From: an uncultured Gemmatimonadales bacterium
GTDB taxonomy: Bacteria > Gemmatimonadota > Gemmatimonadetes > Gemmatimonadales > GWC2-71-9
Direction of reading: 5' to 3'
Assembly: GCA_963821525.1 (NCBI GenBank)
Contig: CAWGED010000007.1
Location: forward strand, 31,134-95,133
DNA: 64,000 bases
Notes under the pieces: model-generated
Told to the model about the DNA's origin: nothing
The model's input: only the letters and a program-made list of their open reading frames with translations
Databases searched by the model: none
Part shown: positions 1 to 64,000 of the stretch, piece by piece
Layout: each line of letters begins with the position of its first letter
How positions within the stretch are numbered: position 1 is the stretch's first letter
Program-made: the position numbers and the translations under genes

Positions 1-318
1 GGGTTCGCCTTGTCCACCAATTTCCTGCTCTCGCTGGTACTCCTCGCGATGAGTGGTATGGCCGACAACGTGAGCGTGGTCCTTCGCTCCACCCTGCTTC
101 AGACCCTGCCTCCGCGCGAGATGCTTGGCCGAGTGGCCGCGGTCAATTCCATCTTCATCGGCTCTTCGAACGAAATCGGCGCCTTCGAGTCGGGGCTCGC
201 TGCCAAGCTGCTTGGCACCGTCCCCTCGGTAGTCTTCGGCGGCTGCATGACCCTGCTCGTCGTGGCCATTGCCGCGTGGCGCCTTCCTCAACTGCGCAAG
301 CTGGGACGGCTGGCATGA
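1..318 (+). CDS. MFS transporter, C-terminal part (5' end outside window)
   Basis: Hydrophobic ORF with LRSTLLQ..P.EMLGRV.AVNSIFIGSSNEIGAFESG, typical of MFS_3/EntS-like exporters. Confidence 0.85.
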   Translation, partial: GFALSTNFLLSLVLLAMSGMADNVSVVLRSTLLQTLPPREMLGRVAAVNSIFIGSSNEIGAFESGLAAKLLGTVPSVVFGGCMTLLVVAIAAWRLPQLRKLGRLA

Positions 319-1206
319 CAACCACCGTGGCGTTTCTGGGCCTGGGTGCGATGGGCACCCCGATGGCCGCAAATCTCACTCAGGCAGGCTTTCAGCTTCG
401 AGTCTGGAATCGGACTCCTCACCCCCAGCGAGTTCCTCGCGGAGCCTGGTCCGCAGCGTCTCCGCGGGAAGCAGCCGAAGGCGCCGCTTTCGCGATCACG
501 ATGCTGGCGAACGATGATGCTGTGGAAGCAGTGACGAACGGTCCCGAAGGCCTGCTCGCCGGTCTCGATAGCCATGGTGTGCATCTCGGCATGAGCACCG
601 TTTCGCCGGGACTTTCCCGACGGTTGGCCGAGGCTCACACGGCACGGGGCAGCGCGTATGTCGCGGCACCGGTCTTCGGTCGGCCTGATGCGGCGAAGAA
701 CAAGGCGCTCTGGATCGTCACCGGCGGCGAGCCCTCGGACCTGGAACGCTGTCGTCCGGTGTTGGAGGCGTTGGGCCAGGGCATTTTCCATATGGGCAGC
801 CCCGCCGAAGCCGGGCTTGGCAAAACTGGTAGGGAACTTCCTGCTCGCCGCTACGATCGAGGCGTTGGGCGAAGCCCTCACGCTGGCCGAGAAGGGGGGG
901 ATCGATCCCGCCCGGCTCCATGAGATGCTCGTCACGACTCTGTTCGGATCCCCGGTGGTAAATAGCTATGGCCTCAAGATTGTCCGCGGCGAATTCTTGC
1001 CCGCGGGCTTCGCGCTCCCACTGGGACTCAAGGATCTGCTCCTGGCCCGGGCCGCTGGACGCGAACTTGGCGTTCCCTTACCACTCGCCGACCTCATCAC
1101 GCGCCATATCAACGATTCGATCGCGCGGGGTCGGACCGATTATGACTTCGCGGGGTTCACCCAGGTCATTCGAGAAGCCGCGGGATTGCCTGAAGTGAAG
1201 CGGTAG
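315..1206 (+). CDS. NAD(P)-dependent oxidoreductase, 3-hydroxyisobutyrate/6-phosphogluconate dehydrogenase family (frameshift ~815)
   Basis: FLGLGAMG..MA.NL Rossmann motif; AAPVFGRP; C-terminal KL.GN..GF..LGLKD in a second frame; ATGA overlap with upstream stop. Confidence 0.85.
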
Positions 1207-1269
1207 TTGTCACTTGTGCGCTTACTGCGCCAAGGCTAGGCTATGACAGAACAACGCCATCCTTGTCCC

Positions 1270-2415
1270 ATGCGCATAGCCATTTTCTCGGAAGTCTACT
1301 GGCCGATGGTCAGCGGGGTCGGTGTCACCCTGCTGCGTCTCGTGAATGCGCTGGAGAAGCGCGGCCATTCGCTGCGCATCTACACGGCCAACTACGCACT
1401 CCCGGAAGGGACCGCCGACCGCCCCGAGGTACACCGGTCGACCAGTGTCCCGTTCTTTCTGTATCCCGATATCCAGTGGGCTTTCCCCCGGGCGCGGGAC
1501 ATCGAGGACGATCTCGCTGCCTTCCAGCCCGATGTGGTTCACGTGGCGACGGAATTCGCCATGGGCCTCGCAGGGCTTAAAGCGGCCGAACGGCTCGGCA
1601 TCCCGGTCATCTCCTCCGCTCACACCGACTATCAGAAGTACGCCTATCGCTACGGCGTGCCGTGGGCATTGGATATCGGGTGGATTTATGGACGGTGGTT
1701 TTACAACCGGACTGCGAAGGTGTTGTGTCCGTCGCGCCTTTATGAGGAGTACCTGCACACCCGGGGAATTCTGCACACTGGAGTTTGGACTCGCGGAGTG
1801 GATCCTGAAGAGTTCAACCCCGCGTTCCGCAGCGAGAGCTATCGCCAGTCATTCGGGGTCGGTCCCGATGATCTCCTGGTGACCTACATCGGACGCCTGG
1901 CCAAAGAAAAGGATTTGGGCCGCTTGCTGGATGCCTGGCGCGGTCTGGGAAACCGGAAAGGCAACGCTCAGCTGGTGCTGGTAGGGAAGGGGCCCATGGG
2001 AGACGACCTGAAGCGTCATCCGATGGCCGGAGTCCATCTGGCCGGTCTTCGGCATGGCCGCGCGCTGGGCGAGGCCTATGCCTCCGCCGATCTCTTCGTG
2101 TTCCCTTCTTGCACCGAAACGTTCGGCAACTCGCTCCTCGAAGCGATGGGGTCGGGTCTCCCCTCACTCGCCGTTGCCGATGGCGGGGTCATCGAGTTCG
2201 CCAACCAGGGAGCGAACGCGCTCCTCGTGAAACCGAGAGACACCGGTGCCTTGCTCACCGGGCTCCAGCGGTTGCTTCAGGACGCCGAGCTGCGTCACCG
2301 TCTCGCCCAGGGAGGGCTCAAGACCGCGGAAGAACGCGCGTGGGGCCCGATCCACGACCAGCTGCTGGCGGACTATCAGTGGGTGGCGGAGATGCGGCGG
2401 ACTAGAGCGGCCTGA
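1270..2415 (+). CDS. Glycosyltransferase family 4 (GT-B)
   Basis: MRIAIFSE.Y.P..SGV, YIGRLAKEK, FPSCTETFGN.LLEAMGSGLP. Confidence 0.9.
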   Translation: MRIAIFSEVYWPMVSGVGVTLLRLVNALEKRGHSLRIYTANYALPEGTADRPEVHRSTSVPFFLYPDIQWAFPRARDIEDDLAAFQPDVVHVATEFAMGLAGLKAAERLGIPVISSAHTDYQKYAYRYGVPWALDIGWIYGRWFYNRTAKVLCPSRLYEEYLHTRGILHTGVWTRGVDPEEFNPAFRSESYRQSFGVGPDDLLVTYIGRLAKEKDLGRLLDAWRGLGNRKGNAQLVLVGKGPMGDDLKRHPMAGVHLAGLRHGRALGEAYASADLFVFPSCTETFGNSLLEAMGSGLPSLAVADGGVIEFANQGANALLVKPRDTGALLTGLQRLLQDAELRHRLAQGGLKTAEERAWGPIHDQLLADYQWVAEMRRTRAA

Positions 2416-2421
2416 TGTCTG

Positions 2422-2606
2422 GCCGTCAGCCGTCAGCCGTCAGCCGCGAGCAATTAGAGTGTCGCCATTAGCCATTAGCAACGAAGCCGCAGGCCCCGAT
2501 CGGGAATCTGCGGCTTCTGCTTTTGTGTATGGGTTAGGGCTCAAGCCTCTCTAACCGCTAACCGCTAACCGCTAACGTCGCTGACGGCTGACGGCCGAGG
2601 GCTGAC
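2422..2606. repeat. Nested inverted heptamer arrays around a terminator hairpin
   Basis: (GCCGTCA)3 at 2422 versus (CTGACGG)2-3 at 2581; (GCCATTA)2 at 2464 versus (CTAACCG)4 at 2551. Confidence 0.85.
2483..2525. terminator. Intrinsic terminator between convergent genes
   Basis: GAAGCCGCAG...CTGCGGCTTC stem followed by a T-rich tract. Confidence 0.7.
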
Positions 2607-3636
2607 TCACCGCAACGCCAAATACACCAATCCCGCCGTCGCCGCACTCATCGGAATCGTCAGGATCCAGGCCCACACGATTTTCCCCGCAACTCCCCAG
2701 CGCACCGCAGAGATCCGATTCGCTGTACCGACCCCGACAATCGCACCGGTGATCGTGTGAGTCGTGCTCACCGGGATGCCCAGCCGTGAGGCGAGGAGAA
2801 TGGTGATGCCTCCGGCCGTCTCCGCGCAGAATCCTCCGAAGGGCCGCAGTCGCGTGATCCGTTGACCCATCGTCTTCACGATCCGCCAGCCACCCGTCGC
2901 CGTTCCCAGCGAAATCGCCGAGTAGGCCGCGAACTCCACCCAGAGCGGCACATGATCCGCCGAGGTCAGATGCAGGTGGGCGAGCCAGCCCGTCTTGTCG
3001 GCGAAGAGGGATTGGGTGGATACCAAGAGGCCCACGATGATGCCCATCGTCTTCTGGGCGTCGTTGGCGCCGTGTCCGATCGAGTAGAGTGCGGCCGACA
3101 GCAGCTGGAGTCTTCGGAACGTCCGATCGATGGGACCGGGCTGCCCCCGCCGGAGCAGCCAGGAGAGCCCAACCGTCATCCCGAGTGCGAGGGTCAGGCC
3201 GATCAGGGGAGAAAGGAAGATGAAGGCGATCGGCAGCACCCATCCGCTTCCGATCAAGGCGCTGGCCCCCGCCTTGGCGACGGCGGCTCCGCCTAAGCCC
3301 GCCCATCAGCGCGTGCGATGACGAACTGGGAAGTCCCAGCCACCAGGTGATGAGGTTCCAGACGATCGCCCCGGTGAGCGCGGCGAGGATGACGTGAGGA
3401 TCCAGCACCGAGGGCTCGACCAGGCCCTTACCGATGGTCTTGGCGACGGCGGTGCCGACCAGGAAGGCGGCAACGAAATTGAAGACCGCGGCCCACACGA
3501 CGGCCACGGCCGGGGTGAGCACCCGGGTCGCGACCACGGTGGCTATCGAATTGGCGCTGTCGTGGAAACCGTTGATGAAGTCGAAAAGCAGCGCGACGCC
3601 GATGATCGCGACGATGTAGAGGACGGGGCCATCCAT
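2607..3636 (-). CDS. pit: Inorganic phosphate transporter, PiT family (frameshift ~3295)
   Basis: GFHDSANSIAT, PSSSSHAL, HGANDAQKTMG and PVSTTH signature motifs split over two frames. Confidence 0.9.
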
Positions 3637-3639
3637 CGT

Positions 3640-4260
3640 TCAGCTGTGCTTGATCGAGATGGACTCCAGCACATTCGCCGTGTCTTCGGCCTGGTCCAGC
3701 GTTCGCTCAAGATTGTCGTACAGCTCCTTCCACTTGATGAGGGTGACCGGATCAGGGTTTCCCTCGAAAGCCTTGCCGAGCCATTCGTGGTAAAGCGAGT
3801 CTCCCTCCTCCTCCAGCCGCTTTACCGCGATGCAGGCGGGGAGCACGACCCCATCCTTCGTATTGCCCAGCCCCTTCACCGCGATCAGCAACTGTTCACT
3901 GGCACGCCGGATGACGTTGGCCAGGAGGATCGCGCCTTCGGGCACTTTGTCGATGCGAAAGATCTGAGACCGACGGGCCAGCCCGTCGATGAAGTCGATC
4001 ACGTCGTCCAGGCCTGAGGCCAGCGCGTGGATGTCCTCCCGGTCGAGCGGCGTGATGAAGGTCCGGTCCAGCCTGGTTACGACCTCGTGGGTCAACTGGT
4101 CGCACTCGTGCTCCAGCCGCTTGATCGCGTCGACTATATGGTTTCGCTGGTTCACCTCGGCACGCAGCAGGTCCTCCAATAGTCCTGAGGCCTCGACATT
4201 CCGCTCAGCCACGGCGGTGAAAAGGTTGAAGAAGCGTTCATCACGGGGGAGAAGGCGCAC
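3640..4260 (-). CDS. DUF47 family phosphate transport regulator
   Basis: EHECD...FITPLDREDI..LA..LDDVID; directly upstream of pit. Confidence 0.9.
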   Translation of the reverse strand: MRLLPRDERFFNLFTAVAERNVEASGLLEDLLRAEVNQRNHIVDAIKRLEHECDQLTHEVVTRLDRTFITPLDREDIHALASGLDDVIDFIDGLARRSQIFRIDKVPEGAILLANVIRRASEQLLIAVKGLGNTKDGVVLPACIAVKRLEEEGDSLYHEWLGKAFEGNPDPVTLIKWKELYDNLERTLDQAEDTANVLESISIKHS

Positions 4261-4299
4261 GGAAGACTCCGGAAGTTTGTAACGATGAGGTAACGACGG

Positions 4300-6481
4300 G
4301 GGAGAAGATAGCTTGGGAGCCGACGAGGGGAAGGGAAGGGTCGGCGAAGATCAGAACTCCGGTAACCCGTGCGGCCATGGTATGCCAACTCGGTGGCTGG
4401 CTTCGGGATCGAGGCCAGGGCCCGCTTCAAACTCGCATCATCCAGGGTGCTCATTCTCGATACCAGCTCGGCTTCGCCCGCCGTATGACCTCTGACCGTG
4501 AAGCGCACGGCCTGCTCCAGTGCATCAAGACCTCGGACGTCGCGCGCCTGGGTAGCCAACTCGATCAGTTGGCGCAGTCGCTGGAGTAGTTGGGCCTGTC
4601 CCGGGGATGGGTTGGTCGCCGCCCATCGAGCGCTGTTGCCACCGCGACTGCGGAGGGTGATCACTGGTTGAGTCGCCTGAAGCGCGAGATCGATCTCCTG
4701 ATCTGATGCTCTTCGATTTCTGGCACCCGCGGCGTGGAGGAGTCTCGGTTGCACCTGCTCTGGTGCCTCGCTCCACTCTCCTCCTGTCAGCCATCCGGCT
4801 GTACTGAATCGCAAACAGACCGATTCGCAGCTGGCGGTGAGTTCGAAGCCGGCCAGGATCCCCTCTTCCCGCGATTCAATCACCGCCACGCCACGGCCCG
4901 GCGGCTCCGTCCGGGAGGAAGTCGAGAAGCTCCTCCCGCCACCGGAAGAGCCATCGCCCTCCGTCGCCCAGACCGGCCAACTGAGGCATTTGCGCCTTTC
5001 GCGCCAGGATCTCGCGGCCGTGCAGCCTCTCTTCGCCTTGGAAGGTCGGCTGGTAGCGAATCGATTCGACCCGCTGGTGTCGAGATCCGAGCCGAGCCGC
5101 TCGACCATCCCGCTGGGCAAGGCCGACCTCGAGTCCAGGGCAAGTCGTAGTGGATCACTCGTTCTGCGAGTTGCAGATCCAATCCTTCCGCCGATACATC
5201 GGTGGTCAGGAGGATGTGTGGGCCCGCAGCCTGAGGTCGTTGGGTTGGAGAAAACCAGGCGAGGATGTCGTCGCGCGCCATCAGGCTCGCTCCAATTCCG
5301 GATCGATCGCCGGTGCACCAGGCCGGTCCCAACGATGCGAGGCGCCTTCGCAAATAGCTCACGGTCTCGCGATAGCAGGTAAAGACCAGGGTAACCCTGC
5401 CATCGCGCAGCACGTCTCCGAGTCGTCCCGGTTTCCTATCGGTCTCCGCCCACCAGGCGGACTCCTGCATGAGACAATCCAGTCCAGCCCCGTCCTCGAG
5501 CACCAGCTCCCCGTGCTCTTCGGCCTGTGGTAGCAGGGCCCACAACACGAGTTGCTCGTCCGCCCCGGCCGTGAATCGCCGCAGTGCGGCTCGATCCATC
5601 GGGCGCCCCGCCGCCCGCGCATCCGCTGCATGGTGGAGCAATGCCCGATAGCGCCGCAGCACCCCATGGAGAGCGGCGGGACTCGATTCCATCGCTCGAT
5701 AAAGCATGTTGCGGAGGATCGAAGCCGTGCCCGGCTTCGTCGAGAGAGATAGACGGTCGAGCCCCGAGACGATCGCCGATGGCCGGTCCGTCTCCCCATC
5801 CAGGACGGTGCGTTGAGTCAGGCGTGGTCGGCCAGTGACCTCGTCCGAGCGGGTGATCACGAGCTCGCCGAGTGCGGGATGACCGGTCTCACCGCGAAGC
5901 AGCGTCGTCAGCGAGGATACGCCGTGCCACACCAGGCAATCGTCCCTGACCGCCAGCAGCAGCTGATGCGCCAGATCGATCAATCGGTTCACGATCGGAG
6001 TCGCACTGAGCAGGAGCGCATGCCGGCCTGTCAGGTAGGGCGCAAGCGTTCGGTAGCGGCGGGAACCGGGATTTCGATACCAGTGGGATTCATCCACGAT
6101 CACGAGGCGAGGACGAACCGAAGGGAGTACGCCTCGACTGATGCGCTCGTGCGAGTGAGCGTCGATGGTGACGTGGAGTTGTTCAGCGGTGCGCTGCCAT
6201 TGCTGGAGCAGCGCGGCTGGTGCCAGGACTACTAACCCACCGCGGCCCTGCCACAACGATCCCACGGCCAGCGCCGAGTAGGTCTTTCCGCTGCCGGTCG
6301 GGTCTGCCAGCAACGCGCCGCCGTAGCGGGTGAGCGTGCTCAAGACTCGGCGGACACCTTGGCGTTGATCTTCTCGCAGCCAGTCGGGCAGTTCCACATC
6401 CGATCGCGAAGACCGGAGACTCGCTGCGATAGCCCGGGCAATGTCTCCCGCATCGCCCGGTGGAAGGTCAGTGCCGGCCAC
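4300..6481 (-). CDS. SF2 (SNF2-like) helicase, several frameshifts; 3' end approximate
   Basis: LADPTGSGKT (Walker A), VDESH, SATP, TTDVSAEGLDLQ, IHYDLPW, and AQRDGRAAR (motif VI) after the shift at ~5130; GTG start overlaps the MTase stop. Confidence 0.8.
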
Positions 6482-9400
6482 CGGCGGTCGCGACGGAGGC
6501 CAGTGTCTCCCTGGCCGATTGCGGCAGATCCAGTAGTTCGGCGCAGTGAGCATCGATCGCGTCCTGCACGATCGCTCCTTGAGCGCCCAGCCTGGCAAGG
6601 TGCGCCAGCTTCGAATCGTCCGGAACCGAAGGCGGAAGGGGAAGCGATCCAACTACCCTCGCGTTGAATCGCGCGAAGCCACCGCGTGCCGGATCCGCTA
6701 CCGCACGTGCAGCCGCGCGCATCCAGGTCGAGTTGAGCCATGCCGCCAAGGCACTCGCCTGATCGGCCGATTCGGCGGCAATGACGTAGCAGGTGTTGAG
6801 CGGAACCCGATCCCGATCCGCCGGTTCGGTAAGCGCTGCCGCCGTGAGCCGGCGGCGAATGTCGGACCAGATCACTCGAAACGGTGCCGATGCGGCGCGG
6901 GTGCGGAACAGCGTCCAGGAGGGGCCGCCTACATAGTCGGCCCGGGCTCGGAGAACTCCCTCGTGACAGGTGAAGTACTCCAAGGCGCGCCGCGGGAGCT
7001 TGCGGTAGACCCTGCCGCGCTCATCGTGAGGCCAGAGCAGGCGAATTCGATCCGTGGTGCCGAATGGGCGCACGTCCCGTCCCCGGATGCCCCAGCGAAT
7101 CAAGCATCCTTCGATGAACTCCGGTGGGTCGAGGAAGATCTGATTGGCCCCGGTCTTGGCGCCTAACTGAAGCGCGAAGCGTTCGCCGAGAGCCGGATGG
7201 TTGGACCGGATGAGATCGAGAGCGTCGTGGGCCGCCGACGGGAGCAGAATCCAGGGGGCGCCACCGAGCAGCCGGCACTGAGAGACCTGGTAGCTCCCGC
7301 CGGATCCGAGAGTGGTATGGATGAGATGATCACGCGGAGCCGTAGTCTTGGAGGCAACCAGCGCGAGCGGATAGACCGTCGCATCAAAACCATTCTGCTC
7401 CGGCGTGGTGAGATCGGTCAGGCGGTGGATCGTTGTGTGCGCTGCAAGACCGCGACGGGCCGCTACACCGTAGGCCGCCGTCGCCAGCTTGGCCGGCAGG
7501 AGAAACCCCAGCACTCCTCCATCGCCCAGCAACTCCAGTCCGCGCTCGAGAAACGCGATCGCCAGATCCGGCTGGTGGGCGAAGCCGCTGCTACCGCTGT
7601 GCCACCACCGGTAGCGTGCCCCCAGGCTGTTCGCTGCGCCGGAGGAAGATCCTCGGCCCGCACCCACGGCGGGTTCCCTACCACGATGTCGAACCCGCCC
7701 TGCGAGACCACGTCTGCGAAGTGGCACTCAAACTGAAACCAGGGCACCTGCCCTTCTTCGGTGACCCGTCGCCGCAGGCGGCGGAGCCGCTGAAGTTGCT
7801 GCCGCGCCGCGCGGAGTCGCTCTCCGGTCTCTCGATCAAGCCCGCGCCGGCGGCCGAAGAGATCCGGCGCCCGCGCCTCGGCGAGACACTCGGCAACGGT
7901 AGCCTCGACTCGCGCGATTACTCCATCCAGGCACTCCAGCATGGCGGCCAGTTCTGTCTGACGCAGTCTGCGCGCCAGGTCCTGCTTGTTCTCCCCCACC
8001 GCAACGACAAACCTGCGGCGCAACTCGGCGATGGCGTGGGCCGCCGCCCTCGGCAGGAGTGGTAGCGTTGTCACCAGGCGGGCCGGATCGAGGAGGCTGT
8101 CCCCTTGTCGAATCAGCCCGTCGAGATTGGGCAAGGGTTCAACCGCTTCCGGCTCCTGTGCCGGATCGTGCGCAATTACGGCCAGCCATAACCGCAGCTC
8201 GGTGAGCCGGACCGCCATCGGGTTCAGGTCCACTCCGAACAGATTGCGGGCCAGCACCGTGCGACGGATGCGCGCGCCCGATTCGTTGCTCCCGTGCAGG
8301 TCGGCGAGTCGCTCCAGCATGCCGAGAAGGAAGGCGCCTGAGCCGACCGCGGGATCCAGTACGGTGACCTCGGCGACCAGCCGGCGGACGCTTGCATCCG
8401 GAGTTCCGAGGTGTTCCGCTGCGGTTTCCAACGAGCAGCCGAGCCGGCTCGCCAGGTAGGCTTCCAGGGTGGCATCAACCAGCTGCGAAACCAGATGCAC
8501 CGGCGTATAGAATGTTCCGCTGCCATGCCGTGCCTCCGGCTCCATCACCCCCTCGAAGACTCGCCCCAGCATGTCGGGCGCCACTTCTCCCTCGGCTCCG
8601 TTCTCATTCACCGTGAACGCGAAACGCTCGAACAAATGGTCGAAGGCGTCTCTCCAGACGGCGTTGGGAACCTCGCCCCGCCATTGGCGCTCGAGAGGGT
8701 GCGGCTCAAAGAGACCGCCATTCAGGAAGGGGATTCGCCCAAAGCATCGAGCTCGGCCTCGCGCTTCGGCGCGGCGATTGAGCGTGCCGAAGAACAGTGG
8801 TTGAAACAGGTGGCGGTGTAGCTTGCGGCGACGGGCCAGACAATCATCGACGGCCTGGCGGAGGAAGTCTGGTCGCCCATCCAGCCATCCTTTGCACTGC
8901 ACGAAATAGAGGAAGAGGACTCTGGTGAGGTGGAGCAGCGCGAGATGGTGGCGTTGTTCTGGCTGGAGTCTTCCGGTCAGTCCTTCGGAGAACTGTGCGA
9001 CGAGTTGACGGAAGCTGGTGAAGAATCGCTTGCCCGCATCCTCCTCCTCCAGAATTTCGGCGAGGCGGAGCGCAAGGCCGAGTCCGGTTGCGGAGCCACA
9101 TCGCCCGAGTCGTTCGAGCCGCTGAACTACTCTCGGGTCGGGAGAGGGCAGGGACAAAATGGCCGTGGGGCCTCTGCCGGCCGCGATGGAGACCGCCAGC
9201 GTGCGGCTCCGCTCATCGAAGGCGAGGACTCCCACCAGTTTGCCTTGGGCGATGAACCGTGCGGCGAGCCTTCGGGCTGCCAGGAGCGGCTCCCCGGTGG
9301 CGACCGCCAGCCACTCGAATCCGGCCGTGCGCCCCAATACGGAGGCGGCCGTCACCTCGAGGCTCGAGTTGACGGGCACCAGGACGCCCGGGTTCAGTTC

Positions 9401-9526
9401 TTCCCACAGGCTCGATTGGCCCAAGTGAGGCATCAACCCGGCAAGGTCGCGGAACCCGCGGATCCCCCCGAGGGTTAGAACCAGAGACACGGACCCTCCG
9501 CTGCGGTGGGGGTCCATGCTAGGCAC
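6468..9526 (-). CDS. N6-adenine DNA methyltransferase, Eco57I/TaqI-like (gamma class) with C-terminal TRD-like region (frameshift ~7635)
   Basis: RIPFLNGGLF, GTFYTP, VLDPAVGSGAFL, LFGVDLNP, FDIVVGNPPW, DL..AFLERGL.LL..GG.LG. Confidence 0.88.
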
Positions 9527-9611
9527 GCCGGGCCGTTAACTTGGTATCCGCGTGCCGCGCTGCGAGGCGGCAAAACTGCGGCTGAACTTCAGACTACGGA
9601 GTCGATCTCGG

Positions 9612-10274
9612 ATGGGGTCACGATTCTTGTGCGTGGCAGGATCTATTCTTGTCGGTGCTCTCCTCACTCCTCGGATCGCCCTGGCGCAGACCACTCAGAT
9701 TGACAGCGCATTCTTCGCGGTGCTCAAAGGCACCGATACGATTGCGGTTGAGACCTTCGCCCGGGAAGGCCACGAGCTACGGGGTCAATTGGTCAAGGTC
9801 GCCGCGGGACGCGAGCGCACCATCTATCGGGCCGCGCTGATGGACGACGCCTCGACCCCGCTCATCAATTTCAGCGTCTGGAAGGGTGAAGACCCGCCCA
9901 ACTCGCCGGCTCGGCAAATGGGACGGGTCATCTTCAAGGAGGACAGCGCGGCGGTGGACGAGGCCGACTCGCGGGGACTCCGCACCATCATGTTCCATAC
10001 CCAGCGCGGAGCCATCGTGTATTTGAATCTCTCCTTTGCCCTCTTGGAGCAGGCGACGCGACGCGCCCGGACCCTGAAGCAGGATTCGGTCGCGGTGCCG
10101 TTCTTCAATCTGGGTGGCGGACAGACGCTGGATGGCACGGTCCTCCGGCTGACCGCCGATTCCGCCGCGGTCCGCCTCGGATCCGTGGAATTCCGGTTGC
10201 AGATCGATCCCGCTGGCCGCATCATGGGTGGAGCAATTCCCTCGCAGAGCCTGGTGGTATCGCGAAGCCCCTAA
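9612..10274 (+). CDS. Hypothetical secreted protein
   Basis: Signal peptide ending ALA-Q; coding-like ORF. Confidence 0.65.
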   Translation: MGSRFLCVAGSILVGALLTPRIALAQTTQIDSAFFAVLKGTDTIAVETFAREGHELRGQLVKVAAGRERTIYRAALMDDASTPLINFSVWKGEDPPNSPARQMGRVIFKEDSAAVDEADSRGLRTIMFHTQRGAIVYLNLSFALLEQATRRARTLKQDSVAVPFFNLGGGQTLDGTVLRLTADSAAVRLGSVEFRLQIDPAGRIMGGAIPSQSLVVSRSP

Positions 10275-10659
10275 GGAGGGTCACCTGACCGCGGGTCAAC
10301 ACATTCTCCTGGTGGATGACGAGGAAGGCCTGCGGCGGATCGCCAAGCGCGCTCTGGAGCTGGCGGGCTATCGGGTTACCGTGGCGGCCGACGGAGTGCT
10401 GGCGTTGGAAGCATTTCAGGCACACAAGCAGGAGATCGCGCTCGTCGTTTCCGATATCACCATGCCGAACCTGGACGGCGTCGGTCTGCAGCAAGCGATC
10501 CATCAGCAGGGCGATCGAGTACCGTTCCTGTTTATCTCCGGCCTGCCGCCAGAGGATGTGCTTCAAGCCTCCTCCGGCATGGTGACCGACGTTCTCGCAA
10601 AGCCGTGGACCGTGGCCGAGCTGACCGAGCGAGTGAGACAGATTCTTTCACACCCATGA
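10228..10659 (+). CDS. Single-domain response regulator (start uncertain)
   Basis: ILLVDDE, VSDITMPNLDG, FISG, AKPW. Confidence 0.85.
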   Translation: MEQFPRRAWWYREAPKEGHLTAGQHILLVDDEEGLRRIAKRALELAGYRVTVAADGVLALEAFQAHKQEIALVVSDITMPNLDGVGLQQAIHQQGDRVPFLFISGLPPEDVLQASSGMVTDVLAKPWTVAELTERVRQILSHP

Positions 10660-11291
10660 GGCCTTCCCCTCTGCTTCGGCCTCTCGCCGTGCTGCTCGGC
10701 GCCGGCAGCTTACTTCTCGTAGGTGCTGCGTCGGTCCATCCTGTCCTGCACGGCTCCGCCTCCGACCAGCTCGCCATGATCGGCGATACCGGTCACTGGC
10801 GCACCATTCACCTGCTCCTCTCCCTGGGGACTGGCCTCTTCATCGTCGGCCTCGGAGCCCGGGCTCTCTCAACACCCGACTCCCTGCGGCTCGAATATGG
10901 AATCGTCTTGATTGTGCTGGCGTTGGGGGAACTACTGAACGGCGTCAATATCGCCTTCATGACCGCGGCCGGCACCGAGCTCGCGGCACTCGAGCGTCAG
11001 ACACCAGGCTCGACGACCCTTCTCTACCAGGGAATTCATCCCGCGACGCTGATGGCGGCACGGCTGGGGTCTTTTCTCGTCGCGATCGCGGCACTGCTCC
11101 TGGCCCGACTGGGCAGTCACGACCCGGCGGAGCCGCGCTGGGAGCGCGGGATCACGCTGGTCGCTGGGGTCGTCGGCCTCGCTGCGGTCCTGTTGCTTCC
11201 CGAGACTAACGTCGCGACCCCGATCGGGATCGGCATCATGGCCCTCTGGGGTATCGCGGCTTCGGTGCGGTTACTGCGGCAGGCGTCCTAG
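10656..11291 (+). CDS. Hypothetical membrane protein
   Basis: About six hydrophobic segments; ATGA overlap with upstream gene. Confidence 0.65.
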   Translation: MRPSPLLRPLAVLLGAGSLLLVGAASVHPVLHGSASDQLAMIGDTGHWRTIHLLLSLGTGLFIVGLGARALSTPDSLRLEYGIVLIVLALGELLNGVNIAFMTAAGTELAALERQTPGSTTLLYQGIHPATLMAARLGSFLVAIAALLLARLGSHDPAEPRWERGITLVAGVVGLAAVLLLPETNVATPIGIGIMALWGIAASVRLLRQAS

Positions 11292-11539
11292 TAGTTCTCC
11301 ATCACCATCACAGAGAGCTCATCCAGCGCCCGGTGCTCCGGCAGAACGTTGCCGTCCTGATCGAACCGGATGTTCATGGCGCACAGTTCTTCGAGAGCCG
11401 TGCTCTCCTGCGTCTTCAGGGTGAGAACATACGGCTCGCCCGCGGCCCGAATCTCGGCGAGTCGCTGAATGAGCCAATCCGGCTTGTCGGCCGCTTGTTC
11501 AAGCGACTCGACCATCTGGGGAGTGAGGGTGAGCTTCAT
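11288..11539 (-). CDS. Small hypothetical protein
   Basis: 83-aa ORF with coding-like composition. Confidence 0.55.
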   Translation of the reverse strand: MKLTLTPQMVESLEQAADKPDWLIQRLAEIRAAGEPYVLTLKTQESTALEELCAMNIRFDQDGNVLPEHRALDELSVMVMENY

Positions 11540-11542
11540 GGC

Positions 11543-11587
11543 GAAGATTGAAGTTGATTGCCTAATTGCAATCTTCAGATTTCAATC
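11543..11587. repeat. Short degenerate GAAGATT/CAATCTT inverted heptamer pair
   Basis: GAAGATTGAAG...CAATCTTCAGATTTCAATC, same unit as at 14013-14100. Confidence 0.55.
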
Positions 11588-12101
11588 ACCGGTGTCTCAC
11601 TACCGACTGCAGCTCTCCCTCGATCAGCTCCAGCTGCCGTTCGATGTCGTTGTGATCGAGATCGGTGTCGGGCGCGGGTACCCCGTTCTGAGAGAAGAGG
11701 GTCGCGACCAGCGCATCGGTGTAGCCCACGACGGCCACCGCGATGCCCTTGTCCAGCGTGCGATTCAGGTGAAGAATGATCGCCATCGCCTGGCGAGGAC
11801 GGAGGCCCGCGAAGATCGGGGCCAGCTGGCGGGTGAGCAGTTCGCGGAGGAATTGGATTTCTTCCACGACCTCCCCCGCGGCGAGGCCACGCGCGGCTCC
11901 CACACGCCCGTAATGTTCGCAGGCGTGGAACCAGACTTCGCGCACTTCCTGGCGCATGGGCCCGACCGTCTCCACCAGCACGTCCATCAGGAGACGCAGC
12001 TCGCGTTCGACGGTGTGGGGAGGCACGTGAGGCGCGGCGGTGAGACGCACACCGAGCCAATCTGCCCATTGTGTTACTACTTTGTCCCGCAGATCGGTCA
12101 T
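11586..12101 (-). CDS. Hypothetical helical protein, RsbRD N-terminal-like (start uncertain)
   Basis: HYGRVGAARGLAAGEVVEEIQFLRE pattern. Confidence 0.55.
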   Translation of the reverse strand: MTDLRDKVVTQWADWLGVRLTAAPHVPPHTVERELRLLMDVLVETVGPMRQEVREVWFHACEHYGRVGAARGLAAGEVVEEIQFLRELLTRQLAPIFAGLRPRQAMAIILHLNRTLDKGIAVAVVGYTDALVATLFSQNGVPAPDTDLDHNDIERQLELIEGELQSVVRHR

Positions 12102-12198
12102 TGCACGACCGACCGTTTGTAACGTCGGGTGAGACGCTCGCAATGCCACGACTCCATGGTGTGGTGAGAGCAGCGCGACAATCTACACGGGAGCCAGA

Positions 12199-13161
12199 AT
12201 GGGGTCAAAGGACGTTATTCGCCCTCGCATGCTGAAGGCCGGCAGCCGCATCGCGCTCATCGCGCCCGCCGGGCCGCTGCTCAATCGCGACGATCTCACC
12301 CGTGGCGAAGAGCTGTGCCGAGCGCTGGGATACGAGCCGGTGCTCTTCCCCAACGCGGGGCGCGCCTACGGCTATCTCGCCGGAACCGACGAGGAACGGC
12401 TCGCCGACCTGAATGCCGCGCTGCGGGATCCCTCGCTGGATGCGGTCTGGTGCCTCCGCGGTGGGTACGGCATGACTCGCATTCTCTCGCAGGTGGACTA
12501 CAAGGCGTTGGCTCGCGCCCCCAAGGCCGTGATCGGATACTCCGATATCACGGCGCTGCTTCTCGGGATCTACCGAGAAGCTTCGGTCGTCAGCTTTCAT
12601 GGACCGGTCGCGTACTCCAGTCTCTCTCCATTCTCGCGCTGGCACTTCGATCGGGTGCTGACAATGCCGGCTCCCGCCGGCCGCCTCGGACGGGTGGCCC
12701 CGCCATCCGACGTGCTGGTGCCCGGTGATCTCCGCGTCGTCACCTTGAAGAGCGGTGTGGCCGAAGGGCGCCTGCTCGGCGGCAACCTCTCCCTGTTGCA
12801 GTGTATGGTGGGCACCAGGCACCAGCCGGACTTTGACGGGGCCATTCTCTTCATCGAAGACGTGGGAGAGGCGTTGTACCGCGTGGACCGTATGTTGTCC
12901 CATCTGAAGCTGGCCGGTATTCTCGACAAACTGGCCGGCGTAATCGTGGGCCAGTTCACCGAAATGGACGAAGGGGGAGAAGACGGGGCCCTGGGCTTCG
13001 ATCAGGTCCTGGCCAACTACTTCCTGCCCCTGGGTATTCCTGTGGCTTACGGATTTCCCTTTGGTCACGTCACCGAAAAGTGGACCCTCCCGGTCGGTGT
13101 GAAGGCGAGACTCGACGCAGGGGCCGGAGAAGTCGAGATCCTCGAACCGGCAGTCTCCTGA
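12199..13161 (+). CDS. ldcA: LD-carboxypeptidase, peptidase S66
   Basis: RGGYG, GYSDIT, GGNL, FIEDVGE, FGH catalytic motifs. Confidence 0.9.
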   Translation: MGSKDVIRPRMLKAGSRIALIAPAGPLLNRDDLTRGEELCRALGYEPVLFPNAGRAYGYLAGTDEERLADLNAALRDPSLDAVWCLRGGYGMTRILSQVDYKALARAPKAVIGYSDITALLLGIYREASVVSFHGPVAYSSLSPFSRWHFDRVLTMPAPAGRLGRVAPPSDVLVPGDLRVVTLKSGVAEGRLLGGNLSLLQCMVGTRHQPDFDGAILFIEDVGEALYRVDRMLSHLKLAGILDKLAGVIVGQFTEMDEGGEDGALGFDQVLANYFLPLGIPVAYGFPFGHVTEKWTLPVGVKARLDAGAGEVEILEPAVS

Positions 13162-13168
13162 TCTCGCT

Positions 13169-14014
13169 ATGGCAAACGCAATGGCAACACCTACTCTCAC
13201 GAAACACACTCTGCCGGGGTCGCTCGGTCCCATCCTGATTGATGTGCGGGCCGCGGGCCGGACATCGCCGCAACCCGCGGTCCTCGTCATTCATGGATTC
13301 AAGGGATTCAAGGACTGGGGCATGTTTCCGTCTCTCGCGGTCCGCCTGGCTCGCGCGGGCCTCTCGGCTATCTCGTTCAACCTGAGTGGCAGCGGAGTGG
13401 ACGACGCGGGAGAATTCGCCTTTCCCGAAAAATTCGGCCACAACACCTTCAGCGCCGAGCTGCACGACATCGAGATTGTCCTGGAGGCGCTGCTCGCGGG
13501 CAGCCTGGGAGTGGCGCCGCCCACCTCGGTCGGGCTGTTCGGGCATTCGCGGGGTGGTGGAATGGCGATTCTCTGCGCGGCGGGCAATCCGAAAATTGGA
13601 GCGATGGTCACCTGGTCCGCGATCTCCACGGTGGATCGCTGGCCCTCACAAAAAGCGCTTTGGCGCGCGACCGGGAAGCTCGAGATCGTGAACACCCGGA
13701 CCGGACAGGTGCTGCCGCTCTATACCGACGTGCTGGATGATGTGGAGCGCCACGGCCGGGCTCAGCTCGATATCCTCGGCGCCACGGGAAGGGTGCGCGC
13801 TCCCTGGCTCATCCTGCACGGCGCGGCCGACCCGACCGTCCCGGTCGCAGAAGCCGAGGCCCTCCGGGGCGAAGCGAAGGCTGACCTCGCCCGCCTGCTG
13901 ATTATCCCGGAAGCCGGTCACACTATGGGCGCGGTGCACCCCTTCGCCGGCATGACGCCCCAGTTGGCGGAGGCGATTGACGAGACCGTGAAGTGGTTCG
14001 GGCGGAATCTGTGA
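13169..14014 (+). CDS. Alpha/beta hydrolase
   Basis: HGFKGFKDWG, GHSRGG nucleophile elbow, HGAADPTV, AGH. Confidence 0.88.
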   Translation: MANAMATPTLTKHTLPGSLGPILIDVRAAGRTSPQPAVLVIHGFKGFKDWGMFPSLAVRLARAGLSAISFNLSGSGVDDAGEFAFPEKFGHNTFSAELHDIEIVLEALLAGSLGVAPPTSVGLFGHSRGGGMAILCAAGNPKIGAMVTWSAISTVDRWPSQKALWRATGKLEIVNTRTGQVLPLYTDVLDDVERHGRAQLDILGATGRVRAPWLILHGAADPTVPVAEAEALRGEAKADLARLLIIPEAGHTMGAVHPFAGMTPQLAEAIDETVKWFGRNL

Positions 14015-14100
14015 TTGAAGATTGCAGATTTCAGATTGAAGATTTGACGGAAACGTGCTGGCGGGCCAATCTTCAATCTGAAAATCTTCAATCTTCAATG
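14013..14100. repeat. Inverted heptamer arrays (GATTGAA)5 / (CAATCTT)4-5
   Basis: Directly visible; arms separated by ~20 nt. Confidence 0.85.
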
Positions 14101-14109
14101 ATCTGAGAC

Positions 14110-14328
14110 ATGCCCATCTACGAATACCACTGCGCCGCCTGCGGCACCGATTTCGAATTGCTGGTACGGGGCGGAACCGTCGTGAAGTGCCCGTCCTGTG
14201 AGGCCAGGAAGGTCGAGCGTCGGCTCTCCGTTCCCGCGCGCCCCGCCGGTGCGCCGGCAACCGATTTCTCCAAACTCGGCCCGCCCTCCGGTGGCGGGTG
14301 TCATGGAGGAGGGTGCGGCTGCCACTGA
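14110..14328 (+). CDS. FmdB family zinc-ribbon protein
   Basis: MPIYEYHC..CG..FE...CP.C. Confidence 0.9.
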   Translation: MPIYEYHCAACGTDFELLVRGGTVVKCPSCEARKVERRLSVPARPAGAPATDFSKLGPPSGGGCHGGGCGCH

Positions 14329-14919
14329 GCCCGCTTCAGCAACTGCTCGCCAATCGGTTGGCCCAACGCCGGTCCGTGAACGTCGAGCTTCCCGACGCAT
14401 CATTGGCCGGCGTTGCCGTTGTCGTGGCGCCGGATCCCGATGCGGTTCTTGCTCATCCGGCGGGCGGATCGGGTGGGAGATCCCTGGTCTGGGCACATGG
14501 GGTTGCCGGGAGGCCGATTCCAGGCCGACGACGAGGACCTGCTGGCCACCGCCATCCGGGAGACTCGTGAGGAGCTCTCGCTCACACTCAATCCAACCAG
14601 CCTGCTCGGCGTTCTCGATGATGTCTCTCCCAAGACTCCCATCCCGAGGCCAGTCGTCGTAAGGCCCTTCATCTTCGCCGTCGACGGACGACCGGCCCTT
14701 CAACCCAACGACGAAGTTGCGCTGGTTCTTTGGGTGCCGCTGACCGAACTGAGAAAAGCGGGGGTCTACCGGGAGGCTCGGATCAGAATCCGGGGGGAAG
14801 ACCGCCTCTTCCCTGCCTACCACTTGGGTGACCATGTGGTCTGGGGGCTGACCGAGCGAATTCTGACTCCTCTTCTCGACCTGCTCACCGACAGGGAGAT
14901 TCCTACCGGCGAATCTTGA
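14313..14919 (+). CDS. Nudix hydrolase, CoA pyrophosphatase (frameshift ~14448)
   Basis: LLIRRA.R.GDPWSGHMGLPGG, TAIRETREE, VWGLT. Confidence 0.85.
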
Positions 14920-14960
14920 CTTTTGGCCCTGATTAACTGTAAATTAGTCTAACCTAAATT
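14916..14960 (+). promoter_or_regulatory. Putative sigma70 promoter overlapped by a DtxR/MntR-type operator
   Basis: TTGACT-18-TAAATT; GTAAATTAGTCTAACCTAA matches the DtxR/IdeR box TTAGGTTAGGCTAACCTAA at 15/19 positions. Confidence 0.7.
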
Positions 14961-14975
14961 ACAGGTCGGGGCTGC

Positions 14976-15665
14976 ATGAATTCCGCACTCCTCCACGAGC
15001 CCCTCACGCGCTCGGTCGAGGACTATCTCAAGACCATCTACCGACTGTCCCAGAAGGGGCAGCCGGCCACAACTAACGATATCGCTCACCAGCTTGAGCT
15101 TTCCGCTCCTTCGGTCAGCGGGATGATCAAGCGGCTCTCCGAGCAGGGACTGCTGGAGCACATTCCCTACAAGGGCGTGGTTCTCACCCTCGAAGGCCGT
15201 CACGCCGCTCTTCGCACCATCCGCCGTCACCGAATCATCGAGGCTTACCTGGTCGCCTTCCTCGGCTACGGTTGGGAAACCGTCCATGAGGAGGCTGAGC
15301 GTCTCGAGCACGCCGTGTCCGAAATGCTGATCGAGCGCATGGCGGAAGCGCTGGGCAATCCCCGTTTTGATCCGCACGGAGATCCGATCCCGGATCCTGA
15401 TGGATCGGTCAGCGAGCTGATTTACACCCCGCTGAGTGAAATCCCCGCCGGAGAGTCGGTGGAGATTCGTCAGGCGGACACCAGTCAGCCCGACCGTCTG
15501 CGCTACATCGCCTCGTTCGGGCTCAAGCCCGGCACCCGTGTCACTGTCGTAGACCGTCAGCCCTTCCGGGGACCCATCACGGTTCAGGTCGGCGGCCAGA
15601 GTCATATCCTCGGTCACGAAATCGCCATGCTGCTGCTCTGTGCTCGGCCGCAGATCGCCTCATGA
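14976..15665 (+). CDS. mntR: DtxR/MntR family metal-dependent regulator with FeoA domain
   Basis: [32 protein letters not shown]. Confidence 0.9.
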
Positions 15666-17017
15666 CCACGATTCCCGCTCCAGTCCAGGATCAGGTAGCG
15701 TGGCGCTATCCCCGCCGCAGCCCCAGTCTGCCGGAGGCGCACCACTCAATCACCGTCCCCAAGGGCGTGAGCGTTCTGCGCAAGATGCTCGCGTTCGCCG
15801 GACCTGGTTACATGGTGGCGGTGGGCTACATGGACCCCGGCAACTGGGCCAGCGACCTGGCCGGAGGCGCCCGTTTCGGCTACTCCCTGCTCAGCGTCAT
15901 TCTGCTATCCAACCTGATGGCGATCCTGCTGCAGTCGCTCGCCCTCAAGCTGGGAATCGTCACGGGGCGAGATCTCGCCCAGGCCTGCCGCGATCACTAC
16001 TCGCGGCCGGTCAGCTTCGTGCTCTGGGTCTTGTGTGAGATCGCTATCGCGGCGTGTGATCTGGCCGAGGTGATCGGATCGGCGATCGCGCTGAACCTGT
16101 TGTTCGGCATTCCGCTCATCTGGGGCGTGTGCCTTACCGCGCTCGATGTACTGCTGATCCTGCTCCTGCAGAACAAGGGATTCCGCTACCTCGAGGCGTT
16201 CGTTATTTCGCTGGTCATCACGATCGGCCTCTGCTTCGCCGTGGAGCTGGTGCTGGCTCGGCCGGCCATCGGTGCGGTGATGGGCGGTTTGGTCCCTACC
16301 ACCCAGATCGTGACCAACCCGATCATGCTGTACATCGCGATCGCCATCCTCGGCGCGACCGTAATGCCGCACAATCTCTACCTGCACTCTGCCATCGTGC
16401 AGACTCGCAAGGTGGGTCCCGAGCCGGCCGCGAAGCGGGAGGCCATCAAGTACGCCACGATTGATTCCACCCTGGCCCTGCTGTTCGCGTTCTTCATCAA
16501 CGGGGCGATTCTGGTCCTGGCCGCGGCGGCGTTCCACAACAGTGGCTATCAGGAAGTGGCAGACATCGGGGACGCCTACAAGCTGCTGACCCCGCTGCTG
16601 GGCACCTCGGTGGCGAGCTTTCTCTTCGCCCTGGCGTTGCTCGCCTCGGGGCAGAACTCCACCATCACCGGCACCCTCGCCGGGCAGATCGTGATGGAGG
16701 GCTTCCTCGACATCCGGCTCAAGCCGTGGCTCCGCCGGCTGATTACCCGGCTCATCGCGATCATCCCGGCCGTGATCGTGACTGCGCTCTATGGCGAGAA
16801 GGGCGTGGGCAGTCTGCTCATCCTGAGCCAGGTCATCCTGAGCCTGCAGCTCTCCTTCGCGGTAGTGCCGCTGGTGCTCTTCACCAGTCAGAAGTCCAAG
16901 ATGGGGGACTTCGTGAACGGGCGCGGCGTGGCCGCGCTGGCCTGGAGCGTTACCGCGGTCATCGTCTGCCTCAACGCGTGGTTGTTGTTGACGACGTTCC
17001 GTGGTTGGATGAGTTGA
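15662..17017 (+). CDS. mntH: Nramp family Mn2+/Fe2+ transporter
   Basis: [40 protein letters not shown]. Confidence 0.95.
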
Positions 17018-17917
17018 GTCTGGCGGGAGGGCGGGATGGCGGGAAGGCGGTCGGATTGGTCGGCGGAATTGAAGCCGGTCTGTCTGTCCGCCCTCCCGCC
17101 CTCCCGCCTTACCGCCTGATCTCGACCCTGTCCGTCTCGTCCGTCCTGATCGCCCTGTTCGTCTCTCCCCTGTCCGCCCAAACGCCTCCTTCTCTCCCAC
17201 CAATCTCCGACAACAGCTTCCTTGTCGAAGAGGCCTACAATCAGGAATCGCGGGTCGTGCAGCACATCAGCACGTTCAGCCGCGGATCCGACGGTGGGTG
17301 GATCTACACCTTTACCCAGGAGTGGCCGTTCCGGGGGATGCGGAATCAGCTGAGCTACACGATCCCGGCACTCCACAATAACGGCACCGGGGTCGGCGAT
17401 ATCCAGCTCAACTATCGCCTGCAGGCGCTTGGGAATCCCGATGCGCCCGTCGCACTGGCGCCGCGGCTCACGGCGATCCTGCCGACCGGCTCCAGTTCGG
17501 AGTCTCGCGGTTTCGGCAGTGCCGGTCTGCAGGCAGCCCTGCCCGCCAGCATCCATCCGGTGCCGGCGTTGGTCTTCCACCTGAATGCGGGCGTCACCTG
17601 GCTTCCCAACGCCAAGAACCCTTCAGGCCGGGAGGCATCCACCACGAGCTACAACCTCGGCGCCAGCGCAATCTGGTTGGCCAAGAGCAGGATCAACTTC
17701 CTGTTGGAATGGGTCTGGCTGGATGCCGAACTGGTGAATGCGAACGGCGGTACTCGGCGGGAGCAGGCGATGCTGCTGAATCCAGGCGTGCGGGTCGGAT
17801 TCGACTTCAAGAGCGGACTACAGATCGTTCCCGGCGTGGCCTACACGGTGGGAGTCGGGCCCAGCGAAGATGTAGAAGCCTTGTTCTTGTATCTCGAGTT
17901 TAGAGCACGGGTTTTAG
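17014..17917 (+). CDS. Outer-membrane beta-barrel transporter-like protein (frameshift ~17895; start uncertain)
   Basis: Signal peptide, [19 protein letters not shown], amphipathic strands, C-terminal ...EHGF in a shifted frame. Confidence 0.7.
17022..17119. repeat. Inverted octamer arrays (GGCGGGAN)4 / (CCGCCCTC-like)4
   Basis: Directly visible in the 5' end of the barrel gene. Confidence 0.75.
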
Positions 17918-17925
17918 GTTGTGGG

Positions 17926-18866
17926 TTACTCCCTCAACGCCTCGAGCAACCTCACCAGCCGCTGATTCCGTGCCTCGGTGAGCTCCGGTAGATGGGCCGC
18001 GTAGGCGTTGCCGACTAGCCGCATCAGCCGGAGCCGATCCTCGTCGCTCAGATGTTCAAACTTGGCCAGCGTAGTCCATTGGGCCTCGCTCTCCGCGAGG
18101 AGCCTGGAGAAGTAGACGTCAGCGCCTTCTTCGCCCGCGTTGATCACGTGTTCCAGGTGAGGGCCTGAAGCCGCCCAGATCAACGCCGGTCCCACCGAGA
18201 GTGCCCGATCGACGTCTTCCACATCGAGCGCACCCTCGAGCACCAGGTAAATGCATTCCCGCCACACCGCCGCCGCGACCCGGCCCAGGATGTTCCCGGG
18301 GACTTCCTTCTGAAGCACGATCGGGGCGCGTCCCAGCATGCTCAGCCAGAACCGCAGGTCTTCGATGCAGGCGGGGTCGGTGTTGGGTCCAGAGACGACT
18401 TCGACCACGGGGAGTAGCTCGACCGGGATTGAGCGGGTGGGCGACCATCACCCGGTCCTGGTTGGCTACTCGGGCGCACAGCTGAGAGAGTGGGAAGGAG
18501 CTGCTGCTGGTGACGACGGCGGCCCTGCGAGCATACCTGCTCGATCTGCTCCAGCAGCTTCTGTTTGAGGTGGAGTTCATCGTTACCCGCTTCGATGATC
18601 CAGTCGGCGTCGGTCACCGTTTGCAGCAGGCTCTTGCCGATTCGCATCTCGTTCAGCGCCGACTCGGCGATGCTGGCCTCGGCCCTTCGCAGCCGAACCA
18701 GCGTCTCTACCCGATCACCGATTTCCTGTTCGGCACTCGTCAGAGTGCCGGAGTCAGGGTCGAAAATCGCCACGGGCCAGCCGGCGCCGATCGCGAGAGC
18801 CGCCCACCCGCGGCCGACCTCGGTGGCACCGATGACCGCGACTCGAGGTGTTTCGAATCGGTTCAT
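17926..18866 (-). CDS. 3-hydroxyacyl-CoA dehydrogenase family protein (frameshifts ~18420-18530)
   Basis: VAVIGA..VG.GWA, ADWIIEA..D...KQ, AHPLNP, KEVPG.I..R. Confidence 0.8.
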
Positions 18867-18998
18867 GGATATCTGAGGATAACGCTGGACCTGACGGCGG
18901 CCAAGGAGTCTAAAGGCCAATTCGTGCGCTGAGCGACCCGGTGAAGTAGCGGAAGGCGCCAATCGGCTCTGATCACGAGTCTGAACAGGGAATCCGAG

Positions 18999-19259
18999 CT
19001 ACTCAACCGTCCCTTGTCGGAGTGCTACATATCCGAGGCCGACTTTCGCGTCGAGATTGCGGGTGCACAGGCGGTCAGCCTGACCGAAGCGCTCGCCTGC
19101 CTGAGTGATCGAATCGGAACGAAGAAGCGTATAGCCCTGGGCCACGAGGGTGCCGGCTCGGGGTGGGCAAGGGGTCTGGGCCACCCCGGTTTCCCAGAGG
19201 CCCGCAAGGGCAAGCGTGACGACCCACGCGAGCGGTATCCGGTGTAGATTCGAGGCCAT
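18999..19259 (-). pseudogene. Truncated secreted TPR-like protein fragment
   Basis: Signal peptide plus one TPR-like unit (DAKVGLGYVALRQG), then a stop. Confidence 0.35.
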
Positions 19260-19321
19260 GCCGTTGGGTGAATCATCAACCGCCGCCATTCGCTGAGCAA
19301 GCTATCGGAGCCGGCCAGCCC

Positions 19322-19702
19322 ATGACCGATACCGCACTCGAGACTACTCGAGCCTTGGGGCGCCAACTGATTGATGAGTTTGGCAAAGGATGGAGTCGAG
19401 CCAAGGTCGACCAGATGATGGCCGTCTTCGCCCCCGACGCGGTTTTCGTGGAAACTCCCTTCTCTGAGCCGATTCGCGGTGACGCGGTGAGAGCCTATTG
19501 GGCAGACATGCCCGCACACCAGTCGGAAATCACCTTCACCTCGGGCGAGATTTTCGCGGCAGGGCCGTGGTTTTCGACAGAGTTCAAGTGCGTCTTCCGC
19601 CGGCGCCGGACCGGGGAGTGGGTCGATGCCCGGGGGGCGATCTTCTGTGAGACCAACGGCGACAAGATCACTGAGATGCGGATGTACTGGCACCGTCAGT
19701 AA
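19322..19702 (+). CDS. NTF2/SnoaL-like fold protein
   Basis: FAPDAVF.E.PF..P..G..VRAYW; GDKITE.R.YW. Confidence 0.8.
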   Translation: MTDTALETTRALGRQLIDEFGKGWSRAKVDQMMAVFAPDAVFVETPFSEPIRGDAVRAYWADMPAHQSEITFTSGEIFAAGPWFSTEFKCVFRRRRTGEWVDARGAIFCETNGDKITEMRMYWHRQ

Positions 19703-19860
19703 GGGGTAGAACCATAGAGGGAGCGCGTCCGGTGGATGCCGGCCAGCAGGGTCCGTAAGTGCAGCCACGGAGGACACTTGCCTTCGCCGACTGTCCTGAA
19801 CCAAATCCAACGTTGCCGGCAGCTGATTCGTAAATTCAATTAGGACTGTAGTTTGAAGGG

Positions 19861-19876
19861 TGGCATGGGGATCGCA
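19861..19876 (+). promoter_or_regulatory. Putative sigma54 promoter
   Basis: TGGCATGGGGATCGCA, GG-N10-GC spacing. Confidence 0.5.
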
Positions 19877-19932
19877 TTCCGACAGTTGGCTGTCTCCCTT
19901 TTGCCCCGTCTCACTTTGGCACCGAGGACGCC

Positions 19933-21598
19933 ATGCTCCTCGCACTGATGCTGTCGGCGCTCACTGCCGACCCCGGTTCTGCAACGGTCCCGCCTACGCG
20001 GGCCGTCACGACTGTTCGAGTTTCCCTCAACAAAGACGGTTATTACGCCCTGGGAGACCAGGTCACGGTCAGAGTCAGCTCGTCGGAAGACGGGTATCTG
20101 ATCGTGTTCCGCGCCACGACCCGAGGCCGCGTGCGGGTCCTGTTCCCGCTCGACCCTGGGCTCGACAACTTCGTGCGCGGCGGGAAGACCTACGACGTGC
20201 TCGGGCGGGGAGGGAAGGAGTCGTTCCGGGTGGATGACGAGCAGGGCTCTGGCGTCGTCTATGCGGCCGTCTCCGAGGAGCCACTGCAGTTCGAACAGTT
20301 CATGCGAGGAGACCACTGGGATTACCGGGCCTTCGAGGATTATCAGGTATCCGACGATGCGGAAACCACGTTCGGAGACCTGATGGAAAAGATGGCCTCG
20401 ACAGGGCGGTACCAGTATGACTTGGTGAGCTACCATGTGGCGGGGAACGACTACTCCGCAGACAACAATTACAACTCCAACGACTACGACCACGACGGGC
20501 ACTATCACTACGACGGCTCCGCCGGATTCTATGCCCCGTGCTTTGGTTGCAGCCCGTATTACGGCAGCGGCTTCAGCTTCAGTATCGGCTTCGGGTTCGG
20601 AGCGCCACCGTTCTATCCGTACTACTACGCTCCGTTCTACCCCGCTTACTACGGGTACTACCCGTATTACGGCTACTACCATCCGTACTACGCCTACGTT
20701 CCGTACTACTACCGGGTGATCAACCCCTACTACGGCTACAATCCGTACTACTACCGGGGCACTTACGGCTACATGCCGGGCGGCCCGAATTACGGCGGTC
20801 GTCCGCCCTACGGGTTCAAGCCAGGACTCCCGGGATCTCCGGGTGGCCCGGGAACTCCGGTCGGCTATCGTCCGCGGTTCACCGCAACTGGAAGAGACCC
20901 GCGTGGTGGTGTTCCGACGATTGGCATAGCTCCACGCGATCGTCGCAACCCTGATATCGGTGGTCGCGGCGATGGCAGGACAGTGATCCGTCCGGTGTCG
21001 TCCGGCGGAATGGGGTCCGGAGACAGCCCGAGACGCCGGGTTGGCGTGGATGATCGCTCACCGCGTCCTGCGCCGCGGACGACTACAACGACTCGTCCGG
21101 GCGGTCCGACACCGAGCACGTCTCCCAGCACCGCCAGGCCGAGTGACGGTTCGAATCGCTCTGGCGGATCTGCGCCCAGCACCGGCACCTATCGGCCCCG
21201 GACTCGGGTGGAAGATCTCTCGCCGGCTGACCAGGTCTTCGACTCGTAGCGCGCCGTCGCCGCAAACCGATGGATCGCCGCGCTACTCCTCACCTCGTCA
21301 GGGTGATCCGGTGAGGCCATATCCCTCCCAAGGTCGCGATCCTCGCCGGGCTGCACCTTCGCGAGATGGCTCGCCGTCCTACCAGCCGCCGGCGCGTTCG
21401 AGTGGTCAGCCCAGTTATGGCGGCCGGCCGAGCTCTAGCGGGCGGCCCAGTGGTCAGCCCAGCTATGGCGGTGGTCGCCCCAGCTACAGCGGTGGTGGTG
21501 GCGGCGGTGGTCGGCCGAGCTACGGCGGCGGAAGTTACGGCGGTGGAGGCTATGGTGGCGGGCGGGTGTCGAGCGGCGGTGGTGGGAGACCGCGTTGA
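19933..21598 (+). CDS. DUF4384-like secreted protein with Tyr-rich and Gly/Ser/Arg-rich low-complexity tail (frameshift ~21240)
   Basis: Y.LGD.V.V......DGY..V....G..RVLFP; YYPYYGYY tracts; SYGGG repeats. Confidence 0.7.
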
Positions 21599-21624
21599 AC
21601 GTACGGCAAGTAAGAACTACCTCT

Positions 21625-21652
21625 CGGGGCGGCCTCAGGCCGCCCCGTTTGC
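21625..21652 (+). terminator. Intrinsic terminator
   Basis: CGGGGCGGCC-TCA-GGCCGCCCCG-TTT. Confidence 0.7.
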
Positions 21653-21656
21653 GTTC

Positions 21657-22119
21657 CTAGCTGTGTCTCCGCACGTAGTCGAGGCCCCACTCGAGATATT
21701 CGGCCGATCGCAATCCGACCTTCATCGCCGTCGCCACCGCGTCCTCCTCTGTCCATTCCCTGGTCGAGCATGAGATGCGCGATCAACGCCCCACCCACCC
21801 GGTTTCCACTCCCGCAGTGCATGAAGATTTGTTTCTCCCCTTTGTCTCGCAGGACCTTGAGAATGCGCTCGAGCGTCGCGTCGTTCAGCCGCCCCGCGCT
21901 GATCGGCACGTTCACGTACTCCATCCCGAGCTGCGCCACCTTCGCCGGTTCGTCGATGGGACGCGGCTCCATTGGCTCCCGCAAGTCGAGAATTACCGAG
22001 ACACCGGCGGCTTTCATGGCCTCCAGTTGCGATGTCCCGGGTTGGCCGCCAGTCACCAGCCCGGTGATCGGCTGGCAGGCATTGGCGACTCCGCTGATGG
22101 CTTCGAGTAGGGTTGGCAT
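21657..22119 (-). CDS. DUF442/PTP-like protein (frameshift ~21750)
   Basis: GGQP, VILDLR...E, YVNVPI, HCGSGNR (CX4R loop). Confidence 0.8.
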
Positions 22120-22192
22120 GGCAGGTTCATTGGAAACGGAAGAACTATCTTCCGTGAGGGGAGGACGTGAGGAGTAGGTCCTTAGGCCTAAA

Positions 22193-22222
22193 CTCGGTAC
22201 TCGGTACTAGGTACTTAGTACT
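22193..22222. repeat. Heptamer array (CTCGGTA)-like x4
   Basis: CTCGGTA CTCGGTA CTAGGTA CTTAGTA. Confidence 0.8.
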
Positions 22223-22244
22223 ATGGATCACGAAAGGGGAAGGG

Positions 22245-22634
22245 GTGATCTGGTACATCGCGCTGGGTAGTGCGCTCGGAGGAGTCGGCCGATACTTGCT
22301 CGGCGGCCTGATCCAGGACTGGAGTGGGAGCTCCTTCCCCGTCGGCACGCTAATCGTCAACATCAGCGGGTCGTTCCTCCTGGGACTCATCAGTGGGTAC
22401 GCCCTGGAATCCGCGGCAATCAGCGCCGAAGTCAGGGCATTCCTGACCATCGGGATTTGTGGCGGATACACCACCTTCTCCACCTTTTCTCTCGAAACCG
22501 TCAACCTGCTCCGCGACGGCGACTATGCGAGAGCTGCATCCTACCTGCTGCTGAGTGTCCTGATCTCTCTGGCGGCGGTATTCATGGGGCTCGCTGCCGG
22601 GCATCAGATCGTCCTGCTCCGGCGAGGCGGATGA
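22245..22634 (+). CDS. crcB: Fluoride channel Fluc
   Basis: GSALGGVGRY, FPVGTL.VN.SGSF, GICGGYTTFSTFS.E. Confidence 0.95.
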   Translation: MIWYIALGSALGGVGRYLLGGLIQDWSGSSFPVGTLIVNISGSFLLGLISGYALESAAISAEVRAFLTIGICGGYTTFSTFSLETVNLLRDGDYARAASYLLLSVLISLAAVFMGLAAGHQIVLLRRGG

Positions 22635-22637
22635 GAT

Positions 22638-22973
22638 ATGCACGGACTGACGGGTGAGCGGGTCCTCATGCGGATTCACATCGGCGAACGCGACCGTCAC
22701 GACGGGAAACCGCTCTATGAAGCGATCGTGAACCTGCTTCGCGAGAGACATTATGCGGGCGCCACCGTGACTCGTGCGGTCATGGGCTTCGGGGCGACAG
22801 CGCGGCTCCACACCGACAAGGTGCTGCGTCTCTCAGTGGACCTGCCTATCGTGGTGGAGTGCGTGGATACCGAGGAGAAGATCCAGGCCATTCTTCCTGA
22901 GCTGGACCAGATGATCGGCGGCGGACTGATCACTCTCGAGAAGGTGAAGGTGATTGTCTATCGGGCAGAGTGA
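22638..22973 (+). CDS. DUF190 family protein
   Basis: IGERD...GKPLY, GATV.R...GFG, LS.DLP.VVE; usual crcB neighbour. Confidence 0.9.
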   Translation: MHGLTGERVLMRIHIGERDRHDGKPLYEAIVNLLRERHYAGATVTRAVMGFGATARLHTDKVLRLSVDLPIVVECVDTEEKIQAILPELDQMIGGGLITLEKVKVIVYRAE

Positions 22974-22990
22974 CCCCTTAAATTCCCATC

Positions 22991-24778
22991 ATGCTCACCC
23001 TCGCCATCGCGCAGTTCCGGCCCGATAAAGGAGCGTACGCCAGGAACCTGGCGCGCCTGGGAGAGGTGTTCAAAGAGGTCGGGAAATGGCCTGATCCGCC
23101 CGGGCTGGTTGTCGCTCCGGAGTCGGCGTTGACCGGCTATTTCCTCGAAGGTGGAGTGCGGGATCTCGCCCTGCCCGCCGAGCAGCTCTTTCAGGATCTC
23201 GCCCGAGTTCACGCCGAGTCAGGTGCTCCCCCACTCGACATTTCGCTCGGCTTCTACGAGGTCTATCGCAATCACCTGCACAATTCGGCGCTGTATGCAA
23301 GCCTCGGCGGTGGCGACGCGGGAATTCGCCACGTGCATCGCAAGGTGTTTCTCCCGACCTACGGGGTGTTCGACGAGGAGCGGTTCGTCGAGCCGGGGCA
23401 GGAAGTCGCCGCATTTGATACCCGCTGGGGCAGGGCAGCCATGTTGGTTTGCGAAGACGCATGGCATTCGCTGACTCCGACTCTCGCGGCTCTGGATGGG
23501 GCACAACTCATCATCGTTCCCAGTGCTACTCCGGCTCGTGGCATCACCGCGCCTGGCAACGGAGGCAGGCCCGCCAACCTCGATCGCTGGGATCGGTTGG
23601 CACAGGGGATTGCCGAGGAGCACGGCGTATTCGTCGTGGTAACTCACCTGGTCGGTTTCGAGGGGGGGAAGGGATTTGTTGGAGGGTCCGTGCTGGTCAA
23701 TCCCCGAGGCCAGGCGATAGTTCACGCTCCGCTGTTTGAGCCCGCTACCGTCCCGGCTGTCATCGACTTCGAGGAGATCACTCGAGCCCGGGCCGAGACG
23801 CCGTTGCTATCTGACCTCAGGCTTCGGCTGCCGCACTTGCTCGCGTCGCTGGCGGAAACCAGGGATGGGGGAAAGGAAGACGGGGACGAGCCCGAGGCGC
23901 CGGGGGTGAAGAGCGCCGTCGCGACTCCTTCACGGAAGGTCTCGCGTCCGCCGCGACCGGTGGATTCTCTGGCGATCGATCCCGGCCTCACCCGCCGCTG
24001 GCTCGTGGAATTCATCAGAGATGAAGTTCAGCGGCGGCGCCGGTTCTCCAACGTGGTCATCGGCCTCTCGGGCGGCGTGGACAGCGCGCTGGTCGCCTTC
24101 CTGGCCGCCGAGGCCTTGGGCAAGGAAAATGTTACTGCCGTGCGAATGCCCTACCGAACCTCGAGTCCCGACAGCCTGGAGCACGCCCAGCTGGTGATAG
24201 ACCAGCTGGGAATTCGGAGCCGGACGGTGGATATCAGCGCCGCGGTGGATGGACTCGTCGCCGCGATAGGAGGCGACTCGTCGCCTTCCCGCAAGGGAAA
24301 CGTCATGGCCCGGATGCGAATGATCACGCTCTTCGATCTCTCCGCAGAGCTTGACGCGTTGCCGCTGGGAACCGGAAACAAGACCGAGCGGTTGCTGGGC
24401 TACTTTACCTGGCACGCCGACGATTCACCGCCGGTCAATCCGATCGGCGATCTGTTCAAGACGCAGGTCTGGGCGTTGGCCCGCTTCGTCAAGGTGCCGG
24501 AAGTGATCGTCACCAAGCCCGCGAGCGCCGATCTGATCAAGGGGCAGACCGACGAAGGCGATTTCGGAATCTCCTATCCCAAGGCAGACCAGATCCTCCA
24601 CGGCCTCTTGACCGGACTCCGTCCGGAAGAGATCGTCGCCCAGGGACTGACCCGGGAGGAGGTGGAGCTGGTCCGCAAACGCCTCGAGTCCACTCACTGG
24701 AAGCGCCGCCTGCCGACCGTGGCCATGCTGTCGCAGACGGCGATTGGGGAGTATTACTTGAGGCCGGTTGATTTCTAA
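22991..24778 (+). CDS. nadE: Glutamine-dependent NAD+ synthetase
   Basis: Nitrilase E-K-C triad (APES, HRKVFLP, VCED) plus GLSGGVDS, GTGNKTE, DLFKTQV, PASADL. Confidence 0.93.
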   Translation: MLTLAIAQFRPDKGAYARNLARLGEVFKEVGKWPDPPGLVVAPESALTGYFLEGGVRDLALPAEQLFQDLARVHAESGAPPLDISLGFYEVYRNHLHNSALYASLGGGDAGIRHVHRKVFLPTYGVFDEERFVEPGQEVAAFDTRWGRAAMLVCEDAWHSLTPTLAALDGAQLIIVPSATPARGITAPGNGGRPANLDRWDRLAQGIAEEHGVFVVVTHLVGFEGGKGFVGGSVLVNPRGQAIVHAPLFEPATVPAVIDFEEITRARAETPLLSDLRLRLPHLLASLAETRDGGKEDGDEPEAPGVKSAVATPSRKVSRPPRPVDSLAIDPGLTRRWLVEFIRDEVQRRRRFSNVVIGLSGGVDSALVAFLAAEALGKENVTAVRMPYRTSSPDSLEHAQLVIDQLGIRSRTVDISAAVDGLVAAIGGDSSPSRKGNVMARMRMITLFDLSAELDALPLGTGNKTERLLGYFTWHADDSPPVNPIGDLFKTQVWALARFVKVPEVIVTKPASADLIKGQTDEGDFGISYPKADQILHGLLTGLRPEEIVAQGLTREEVELVRKRLESTHWKRRLPTVAMLSQTAIGEYYLRPVDF

Positions 24779-24782
24779 GGGC

Positions 24783-24813
24783 GTGAGCGGTGAGCGGTAA
24801 GCGGTGAGCGGGC
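24783..24813. repeat. Left arm, (GTGAGCG)4-GGC
   Basis: Reverse complement of 25249-25279 at 29/31 positions. Confidence 0.9.
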
Positions 24814-24815
24814 AG

Positions 24816-25183
24816 TCAGCGAGTCGCTTTCTTTCCAGTCTCGCGATGAAGCAGTCCTAGCAGCAGTCGCTGGGATCGTTGAGAACTGGCTTTGATTTGC
24901 TCGATTTCGTCCCTTTCATTCGGCAGGAACTCGGCTAAATGCTCAAGTAGCTCATTGGTCTCGATTGCAGATCCGTAGGCGATACGCAGGTGACGGCAGA
25001 ACAACGATGGTCTGGAAAGCGCATACCCTTCGGCAATATTCAACTGTACCGATAGAGCGAACGTTGTAGTTGGTCATAGACGGCCTTCAGGTGAGGTCGC
25101 CAATGGGTCTGTGCGAGGAGGATAACTCTCTGGCTGACCTTTCTAGCTTCCTGCCAGGCGAACAAGCTGGTATGGTCTCTCAT
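24816..25183 (-). CDS. Four-helix-bundle protein (23S rRNA IVP / TIGR02436 family; frameshift ~25057)
   Basis: MRDHTSLFAWQEAR...DQLQRS / LSVQLNIAEGY...F..HLRIAYGSAIET; visibly lower GC than neighbours. Confidence 0.85.
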
Positions 25184-25248
25184 GGGTTCACCAATCCAAG
25201 CAGGTGAACATGGCTATCCAAGCCACGCAATTGAGGACCCAAAACGCC

Positions 25249-25279
25249 GCCCGCTCACCGTTCACCGCTCACCGCTCAC
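25249..25279. repeat. Right arm, GCC-(CGCTCAC)4
   Basis: Inverted partner of 24783-24813. Confidence 0.9.
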
Positions 25280-25284
25280 CGAAC

Positions 25285-25746
25285 ATGACGCCCGACTCTC
25301 ACCCCATGTCCTTCAGCCGATCCGAGCTGACCTCGCTCGTGATGCCTCACATGCAGAATGTCCTGGGTGATCTGTTCGGCGGGCATCTGCTGGCGATGGT
25401 GGATCAGGCCGCCGCGGTGGCGGCGATACGGCATGCGGGTGGTCCGGCGGTCACGGCGAGGATGGATCGGGTGGATTTCCGGGAGCGGATCCCCGTCGGC
25501 GCTCTGGTCACCTGTGCCGCCGCCGTGGACTATGTGGGCAACTCCTCCATGCACGTCTCGGTGGACGTCTTCGCCGAGAACGTCGCCACGGGTCATCGGC
25601 GCCACACCCATACCGCCTCGGTCATCTTCGTCGCGATCGATGAGAACGGGAAACCCAAGCGGGTTCCGCGGCTCATTCCCGAGACTCCGGAAGAACAGGA
25701 ACGCTACGATCGGGCCCGGCTCATGGCCGAGAAGAGGCAGGCGTGA
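25285..25746 (+). CDS. Acyl-CoA thioesterase, hotdog fold
   Basis: VMP...N..G.LFGG.LL..VD.AA, VTA..D.VDF, FVAIDENGKP. Confidence 0.9.
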   Translation: MTPDSHPMSFSRSELTSLVMPHMQNVLGDLFGGHLLAMVDQAAAVAAIRHAGGPAVTARMDRVDFRERIPVGALVTCAAAVDYVGNSSMHVSVDVFAENVATGHRRHTHTASVIFVAIDENGKPKRVPRLIPETPEEQERYDRARLMAEKRQA

Positions 25747-26579
25747 GTACCGGCAAGGTGGTGCTGGTCCTGAGCGGGGGAGGGGCCAGGGCGGCGGCGC
25801 AGATCGGCGTCATGCAGGCGCTGCTAGCGGGTGGCATCGCGCCCACGAACTTCGTCGGCACCTCGATGGGTGCGGTGATCGCGGCGATGTTCGCCTCGGG
25901 CATGTCTCCCGATGAGGCGATCCTCCGCGTGGGCGGACTGGAAAACCGGGATGTGGTGCACGCCAGCCGGTTGTCCCTGCTCCGAGGTCTCTGGTCTCGA
26001 AAGATCCTCGAGGAGGCCCCGCTCCGGGCCGCGATCAAGCGCCTGGTCCCCGCGGAACGATTCTCCGACCTCAGGTACCGGCTCACGGTGACTGCCACCG
26101 ACATCGATTCCGGCGGTCTCATGTGCTTCGGCGAGGGCGGCGCCGAGGCGCCGCTGCAGGACGCGTTGTACGCGAGCTGCGCATTGCCTCTGTTCTATCC
26201 TCCGGCAAATATCGGCGTTCGCCGCTTCGCCGATGGTGGCCTTCGTGCTGTGCTGCCGCTTCAGGTGGCGGCCTGGTTCGAACCGGGCTTGGTAGTGGCG
26301 GTGGACGTTGGCCCCGGGTTCGACGAGACCCCGCCGGTCGACGGACCGAGTTTTCCACCGGTGGTCGAAACCCACAACAACAGCACCCGGATCCTGATGG
26401 CGAACCAGACCGCCCAGGCGATCTCGCTCTGGAAGCTCACGCCCGATCGTCCGCCCCTGGTCTACATCCGTCCTCCCGCCGAGCGTGGTGCTACCTTCCG
26501 TCTCGACCTGATCCGGCGCTATGTGGAGGAGGGTCGTGAGGCGGCCCTGAAGGCATTGTCGGACTTGATTCCGTCGTGA
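25743..26579 (+). CDS. Patatin-like phospholipase
   Basis: LSGGGAR, GTSMG, DGG. Confidence 0.9.
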   Translation: MSTGKVVLVLSGGGARAAAQIGVMQALLAGGIAPTNFVGTSMGAVIAAMFASGMSPDEAILRVGGLENRDVVHASRLSLLRGLWSRKILEEAPLRAAIKRLVPAERFSDLRYRLTVTATDIDSGGLMCFGEGGAEAPLQDALYASCALPLFYPPANIGVRRFADGGLRAVLPLQVAAWFEPGLVVAVDVGPGFDETPPVDGPSFPPVVETHNNSTRILMANQTAQAISLWKLTPDRPPLVYIRPPAERGATFRLDLIRRYVEEGREAALKALSDLIPS

Positions 26580-26621
26580 GGGTGAGCAGATTCGGAATTA
26601 CCTATTAACCTGATTCGGGCA

Positions 26622-27029
26622 ATGCGCGCTTCTGAAGTGATGGTTCCAAATCCTTTCGTCGCTGTCGCCAATGCATCAGCGAGCGAAGTGGCGATCATGT
26701 TCCGCAGCCGCAATATCTCCGTGGTGCCGGTGGTGGACGACCATCGCACCCGGCGCTTCCTCGGCGTCCTGAGCGATCGCGATCTGGTGACCCGCTGTCT
26801 CGCGGCGGGGAACGATCCCCTGTATACCCGGGCCGATGCGCTGATGCGTACCGACAGTTGCGTCGTGAATCCGGATCAGGATCTCGAGGGATTCGTCTTG
26901 AAAATGAACCAGGACGCCAGCGAGTCTCATCTGCGGGCGACCATCACCGTGATCGACGGCGACCACCGGGTCGTGGGCTTCATCAGCCACCCCGAAGATG
27001 TCGCCGGGATCACCATCATCTGGTCCTGA
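26622..27029 (+). CDS. CBS domain protein
   Basis: VPVVD...LGVLSDRDLV. Confidence 0.8.
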   Translation: MRASEVMVPNPFVAVANASASEVAIMFRSRNISVVPVVDDHRTRRFLGVLSDRDLVTRCLAAGNDPLYTRADALMRTDSCVVNPDQDLEGFVLKMNQDASESHLRATITVIDGDHRVVGFISHPEDVAGITIIWS

Positions 27030-27030
27030 C

Positions 27031-27457
27031 GTGGGAACCCCCAGGATCTTCACCGTGGCCGAGGCAGAGAGGACCTTGCCGTTGGTGCGCCACATCGTGG
27101 GAGATCTGCTGCTGGCGTATCCGCGAGTGGCGCGAGGCGCTGGCGCGCTACGAACTGCTCACCGGGCCGGCCCGCGCCGAGTGGGGTGAGACCCAGGAAC
27201 TGCTGGCCGCGCGCGAGGCGGTGACCAGCCAAGCCGAGCGAATCCACAAGTACCTGGAGGAGCTCGATCAGATCGGGTGCGTGTTCAAGGGATTCGAGGC
27301 AGGGCTGGTGGATTTCTACGCCCTGCGCGAGGATCGTCTGGTCTTTCTCTGCTGGAAGCTCGGCGAGGAGCGGATCACCCACTGGCACGACATCGACGCC
27401 GGCTTCGCCGGACGCCATCCGATTGACAACACCATGCTCAGCGAGACGATTGCCTGA
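27031..27457 (+). CDS. DUF2203 family protein (frameshift ~27125)
   Basis: FTVAEAERTLPLV; GC.FKG...GLVDF......VFLCWKLGE.RITHWH...AGFAGR.P. Confidence 0.85.
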
Positions 27458-27906
27458 TGCGAATCTGGATTCTGCTGCATATCGCGGGCTTCGTGGCCTG
27501 GATGGGTGGGGGCTTTTCGAACATGCTGATGGGCATCATGGCACGGCAGGAGGATCGCGCGACCCAGGGTGCTATTGCCCGCCTGCAGGCCCAGGTGGGT
27601 CGCCGGCTGATGGGGCCGGGGGCGCTGGTCGCCGTGATCTCCGGCGTGTACCTCAGCATCGTCGTCATGCGCTCGGGCACCACGCCATCCGCCTGGCTCA
27701 TGCTCATGCAGGGTGCCGGCCTCGTGGCCGCACTCATCGTGCTCTTCGTTCTGCTGCCCAACGGCGCCCGACTGGGCAGAACCAACCCGACCGGCCAGAC
27801 CGCACCGCTGTTCGACGCGCTGAAGAAGCGGCAGGCGATCGCGGGGAGTATTGCGGGGACGCTGGGTCTCTTGGCCCTGCTCGGGGGAGTGTTTTCGAAA
27901 TACTGA
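27457..27906 (+). CDS. Four-TM membrane protein (DUF2269-like)
   Basis: LH.....W.GG, four hydrophobic segments. Confidence 0.6.
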   Translation: MRIWILLHIAGFVAWMGGGFSNMLMGIMARQEDRATQGAIARLQAQVGRRLMGPGALVAVISGVYLSIVVMRSGTTPSAWLMLMQGAGLVAALIVLFVLLPNGARLGRTNPTGQTAPLFDALKKRQAIAGSIAGTLGLLALLGGVFSKY

Positions 27907-28024
27907 GTACCGAGTACCTAGTACCGAGTACCTAGAATGCCAGACCGTAACTCGATCTCGTGAGGAACTCCGAGGATAGGGCCCCGCTGCTTACTCGGTA
28001 CTCGGTACTAGGTACCCGGTACTC
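27905..28024. repeat. Inverted heptamer arrays (GAGTACC)4 / (CTCGGTA)4 between convergent genes
   Basis: Directly visible; the right arm contains the stop codon of the RCC1 gene. Confidence 0.85.
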
Positions 28025-29207
28025 TAACAGGCACAATGCTGTTCGTCGCCCCCGCTCCCAGCTCACCGCGCGTCCCCTGTCCCCAGCAGTAGACTCCGCC
28101 GCTCGTCGAATTGCCGCAGTAGGTCGCCGTTTCGCCCCAGATCCGGGAGAACTCGACTCCGCCGCCTACGGCGACCGGCGTGTCGAAGCGGAAGGTGCTC
28201 CCGATCGGCGTGGTTCCGACCTCGCCAGCTCCGTTGACGCCCCAGCAGTAGGGATCTCCCGCCGCGGTGAGACCGCACTCGGTGACCCGGGCTGATTCGA
28301 TCGTCTCGAACTTGAGGGAGGTGTTCACCGGGTTGGGGACGTAATACTTGAGGTCGCCGGAGTTGAGCAGTGGCAGCACGTCGATCCCCCAGCACCACGG
28401 AGTCCCGTCTCCGGTGAGCCCGCAGGTGTGAAGTCCGCCGGCACTCACCTGCCGGAAGCGAAGACCGCCCGCGACCGGAAGAGGCTCCTCGACATACTCG
28501 ATCACACTGTCGGCGCCGAGCTGGCCCTGGTGGTTGATGCCCCAGCACCAGGCCTGGCCGTCATCGGTGAGGCCGCAGGCATGGCCGCTGCCGCTGACGC
28601 TGATTCGCGCGAAATGATGGCCCCCGGAGACGGCGACCGGCGCTCGACTGCAGGGACCATCGGGACAATTCTCCGGCGCCGGAGTTCCCAACTGGCCGAA
28701 GTCGCTCAGTCCCCAGCACCATGCCGATCCGTCGGCGGTGAGGCCGCAGGTCTCCTGACCGCTCGCTGCGAGGGTGGTGAAGACGATGTTGCCGGCTACG
28801 GGAGTCGGTGAGGTCGCGCAGGGAGAGCCTCCGCAGTCTCCCGTTGCCGCGCTCCCCCCGCCGAGTTGACCGTTCTGGTCCAGTCCCCAGCAGAGGGCGG
28901 CACCCTGAAGAGTGAGGCCGCAGGTGTGATACTTCCCGGCGACGAGTGCGGTGAAGATGTTTTGTCCGCTGACGAGTGCCGGACCGGCCTTGGCGGGCGT
29001 TGAATCTCCACCCAACTGGCCTTCGGATCCTCGGCCCCAACAGACGGCGAGACCGGATCCGTCAATCACGCAGTTGTGGGCATCTCCTGCGGCGACGGTG
29101 GTATTGATCGGGTCGAGACCGGTGAATCCATCGTCGGAATTACTGGTCCCCTCGCAGGCGAGGAGCGTGACAAGGGCCAGGGCGAGTTGGCTACGACAGG
29201 GAATCAT
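28008..29207 (-). CDS. RCC1-repeat lipoprotein
   Basis: Lipobox LLAC; repeated AG..HTCG....G.A.CWG....GQLG. Confidence 0.88.
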   Translation of the reverse strand: MIPCRSQLALALVTLLACEGTSNSDDGFTGLDPINTTVAAGDAHNCVIDGSGLAVCWGRGSEGQLGGDSTPAKAGPALVSGQNIFTALVAGKYHTCGLTLQGAALCWGLDQNGQLGGGSAATGDCGGSPCATSPTPVAGNIVFTTLAASGQETCGLTADGSAWCWGLSDFGQLGTPAPENCPDGPCSRAPVAVSGGHHFARISVSGSGHACGLTDDGQAWCWGINHQGQLGADSVIEYVEEPLPVAGGLRFRQVSAGGLHTCGLTGDGTPWCWGIDVLPLLNSGDLKYYVPNPVNTSLKFETIESARVTECGLTAAGDPYCWGVNGAGEVGTTPIGSTFRFDTPVAVGGGVEFSRIWGETATYCGNSTSGGVYCWGQGTRGELGAGATNSIVPVRVPGT

Positions 29208-29210
29208 GGG

Positions 29211-29885
29211 CTAGTCCAGGGATGATGTGGCCGGCTGCCACCTCCTTCCTGACGCACAGACCGCCCTGACCGGACACATCCCGCAGCGCGCGATCCGGGC
29301 AGTACAGACTCGCGCTCCCAGTTCCATGATCGCCTGGTTGAAGGTCCAGGCTGGGTTGCCTCGTTTGGGCACCAAGGCCTGGGCCGTGTTCCAAATCTTC
29401 CGAAAGCCCCTGGACCCGGAGGCCCGCGGATGGAAGGCACGGCGAATCACCCGCGCCACGTTGGTGTCCACGGTGGGCGTTGCGTGCTCGAAGGCGAAGC
29501 AGGCGACCGCACCGGCGGTGTATTGCCCGACACCGGGCAGTCGCTTGAGCGATTCCAGGTCGTCCGGGACCCTGCCGCCGTGATCCGCCACGACGACCTG
29601 AGCCAGCCGGTGCAGGTTTACGGCACGCCGGTAGTAACCCAGTCCTTCCCAGCTCTCCCGCACCTTGGCCGGATGAGCGCGCGCGAGGGCGTGAATCGTG
29701 GGATAACGCCGGAGAAACTTTCCGTAGTAGAGCTCGACCCGCGACACCTGCGTCTGCTGGAGCATGAACTCGGAGACCAGTACTTCATACGGATCGCGCG
29801 TGTTGCGCCAGGGGAGGTCGCGACCGGTACGCCGGTACCAGCGGGTGAGGCGGTTGCGGAAGGTCTGGTATTCGGGTGTGGGCAT
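29211..29885 (-). CDS. mutY: A/G-specific adenine glycosylase (short form, no C-terminal domain)
   Basis: RDLPWR, VSEFMLQQTQV, WEGLGYY, LPGVGQYTA, VDTNVAR, CX6CX2CX5C. Confidence 0.9.
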   Translation of the reverse strand: MPTPEYQTFRNRLTRWYRRTGRDLPWRNTRDPYEVLVSEFMLQQTQVSRVELYYGKFLRRYPTIHALARAHPAKVRESWEGLGYYRRAVNLHRLAQVVVADHGGRVPDDLESLKRLPGVGQYTAGAVACFAFEHATPTVDTNVARVIRRAFHPRASGSRGFRKIWNTAQALVPKRGNPAWTFNQAIMELGARVCTARIARCGMCPVRAVCASGRRWQPATSSLD

Positions 29886-29955
29886 GGTCGCAGCCAAAAC
29901 CATAAGGCAGGAGGGTACGGTGTGCTATCTGCCGGTACGCTGTAGCTTATAGCCC

Positions 29956-30750
29956 ATGACCGCACCGTCCACCACGCTGGATCTACGGCGCCCCGTCGGC
30001 AAGTATGTCCTGAGCGCCCTGGCGCACGTCGGCCGGCTGAGCCTGATGGTCGGGGAGATGGCCCGGAACATCGGTGAGTGGCGAATCTGGCTGCCCCGCA
30101 CCATCACCGAAATGTGGAATATCGGCGTCGGGAGCTTTCCGATCGTGGTGTTAGTCTCCGGCTTCGCCGGCGCCGTGACAGCTCTGCAGACCGGCTATCA
30201 GTTCAGCGGCAACATCCCCTACTACGTTGTCGGCACGCTCATCGTCGAGTCCATCGTGCTCGAGTTGGGCCCGGTGCTGACGGCGCTGGTGCTGGCGGGC
30301 CGAATCGGGGCCCGCTACGCGGCCGAGCTTGGCACCATGCGGGTGACCGAGCAGATCGACGCGCTGGAGACGCTGGGGCGCTCACCCGCCTCCCACCTGG
30401 TCATCCCCCGTGTGCTGGCCGGGGCGATCATGATTCCGGTGCTCGTGGTCATCGCCAACGTGGTCGGTGTCTACGCGGGCTGGGTCTCGGTGCAGGCCGT
30501 CCTGCCGGTGACCGATGCCGACTTCACCTATGGTGCCCGGGTCTTCTGGCGTCCGTTCGACGCGTACTACTCGATCATCAAGGCGTTCGCCTTCGCCAAT
30601 TGTATCACCATCATCTCCTGCTACATGGGATTCAACACCCAGCAGGGTGCGGAGGGCGTGGGGAAATCCACCACCGGGGCCGTGGTCTCGAGCTGCGTCA
30701 TGATTCTGCTGCTCGACACCATGCTGGCCAAGCTGCTGCTCAACCAATGA
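29956..30750 (+). CDS. mlaE: MlaE family ABC permease
   Basis: ELGPVLTAL..AGRIGA..AAELGTMRVTEQIDAL. Confidence 0.93.
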   Translation: MTAPSTTLDLRRPVGKYVLSALAHVGRLSLMVGEMARNIGEWRIWLPRTITEMWNIGVGSFPIVVLVSGFAGAVTALQTGYQFSGNIPYYVVGTLIVESIVLELGPVLTALVLAGRIGARYAAELGTMRVTEQIDALETLGRSPASHLVIPRVLAGAIMIPVLVVIANVVGVYAGWVSVQAVLPVTDADFTYGARVFWRPFDAYYSIIKAFAFANCITIISCYMGFNTQQGAEGVGKSTTGAVVSSCVMILLLDTMLAKLLLNQ

Positions 30751-31499
30751 TCGAACTTCGCGACGTATACAAGCGGTTCGGGACGCAGGTGATCCTGGAC
30801 GGGGTGAACCTGACGGTGAAGGAGGGGGAGACCCTCGCCTTGCTCGGGCCCTCAGGAACGGGTAAGAGTGTTCTCCTCAAGCACATCGTGGGACTGATCC
30901 GGCCCGACAGGGGACAAGTCATCGTGGACGGGAAGGAGGTTCGCAAGCTCAACCGTCATGACCTCCGGGATTTGCGGGAGACTATCGGTTATGTCTTTCA
31001 GAACGGCGCCCTGTTTGATTCGCAGTCGGTCTTCGAGAATATCCGGCTGGGGATCACTGACGAGGCGAAGTATCTGGACGACGACTATTGCCACGAACGG
31101 GTCACGCGTTGCCTCAAGATGGTCAACCTCTCGCCCGAAACTGCCGACAAGTATCCGGCGCAACTATCCGGAGGGATGCGGAAGCGAGTGGGGATCTCGC
31201 GCGCCATTGCGGGCACTCCCAAGTACCTGCTCTATGACGAACCGACCTCGGGCCTCGACCCGGTCAATTCCGACATCATCGACGACCTGGTGAAAAGCCT
31301 CGCCGACGAACTCGGTGTCACCAGCATCATGGTCACCCACGACGTGAAGGGATCCTTCCGGACCGCGGACCGGATAGCCCTCCTCACCCATGGAAAGATC
31401 GTGCAGATCGGCACCCCCAAGGAGTTCATGGCCTCGACCGTGCCCGAAGTTCGCGAGTTCCTGGAGCGAGACTTCGGCAACGTCACCTTCGCCGCCTGA
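30747..31499 (+). CDS. mlaF: MlaF family ABC ATPase
   Basis: GPSGTGKS, FQNGALFD, LSGGMRKRV, YDEPTSGLDP. Confidence 0.93.
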   Translation: MIELRDVYKRFGTQVILDGVNLTVKEGETLALLGPSGTGKSVLLKHIVGLIRPDRGQVIVDGKEVRKLNRHDLRDLRETIGYVFQNGALFDSQSVFENIRLGITDEAKYLDDDYCHERVTRCLKMVNLSPETADKYPAQLSGGMRKRVGISRAIAGTPKYLLYDEPTSGLDPVNSDIIDDLVKSLADELGVTSIMVTHDVKGSFRTADRIALLTHGKIVQIGTPKEFMASTVPEVREFLERDFGNVTFAA

Positions 31500-31506
31500 G
31501 TAGCCA

Positions 31507-32394
31507 ATGGATCTGAACTACAAGCAGGAAATTGCCGTCGGCACCCTGGTTCTGGTCGGCATCGCGCTCTTCATCGCCGGCACCACGTGGCTCAAGGGGA
31601 CCAAGATCGGCCGGGAACGCCTGGTCCGGGTCGAGTTCGCCGATGTCGGGTCGCTCAAGGTCGGTGGCGACGTGACGGTCTCAGGAGTGTCCCAGGGCAG
31701 GGTGAAAAGGATCGAGCTGGAGCCCAACAGCCGGGTCCTGGTCTCCTTCAGCGTGCCGCCCACGGTGGTGCCCAAGGTGGATGCCACGGCCAAGATCTCG
31801 GCGGGATTCTTCAGCGCCGATTCCCGGGTGCTGTTCAATCCGGGCAGCGATGGCGCTCCCGCCCTTGCGGAGGATCAGGTGCTTCAGGGAGCGATGGACG
31901 AGGGGATCACCGGCAAATTCGCGGGCCTGGGAGACCGGGCCGATTCGGTGATGATCGGCCTGCAGGCCATTGCCAACCAGCGCACCGCAGACGACCTGCA
32001 CACGACGCTCGTCGCCATGCAAAGGGCACTCAACGCCATGGAGAGCCGGCTCAAGACGAGTGGAGACGAGGCGGAAAAGACCATGCGCTCACTGCAGGCG
32101 CTCTCGGCCCGCCTCGACACCACCGTTCAGACCCTGCCGCTCAAGTCCGCCATCAGCAACGCGGACACCCTGACCCGCAACCTCTCGGCGATGTCGGTTC
32201 AACTCAAGAACGCCGGCAGCCGACTCGACACGCTGCTCGCAGGCATCAACGCCGGACAGGGAACCTTGGGCAAGTTCGCCACCGATTCAGGGCTCTATTA
32301 CGACATGCGCGCGGTGAGTCAGAGTCTCAAGAACCTGATTGACGAGCTGAACAAGCATCCGGGGAAGGTGACGGTGCAGGTCAAGATGTTTTGA
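31507..32394 (+). CDS. mlaD: MlaD/MCE family protein
   Basis: N-terminal TM, F.DVGSL.VG..V.VSGV..G.V, coiled-coil tail. Confidence 0.88.
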   Translation: MDLNYKQEIAVGTLVLVGIALFIAGTTWLKGTKIGRERLVRVEFADVGSLKVGGDVTVSGVSQGRVKRIELEPNSRVLVSFSVPPTVVPKVDATAKISAGFFSADSRVLFNPGSDGAPALAEDQVLQGAMDEGITGKFAGLGDRADSVMIGLQAIANQRTADDLHTTLVAMQRALNAMESRLKTSGDEAEKTMRSLQALSARLDTTVQTLPLKSAISNADTLTRNLSAMSVQLKNAGSRLDTLLAGINAGQGTLGKFATDSGLYYDMRAVSQSLKNLIDELNKHPGKVTVQVKMF

Positions 32395-32415
32395 CCGGGG
32401 GACGGGAGACGGCTT

Positions 32416-33057
32416 TCAGTTTCCTAGTCGTTCCAACTGCCTGTCGTGAATCCTCGACAGCAACACCAGCGACAAACACGCCCCGATCATCGCCAGCATC
32501 ATGTCCCACTGGGTATCCCAGGGATCGCCCTGGGTGCCGAGGAAGGCGTCGGCAGCGGTGCCGGTGGCGGCGGCGGTCCACCACTCGATCAACTCGTAGA
32601 AGCTGGAAAGCGCCATACAGAAGCAGATCACCAGGAAGGTGAGCCACTTCCCGGGCCGGAGCGGAGAGGTACGGAGCAGGATCTCCCGGGCGACAATCGC
32701 GGGAATGAAGCCCTGCGCCAGATGTCCCAGCCGATCGTAATTGTTCCGCGTCCAACCCATCAGATCCCGCATCCAATAACCCGCTGGTACCTCGGCGTAG
32801 GTGTAGTGCCCTCCGACCGCCAGGATGCAGGCGTGAATCGCGAGCAGCGTATAGGCCAGGGGAGTGAGCGGGAAGCGATTCCTGGTAAGCAGGATGATAG
32901 GCAACCCGATCAGTATCGGTGCGACTTCGAGGAACCAGGTGAAGTGATCGTGGGGGTGAATGCCCGACCAGACGAGGACGGCAAGAACCGCGGTGAGCAG
33001 TGAGCGGTGAGCAGTTAGCGGGGACTGGGTTGACGAGTCCCGTTCACCCGTTGTCAC
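32416..33057 (-). CDS. DUF2238 (YjdF) membrane protein
   Basis: GGHYTYAEVP.G, RNNYDRLGH, FLGTQGD.WDTQWDM. Confidence 0.9.
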   Translation of the reverse strand: MTTGERDSSTQSPLTAHRSLLTAVLAVLVWSGIHPHDHFTWFLEVAPILIGLPIILLTRNRFPLTPLAYTLLAIHACILAVGGHYTYAEVPAGYWMRDLMGWTRNNYDRLGHLAQGFIPAIVAREILLRTSPLRPGKWLTFLVICFCMALSSFYELIEWWTAAATGTAADAFLGTQGDPWDTQWDMMLAMIGACLSLVLLSRIHDRQLERLGN

Positions 33058-33998
33058 TGCTCCTCGCCATCGGCGAAAGGCACCTCCACCACCATTCCAT
33101 CCCGCGCCACGACGGTTTCCTCAAAGATCATCCGCGCCTCGGCGAGCAACTCGGGAGCGTCTCGCGAGTAACGGGGACTGATGTGGGTCAGGACCAGGCG
33201 CCGGACTCCGGCGTCTCGCGCAATGGCGGCCGCCTCTTCCGCCGTGGAGTGGCCGGTTTCCTTGGCGCGCTCCAAATCCTCCTGGCTGAAGGTGGCCTCG
33301 TGCACCAGGAGATCGGCGTCCTTCGCAGCGCGACGTAACCCATCGGTTGGTCGAGTGTCACCCGAAATCACCACGGTGCGGCCCGGACGCGGCGAGCCGA
33401 CAAGGTCTTTGGGGCTGACGGTCTTTCCCTCGGGGGTGGTAACGGTCTCTCCCTTGTGCAGCCGTCCCCACAGGGGACCCTCGGGCACGCCGAGCTCCCG
33501 AGCACGCTCAGGGTGGAAGCGTCCCAGCCGCTGATGCTCGACCAGCGCGTAGCCCACGGTGTCGGCCCGATGATCGGTCGCGAAGGTCGTGATGTCGTAC
33601 TGATCCCGCTTGATCACGTCACCCACCTTCAGCTCCCTGATTTCGATGGGAAACTTGACCCGTTCGATGCCCACCTCGAGCGCGTGACGTAAGATGCGCT
33701 CCGCCCCCTTGGGTCCGTATAACACCAGCGGATCACGCCGTTCCTGGCCGCCGAAGATGTTGAGCAGGCCCATGGTGCGAAGCAGCCCGATCACTCCCAG
33801 GAGATGATCGGAGTGCCAGTGGGTGAAGAAGATGTCCCGGAAGGCAAAGCTCACTCCGTAGCGCATCATCTGGCGCTGGGTCCCTTCGCCGCAGTCGAAC
33901 AGCATCGTCTCGCCCTCGCGTTGGACCGCGATGGAGGCGACGTTGCGCTCGATGGTGGGGCAGGCGGCGCCGGTGCCCAGGAAGGTCAGGGAAAGCAT
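33054..33998 (-). CDS. rnz: Ribonuclease Z
   Basis: FLGTGA..P, FDCGEGTQRQ, THWHSDH, SGDTRP, HEATF, LTHISPRY. Confidence 0.95.
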   Translation of the reverse strand: MLSLTFLGTGAACPTIERNVASIAVQREGETMLFDCGEGTQRQMMRYGVSFAFRDIFFTHWHSDHLLGVIGLLRTMGLLNIFGGQERRDPLVLYGPKGAERILRHALEVGIERVKFPIEIRELKVGDVIKRDQYDITTFATDHRADTVGYALVEHQRLGRFHPERARELGVPEGPLWGRLHKGETVTTPEGKTVSPKDLVGSPRPGRTVVISGDTRPTDGLRRAAKDADLLVHEATFSQEDLERAKETGHSTAEEAAAIARDAGVRRLVLTHISPRYSRDAPELLAEARMIFEETVVARDGMVVEVPFADGEEQ

Positions 33999-34012
33999 GG
34001 GCGGGAAGATAC

Positions 34013-34203
34013 GGGAGACGGGAGAAAGGAGAAGGGAGACGGGAGGGTGAACGGTGAACGGTGAGAACAGGGACAGGCGGAATAGCAGTGTTAACGCGAC
34101 AAAGCCACCTCATCCCGAGAAGCGCAGCGACGAGGGATCTAGTGTCCCTTCCTTGGTGCCGGGGTTTGGATGCTAGATCCCTCGCTGTGCTCGGGATGAG
34201 GTG
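34013..34203. repeat. Heptamer arm (GGGAGAC/GTGAACG) followed by a REP-like palindromic doublet (34106-34203)
   Basis: CCTCATCCCGAG..GCG.AGCGACGAGGGATCTAG / CTAGATCCCTCGCT..GCTCGGGATGAGG. Confidence 0.85.
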
Positions 34204-34235
34204 CCCTTTTTTCCTTTCGCAGTACCTTACCTGCC

Positions 34236-35337
34236 ATGTCGACCCCACCTGCGGAACCCGAATCCAACGAAGTCGAACCGGCCATCGTCCCGCTTCCGGA
34301 TATCCGCACCCTGGCGCTGGTGGTGCTGGCGGGACTGGCGCTGGTGTATACCCTGCACGTGGCCAAGGCGTTCTTCCTGCCGGTCGTGCTGGCCGTGATG
34401 CTCGACTTTCTGTTGAGCCCGATCATCCGGTTCCTCGCAAAGCTGCACATCCCCGAGTCCATCGGTGCCCTGATCGTGATGGTCGTGCTGTTCGGGGGGA
34501 TTTCGCTCGCGATATGGCACCTCTCCGACCCGGTGCAGCAGTGGCTCACCAGAGCGCCCGCAGAGTCTGACCGACGTCCGGACCAAACTCCGCAAAGTCA
34601 CCAAGCCGGTGCAGGACGTCGGTAAGGCGGCGGAGCAGGTGGAGAATGCGACCCAGGCCGCCGCGGGAGGAGCCCAGCCGCAGCAGGTCATCCTTCGCGG
34701 TCCCAGCCTGTCACAGCGAGTCTTCGGCACCACGCAGGAGTTCGCCATCGGCTTCTTCGAGGTGATGGTGCTGCTCTACTTCCTGCTGGCGGCGGGCGAT
34801 CTGTTCCTGCAGAAACTGGTGCACGTGGTCCCCGAATTCACCGACAAGAAGAAGGCCGTCCGCATCGTGCGTGAGGCCGAATCTTCGGTGTCGGTCTACC
34901 TCGGCACCGTGACCCTGGTGAACATCTGCCTCGGCGCGGCGATCGCCGTGGCGATGGCGCTGGTGGGAATGCCGAACCCGCTTCTCTGGGGAGTCGGTGC
35001 CTGCCTGCTCGAATTCGTCCCGTATCTGGGCGCTGCCACGATGACGGCCATGCTCACCATTGCCGGACTCGTCACCTTCGATGACGTGGGTCGAGCCCTG
35101 CTGGTACCGGCAGTCTACATCGCGATCGACCTCGCTCAGGCCAATGTCATCTCACCCATCATCCTGGGCCGCCGCCTCACCCTGAACCCCGTCGCCATCT
35201 TCGTAGGACTGTTGTTCTGGACGATGGTGTGGGGCGTTGCCGGCGCATTCCTGGCCGTGCCGCTCCTCGCGACGCTCAAGATTTTCTGTGATCACATTGA
35301 GAGACTGAGGCCGGTGGGGGAGTTCCTTGGGAGGTAG
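34236..35337 (+). CDS. AI-2E family transporter (frameshift ~34560)
   Basis: FLPVVLA..L..LL.P, LYF.LA.GD, FVPYLGA, P.ILGRRL.LNP, WG..GAFLAVP. Confidence 0.9.
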
Positions 35338-35352
35338 GACAAGACAAAAGGC

Positions 35353-35556
35353 GGGAACAGGGAGACGGGAGAACGGGGAACGGGAACAGCTGGAGAGTGG
35401 GAGTACCTCATCCCGAGGAGCGAAGCGACGAGGGATCCAGCGTCCTTTCCTTAGCGTCAAGGTTTGGATGCTAGATCCCTCGCTGCGCTCGGGATGAGGT
35501 TCCTTGTCTACTCCATTGGTTCCCCGTCTCCCGTCTCCCGTCTCCCGTCTCCCGTC
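35353..35556. repeat. Heptamer arms enclosing a second REP-like doublet (35405-35500)
   Basis: GGGAACA/GGGAGAC arm, doublet very similar to 34106-34203 including its loop, (GTCTCCC)4-5 arm. Confidence 0.88.
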
Positions 35557-36401
35557 TACTGCTTCCCGAAGGTATCGCACGCCCGCGGATCGCTGTTCTG
35601 GAATCCCCGCTGGAACCACTGCTGGCGCTGGGCCGAGGAGCCGTGGGTGAAGGATTCCGGGCTCACATGGCCGGTCGACATCCGCTGTAGCCGATCGTCG
35701 CCGACACTGGCTGCGGCGCCCAGGGCTTCCTCGAAATCTCCCGCCTCCATGATGCCGCGTTGCTGAGCGGTGCCGGCCCAGACTCCGGCATAACAGTCGG
35801 CCTGCAGCTCCATGCGAACCGACAGGTCGTTCTGCAGGTCGGGACGCTGCTGCTGCATCTGGCGGACCTTCGCTTCCGTGCCGAGCAGCTTCTGAACGTG
35901 ATGCCCAATCTCGTGGGCGAGGACGTAGGCCTGCGCCGCGTCGCCCGGGGCGCCGAAGCGATCCTTGAGCTCCTGGTAGAAGCCCAGGTCGATGAACACT
36001 TTCTCGTCTCCAGGGCAGTAAAAGGGACCGGAGGCCGTTTCCGCGTAGCCGCAGGCCGACTGCACGGCATCGCGGAACAGCACCAGCTTGGCGTCATGAT
36101 AGTCGGTACCCAGTTGGGGAAGGATCTTCGCCCACTGGGCCTGTGCGTCATCCAGCACTTTCCCTACGAAGATCACCATCGGTTCTTCCTCGGGGTCGTT
36201 GACTGGAGCTGCCTGGTCGGCACCCGGTGCGTCACCTCCACCGCCACCCGCCAGGCTCAGAAAGTCACGCTTGAATACGATGCTAAGGATCACGAGGATC
36301 ACGACTCCGCCGAGTCCGAGGCGCATGCCTGGACCACCACCGCGGAACCCGCGCCGATCCTCGATGTTGGCGCTACGTTGATCAGGGCCGCCGAAACGCA
36401 T
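35556..36401 (-). CDS. Neutral zinc metallopeptidase, YpfJ family
   Basis: SACG...GPFYCP.D, AYVLAHEIGHHVQ, ELQADC, FTHGSS. Confidence 0.92.
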   Translation of the reverse strand: MRFGGPDQRSANIEDRRGFRGGGPGMRLGLGGVVILVILSIVFKRDFLSLAGGGGGDAPGADQAAPVNDPEEEPMVIFVGKVLDDAQAQWAKILPQLGTDYHDAKLVLFRDAVQSACGYAETASGPFYCPGDEKVFIDLGFYQELKDRFGAPGDAAQAYVLAHEIGHHVQKLLGTEAKVRQMQQQRPDLQNDLSVRMELQADCYAGVWAGTAQQRGIMEAGDFEEALGAAASVGDDRLQRMSTGHVSPESFTHGSSAQRQQWFQRGFQNSDPRACDTFGKQ

Positions 36402-36481
36402 GGGACCATCCTACCCGTGAACGGTGAACAGTGAACTGCGAACGGGCAAGGAATAGTGTGGCCGGCGTCAGAAAGGCGAAA

Positions 36482-36512
36482 GGGCCGCCGAGGTGACTTC
36501 CTCAGCGGCCCC
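36482..36512. terminator. Terminator-like hairpin
   Basis: GGGCCGCCGAGG...CCTCAGCGGCCC with a T tract on the minus strand. Confidence 0.55.
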
Positions 36513-36536
36513 GTTACCTGATTCCTGCTGTTCCGT

Positions 36537-37307
36537 CTACGCTGCCAGCCTCTCCAATCTGCTTCCTTCCATCTCTTTCCTCCCGCTCTTGCTCAGCGCC
36601 GCACGCAGCGAATAGATGTGGAGCACAACCGCGATCGGCACCGCGAAGGTCGGGATGAGATACAGCGGGAAGACGGTCATCGGTGTTGTGGGACCGGGCC
36701 GTAGACCGTCGAAAAGGAGAGGCACCAGAAAGCCGGTTCCCGTGCCCACCGCAACGATGAGATCCGACAGCCCAAGGATGTTGAATCCTATGGAGAGTCC
36801 ACGAGCACCGGGCGCATCACGCAGCAGCGCGTAGCCCACCAACAGGGCTGCAGTGCCGACGGCGACGTCACCCCAGCCGGCCGGGAGCGCGAAGTATCCA
36901 GGCAACGTCCCAACGGAATAGAGAATCACGAACAGGAGCCCGATCAGCCGGAAGAACTGGACGCCAACCAGCGTCGAGAGCGGGATCGCGTCTACCGTGC
37001 GGCGCCAGGCCGGGATCCTCAAGGCACCGAAACCCAGCAGGAGGCTACCACCGATGAACAGGGGGAACGAAATCGGAATGGGACGAGCCGCTGCTTCGGG
37101 CGACACTGGCCTCAAGGAGAGGACGAGTGCCAGGACGAACCAGGCCGCGAGGACGATCGTCGTGAGCCGAGTCACCCGCTGCCGGGTGGGCGCGTCGAGT
37201 CCGGCGACGCCAGCCGCCTTGGCCACGATGCGGCTCAACAAGTAGAGGAGCAATAGACCGCCGCCCAGCACGATCGGCGTCGCATACCACGGTGTTGAGG
37301 GTGACAT
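36537..37307 (-). CDS. Hypothetical multi-pass membrane protein
   Basis: Q..R.IG, G.LP..FA.PAGWGD, P...FP..LIP.F.VP; downstream of the MarR gene. Confidence 0.75.
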   Translation of the reverse strand: MSPSTPWYATPIVLGGGLLLLYLLSRIVAKAAGVAGLDAPTRQRVTRLTTIVLAAWFVLALVLSLRPVSPEAAARPIPISFPLFIGGSLLLGFGALRIPAWRRTVDAIPLSTLVGVQFFRLIGLLFVILYSVGTLPGYFALPAGWGDVAVGTAALLVGYALLRDAPGARGLSIGFNILGLSDLIVAVGTGTGFLVPLLFDGLRPGPTTPMTVFPLYLIPTFAVPIAVVLHIYSLRAALSKSGRKEMEGSRLERLAA

Positions 37308-37335
37308 AACAGCCTCCTGAAACAGCACGTGAGGA

Positions 37336-37791
37336 TCAGAGTGTTCCGGCGGATTGCCCCGCCGCGGCAATGGCACTGCTGAGCTGATCCCTCAGCGCAG
37401 GCCAACCATCGGTACCGAGTCCTTGCACCATGTGGCGGTGTACCTGGGCCCAAAGCGGTTCCGCCTCCTGCCACTTCCGCTCTCCCGAGGCGGTGAGCCC
37501 CACTCGGCGGATCCGCTGGTCCTGCTTGTCTCCTGCCTTGACCCGCACCAGACCATCCCGCTCCATGGGCCGGAGATTCCGGGTGAGCGTCGTCCGATCC
37601 ATTCCCATCAGGTCCGCGAGCACCGAGAGGGGCTGAGGGCCGAAGCGATGGAGCACGGTGAGGACGGAGAACTGACCGGGGAGGAGCCCAGAAGGAGCGA
37701 GCGCTCGCTCATAGGTCTGGGTCACCGCCCGGGCGGCTCGGCGCAGGTGGAAGCAGACGCAGGTGGTAGAGGGGGCGAATTGGGTGGACAC
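37336..37791 (-). CDS. MarR family transcriptional regulator
   Basis: C.CF.LRRAARAVT..Y, LA..MGMDRTTLTRNL, D.R...V.LT..G. Confidence 0.9.
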   Translation of the reverse strand: MSTQFAPSTTCVCFHLRRAARAVTQTYERALAPSGLLPGQFSVLTVLHRFGPQPLSVLADLMGMDRTTLTRNLRPMERDGLVRVKAGDKQDQRIRRVGLTASGERKWQEAEPLWAQVHRHMVQGLGTDGWPALRDQLSSAIAAAGQSAGTL

Positions 37792-37854
37792 GAGAGTCAG
37801 ACCGACAGGGCGGTCGGGACGAACGGGGCGGGTAGGGCGGACTGAATCGACATA

Positions 37855-37870
37855 AGGTGTATATACACGT
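37855..37870. promoter_or_regulatory. Palindromic operator, probable MarR autoregulatory site
   Basis: Perfect GTGTATATACAC at 37857-37868, upstream of the MarR gene. Confidence 0.65.
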
Positions 37871-38041
37871 ATTTGCGGAAACGCGCAAGCCGGCCCGTCC
37901 GGTTCGCCCCGTCCGACCTGCTCGCCGCGAAGCGATCGCATCGAAACATGACTGGCTGACCTACGGCGATGCACGTCGCACTGGGGCGGGCTTTCTCGCT
38001 AATCCGCTTCGTCCGAATGTCTTAGATGGCATGCGACAAGT

Positions 38042-38057
38042 TGGCGTGTCGATTGCC
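38042..38057 (+). promoter_or_regulatory. Putative sigma54 promoter
   Basis: TGGCGTGTCGATTGCC, close to the TGGCACG-N4-TTGC consensus. Confidence 0.55.
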
Positions 38058-38137
38058 CCCCCGCCGCGCCGACTCGGTGGAACGCGTCGAGTCAATTTCT
38101 GGAAATCATTTCACACCCTCCAATTCGAAGGTGCACC

Positions 38138-38608
38138 ATGCGAAACATCTCTCTCGCGTTGACCCGAGTGGCGCTGGCCGCGATCGTGGCCGGGCTCGGT
38201 GCCTGCGCCGACAACTCCTCGAATCCCTCGGGGCCCACTGATCCCACCCTCAAGTCCCCGCCACCGGCAGACATTTCGGTAGCGGCGGCGTCGATCCGGC
38301 TCCGCTGCGAGCGGCGTCCGAACCGTTCGAGGATTTCTGTGGATGCTTCCGGGTTGGTCCCCCAGGCAGGCAACTTCAGAGCTCGGGTCACCGCCTCGGG
38401 CGGAACCGTGACCTCCGCGGCGAAGAGGGCAGTAGCCGGTCAGGACGAGTTCGACTTCGACAGCAACCCGAATGACATCCGGGCTGGAGCGACCAGGATC
38501 GCGGCCAACTTCATCACGGCGCGCACGGGCCCTGATGTGGTGGCCAGGATTTTGAATGCGAGCGGTCAGGTGGTGGCGACGCAGGGGGCGAACTGCACGA
38601 TTCGGTGA
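38138..38608 (+). CDS. Hypothetical lipoprotein
   Basis: Lipobox LGAC. Confidence 0.7.
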   Translation: MRNISLALTRVALAAIVAGLGACADNSSNPSGPTDPTLKSPPPADISVAAASIRLRCERRPNRSRISVDASGLVPQAGNFRARVTASGGTVTSAAKRAVAGQDEFDFDSNPNDIRAGATRIAANFITARTGPDVVARILNASGQVVATQGANCTIR

Positions 38609-38610
38609 GG

Positions 38611-38830
38611 GGATGTAAGGATGTTTGGATGTAAGGATGTTTGGATGTGAGGATGTCCGCTGTCATCCGAGCGAAGCGACGAGGGATCTACTCTCCTTTA
38701 CCCTGTTCTTGGGACCGGCGAGTAGATCCCTCGCTGGCTCGGGATGAGGTGTGGTTTTCACTCCTGCCGCACCCTGCCATCGTATTGACCGTCCGCACCC
38801 TGATCCCTGACACCTAACCCCTGACACCTG
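38611..38830. repeat. Octamer array (GGATGTNN)6, REP-like doublet (38661-38749) and heptamer array (CCTGACA-like)
   Basis: Directly visible. Confidence 0.85.
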
Positions 38831-38876
38831 TTTCCGTTGACCCTTCCGGTCGCCCTCACTAGGTTCTCCCGGCCAA

Positions 38877-38949
38877 GGGGCTGTAGCTCAGCTGGGAGAG
38901 CGCTGCGTTCGCAATGCAGAGGTCAGGGGTTCGATCCCCCTCAGCTCCA
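38877..38949 (+). tRNA. tRNA-Ala(CGC)
   Basis: GGGGCTG/CAGCTCC acceptor stem, anticodon loop TTCGCAA, GGTTCGATCC T-arm; CCA not encoded. Confidence 0.95.
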
Positions 38950-38958
38950 CTGTTTCCC

Positions 38959-41900
38959 CTACGGCTCGATCACCAGCACCGGGCTGAGTTTGTTTCCGCC
39001 GGTTCCGGTGCCCAGTTGTCCATTCGCGTCCCGGCCCCAACCATAGGCTATGCCGGAGGGATCGAGGGCGAGGGTGTGCCGTCCTCCGGCGTTCACGCCC
39101 GCGAAGGTTCGGCTCCCCTGCACTGAGACGGGGGATTCCTGGTCCCTGGTCGAACCGTCGCCCAGCTCGCCGTCGTTGTTCTGTCCCCAGCAATACGCCG
39201 TTCCTGCCGTCACAATTCCGCAGGCATGCCGATCCCCCGCCTCGATCTGGACGAAGCTCAGGCCACCCGATACGGGAGTCGGAGACGACTCGTCCCTGGT
39301 GGAACCGTCTCCGAGCTGTCCCTGGTCGTTCCGGCCCCAGCAGGAGGCGCTGCCGCCAGTGCGGATGGCGCAGCTGAAGTCCTCGCCTGCGGTGACGGTG
39401 TTCCAGGTTCCTCCGCCGGCCACGGGAGTTGGGCTTGAATGATCGGTCGTCGTTCCGTCTCCCAGTTGCCCGTCTCCGTTATCACCCCAGCAGTAGACCG
39501 TGCCGCCAGTCGAGAGGCCACAGGTGTGCCCGGAACCCAGCGCCAGGCGCGCGAATTGAATCCCGCCCGCTACCGGTACCGGGGAGAACCGGTCGAAGTG
39601 GGTTCCATCACCCAACTGGCCCCGGTCGTTGCGGCCCCAGCAGTAGGCGGCACCGTTGGTCGTCACTCCGCAACTGTGTGACTCGCCGCCATCGATGCTG
39701 CTGAACTTGAGATTGCCATCCACCGGGTTGGGAGTGTGCCGATCCGACCTGGTCCCATCTCCCAGTTGGCCATCGGAGTTGTCGCCCCAACAGAACGCGT
39801 CACCGCTCGTGGCGATTCCGCAGGCGTGGCTGTCGCCCAAGCCGATGGCCACGAACTGGAATGCTCCCGCCACGGAGACCGGCGAAAACTGGTCCGAAAC
39901 GTTGCCATTCCCGATCTGACCCCGGTCGTTGCGGCCCCAGCAATACACTATCCCCGCGGTGCTGATGCCGCAGCTGAATTCCGACCCTGCGGCAATCGTC
40001 TCATAGGCGAAGCGGCCGGTTGCCGAGAAGATCACCGGCGAGCCTGACAGGCCCGGCGCCGTAGCGGTAAGGGTATTGGTCCCCTTGGCGGGGCCCAGCC
40101 TCCAGCCGCCGACAGTCGCGAACCCACTCGGGCCACTGACGGCGTTGGCACCGATTACGCTGCCTCTACCCGTCGCGACGGCGTACACAACCGTGAACCC
40201 CGCCACCGGATTACCGCTCGCATCGGTGACCGTTACCGAAGGCAACACCGCGAGAGTGGTACCCACCGGAGCCGACTGCCCGTTTCCGTCATGGAGCGCG
40301 ATGGCAGCGGCTGGCCCCGATTTGAGGTCGACCGGGGCGGACGCGACGTCCTGCAGACCTGTCGCGCTGAACAGGAGAATTCGTTGGCCGACCGATCCAG
40401 AAAGCGCCAGGTTGGTGAACGCTGCGACGCCACTGGCATTGGTGGTGGCCGTCGTGTTGCCGCTCAGACTCCCGCCACCCGAAGTAATCGAGACCGTTAT
40501 CGCCACGTTCGACCGACTGACTGGATTGCCCAGCCCGTCCTCCAATCGGACCACCGGTTGCGGGTTCAGAGGAACTCCGTTCGCGGCTGCGGCCTGTGGC
40601 TGAGTGACAATGGCGAGTTGGGCAGCGGTAGCCGGCACAATGCCAAATCCGGTGCTGGTAGCAGGGCGGAGCCCGCCCGAGGCGGTGGCCACCAGCGTGT
40701 ATGCGGTTCCCACGCGGTCAACGCTCAAGCCGCTGAAGGTGGCGACGCCGTCAATCGCGTCTACTGCGGTGGGCCCACTCAGGGTGCCACCCGCCGGATT
40801 GTTGCCGAGGGCGAGTCGGACGTTGGTTGACGAAGTCAGTACGGTGTTGCCATGGGCATCCTGGACCGCGACGGTGATCGCGGGGCTGATCGCTTGACCC
40901 GCCACGGCCGTCCCGGGTTGCTGGAGGAAGGCCAGCTGGTTCGGGTTACCGGGGGAGCCGACGCCCAGTGAAGCTGACGGGACTCCCTGCAAGTGGCCCG
41001 GAGGGCCCGGACGCCCGGGCTTCCACCGTTCCGGATCCTGCAACCGGACCGAGCGTCCACGAGGCAACCTGGGCGAGTCCCGCGGCGTCGGTACTGGTGG
41101 TGATACTCTTGCCGCGGTTGCTACCTCTCGCGACCTCACCGCCGCCAGAGACTACCGTGAAGGTGACGGTGATGCCGCTTACCGGGTTCCCGTTCGCATC
41201 CTGCACCTCGACCGAAGGGGCAGGGGTCACCGGCTGGCCGGCAGTTCCGTTGAGTTGAGTGGCGGTCGCGGCCGCGATCGTGGCGGGCTCAAGAGACTGG
41301 GCATGCGCAATAAACGAAATCGGCGCGAAGCCGGGCACCGCCGCGCGAAGGGTCTGCTGCCCGGCGGTTTGACCGAGACTCCAGCGGGTAAACGCTTCGC
41401 CGTTATCGTCGGTAGTGCTGGAGCCCGGGTTCACGCTGCCACCGGTACCGACCAGTACCCAGCTCAGGCTCCGCCCCGGCACTCCGTTTCCGAAGGCGTC
41501 CACCACTCGGATCACCAGGGAGTCGGTAAGATCACCGCCGACTGGAGCGCTCTGGTTATCACCGAAAACCTTCTCAACCGCGACCGCGGCATCGGGAAGT
41601 GCGGTCGCGGTGAAGTCGAGCGCTGAGCTGGGAAGTGTCGCAATCATTGCGTGGCTGGTCTGCACCCCTGCCTGATCACCCAGCTGCCAGCGAATCCCGG
41701 CTCGGCCGGCTGCGTCAGTCGACGTCGTGGCATCGCTCACGGTGCCGCCGTCTTCCGCGGTCCACGAAACGACCTGACTCTCGATCGGGTTGTTGTACTG
41801 ATCGACGACCCGAACCAGGAGAGAATCGTCCAGCGTGCCTCCGACCAGACCGGTTTGTCCGGCGCCGCTTATCAGGGACAGGGCGTGTGGCGGACCCGGC

Positions 41901-42325
41901 TGGGCCGTGGCGCTGAATGTGACCTCAACTGGTGACCGTCCCAGCGCGCGCGCCTTGACCTGTACCGCGCCGGCCCGAGTGCCCAGCACCCAGCGACTCC
42001 AGGCTCGGCCATCCGAGCCGGTCATGGCTGTATCCGGAATGAGGTCTTGGGCGGCGCTCGCGCCTACGGGGGCGAATTCGACCGGCTGATCCGTAACCGG
42101 ACGATCCTTCGAATCGGTTATCCGAACAACGAGCGAGTCGGACAACAGGCCGCCGGCCACACCGGTCTGTCCATCGCCGCTGATGATTTCGATGTGACTC
42201 GGCAGGCCTTCGGCGGGGACCGTGATATCGCCGCCGCAGCGGAGTGCGACGGCGAGCACAAAAAGAAGTAGGAATAGCCGGAAAGAGCGCGGGCGAGACA
42301 AGGCGGAGCACCCTCGGGTCAGCAA
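38959..42325 (-). CDS. Large surface lipoprotein with Ig-like (Big_1) repeats and a C-terminal RCC1 propeller (frameshift ~40965)
   Basis: Repeated SGDGQTG..G..L...LVVRV.D, W.LG..AG; seven RCC1 repeats. Confidence 0.85.
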
Positions 42326-42392
42326 AATTGCGGCATCCAGAGTCCCTTTTCCATTGTACGGGTTGGCTCAGAGTCGCGCTAGATTGGCCGAT

Positions 42393-42408
42393 AGGCACAC
42401 CGCTTGCC
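42393..42408 (+). promoter_or_regulatory. Putative sigma54 promoter
   Basis: AGGCACACCGCTTGCC ends 12 nt before the ATG of the HD-GYP gene. Confidence 0.55.
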
Positions 42409-42420
42409 CTTCAGTAGGGC

Positions 42421-44004
42421 ATGACGTTCAATATCAACGACTTACCCACCGTGCCAGGGGCCAGCCGCCGCGTTTTGCCGGAGAGGAAGGCCGGGGGAGT
42501 CTCGCTTTCGACCTATCCAGCGCCGCAAGTCCAATCGATCCCGTCCGTCCCGACCGCCTCGTCCACCCAGTCCGCCCAGTTTCCAGACAGCACGGTTCGG
42601 TTATCGGAAGTCGTTTCTGCCCTGAGCTACGCCCTCGACATCACCGAAGGACAGCCCCAGGGCCATGCGGTCCGGACCTGCCTCATCGGGATGCGTCTGG
42701 CCGAAGTGGTCCGACTGACCGATGAGGAACGCTCGGCGTTGTTCTATGCGCTCTTGCTCAAGGATCTGGGCTGCTCCTCTAACGCCGCCCGGCTCTGCAG
42801 TCTGTTCGGCGCCGATGATCTCACTCTCAAGCGCGCCCATAAACTCACCGACTGGACCAGGGGCCTGGCATCGGCGGGCTACGCGCTGAGTCACGTGGCA
42901 CCGCACCGCAATCCGCTGGCGCGCGCGTGGCAGGTCCTGCAACTGGGCACTCGAGACAAGGGATCCGGGCGCGAGATGACCGCGACCCGTTGCGAACGCG
43001 GCGCCGACATCGCGCGGATGCTGGGACTCGAGCCCGCGACGCAGCACGCGATTCGGGCTCTCGACGAGCACTGGGATGGAAGCGGCATGCCCCTCGGTTT
43101 GAAGGGCAACGATATCCCGCTCCTCGGTCGAATCGCCGGCCTGGCGCAGACGGTTGAGGTCTTCGCTCATGCGCTCGGGATGGAAGAAGCTTACGAGGTA
43201 GCTCGTCGCCGTCGGGGCCGTTGGTTCGATCCCGAGCTGGTCATGGCGCTCCAGTCGTTCCGGGACGACAGCCGATTCTGGCTTACTCTGGGTTCGGTGG
43301 ATGCGATCGATCAGGTGGGAGATCACGAACCCGCCGACCGGGTGATCCTCGCGGACGAGCAGCGGCTCGACGGTGTCGCCGAGGCGTTCGCCCGAGTGGT
43401 GGACGCGAAGTCGCCGTATACCGCTCGGCATTCCGAAGGCGTGGCGAACATCGCGGTTGGCATCGCGCGAGCGATGGGACTGAGCAAGGACGATCAGACC
43501 ACGCTGCGTCGCGCCGGCCTGTTGCACGACATCGGCAAACTCGGCGTCTCGAACCTGATCCTGGACAAGCCCGGCAAGCTGAGCCCGATGGAGATGGATG
43601 AGATGCGGAAGCATACCCGCTACACCGCGGAGATTCTGCAGCGGGTGACGCACTTCCGTGCCTTCGCCGGTATCGCGGCGGCGCACCATGAGCGGCTGGA
43701 TGGCAGAGGATATCACGTCGGACTCGAGGCCGGCGACCTCTGCCATCTCAGCCGTATTCTCGCCGTGGCCGATATCGGCGAGGCACTGTCGGCGGAGCGT
43801 CCCTATCGCCCCGCGATGCCGGAGGAAGAGGTGCTGGACATCATGGGTGAGATGGTGGGGACGGGAATCTGCCAGGTGGCGTACGAGGGACTGCTGGCGA
43901 GCATGCACGGAGGGGTGGTGGGGAGACGGGAGACGGGAGAAACCGAAGAGCGGGAACAGGGAACAGGGAACGGGGAAAGGGCGAGGGAAGGGACGGCGGC
44001 GTAA
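42421..44004 (+). CDS. Tandem HD / HD-GYP phosphodiesterase
   Basis: LLKDLGC, EHWDGSG.P; LLHDIGK, HHERLDGRGY, RPYR. Confidence 0.9.
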   Translation: MTFNINDLPTVPGASRRVLPERKAGGVSLSTYPAPQVQSIPSVPTASSTQSAQFPDSTVRLSEVVSALSYALDITEGQPQGHAVRTCLIGMRLAEVVRLTDEERSALFYALLLKDLGCSSNAARLCSLFGADDLTLKRAHKLTDWTRGLASAGYALSHVAPHRNPLARAWQVLQLGTRDKGSGREMTATRCERGADIARMLGLEPATQHAIRALDEHWDGSGMPLGLKGNDIPLLGRIAGLAQTVEVFAHALGMEEAYEVARRRRGRWFDPELVMALQSFRDDSRFWLTLGSVDAIDQVGDHEPADRVILADEQRLDGVAEAFARVVDAKSPYTARHSEGVANIAVGIARAMGLSKDDQTTLRRAGLLHDIGKLGVSNLILDKPGKLSPMEMDEMRKHTRYTAEILQRVTHFRAFAGIAAAHHERLDGRGYHVGLEAGDLCHLSRILAVADIGEALSAERPYRPAMPEEEVLDIMGEMVGTGICQVAYEGLLASMHGGVVGRRETGETEEREQGTGNGERAREGTAA

Positions 44005-44127
44005 TTGTCTTGAGTCGTGGGTCGTGGGTCTTCTGACACTTCTAAGAAGTTCTTCACTCCTGATTCACCATAGTCTGTACTACGTGGGCCGACTTTGGAC
44101 CTTATCACTCCACAGTGCGAGGATCCT

Positions 44128-44529
44128 ATGAAAGTCGCCGATCTGATGCGGAAGCCGGTACGGAGCATTCTCCCCGATGCCACGGTCGAAGAAGCGCTGG
44201 TCACCCTGGCGGACTATCACATCTCAGCCCTTCCGGTAGTGGACGCCAAGGGACGGATGGTCGGGGTGATTTCAAGCACCGATCTCCTCGTCGCCGAGGC
44301 GGAGGCGGCTCACAAGGACGCGCTCCTGCAGCTTACGGAAGACACTGAGGTCCGGGAGATCATGACGCCGCGGGTGCTCACGATCGGACCGGGAGCCAGT
44401 GTGAGAGAGGCAGCGGAGCACATGCTCTATGCCGATGTGCACCGGATCTTCGTGACGGAGGGTGATCGTCCGGTCGGGGTCATTTCTGCGAGCGACATCG
44501 CGGGGGCGGTTGCGGCAGGGAAGCTGTAA
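44128..44529 (+). CDS. CBS domain protein
   Basis: Two CBS repeats (ISALPVVD..G.MVGVIS; VGVISASDI). Confidence 0.9.
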   Translation: MKVADLMRKPVRSILPDATVEEALVTLADYHISALPVVDAKGRMVGVISSTDLLVAEAEAAHKDALLQLTEDTEVREIMTPRVLTIGPGASVREAAEHMLYADVHRIFVTEGDRPVGVISASDIAGAVAAGKL

Positions 44530-44700
44530 GAGAAAAGCGGGAACGGGGAACAGGGTGTCAGGGATCAGGTGTCAGGTGTCAGGTGATTAGGGCCAACGCC
44601 TAAGATCCCTCGCTGCGCTCGGGGCTGAGGTATACCCTTCGCTCATTCCCGTTCCCCGTTCCCCGTTCCCCGTTCCCTTTTCCCGTTTTCCCATCTCCCT
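44530..44700. repeat. Inverted heptamer arms (GGGAACG, CAGGTGT / TTCCCCG) around a single REP-like unit
   Basis: REP unit AGATCCCTCGCTGCGCTCGGGGCTGAGG at 44603-44630. Confidence 0.85.
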
Positions 44701-45084
44701 TCCTCTTCCGCTGTTCAGCTTCTCCCGCAGTCCTGCCCCAAGGTCCGATAGACAGCCCCTAAATCACTGAATAGGGTACAGCAGGTGGGGTGTGTGTGCC
44801 GGGGCGGCGTAAACCCTTTCAGGTCATTTGCTAGGCCAATTGCCGCGCTGGTGAGCCAGGTAGGCCGCGGGTCGATCTAAATGCTGGTGAAACAGTTCCG
44901 CCGGAGCACTCTGGTTGATCACTCGCTGATCGTTCGGCGCGCGAGTAGAACCCTCCAGCCCTCCCTCAGTTCGCCCTGCCGCCGTTCCGGCGCCGCAATT
45001 CCCGACTACTCGCCAACTTGGTGCCGCACTTCCCGCGAGGGACCGCATACGCCAAGTGAGACTTTTGTATTTCGGAGGTGAATC

Positions 45085-46044
45085 ATGGCTACGAGTTTAC
45101 TCGATGGCCTGAAGAGCATGGTGACGCCGGAGTTCCTCTCCGGCGCGGCCCGCAATCTCGGCGAAAGCGAAGGGGCTGTCGCCACGGGTCTCGGTGCAGC
45201 CTTCCCGGCCATCCTCGCCGGTATCGTCGCCAAGGCCGGGGATTCCCAGGCGATGCGTCCCCTCTTCGACCTGATTTCGAGTCCCGCGAATGACGGTAGC
45301 GTGATTCGGGACCCGCGACTCGCCCTCAGCGCAACACCACAATCCCCGCTCGGCGCCGCGGCCAGCAAGCTGCTCTCCGGTGTGTTCGGCGGTCAGTCGT
45401 CTCCAATCGGTGATTGGATCTCTCGCTTCGCCGGTTTCCGTTCCGGCTCGGGCTCCACGCTGCTGAGCATGGCGGCACCGCTGGTGCTTGGCCTCCTGGG
45501 AAACCGCGTGCGCACGGGCGGACTCAACCCCGGAGGCCTCGGCAACCTGCTGCTCGCTGAGAAGGACTCGATCATGCGAGCTCTTCCGGCGGGATTGGGC
45601 TCGATACTCGGAATCAAGGACACCGGCATTTCGGCCCCGCGAATCCCGGCGCCCAGTAGCAAGCGCTGGCTGGTCCCCGCGCTGGCCGCTCTGGCGGTCG
45701 TCTTGGTCGTCTGGGCGCTGGGCCGCAATCGTCCGGCCGACCAGGCCGGCGGAGAGATGGCTGCGGGAATGGCCCCGCCGCCGGCGGATACGGCCGCAGC
45801 ACCGGCCGCCCCCGCTGACATGAAGTTTGTCTGCGGCACCGAGAACATCTCTTTCGGCCACGTCGGAGACCGGGCGGTCCTGACCACCAGCCTGGGCAGT
45901 CTCGATCTTCGCCCCGTGACGACGGCTTCGGGTGCCAAGTACGTGGCAGTGACGGATTCGACCACGAGCTTCTGGAACAAGGGTGAGAAGGGGACCCTTA
46001 AGCTCAAGGGGAAGAAGTATCCGGAGTGCACGCTGGAGAAGTGA
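45085..46044 (+). CDS. DUF937-like N-terminal domain + TM + MliC/PliC-like C-terminal domain
   Basis: A...LGESE.A, LL.MAAPLVLG.LG; F.C...ASGAKY...FWNKG.....C. Confidence 0.75.
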   Translation: MATSLLDGLKSMVTPEFLSGAARNLGESEGAVATGLGAAFPAILAGIVAKAGDSQAMRPLFDLISSPANDGSVIRDPRLALSATPQSPLGAAASKLLSGVFGGQSSPIGDWISRFAGFRSGSGSTLLSMAAPLVLGLLGNRVRTGGLNPGGLGNLLLAEKDSIMRALPAGLGSILGIKDTGISAPRIPAPSSKRWLVPALAALAVVLVVWALGRNRPADQAGGEMAAGMAPPPADTAAAPAAPADMKFVCGTENISFGHVGDRAVLTTSLGSLDLRPVTTASGAKYVAVTDSTTSFWNKGEKGTLKLKGKKYPECTLEK

Positions 46045-46103
46045 GAAAAGCGGGAACGGGAACAGGGAATAGGGAAAGCGTGAGGAGTGAGGAGTGAGAA
46101 GGG
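46045..46103. repeat. Heptamer arm (GGGAACA-like, GTGAGGA)
   Basis: Starts with AGAAAAGCGGGAACGGG, as at 44531. Confidence 0.7.
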
Positions 46104-46446
46104 ATGTTGTCGACAACCTCCGGCATCAGGACGGCCGAGGGACCCTGGTCATCAAGGGAACCTCGTATCCGGAGTGTACTCCGCGCGGTGAGTAAACGCC
46201 GTCGACGGGACGCACTCTCATAGCAGTACCTGCTTTCGGCGTCGGCTGCGGCTCGACTGGAATTTCTCGACCGCAGCCCCCGCTGAGGCCGCTCGTGTCA
46301 GGAGACGGGGCGGAGTAGGGAAAAGATCTGGTAGGAGTTGAAGTTCTTGATGTGAGCGAAGCGCAGCGAGAGGGTATCGCGAGCGTAGCGAGGGGGACCG
46401 ACTCATCGAGTTCAGGTGAGTAGGTCCCCCGCTTACATCTCACGCC

Positions 46447-47106
46447 CTATTGGGGCTGCTTCACGATCCGCAGATAGGGCCTGGGCGCCTTCCAGCCAGC
46501 GGGAAATTTCTGCTTCGCCTCGTCGTCCGAAACCGCCGGCAGGATGATCACATCGTCGCCCCGTTTCCAGTTCACCGGGGTCGCGACCTTGTGCTGGCGG
46601 TAAGCTGCATCGAGTCGAGCACCCGCAAGACTTCGTCGAAGTTGCGGCCGGTGGTCATCGGGTAGCTCAACATCAGCTTGATCTTCTTGTCGGGGCCGAT
46701 CACGAAGACGGTCCGCACAGTCGCGTTGGTCGCCGCGGTGCGGCCTTCCGAGGTGTCGCCCGCTTCGGCGGGCAGCATGTCGTAGAGTTTTGCCATCTTG
46801 AGCTCCGGGTCGCCGATCAAGGGGTAATTCACCGCGTGACCCTGAGTCTCTTCGATATCGGCGGCCCACTTCTGGTGGCTGCTCGACCGGGTCCACGCTG
46901 ATCCCGATGATCTTGCAATTGCGCTTCTCGAATTCAGGCTTGAGGCCGGCCATGTATCCCAGCTCGGTGGTGCACACCGGCGTGAAATCCTTGGGATGCG
47001 AGAACAGGATGGCCCAGCCGTTGCCGATCCATTCGTGGAAGTTGATCGTGCCCTGGGTGGTGTCGGCGGTGAAATTCGGAGCTTCGTCATTGATGCGTAG
47101 CGACAT
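46447..47106 (-). CDS. 1-Cys peroxiredoxin (two frameshifts)
   Basis: FSHPKDFTPVCTTE, YPMTTGRNFDE, VATPVNW. Confidence 0.92.
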   Translation of the reverse strand: MSLRINDEAPNFTADTTQGTINFHEWIGNGWAILFSHPKDFTPVCTTELGYMAGLKPEFEKRNCKIIGISVDPVEQPPEVGRRYRRDSGSRGELPLDRRPGAQDGKTLRHAARRSGRHLGRPHRGDQRDCADRLRDRPRQEDQADVELPDDHRPQLRRSLAGARLDAAYRQHKVATPVNWKRGDDVIILPAVSDDEAKQKFPAGWKAPRPYLRIVKQPQ

Positions 47107-47326
47107 GGGTCCTTCCTCCCCGATGCGAGCCAACGGTATGTGTCCTGCAGACCTAACCCCTGTCCCCAGCCCCCTCGCTCCGCTCGGGGCGACGCCTATT
47201 GGGAAGGGGGAACGCGATGGACAACTCCTGATTCAAAGGGGATACGATCGGAGGGCTGCATTATTCTCACCCCATCCCCCTGTCCCACTTCCCACCCCCC
47301 AACCCCGGTTTTACTTTTACCGCCCC

Positions 47327-47399
47327 TGCCCCTTGGTGTAACTGGCAACACGCCTGACTCTGGATCAGGAGAGTCCTGGTTCGAGCCCAGGAGGGGCAA
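47327..47399 (+). tRNA. tRNA-Gln(CTG)
   Basis: TGCCCCT/AGGGGCA acceptor, CCTGA-CTCTGGA-TCAGG anticodon arm, GGTTCGAGCC. Confidence 0.95.
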
Positions 47400-47402
47400 C
47401 TT

Positions 47403-47439
47403 GAAGGTCCGATACCATTTCGGTGGATCGGGCCTTTTC
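47403..47439 (+). terminator. Terminator after tRNA-Gln
   Basis: GAAGGTCCGAT...ATCGGGCCTTTT. Confidence 0.75.
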
Positions 47440-47609
47440 GCTTATGCGCCCGCTCTAGCCGTTTCTGCGACCATTTCTCCAGTGGCGGGCAGGCACCTGC
47501 ACCAAGATCCAATGGTCGGCCCAATTCCGGCTCCCTACCTTCGGCCTTGGAGCCGGATTGCATTCCTACCTAGTCTGGTTTCATGCCTACCCATTCACTG
47601 GAGAACCCT

Positions 47610-48142
47610 ATGGGTACTTACACGCGTGGCACTTGGCCACTTGCCCTGTTTGTTCTATTCGCCAACCCGTTGATGGCACAGGACAAAGACCCTCCGCTCA
47701 AGATGGTCTACGCCGTCTGGAAAGACATAGGCGGAGCCGCTTACACCGTAAGCAGATGAACAAGAAGAACTACGACAAGGTCGAAGCCTGGGCGGTCATC
47801 GTCAAAGACTCGACTGGCAAGGTGGAGGTCACGCAGAGGGGCAATAAGGCCGGCGGCTCCGACAGGGCAATGCAGGCCAGCGTGATCATCGACACCGCGG
47901 TCGCGAGGCTGGGCGCGCTGCCGGCGAATGCTGGCGAAAACGCCAGCCAGTACAGGCCGGCGAGTGGGCCCGCCAGCCGCTTGTCGGAGGGGGATCTGAA
48001 GAAAGTCGTCAGCATGCTCCACCCCAACGAATCCGCGCTCCTCGCGATCTCGCCGAAGCCGGACGTCGCGGATGTCGAGAAGTTCATGGGGATGGGGGGG
48101 CATGGTACCCCCGAGAAGGTCGTGATTGACCTCCAGCAATAG
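47610..48142 (+). CDS. Secreted hypothetical protein, DUF1269-like (frameshift ~47750)
   Basis: GGAG RBS, signal peptide, AVIVKDSTGKVEV, L.PNESAL. Confidence 0.55.
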
Positions 48143-48230
48143 GCACGGTATGGCGTGCGAGGCGGCGGCCGTGAGGCCGTCGCACAGCTCGCGCGAAGAG
48201 TAAGTGCCGGAAGTCGGGGGTATGGCGGTC

Positions 48231-48309
48231 CCTGGACCAGGATGGTTCTGGTTCGAGCCGCAGGAGGGCAATAGAAGCCCGGCAACGACTTTGGTCGTGC
48301 CGGGCTTCT
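48231..48309 (+). repeat. Degenerate tRNA-Gln 3'-half (att-like) plus terminator
   Basis: CCTGGACCAGGA..GTTCTGGTTCGAGCC.CAGGAGGGCAA, then GAAGCCCGGCA...TGCCGGGCTTC. Confidence 0.75.
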
Positions 48310-48437
48310 CCAATCTACGGGGTGAGTGAGTTGGTGTGTGAGTCAGTGAGTGAGTTGGTCCGTGAGCCTCCACGGAGTCACTTGCAAACTTCGACATCTG
48401 TGCGAGGAAACGGAGACAAAGTCGAGCATTCAGTGCT

Positions 48438-48556
48438 GCAAACTCCAGCATCGGGTGACACGAACTCGCGTAAATGGTAGCAAGTTGCTGGAATTCAGGC
48501 GGTTACCGCGGCCCCTCTGGATCAGGAGAGTCCTGGTTCGAGCCCAGGCGGGGCAA
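48438..48556 (+). repeat. att arm plus near-perfect 42-bp tRNA-Gln 3'-half
   Basis: 48515-48556 equals 47358-47399 with one mismatch. Confidence 0.92.
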
Positions 48557-48689
48557 TGCCAGGGGAGAGATCCCCGGGCCTTTTTTGTGGGCTCGGCCTG
48601 CGGCTCGAGCCCAGGTGGAGGCAACCCGAAGCCCGGTGGTTGCTTTGCGCTGCGACCGTAGCTGTGTGCCGAGGCGGCGGAGGACGCCA

Positions 48690-49781
48690 GTCGCCGACCA
48701 TCAATATCGACCGGGATCGTGGCCCGCCAAGTCCGGCTGGTCGCTCGGTCCCACCAGCAGCAAGTGACCGTGATGTTTCCCGGAAAATCGGCGGGGATCC
48801 CCTCGATGGTCCACCGAAGGGTCGTCAACTCGACCTCGGGCACCCCGCCGCCCAGGCGGAAGTTGCCCGAAGGTCCATGCGCAGTGCGCCGGGATCGAGT
48901 CGACGTCGAATCGACCCCACTCGGCCCGAAAGGGCCCGTCCAGAATCATGGTGGCGAAATTGCAGCTCGACCACTCGTTCACGACGTGGGGCAGTCGTTC
49001 CGCGTCGTAGGTCACGGTGGCAGTCCCGCAGGGCATGTGGTGCGTGTGATCGCCGACGTTCGCCGCCAGGGTTTCCTGGATCAGGTCGAAGCCGAACTCC
49101 GGCCCGAAGCCCAGGGCCAGGCGTGCCAGGTCGGCCTCGGTCAGAGCCGTGAGCGAGCCGCTCGGGTTGGGCAGGTTCGAGAGGGCGAGACCGGTCGTGT
49201 CAATGAATGCCTCGAAGAGATCGGGATCACTCCCGGTGAACGACTGTCCGTTCGCGGTCACCTCCCAGGACTGCGAGCCCCGCGAATGGCGACGAGGCAC
49301 GTTGCCGAGCAACGATGGACGTGACGGTGAACTGGTCCATAGTGACCACGGTCGCCTCGTCGACGGTGACCTCGATCGCAGCCGTTCCAGCGGAAGGTCG
49401 TGAGGCATGACGACGCCGCGTCCGTGGCGCAGAACTCGGTCGAGTGGGCGAGAGGCCGTCGCCGCTCCAGCGAGGCGGCCGGCGCCGTCGAGCACGAGGC
49501 CCGGGAGAACCTCACAGCCCCGGAATTCGACCGTCCGCCCGGCGGCATCGTTGACGTAGGTGGCTACGCCCCGCTGCACGCAGGAGACGTGATTGTCGAA
49601 GAAGGAAACGCCTTGACCCCCGGTGGCGACGGTGAATCCGGCCACGGCCAGCGCCGCGGCGATCCGCTCGTTCAGCTCGCCGCTTGGATTCGGGCCGCTG
49701 GACTCGGAATGACAGCCGCGCCAGAACCAGCACGGCGGCGAGCCCGGTTGAGGCCACCAGCGAGCCGCAACGCTCCCGCAT
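48690..49781 (-). CDS. Hypothetical secreted/lipoprotein, multiply frameshifted; ends approximate
   Basis: Signal-like N-terminus; Cys-containing coding-like segments across frames. Confidence 0.45.
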
Positions 49782-49822
49782 ACCGAGTACTCCGATGATG
49801 TCCGAGTGGGTGCCGAGGAGCC

Positions 49823-51308
49823 TCATGGCCCCGGCTGCTGCGCTTCGGCTCCGGCCGTCGCCCCGACCTGTTGGGTCTCGCCGTCCAGGAGATAGTCGAG
49901 CACCTGGGCCGCCGTGTACGACGTCCTCCCGCGGAGGAACCCGTCGATCGACGCCAGATCGTCGCCGCTCGTCAGCAGGGGTGGTTCCACCCGTCCTTCC
50001 GCTCGCACCTGCGCGTGGTCGATGTTTGCCATGAGCGCGTTGCACAGACAGTGGCGACCCACGGTCTCCTCCAGCCGACCGCCCTTCTCGACATACGCTT
50101 GCACCGGCTCCGCCGGGCAGCGATAACCCAACCGCCCGTCCGGCCGCTGGTACGGAGTGCGGAGGTACCCGAGGTCACAGACCCGCTCGCGCGGCGGGGA
50201 CGCGTGTAGCGGGTCTCCCGGCCAGTGCACCACCTTGAAGGGATAGCCCGTGGGTGATGCCGCGGGATCGGTAAACACCTCTACCGCACCTTGCGCAGCA
50301 TGCAGCAGCACGGACCGCTTGTACTCAGCCGCGAGGCCGGACTCCTCGGCGAAGGCGAAGAGGGTGCCCACCTGGATGCCCGTGGCCCCGGCATCGAGCG
50401 CCCCACGAAGGGCCGCCGGGGAGCCGGTGCCGCCGGCCAACCAGAACGGCAGCCCGAGCTCGCGGACCGCCGCGAGGTCCACCACGTCACGTTCGCCGTA
50501 GATCGGCTCACCGTGTCCATTGAGCCGCAACGCCCCCCGCGGCGGCGCGTTGTGGCCGCCCGCTGTGGGTCCCTCGATCACGAAGCCGTCGACGCGTCCG
50601 CTTGCCTTGCGCACGAGCATGGTGGCGAGCGAGTTGCTCGCGATGATCGCAAGGAAGCGCGGGCGGGTCAGGAGCGCCGGCGGGGCGCCCTCCCAGTGGT
50701 CGCGCGGGTCGAGCCGGACGGTCGCGTCGAGCTCAGGCGACCCGCCGTCGATCTCGAGCCGTATACTCGCCGGTTGGTGGGCAGCGAGCGCATCGAGCAC
50801 GCCTGGGATCTCGCGCGGTATCCCGGCGCCCATGAGCACGTAATCCACTCCGGCGAGCATCGCGCCGTACAGGATGGCGAGATTGGGAAGCTGTATTTTG
50901 GTGAGGAGGTTCACGCCGACCGGCCCGTCGTGGCCCTCCTTTGCCAGCCAGACCTCCACGAAGCTGGCCAGCATGGTCAGCTGCTCGCGAGCCCGACCGA
51001 CGCCCTTGTGATACATGCCGAGCATGCGATAGGGCACGCCGGCGGGGCGCCCGCCCTCGCGGTAGTAGCGCCGGAGAGCAGCGGCCGCGATCCCAGGCAG
51101 GGGAAAGTGGTCCATCGCCCGCCGGAGGTCACCTCCCGGATCGCCGTCCTGCAGGCGTCGGACGAACACCGAGTCGATCGCCGTTGCCGAGACGACGCCG
51201 AGCTGTCCGCGAGAGGGAGACGGCACGGGCGAGTCGCCAGCCCGAAACGCCGATGCCCATGCCGCCCTGAATGATCATTGGGAGCGGGGAGCCAGTGGAC
51301 GATGCCAA
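49823..51308 (-). CDS. Nitronate monooxygenase / 2-nitropropane dioxygenase family (frameshift ~51210)
   Basis: IIQGGMGIGVS, MGAGIP, IEGPTAGGHN, GIQVGT.F, SPTGYPFK. Confidence 0.88.
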
Positions 51309-51522
51309 CACCTACGCCTCCGCCGGGGCGGCAAACAAAGGGGAGTTCACGAGAGGGCTACGTCCAGTCTAGTGGCGGGTCCGCAAGAATCGTCAAAGTC
51401 TTGATGAGATGTCCTTCATGACTTGGGCGGGGGCCGACGTGAAGCGTTCCGGGCCTAGACCCGCTGAATCCCTCGAAGTGCGTGGCACCGGGAAGCATCG
51501 TCGGTGTCCGCGTGAGGCGGCC

Positions 51523-52563
51523 TCACACGTTGAACCGGATACTCATGATGTCGCCGTCGGCGACGACGTAGTCCTTCCCCTCGAGCTTGAACTTCCCCGC
51601 CTCCTTCACCGCGTGCTCCGAACCGTGCGCGATGAAGTCCGGGTACGCCATCACTTCCGCCCGGATGAAGCCGCGCTCCAGGTCGGTGTGGATCTTCCCC
51701 GCCGCCGCCCGGGCGTGGGTCCCGCGCGGGATCGGCCAGGCGCGCACTTCGTCCTCCCCCACGGTGAAGAAGGAGATGAGGTCCAGCAGCTCGTAGGCGG
51801 TGCGGACGAACCGCGCCCGCGCCGACTCCGTCAGGCCGAGGTCGGCGAGAAAGGCGGCCTGGTCGGCGGGATCCAGCAGCGCGATCTCGGCCTCGACGCT
51901 GGCCGAGAGCACCAGCCCGGCCGCACTCAGCGCGGTCAGCCGCTTGGCCAGCGGCTCCGGCATCGGCTGGACCACCTCGTCCTCGCTCCGGTTCAGCACC
52001 GCGAGCAGGGGCTTGTCGGTGAGGAAGGCGAACCCCGTGAGCATGTCGCGGTGCAGGGCGGTCTCGGGCAACGACCGGATCGGCCGCTCGGCCTCCAGCG
52101 TCTGCTTCATCAGCTCGAAGGCCGCAATTTGAAGGGGGTCGGTCTTGTCCTTCTTCGCGCGGTCCAGCTTCCGCTCCACCATTTCGAGGTCGGCCAGGAC
52201 GCACTCGGTGTAGAACGCCTCCAGCTCGGCGGCGGGATCGGCCTTCGCCTCCACCGCGGGATTGGGGAACGCCCGCAGCACCAGGCACAGCACGTCCTGC
52301 GAGCGGATGGGCTCTAGCGCTTTCCGCGAAAGACTCTTGTGTTCGCCGCCGTGCTCGCCGGGGATGTCGCTGAAGACGATTTCGGCGTAGGTCGTCTTCT
52401 TCGGCTTGAAGATCGCGCTGAGCCGGTCGATGCGTTCGTCGGGCACTTTTGCGGTGCCGAGATGGACCGACCCGCCGAAGCCGGTGGGGATGTTCAGGCC
52501 GGTCAGGGTATTGAACACTGTGGTCTTTCCTGAACCGGCGAAGCCAACAAGACCGATCTTCAT
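51523..52563 (-). CDS. YchF-like ATPase (DUF933), divergent paralog
   Basis: GFAGSGKTT, VPDERIDRL, DIPG, FFTVGEDEVRAW, AAGKIHTD.ERGFIRAEV, EGKDYVV.DGD. Confidence 0.9.
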   Translation of the reverse strand: MKIGLVGFAGSGKTTVFNTLTGLNIPTGFGGSVHLGTAKVPDERIDRLSAIFKPKKTTYAEIVFSDIPGEHGGEHKSLSRKALEPIRSQDVLCLVLRAFPNPAVEAKADPAAELEAFYTECVLADLEMVERKLDRAKKDKTDPLQIAAFELMKQTLEAERPIRSLPETALHRDMLTGFAFLTDKPLLAVLNRSEDEVVQPMPEPLAKRLTALSAAGLVLSASVEAEIALLDPADQAAFLADLGLTESARARFVRTAYELLDLISFFTVGEDEVRAWPIPRGTHARAAAGKIHTDLERGFIRAEVMAYPDFIAHGSEHAVKEAGKFKLEGKDYVVADGDIMSIRFNV

Positions 52564-52895
52564 CCTGGCGCTGGTGCGTGAGACGGTCGCGCGGGCTCGG
52601 GGCGGAGGACCTTGTGGGCGGCTTCCGTCAAGTCGGCCTCCATGGCCGGAGACAGGGATGTCCGAGAGTCGCCCAAACATACGGGCCGGGCCCGGCTCAG
52701 CCAGTTGGCGGGTCGGCGCCCGGTGGAGCCGTGGCGCGGCGCCTGAAGGAATAGGCAAGCATCGTCCACGATTAGGCTGAACCCAGCCAGGCGGAGAGGC
52801 TTACCTTCGTTCCCAGCAGATGAAGAGAGGGAGCAGGAATGAGCAAGGTTAAAAGGGGCGCGACCAAAGCATTGAAAGAAACGGAGCATATCGTC

Positions 52896-55018
<2,123 letters not shown>

Positions 55019-55069
55019 TTGATCCCCCTTTCGGTGATCTGGGGTCTGGTGAGCGGAGAACTCATAAGC

Positions 55070-56921
55070 CTACTTCCCCAACCCTACCCGATCCAGCAGG
55101 CGCTGGAACCGCTGGTCTCCGCGCAGGAAATCGTACGCGGGATTCACCTTGAGGGTCACCATTTCGCTCGAGCGCTCCGCCAGCGCCTTCTCCAGCCAGG
55201 CGAGCGTCTCCTCCTTGTCTTTCGCCCCGGCATACCCCCACGCGAAGATGCGGGCCTGGACCGAGTCGCGCGGGCTCGACCGCACCATCTCTTGAATGGC
55301 GCGCCGCGCCTCGGCCATCCGGCCGGCACACCCGTACACGTAGGCCAGGGTGGACCAGTGGACAGGCGCCTGCACTATCGGCCGCCAGCGCTCCTCTTCC
55401 GCGAGCGCCTGGTCGAACATCCCTTTGTCGGCGTAGGCCGAGACGATGAGGTGGGCCCGACTGATATTGGGGTCGATCGCGAGCACCGAACGCAGCTTCT
55501 CGATCGCGAGATCGTACTGCCGCGAGAAGTACAGGATGGCGCCGTTGTCGGCCGCGATGATGAGGGACAGCGGATCGAGCTCGCGCGCCCGCCCGCTTTC
55601 ACGGAGGGCCTCGTCGAACCGTCCGCGCCACATCAGGTGCTCCGCATACCAGTGGTGGGCGGTGGCGTAGTTGGGATTCAGCGCGATCGCCTGTCGGAAT
55701 TCCCGCTCGGCGGTCTGCCAGTCCAGGTCATGGTTCTGGACGATCAGCGCGAGGGCGGTATGCGCCTCCGCGAGGGAGGGATCCAACTCCAGCGCCTTGA
55801 GCGCCGCGGCCCGGGCCCGCGCCACCAGCTCCTGCTCCGGCTGAACGGTGTAGACGGCGTGCACCACCTCGGCGGAGGCGAGGGCCGCCCAGCCGCGGGC
55901 AAAGCCAGGATCCCGCTCGTAGCCCGCTCGAAGTAGGAGACGGCGGCCTCGATGTCTGCCTCCGTCCGCTGGTTGAAGAAGTACTGCCCTCTCAGGAAGA
56001 GGTCGTAGGCCTCGATATCCCGAGCGGGAGCCGGCGTCTCGCGGCTCGGGGCCGGCACGGGGTGCCCGAGGCTCGACTCGATCGCATCGGTGATCTCCTG
56101 GCAAGCTCGCCCTGCAGCGTCAGCAGGCCGGTCAGCTGGCGGTCATACTCCTGCGCCCAGAGCTGCGCTTGGTCGCTGGCCCGAACGAGGTGGGCCGTCA
56201 CGCGGACCGTGCTCGAGTCCCGCCGCACGCTGCCCGTGAGCACGTACTGCACGCTGAGCTCCCGCGCGATCCGCTGCGGTGGCGCCTGGCTGTTCTTGTA
56301 CTGCATCACCGATGTCGGGGCGATCACGCCGAGGACCGTGGGGTCGCGATTCCCGAGCTGGGCGATCATCTCCTCGGTGAGGCCATCGCTCAGGTACTCC
56401 TGTCCCTCGTCCCCGGTGAGGTTCTGGAACGGAAGGACCGCGAGCATGACCCGTCCATCGCGGGGCGCGGCGTGTCCGAGCGGGCCCACACGATGGCGCC
56501 GCGCGAGGAGGAGCGTCACGCCGCGGCGAGCGCGGGCCAGGCCCATGCTCGTGGCGGGGCTGGACGGGAGACTGTCGGCCGGGAGCACCGGCGCCACGAA
56601 GCAATATCCTCGGCCGGTGATGGTCTGGACGAATTGGGGCTGTTCGGAATCGTCCTTGAGGACCTGCCGGATCTTGCGGATAGCGCCGTTGATGCTGTTG
56701 TCCACATCGAGGAAGGCGTCCTTCCCCCAGATGCGTTCGGCGATCTCTTCCCGGGTGACAAGTTGGCCTCGCCGATCGGCCAGGAGCAGGAGGATTTCCA
56801 GCGGGATGCGTTCCAGCTTCACCCGTCGGCCCGCGCGCCGGAGTTGGTACGCGGCGCGGTCCAGCTCAAAGTCCTCGCCGAAGCGAATGGATGATGGGGC
56901 CTGCTGTGGATCGGAGGCCAC
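55070..56921 (-). CDS. Winged-helix (OmpR/PhoB-type) + TolB-like + TPR regulator (frameshifts)
   Basis: FELD...L.R.G..VKL, LVTREEI...IW, IQT..GRGY, LAVLPFQNL, TPR repeats. Confidence 0.85.
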
Positions 56922-57115
56922 GCCGGGTCCTCGAGAGAGGCTGCGTTGCAGAAGTCATGAAAATTAAGACGGCCGACAGGTCTCCACTATTGCCGTCGGA
57001 GCGGAGCGTTCGCAAGACTGGAATCGCCGTTCCACCCCCTCGCCGGACCGACCGAGGTGTCGCCACCAAAGGCTCGCAGCCGTCGGGGGATCGCTGTCTC
57101 ACGGCAGGGGGACCA

Positions 57116-58635
57116 ATGACGACCGCCATTTCACTAACCCACCGGCAAACCTGGCCGGGCTTCCAGGGGAAGCGGGTCCCCCTGGTACTTCTCGCCGCGA
57201 CCGCGCTGCTCCTGGCCTGCGGGCCGGACCGCACGCCCCTCTCGCCCACCAGCCGGCCGGACCTCGCGGCCGGTGCAACAGGCGGCATGTTCCTGTTGCC
57301 CGACCCCACCGGCCAGATCGGGACGGTCAGCACCGACCGGTGCTATCGACGCCGGCAATCCCTTCTTCCAGAGCCTGGGCACCAACGGGCGCAGCTGCGC
57401 CACCTGCCACCTTCAGAGGTGACGCCTTCGGCCTGAGCGCCCAGGCGGCGCAGGCCGCCTTCGCGGCAACCGGCGGGACGGATCCGCTGTTCGCCGCGGT
57501 GGACGGAGCCAACTGTCCGTCGGTCACCGTCGCCGCCGGCGCAGCGGGGCACAGCCTGTTGCTGGGGCAGGGGCTCATCCGGATCCCGCTGGCTGTCCCG
57601 GCCGGTGCCGACTTCACGGTCGCCGTGGTCCACGACCCCTACGGCTGCGCCCTGGCGGGGTCTCCTTCGCAGCTCTCGGTGTACCGCCGGCCGCTGCCCA
57701 CGACCAATCTGCGCTTCCTGAGCGCCGTGATGTTCGACGGGCGGGAGACGATCCAGCCCCTGACCGACAAGACCACGTTCAAGGCCAACCTGAAGACCGA
57801 CCTGGCGCACCAGGCGATGGATGCGACGCTGGGACACGCCCAGGCCACCGCGTCGCCCACGGCCGCGCAGCTCAGCGCCATCGTGAATTTCGAGCTCGCG
57901 CTGTTCACGGCCCAGCAGGTGGACAACTCCGCCGGCGCGCTCGAGGCCCAGCGGGCGACCGGCGGTCCGGACGCGCTGGTCAGCGCGCCCTTCTACCCGG
58001 CATCAACGACCCGCTCGGCGACAATCCCAAGGGCACCGCCTTCGATCCCAACGCCTTCACGATCTTCGCTCCGTGGCAGGGCCTGAGCGGCTCGGCCCGC
58101 TATGTGGACGCGCGGAAGGCGGTCGCGCGGGGGCAGGTCGTGTTCAACACCCATCCCCTCTCGATCACCGACGTTGCGGGCCTCAACGATGCGCTCGGCG
58201 CGCCGGTGATCAACGGTACCTGCACCACCTGCCACGACGCCCCGAACGTCGGCAACCATTCGCGTCCCGTCCCGCTCGATATCGGGACCAGCCATGCCGG
58301 CTCGTACGAATCTGATGCCCACGTCCTCGCTGCCCTTGGGCAGCTGACGGTGCCAGACCTGCCGGTTTACCAGGTGACCTGCACCGGGGGGCCGCTCGCG
58401 GGAACGGTCCGCTACACCTCGGACCCCGGCCGCGCCTTGATCTCGGGCAAATGCGCCGACCTCGGCCGCATCAAGGGCCCGATCTTGCGCGGGCTCGCCG
58501 CCCGGGCGCCGTACTTCCACAACGGCGCTGCGGCGACGCCTCGCTGAGGTGGTGGAGTTCTACAACCAGCGCTTTCAGATGGGGCTGACGGACCAGGAGA
58601 AGGCCGATCTGGTGGCGTTCCTGAAATCGCTCTAG
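57116..58635 (+). CDS. Di-heme c lipoprotein, cytochrome c peroxidase/MauG-like superfamily (frameshifts)
   Basis: Lipobox LLAC, CATCH, CTTCH, K.P.LRGL..RAPYFHNG, EK.DLVAFL. Confidence 0.8.
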
Positions 58636-58670
58636 GGCCGAATGCGCACCTCGCCGTCGGCGCGCTCGGG

Positions 58671-58898
58671 TCAGCGTGCCCTTGGGCGACGAACGAAAAC
58701 GACCAACGTAGCCAGAGCGACGCCGAAGCACATGCCTGTGGCGATCAGCTGCACGACGTCGACTCCGCGAATCGTCGCGAAGCTGGGCTTGCCGACCATG
58801 CTGAAGAGGCTCAAGAGTCCGAACAACAACGGAACCCAAAGCGGGGCCAGTTGGCGCCGGCTCTGACGACGCCGATCCTCGTCCGTTTCCTGGCTCAT
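58671..58898 (-). CDS. Small two-TM membrane protein
   Basis: GAGGAGGAAG RBS; two hydrophobic helices. Confidence 0.6.
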   Translation of the reverse strand: MSQETDEDRRRQSRRQLAPLWVPLLFGLLSLFSMVGKPSFATIRGVDVVQLIATGMCFGVALATLVVFVRRPRAR

Positions 58899-58919
58899 GA
58901 CACTTCCTCCTCGCAAAGG

Positions 58920-59171
58920 GCAAACTCCAGCATCGGGTGACACGAACTCGGGTGAATGGTAGCAGGTTGCTGGAATCAGGCTGGTTACTAGCGGCCCCTC
59001 TGGATCAGGAGAGTCCTGGTTCACGCCCAAAGGTGGCCTTCGGCTCGAGCTCAGGAGGGGCAATGAAGCCCGGCAACAAGTCAGCTGTTGCCGGGCTTCG
59101 TTCACCTGCCGGTTTGAGTTCTTTGTAAGCCAGTGAGTGAGTTGCTCTGTGAGTTTCTACGGACTCACTAG
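58920..59171 (+). repeat. att arm, interrupted tRNA-Gln 3'-half, terminator and GTGAGTGAG arm
   Basis: Similar to 48438-48556, 48273-48309 and 48346-48385. Confidence 0.88.
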
Positions 59172-59264
59172 GTGACTGGAGCCACCCTCGTGCGCGTGTG
59201 AGGCCGTTCGCACTGCTGGAGCTTACCCCTACCCGACTCATGAACGGCCACCGCCTTCCGAGGG

Positions 59265-59792
59265 TCACACCCTACACTCCAGCGACCCAACATCTCTGGT
59301 CACCTTGAAATCACCGCTCGGCAGCGAGACGAAGTTGAAGAAGAACTGTCCTCTGAAGGACAGCCCCGGAGTCGGGCTGATGAAGTAGTATGTCTCATTG
59401 TAGGTGAAGACGAAGTTGGGCGCCGGACCCGTCGGCGAGTTGAAGCCCTCGTGATTGACGTCGTGCGACCGGTAAGTCGCGCCGGTAGCGAGACCAGTGC
59501 CCGTTTCGGAGACCACGACTTGGAGTTCATGGTGCAGGAAAAAACCCTCATCAGTGCCGACGAAATTGTCCTCCGCGGACAGCGTCCCGATCATGTGAAT
59601 GTCTTCACCATTGCATGGGCTGTTGAAGAAGATCTCATCCAGCGGGGTGATAGACGAGACATGATCCGTGATTTTCGCTGCCTGGGAGGTGAGAGCGGGC
59701 GCGTTCTCCGCGGTCGGACCGGACTCCGGGCCGCAGCCGGTCACGAGGGCGGCCGCCAGCATCGGCGCTATGGTCCATGTCAGTGAACGCAT
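59265..59792 (-). CDS. Hypothetical lipoprotein, tandem paralog 1
   Basis: Lipobox VTGC; SPCNGEDIHM.GT, GTGL.TGATYRS. Confidence 0.8.
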   Translation of the reverse strand: MRSLTWTIAPMLAAALVTGCGPESGPTAENAPALTSQAAKITDHVSSITPLDEIFFNSPCNGEDIHMIGTLSAEDNFVGTDEGFFLHHELQVVVSETGTGLATGATYRSHDVNHEGFNSPTGPAPNFVFTYNETYYFISPTPGLSFRGQFFFNFVSLPSGDFKVTRDVGSLECRV

Positions 59793-59988
59793 CGTTGGAT
59801 CCTCCGAGTCGGGTGTGTGAGACTGCTTCGTGGGCTCGCCTTCCCACTCACGCTGTTTTCGGTTGGCGAGCTGAGCCTAAGCGATAGGTCACCGCCGTGC
59901 ATGCTCTGGTAACTGCCGAGGGCCGCTGAGGTGGGTCCACGTCCTCAGATAGTTGACGCGACCTGTGGCCGTCAGCGCCTTCCGGGCC

Positions 59989-60507
59989 TCAGACCCGACA
60001 TTCCAGCGACCCAACATCTCTGGTCACCTTGAAATCACCGCTCGGCTGTTCGACGAAGTGGGTGAAGTACTGCCCTCTAAAGGACAGGCCTGCCGTCCGA
60101 CTGATGAAGTAGAAGGTTTCGGTAAAGGTGAGGGTGCGGAAGTCCGACTCAGGGGTCGGCGCGCTCCAGCTCTCGTGATTGACGTCGTCCGACCGGTACG
60201 TCGCCCCGGTGGTCAGGCCCGTGCCCGTTTCGGAGGTCACGACCTGGAGTTCATAGTGAACACCGGCGCCAGTGCCGAGGAACGTGTCCTCCGCCCTCAG
60301 GGTCCCGGTCATGTGAATGTCTTCCCCATTGCAGGGGCTGACGAAGATGTAGTCCAGCGGCGTGACGGAGGAGGAATGCTGCACCGGCATCGCCGCATTG
60401 GCCGTGAGCCCGGGCGCGTACTCGGCCGTCGGGCCGGAGTCGGCGCCGCAGGCGGTCAGCAGCGTGGCGACCAGTGGGGTCAGTCCGGCCAGTGTCAGGG
60501 ATTTCAT
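59989..60507 (-). CDS. Hypothetical lipoprotein, tandem paralog 2
   Basis: Lipobox LTAC; identical C-terminus SGDFKVTRDVGSLECRV. Confidence 0.8.
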   Translation of the reverse strand: MKSLTLAGLTPLVATLLTACGADSGPTAEYAPGLTANAAMPVQHSSSVTPLDYIFVSPCNGEDIHMTGTLRAEDTFLGTGAGVHYELQVVTSETGTGLTTGATYRSDDVNHESWSAPTPESDFRTLTFTETFYFISRTAGLSFRGQYFTHFVEQPSGDFKVTRDVGSLECRV

Positions 60508-60750
60508 CGTCAGGTTCTCCAGGTGAGGGAAGAAGTTCAGCGGGGCTGTCACCGCCATCCACTGTGTGAAGTGGCGCATCGGGGGCCCGCGGGGTAACGT
60601 CAACTGCAGGAGCTCCCATCTCTGAACACGGAAAACGAGGCCGAAACGGCTCAGCCGGCATGGCTGCGGCGCGGTTCATGGATGTAGTCCACCCCGGCGG
60701 GAACGCTCGGTGTCCGGCGCTCCATCCTTTCAGTGGTGCGCGGTTGCGCG

Positions 60751-61323
60751 ATGACCCCTAGATCAGACCACGTAGTGACCGACCTGCTGCAGGCGTGGGC
60801 ATCGGGAGATCAGGGGGCGCTCGATGAACTTCTGCCGCTCGTCTACGACGAGCTGCGACGCCAGGCTAAGCGGTACATGCGTGCGCAGCCAGTCGGCCAT
60901 ACGCTTCAGACGACAGCGCTGGTGCACGAGGCCTATCTCCGACTGGTCGGTCAGTCGGACCTCGAGTGGAAGGGCCGGGCGCACTTCTTCGGAGTGGCCG
61001 CCAAGGCGATGCGCTCGATACTGGTTGATCACGCCCGAGCCCGTAGCGCGGCGAAGCGTGGCGGGGCGGCGCGTGCCATCACGCTTGGGGATGGAGGCGG
61101 AATCGCGGGAGTGCAGATGAGCGTGGACGTGCTAGCGCTCCACGCAGCGCTCGGGCAGCTAGCCGAGCTGGACCCGCGAAAGAGCGAACTGGTGGAACTG
61201 CGTTATTTCGGAGGGCTCGGGATTGACGAGGCGGCGGCCGTGCTCGGCGTCTCACCGGCGACGGTGAAGCGGGAGTGGATCACCGCGCGGGCCTGGCTAA
61301 GGCGTGAGTTGAGTGTCGCCTAG
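60751..61323 (+). CDS. ECF sigma factor, TIGR02999 (kinase-associated) type
   Basis: VT.LL.AW..GD..AL..L.PLVY.EL, HTLQTTALVHEAYLRL, VELRYFGGL, TVKREW..ARAWL. Confidence 0.92.
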   Translation: MTPRSDHVVTDLLQAWASGDQGALDELLPLVYDELRRQAKRYMRAQPVGHTLQTTALVHEAYLRLVGQSDLEWKGRAHFFGVAAKAMRSILVDHARARSAAKRGGAARAITLGDGGGIAGVQMSVDVLALHAALGQLAELDPRKSELVELRYFGGLGIDEAAAVLGVSPATVKREWITARAWLRRELSVA

Positions 61324-61338
61324 GGCGAGCGTGCCGGT

Positions 61339-63946
61339 ATGAGCCCGAACGAGCCTGCGTCACGGCCCACGCCCGAGCGCTGGCGCGAAGTCGAAGCCAT
61401 GTTCCTGGCGACGCGCGACCAAGAGTCGGACGAGCGGGCGGCGTTTCTCGAGCGGGCCTGCGGGGCGGATGTGGCCCTCCGGCACGAGGTCGAGTCGCTG
61501 CTCGCCGCCGACCGCGGGGCGACAGGATTCCTGGAGCCGCTGGGCGGGACCGTTTCTCCGATGCCGGACCTCGAGACCGCTGTGAGGGTCGGGTTGGCCG
61601 GCCGTTATGCGCTCGAGCGTGAGCTCGGGCGCGGCGGCATGGCGACGGTCTACTTGGCCGATGACCTCAAGCACCCTCGCCGAGTGGCGATCAAGGTGCT
61701 CGATCCCGAGCTCGGGGCGGTGCTCGGTGCGGAGCGCTTCCTGCGCGAGATCCGCATCGCGGCCCGACTCAGCCATCCGCACATCCTTCCGCTCCACGAT
61801 CGGGGACGCTCGACCTGGGCCTGGGCCGGCCCGTGCTCTTCTATGTCATGCCCTATGTCGCAGGCCAGTCACTGCGGGAGCGGCTGCGCGAGGAACTGCA
61901 ACTGCCGATGGAAGAGGCCCTCGGCATCGCCCGCCAGTCGCCGACGCACTTGATCATGCCCATCGAGAAGGCGTGATCCATCGCGACATCAAGCCGGAAA
62001 ACATCCTCCTCTCGGACGGCCAGGCGGTGCTGGCCGATTTCGGCATCGCGCGTGCTCTGGATGCCGCCGGGGGGGATCAGGTGACCGAGGCCGGGCTCGC
62101 GATGGGCACTCCGGCGTACATGAGCCCCGAGCAGTCCGCGGGGTCTGTCGGCCTCGATGGGCGGAGCGACATATACGCTCTGGGGTGCGTCGTATACGAG
62201 ATGCTCGGTGGCCAGCCTCCCTTCCCGGGGCCGACTCCTCAGGCGATTCTGGCCCGCCACGCCATGGACTCGGTGCCCTCGCTCCGGACACTGCGACCGG
62301 CGGTGCCTGTCCCACTCGCGCGAGTGGTCACCCAGGCGCTGGCCAAGGTGCCGGCGGACCGGTTTCTCACGGCGCGCTTATTCGCCATGGCCTTGGCTGC
62401 GCCGCCAACGGGCGAGAGCCAGGCGGTGCCGGGCGACGGTCGGCAACGGCGCAAGCTAGTGGCCGCCGTGGCCGGTCTAGCGATTGTGGTGGGAGGCGCT
62501 GCCGCCGTGCTTGCGCGCCGGTCGGCCGGGGTCAACTCGGGCCGCCCGCTGGCCGAGGAGGAGCGCTCGATTGCGGTGCTCCCCCTCGTCAATCTCACTC
62601 CAGGGAAGGAGAACGAGTTCCTCTCCGACGCCATCACCGGCGAACTGATCGACCAGCTCAGCCGAGTCGAGGGCCTCCGCGTGGCGGCCCGTGCCTCGGC
62701 CTTCGCGTTCAAGGGGAAATCACCCGACCCGCGGGAAGTGGGCGAGAAGCTCCACGTCGCCACCATGCTGGACGGAAGTGTGCAGGTGTCGGGCAACCGG
62801 GTGCGTGTGACCGTCGAGCTGGTGAACTCGCGGGATGGTCGCCGCGTGTGGTTCGACACCTACGATCGGTTCCTCACGGACGTGTTGACAGTACAGGTGC
62901 AGATCGCCCGGGCCATCACCGGCCCGCTCGAGCTCAGGTTTGTCACCTCGATCGGCACCCCGGTCGTGAGCGGTGCGAGTACGGACCAGGAAGCGCACAA
63001 GCTGTATCTGAAGGGCCGTCAATACTCCTACTCCTTCGATGGGGACGAACGTCGGCTGGCCGTCGAGTACTTCCGCAAGGCCGTGGAGCGGGACTCCAAC
63101 TATGCCCTCGCGTGGGCCGGGCTGTCCGACGGGTACAACCTGATGCTAGACGCGCTCGACTCGCGAGAGATGCCCGAAGTGCGGGAGCAGGCGCGCGCCG
63201 CCGCGCTGCGAGCGGTCGCTTTGGACAGCACGCTAGCCGAAGCACACGCGGCGCTCGGGAACATCCAGTACTTTATCGATTGGAATTGGGGTGCCGCGGA
63301 ACAGAGCCTCCGACGGGCGATCGCGCCAACGCCAACGATGCGGTGGCCCACCGGTGGTACTCGGCCCTGCTCACGATCGTGGGACGCTATCCGGAAGCAA
63401 TGGCGGAGGCCGAGCGCGCCGAGCGGCTGGACCCGCTCAACCCGTTCATGGTCCTCGGCACGATCTGGGCTTCCACCACTGCGCGGGATTATGGAGGGGA
63501 GCCGCGGCAGCTCGCCGGTGGATGGAACTAGACCCACATCCGAGCATGGGTACACGACGCTCGGCCGCATGCAGTTCTTCGAGGGGAAACAGCGCGAAGC
63601 GTTCGCGAATCTTGAACGGGGAGCGAAGCTGGAGAAGGGCATGCCCTACTCCGTGAACGCCCTTCGCCTGGCATGGGCTTACGCCGCGTCGGGCCAGCGC
63701 GAGAAGGCACGACAAATCCTCGGCGGGGTTCAGCGGGAACCCGGGCGAGCTTGGCCACCCGAGCACCATGTTCGCCGCAGTCTACGCCGCCCTCGGAGAC
63801 CGAGAGAGCGCATTCGACTGGCTCGAACGCGCGTTTGCTGGCGTGAGAGCGAGATCGAGATGATGGGAGCCATGCCAGAACTCGACCCGCTGCGCGGTGA
63901 TCCCCGCTTTACCAGCTTGCTGATGCGCATGCGGATACCGACGTAG
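61339..63946 (+). CDS. Ser/Thr protein kinase with TM, TolB-like and TPR domains (frameshifts)
   Basis: LGRGGMATVY, VAIKVL, IHRDIKPEN, DFGIA, GTPAYMSPEQ, SIAVLP..NL. Confidence 0.9.
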
Positions 63947-64000
63947 GCATGATCTGGTGCCGCATCGGATTTTCCGGTGGCGGCGCTTTCCCTGTTTTGA

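Follow-up and report, generated by a model that had tools for sequence, protein, structure and literature searches.

The closest described relatives of the locus reported here are the CIMEs and tandem accretions of the ICESt1/ICESt3 type, which have lost their integration and transfer genes and kept their att sites and which, like the units described below, pile up as newer elements enter at one target and have hybrid internal sites (PMC5704250, available sections). Unlike the CIMEs of those sections, the arrays treated here reach 16 units of 1 to 4 genes in relatives, involve several integrase types at one site, often have only a terminator as left arm, and exchange single units between genera with no adjacent helper seen. 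The ssrA islands of Dehalococcoides likewise stand in tandem and in large number behind a tDNA, bounded by repeats and with a conserved upstream motif, and the available part of PMC3146451 counts 15 without an integration module. A serine recombinase acts there at tmRNA, whereas here we find tyrosine integrases, a tRNA anticodon loop, a 133-bp arm and mostly integrase-free units. The E. coli H47 island is also integrase-free and mobilised by outside functions, and crossovers in several segments of its ~148-bp imperfect repeats give hybrid sites (PMC3191183, in excerpt), but it is a single 13-kb island between two long flanking repeats rather than a tRNA-anchored array with asymmetric ends. Tycheposons of Prochlorococcus (bioRxiv 10.1101/2020.12.28.424599) and the additive flexible genomic islands of Alteromonas (PMC5217437) share with our locus tRNA seeding, partial tRNA copies, fragmented integrases, and cassettes that are gained, lost and common to several genera. 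In the available portions of these sources Tycheposons mostly carry their own integrase, unlike the units here, and no long conserved arm closing integrase-free single-gene units is described for either system.

A literature search conducted mostly outside subscription journals found no description of Gemmatimonadota arrays of this kind. Integrons are polar arrays of small exchangeable gene units with addition at one end, a property that our locus shares; it differs in having no adjacent IntI, in sites that hold a tRNA half, and in cargo that lies in both orientations. Here we analyse a window of 64,000 nucleotides from an uncultured Gemmatimonadales bacterium (contig CAWGED010000007.1), which an earlier note had read as an integron-like platform of non-autonomous cassettes inserted by a trans-acting integrase. 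We conclude that its tRNA-Gln(CTG) spot serves as a common collecting point for genes, broadly of a sort already known.

Results

Sites and units behind tRNA-Gln(CTG)

The features of the locus are as follows (strand in brackets where assigned).

47327..47400 (+): intact tRNA-Gln(CTG), the target gene; core (anticodon loop) from 47358
47401..47480 (+): left arm of unit 1 (type A), with a terminator-like hairpin followed by two short direct repeats (~47455-47480)
47583..48142 (+): unit 1 cargo, one gene of ~186 aa, no Pfam family
48230..48272 (+): site 2, a degenerate copy of the tRNA 3' half behind an eroded right arm
48274..48381 (+): left arm of unit 2 (type B), with a GAAGCCCGGCA hairpin and three to four copies of the 12-bp GTGAGTGAG repeat
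48382..48514 (+): complete 133-bp right arm, type B
48515..48625 (+): site 3, tRNA 3' half (41/42), hairpin, palindrome and T-arm module (~48590-48625)
48701..58904: fused unit 3, several former units; an unknown ~267-aa gene, nitronate monooxygenase family (NMO), YchF paralogue, aldo-keto reductase (AKR), periplasmic sugar-binding protein, winged-helix/TPR regulator, cytochrome c-like (weak match), small membrane ORF
58920..58997 (+): right arm reduced to its inner 78 bp
58998..59169 (+): site 4; its tRNA 3' half carries a T-loop insertion of 24 nt, with a GAAGCCCGGCA hairpin and a left arm of type B
59265..63946: unit 4, interrupted where the contig stops; a pair of paralogous lipoprotein-like genes, an ECF sigma factor and a Ser/Thr kinase with TPR

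The tRNA-Gln(CTG) gene is the sole intact CTG tRNA of the assembly, and displaced 3' fragments lie downstream of it in the same orientation, the arrangement of an Islander-type array of tyrosine-integrase islands at a tRNA. The tRNA 3'-half copies claimed in the earlier note hold at 48230-48271 (76% identity), 48515-48556 (41/42) and 58998-59063, the last of these carrying the T-loop insertion, and a 25-nt core has three exact occurrences as against none in 100 shuffles. Rfam matched the tRNA alone. As had been noted, the clear copies begin with the initial base of the anticodon loop, which is site A among the integrase crossover classes in the part of PMC4383910 available. The hairpins at 48274 and 59065, the GTGAG arms and the upstream arm common to 48438 and 58920 were likewise recovered. 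The sharing of that arm is real, but the ~77 bp assigned to it are the inner part of a 133-bp arm at 48382-48514. The T-arm fragment at 48601 is present and yet bounds no cargo; it is part of a hairpin and T-arm module found family-wide.

The first unit (0.8 kb) does hold one gene, refined here to ~186 aa and split by an assembly indel near 47751, and its cargo DNA is 95-98% identical in all four same-genus genomes. Unit 2 consists of a type B left arm and the 133-bp right arm with nothing between them; at 285 bp it is the only unit in the window with matching arms at both ends, and it probably derives by deletion from a ~540-bp unit found in G004. The right arm of unit 1 is eroded, that of unit 3 is truncated (the same inner 78 bp remain in G002 and G003), and two of the four sites in the window are eroded. 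Unit 4 ends at the contig end, which is also the end of the window and puts the downstream sequence beyond reach. The ~10.4-kb unit has the extent first given to it and is a fusion of several former units rather than a single one: NMO, YchF, AKR and the binding protein each adjoin a site of their own in relatives, and G003 retains one internal site that is deleted here. In the window as in relatives, cargo is found on both strands.

Conservation of the arms

The module arms recur in relatives, as the earlier note expected, with the 133-bp right arm in 47 of 401 family genomes. It contains three direct repeats together with an inverted copy and a single GTGAG-like site, and in 107 non-redundant copies it is conserved with a sharp outer edge. 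The inverted repeat is nearly invariant (77 of 88 copies alike), so covariation is uninformative. This strong conservation of the repeat motifs suggests that a protein may still be reading them, and the 12-bp GTGAGTGAG repeats of the left arm are putative arm-type integrase sites. Left arm-type repeats were found in 8 of 59 full-arm units by a strict motif search, which is an undercount that missed the window's own unit 1. Arms were no more alike within a genome than between genomes, so we saw no homogenisation.

We rejected the right arm as a structured RNA or attC, as the whole arm folds no better than shuffles (z of 0.22 and -0.36; inner 65 nt, -0.53 and -2.28). No R-box pair was present in two arm regions and no strong attC hairpin was seen. 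Together with the lack of an adjacent IntI and the mixed orientation of the cargo, these results leave the integron-like reading without the integron features that were sought.

Integrases at the site and in relatives

A Pfam scan of the 29 window proteins agreed with the earlier note that no recombinase, phage or conjugation gene is visible, and virion and packaging genes, as expected of a prophage, satellite or ICE, were also absent from them. An HMM of 27 related, cognate integrases detected none over 47001-64000, and neither it nor tblastn gave anything at the tRNA-Gln site in the genome. PF00589 has only three matches in the source genome, which we take to be XerD, XerC and an integron integrase; what is presumably an IntI-like gene lies on contig C3, accompanied by attC-like box pairs of its own at regular spacing. 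Large serine recombinases (PF07508) were found in none of five genomes of the genus, and no helper was found in these genomes (G000-G004, completeness 75-98%). An 8.4-kb insert behind tRNA-Ala was set aside, as it has no Ala repeat.

In relatives, integrases do lie behind tRNA-Gln(CTG), in 8 of the best 30 loci and also in G046, G039, G023 and G513. These cognate enzymes support the claim that the sites are attachment-site products of tyrosine integrases acting at the anticodon loop. The left-arm types of the window match left arms of integrases, intact or decayed: type A stands directly before an integrase C-terminus in both G462 and metagenome locus L190, and type B precedes an integrase in G464, to which piece full-length integrases exist at 70-76% identity. 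An intact integrase heads the array in G373 and G046, and G513 has one with a type B left arm behind tRNA-Gln(CTG), its far end outside the assembly. Intact type B integrases were confined to short contigs or accompanied by a diverged arm; G046, with such an arm, is the only case of an intact integrase with a right arm, and family and genus searches found none that shares a unit with a right arm close to the 133-bp type. Viral contigs gave 0 arm-pattern matches and only weak, partial integrase matches. No virion, packaging or conjugation gene was present among the helper-element proteins scanned (29 and 24, of 44 called in parts of six elements).

Among 74 complete units in 30 genomes, 5 have a near-full integrase (all adjoining the tRNA), 11 a stub and 58 none; the corresponding figures for 40 metagenome units are 0, 3 and 37. 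An integrase of its own is thus present in 5 of 114 complete units and in no window unit. The earlier note had held that integrase remnants inside each unit would mark ordinary decayed islands. Such remnants occur in 14 of the 114 units, not in each and not in the window, and these 14 include homologues of window unit 4 (G461 and L203, 75-80% DNA identity), which start with the stub. In G438, G210 and G461 a type B left arm, an integrase remnant and the 133-bp arm stand within one unit. Since integrases with the window's left-arm types stand behind this tRNA in relatives and 14 of 114 units keep stubs, the units are cut-down islands of CIME-type accretion rather than integron cassettes; as in CIMEs, integration and transfer genes are missing and derivation is by deletion from an element with the same att arms. 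The comparison therefore supports descent of the units from what would have been autonomous islands.

Movement of units between genomes

Cargo order, which the earlier note proposed to compare between relatives, differs. The AKR block precedes YchF in G003 and follows it in G000 and G001, and unit 1 lies directly behind the tRNA in G000 and G002 while different integrase-free units precede it in G003 and G004. The window's cassettes are 97-99% identical to those of G004 versus 81-84% for most core DNA. An integrase-free TetR-SDR unit of 2.65 kb is 99.1-99.2% identical, from one edge to the other, between G004 (genus g1) and both G498 and G506 (g23). In these three genomes it occupies positions 1, 3 and 1 with different neighbours, and a core locus of G000 is only 70-79% identical to g23 genomes. 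Integrase-free units have thus moved recently between species and genera. Their left edges fall at the core, and the tRNA is identical across genera.

No circle or excision junction was found in four runs, of which contigs alone were available. Two joints were rejected as excisions: 47399->48274 (3 of 4 runs) could instead represent one more site of like type, and in 55027->47362 (2 of 4 runs) unknown DNA separates the two ends.

Mosaic right arms at changed neighbours

Arm mismatches number 5 across the 9 pairs whose next unit is the same, versus 60 across the 7 pairs in which it was scored as different, the pairs being few and not independent. In the TetR unit 9-14 mismatches fall in the 133-bp arm versus 9-11 in the 2,520-bp body, and among six neighbour changes counted by hand the arm is mosaic in five and identical in one. 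A change of downstream neighbour thus usually comes with a mosaic 133-bp arm, which points to crossovers inside the arm and not only in the tRNA core. This is the new point of our analysis. Because most neighbour changes have crossovers inside the arm, integrase action at the core alone is insufficient as an explanation. Arm-by-arm deletion should also leave, as its reciprocal sign, an inner arm shared before the same unit; this was seen in none of four pairs.

Discussion

We consider it probable, on balance, that the locus arose by tandem accretion of cis-mobilizable-type elements and remains in use as a site where cassettes are exchanged. Small integrative elements would have entered by crossover in the anticodon loop of tRNA-Gln(CTG) and displaced older elements outward, a step that is well supported. 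These entrants would represent three or four arm types at the least, and each would have a tyrosine integrase of ~400 aa whose end lies immediately behind the tRNA terminator. Deletion would then have removed the integrase, often the left arm-type repeats and sometimes entire sites, as the units found support, leaving a tRNA half with terminator, 1 to 4 genes and the 133-bp right arm. Such integrase-free units pass as exact units between species and genera, as the genome comparison bears out. Exit and change of neighbour may proceed largely by crossover between repeated right arms, through RecA or an arm-tolerant recombinase; the circle so released would carry a hybrid arm and core and would re-enter at a tRNA core, with a visiting same-family integrase as the likeliest agent.

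A bolder form of this proposal, which we offer tentatively and think possible, is a family-wide cassette commons in soil Gemmatimonadales. Right arm and tRNA half would form a selected stand-alone handle, inter-arm crossover would free single-gene circles, and rare visiting integrases would insert them at any tRNA-Gln(CTG).

The mobility claimed in the earlier note is therefore upheld, and the dedicated-cassette origin it implied is weakened by the stubs, the arm crossovers and the missing helper in the five genus genomes. We regard it as unlikely that dedicated non-autonomous cassettes depend for all their movement on a tyrosine integrase acting in trans at the tRNA core, with arm mosaics secondary. 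The exact core-to-core units common to different genera, the left edges at the core, the sharply edged arm, the full-length relatives of the G464 piece and the integrase-free units inserted before unit 1 in G003 and G004 would all fit. Against this stand the mosaic arms in five of six neighbour changes, an origin by decay indicated by the stubs, and the absence of a resident helper. Lambda-type excision requires both arms, and the scarcity of left arm-type repeats among full-arm units, undercounted as it is, speaks against it as well.

Even less probable, in our judgement, is that integrases built the array and that it now changes by RecA-only swapping after DNA uptake, anchored in the near-identical tRNA part and the 133-bp arm. 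Mosaic arms, a tRNA identical across genera, the failure to find a helper in the genus and a ComEC-family gene in G000 are compatible with such swapping, but units entering before an existing unit would have a left anchor of just 43 bp, left edges have no shared inner arm, and the conserved arm motifs suggest a protein that still reads them. The H47 hybrid sites, moreover, arose without homologous recombination according to the excerpted PMC3191183. That these are ordinary decayed islands, fixed after integrase loss and inherited vertically, is very improbable and largely refuted: the stubs, the eroded sites and fused units of the window, and far sites in G498 that match a shorter tRNA part than near ones would suit it, but not an integrase-free unit 99% identical in two genera, cassettes that resemble one another more closely within the genus than core DNA does, or the differing AKR/YchF order.

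The integrase-free units are not mere fossils, one having crossed a genus boundary at 99% identity. With defined arms, intact candidate integrases and a mosaic-arm signature, the mobility of decayed tRNA islands, a question of long standing, becomes directly testable as the work of integrase, RecA or both. If the cassette-commons reading is true, hosts of different genera would draw on one pool of regulatory and metabolic cassettes, and integron-like work would be done by lambda-type parts without a resident recombinase. Most such units would be missed by those island finders for which every unit needs an integrase and islands under 2 kb are discarded (PMC4383910, available part). A large share of the accessory-gene traffic in this abundant, mostly uncultured soil lineage may thus be invisible.

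The tRNA-Gln array in the window

The source genome, G000, is a 4.33-Mb assembly in 19 contigs (81% complete), and the window is the final 64 kb of its contig C7, in which single-base indels are numerous, as is typical of long-read assembly. The positions given in the earlier note are right for the tRNA-Gln(CTG), for three copies of its 3' half, and for the hairpins, GTGAG arms and shared upstream arm, and a 25-nt core occurs 3 times in the window versus 0 times in 100 shuffles. Metagenome runs containing the window stretch come from soil and rhizosphere. Because contigs from other studies cover unit 1 together with site 2 (47372–48303, run X1) and the join within the empty unit (48293–48487, run X10), these structures are not assembly artefacts. 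A family scan of 29 window proteins revealed regulatory and metabolic cargo and bore out the observation that no recombinase, phage or transfer family is present. Likewise, when 47001–64000 was searched with an HMM built from 27 cognate integrases, nothing matched at E up to 1. There are three PF00589 matches in G000, all on contigs other than the window's, and we take them to be XerD, XerC and an integron integrase. The window array is partly eroded, with both matching arms kept only in the empty 285-bp unit.

Two tandem paralogous lipoprotein-like genes (59265–60603; ~81–84% DNA identity in three blocks, no Pfam family) precede an ECF sigma factor and a kinase. A second YchF-family GTPase (51523–52563), 37% identical to the copy on contig C5, is cassette-borne and shows 97–100% protein identity among four species. 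Upstream, tRNA-Ala(CGC) and tRNA-Gln(CTG) are 8.4 kb apart in the window (38877–47326) and in G003, compared with ~10–300 bp in most relatives; the insert carries RCC1/Ig-like, HD-domain, CBS, DUF937 and peroxiredoxin genes and no tRNA-Ala repeat. Contig C2 of G000 opens (1–45) with a damaged tRNA-Gln piece, the insertion in which also occurs at G002 and G004 sites. It has many genes in common with regions beyond the G003 and G004 arrays and is probably the continuation of the window's island. Since several contig ends among C1, C7, C9, C11, C13 and C15–C18 match other contigs at 85–99%, the assembly contains strain duplicates. Apart from the tRNA array, contig C3 holds an integron-integrase-like gene near 37947–38957 (L003), with attC-like box pairs ~700 bp apart nearby.

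Cognate integrases and the origin of the arms

Tyrosine integrases of ~400 aa that are convergent to tRNA-Gln(CTG) and end right behind its terminator were found in family genomes G046, G039 and G023, and convergent integrases also adjoin this tRNA at 8 of the best 30 loci of a family search. Sister integrases occupy Pro, Ala, Ile and Arg tRNAs. The cognate integrases match PF00589 and PHROG integrases and retain the R, K, H-x-x-R, W and Y catalytic set; Pfam recognised no arm-binding domain in the two family integrases scanned. Record titles of related loci are nearly all Gemmatimonadota, and full-length relatives in metagenomes are 70–76% identical over the C-terminal domain. The integrase family was matched in 129 of 401 genomes (L347–L375 and others).

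The earlier note proposed looking for an integrase with the window's arms, and left arms of the window's types were indeed found ahead of integrases. The left arm of unit 1 aligns with arms in G462 and L190 that run into an integrase C-terminus. In G464 the GAAGCCCGGCA hairpin with GTGAG repeats, a left arm of type B, is followed by a frameshifted, nearly full integrase, and in G513 an intact integrase stands behind an arm of that type. Single units in G438, G210 and G461 combine a type B left arm, an integrase remnant and the 133-bp right arm, and unit 4 homologues in G461 and L203 begin with an integrase stub.

Among 74 complete units from 30 genomes chosen for having an arm or integrase, 5 hold >300 integrase codons, 11 a stub and 58 none, in a count that short contigs bias toward short units, that leaves out strongly degenerate sites like 48230 as boundaries and whose profile does not cover the unrelated G039 integrase. 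All 5 adjoin the tRNA, and the copies in G023, G104 and G485 are broken. The 40 metagenome units comprise 0 with a near-full integrase, 3 with a stub and 37 with none. The genes scanned, taken from portions of six elements (autonomous or decayed), encode metabolic cargo, a helicase, methylases and excisionase-like HTH proteins; virion and conjugation families are absent among them. No cognate-family helper integrase was found in the five same-genus genomes; G004 has a short stub elsewhere.

Unit order and unit exchange among relatives

The arms are present in all four same-genus (g1) relatives, G001–G004. Comparison of cargo order between relatives, suggested as a check on serial insertion, revealed different units in different order:

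G003: AraC-AKR, unit 1, NMO, YchF
G000: unit 1, empty unit, NMO, YchF, AKR
G001: tRNA, directly YchF, then AraC-AKR
G004: TetR-SDR unit placed ahead of unit 1

Because its NMO/YchF site is deleted and AraC is gone, the 10.4-kb unit of G000 is a fusion. Further copies of the right arm, also sought in relatives, occur in 47 of 401 family genomes and 17 of 78 genera. Alignment of 107 non-redundant copies (those from metagenomes chosen by exact 32-nt match) defines an arm of 133 bp that ends sharply on its outer side and contains three direct repeats plus one inverted copy. G498, from another genus (g23), has 16 complete units within 63 kb, 14 of which end in this arm and 5 of which have integrase stubs.

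Two modules recur across genera: 55 of 253 sites have a short palindromic insertion in the T-loop of the tRNA half (window 59023–59046), and 37 of 253 have another T-arm copy beyond the terminator (window 48590–48625). Such modules reach three in tandem in G211 and resemble REP-type units that invade the sites. An arm with a tRNA-Gln half also lies off the main array by tRNA-Lys in G334 (C3, L137/L138) and upstream of tRNA-Ala in G373 (C1, L136), and the G334 array contains a second nearly full tRNA-Gln copy. Two G001 contigs, C30 and C180 (L041, L042), each carry an intact tRNA-Gln(CTG) with differing upstream DNA, reflecting either duplication of the locus or mixed binning.

The 2.65-kb TetR-SDR unit (TetR, short-chain dehydrogenase, an unknown gene and a gene fragment) is 99.1–99.2% identical, core to core, between G004 and the g23 genomes G498 and G506, at array positions 1, 3 and 1, respectively, with different neighbours. 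A core locus of G000, used instead of G004 as the g1 member of this baseline, is 70–79% identical to four g23 genomes and 82–84% to G004. Between the window and G004, unit 1 is 97% and the YchF block 99% identical versus 81–84% for most core DNA; for G002 and G003, with 90–95% identity to G000 in the core, the cassette/core contrast is small. The AraC-AKR unit stands first in both G003 and G403 (g23), at 90% identity, and 4 of 12 repeated left-flank classes join more than one right flank (95% identity). These alignments are good comparative evidence for continuing exchange of integrase-free units, even across genera.

Arm mosaics and mode of movement

Right arms were compared in pairs with near-identical cargo adjoining the arm. 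Nine pairs with the same next unit have 5 arm differences in total, whereas 7 pairs whose next unit was scored different have 60, most of which fall in blocks on the core side; the arms of three further pairs, with flanks too short to score, are mosaic too. The TetR unit differs at 9–11 positions in 2,520 bp of body versus 9–14 in 133 bp of arm. By a hand count in which one pair was reassigned as same neighbour and the cases are few and related, a mosaic arm accompanies 5 of 6 neighbour changes versus 0 of 6 cases without change (Fisher p 0.015). The left boundary is the core, as in 4 of 4 pairs with differing upstream cargo the upstream arms have no long inner block in common. Left arm-type repeats were detected in 8 of 59 full-arm units, an undercount given the strict motif search.

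With mosaic right arms, a left boundary at the core and few left repeats, we infer that the combined arm data fit a pathway of arm-crossover release followed by tRNA-core entry. The circle released by crossover between two right arms would contain the core alongside a hybrid arm and would then insert at a tRNA core. Against this pathway, no excised circle was seen among the metagenome-run contigs examined, no reciprocal product of arm-by-arm deletion in the 4 pairs compared, and no arm homogenisation within genomes. Work on the H47 island, in the part of that source used here, shows that hybrid long sites can also form without RecA (PMC3191183). G000 carries a ComEC-family gene.

Comparison with known systems

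In the portions of these sources that we draw on, the CIME model has elements decay until they lack an integrase and accrete at a single site (PMC5704250); Prochlorococcus islands (bioRxiv 10.1101/2020.12.28.424599) and Alteromonas additive islands (PMC5217437) display the same tRNA-seeded build-up; in Dehalococcoides, 15 ssrA islands carry no integration module (PMC3146451); and Islander lists tandem arrays only if every member has an integrase (PMC4383910). Our literature searches turned up no paper on such Gemmatimonadota arrays or their arm mosaics. As for the proposed integron-like platform, the array works somewhat like an integron but is none; it departs from integrons in IntI, attC and cassette orientation. 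It is a real, well-delimited accretion array of the CIME type.
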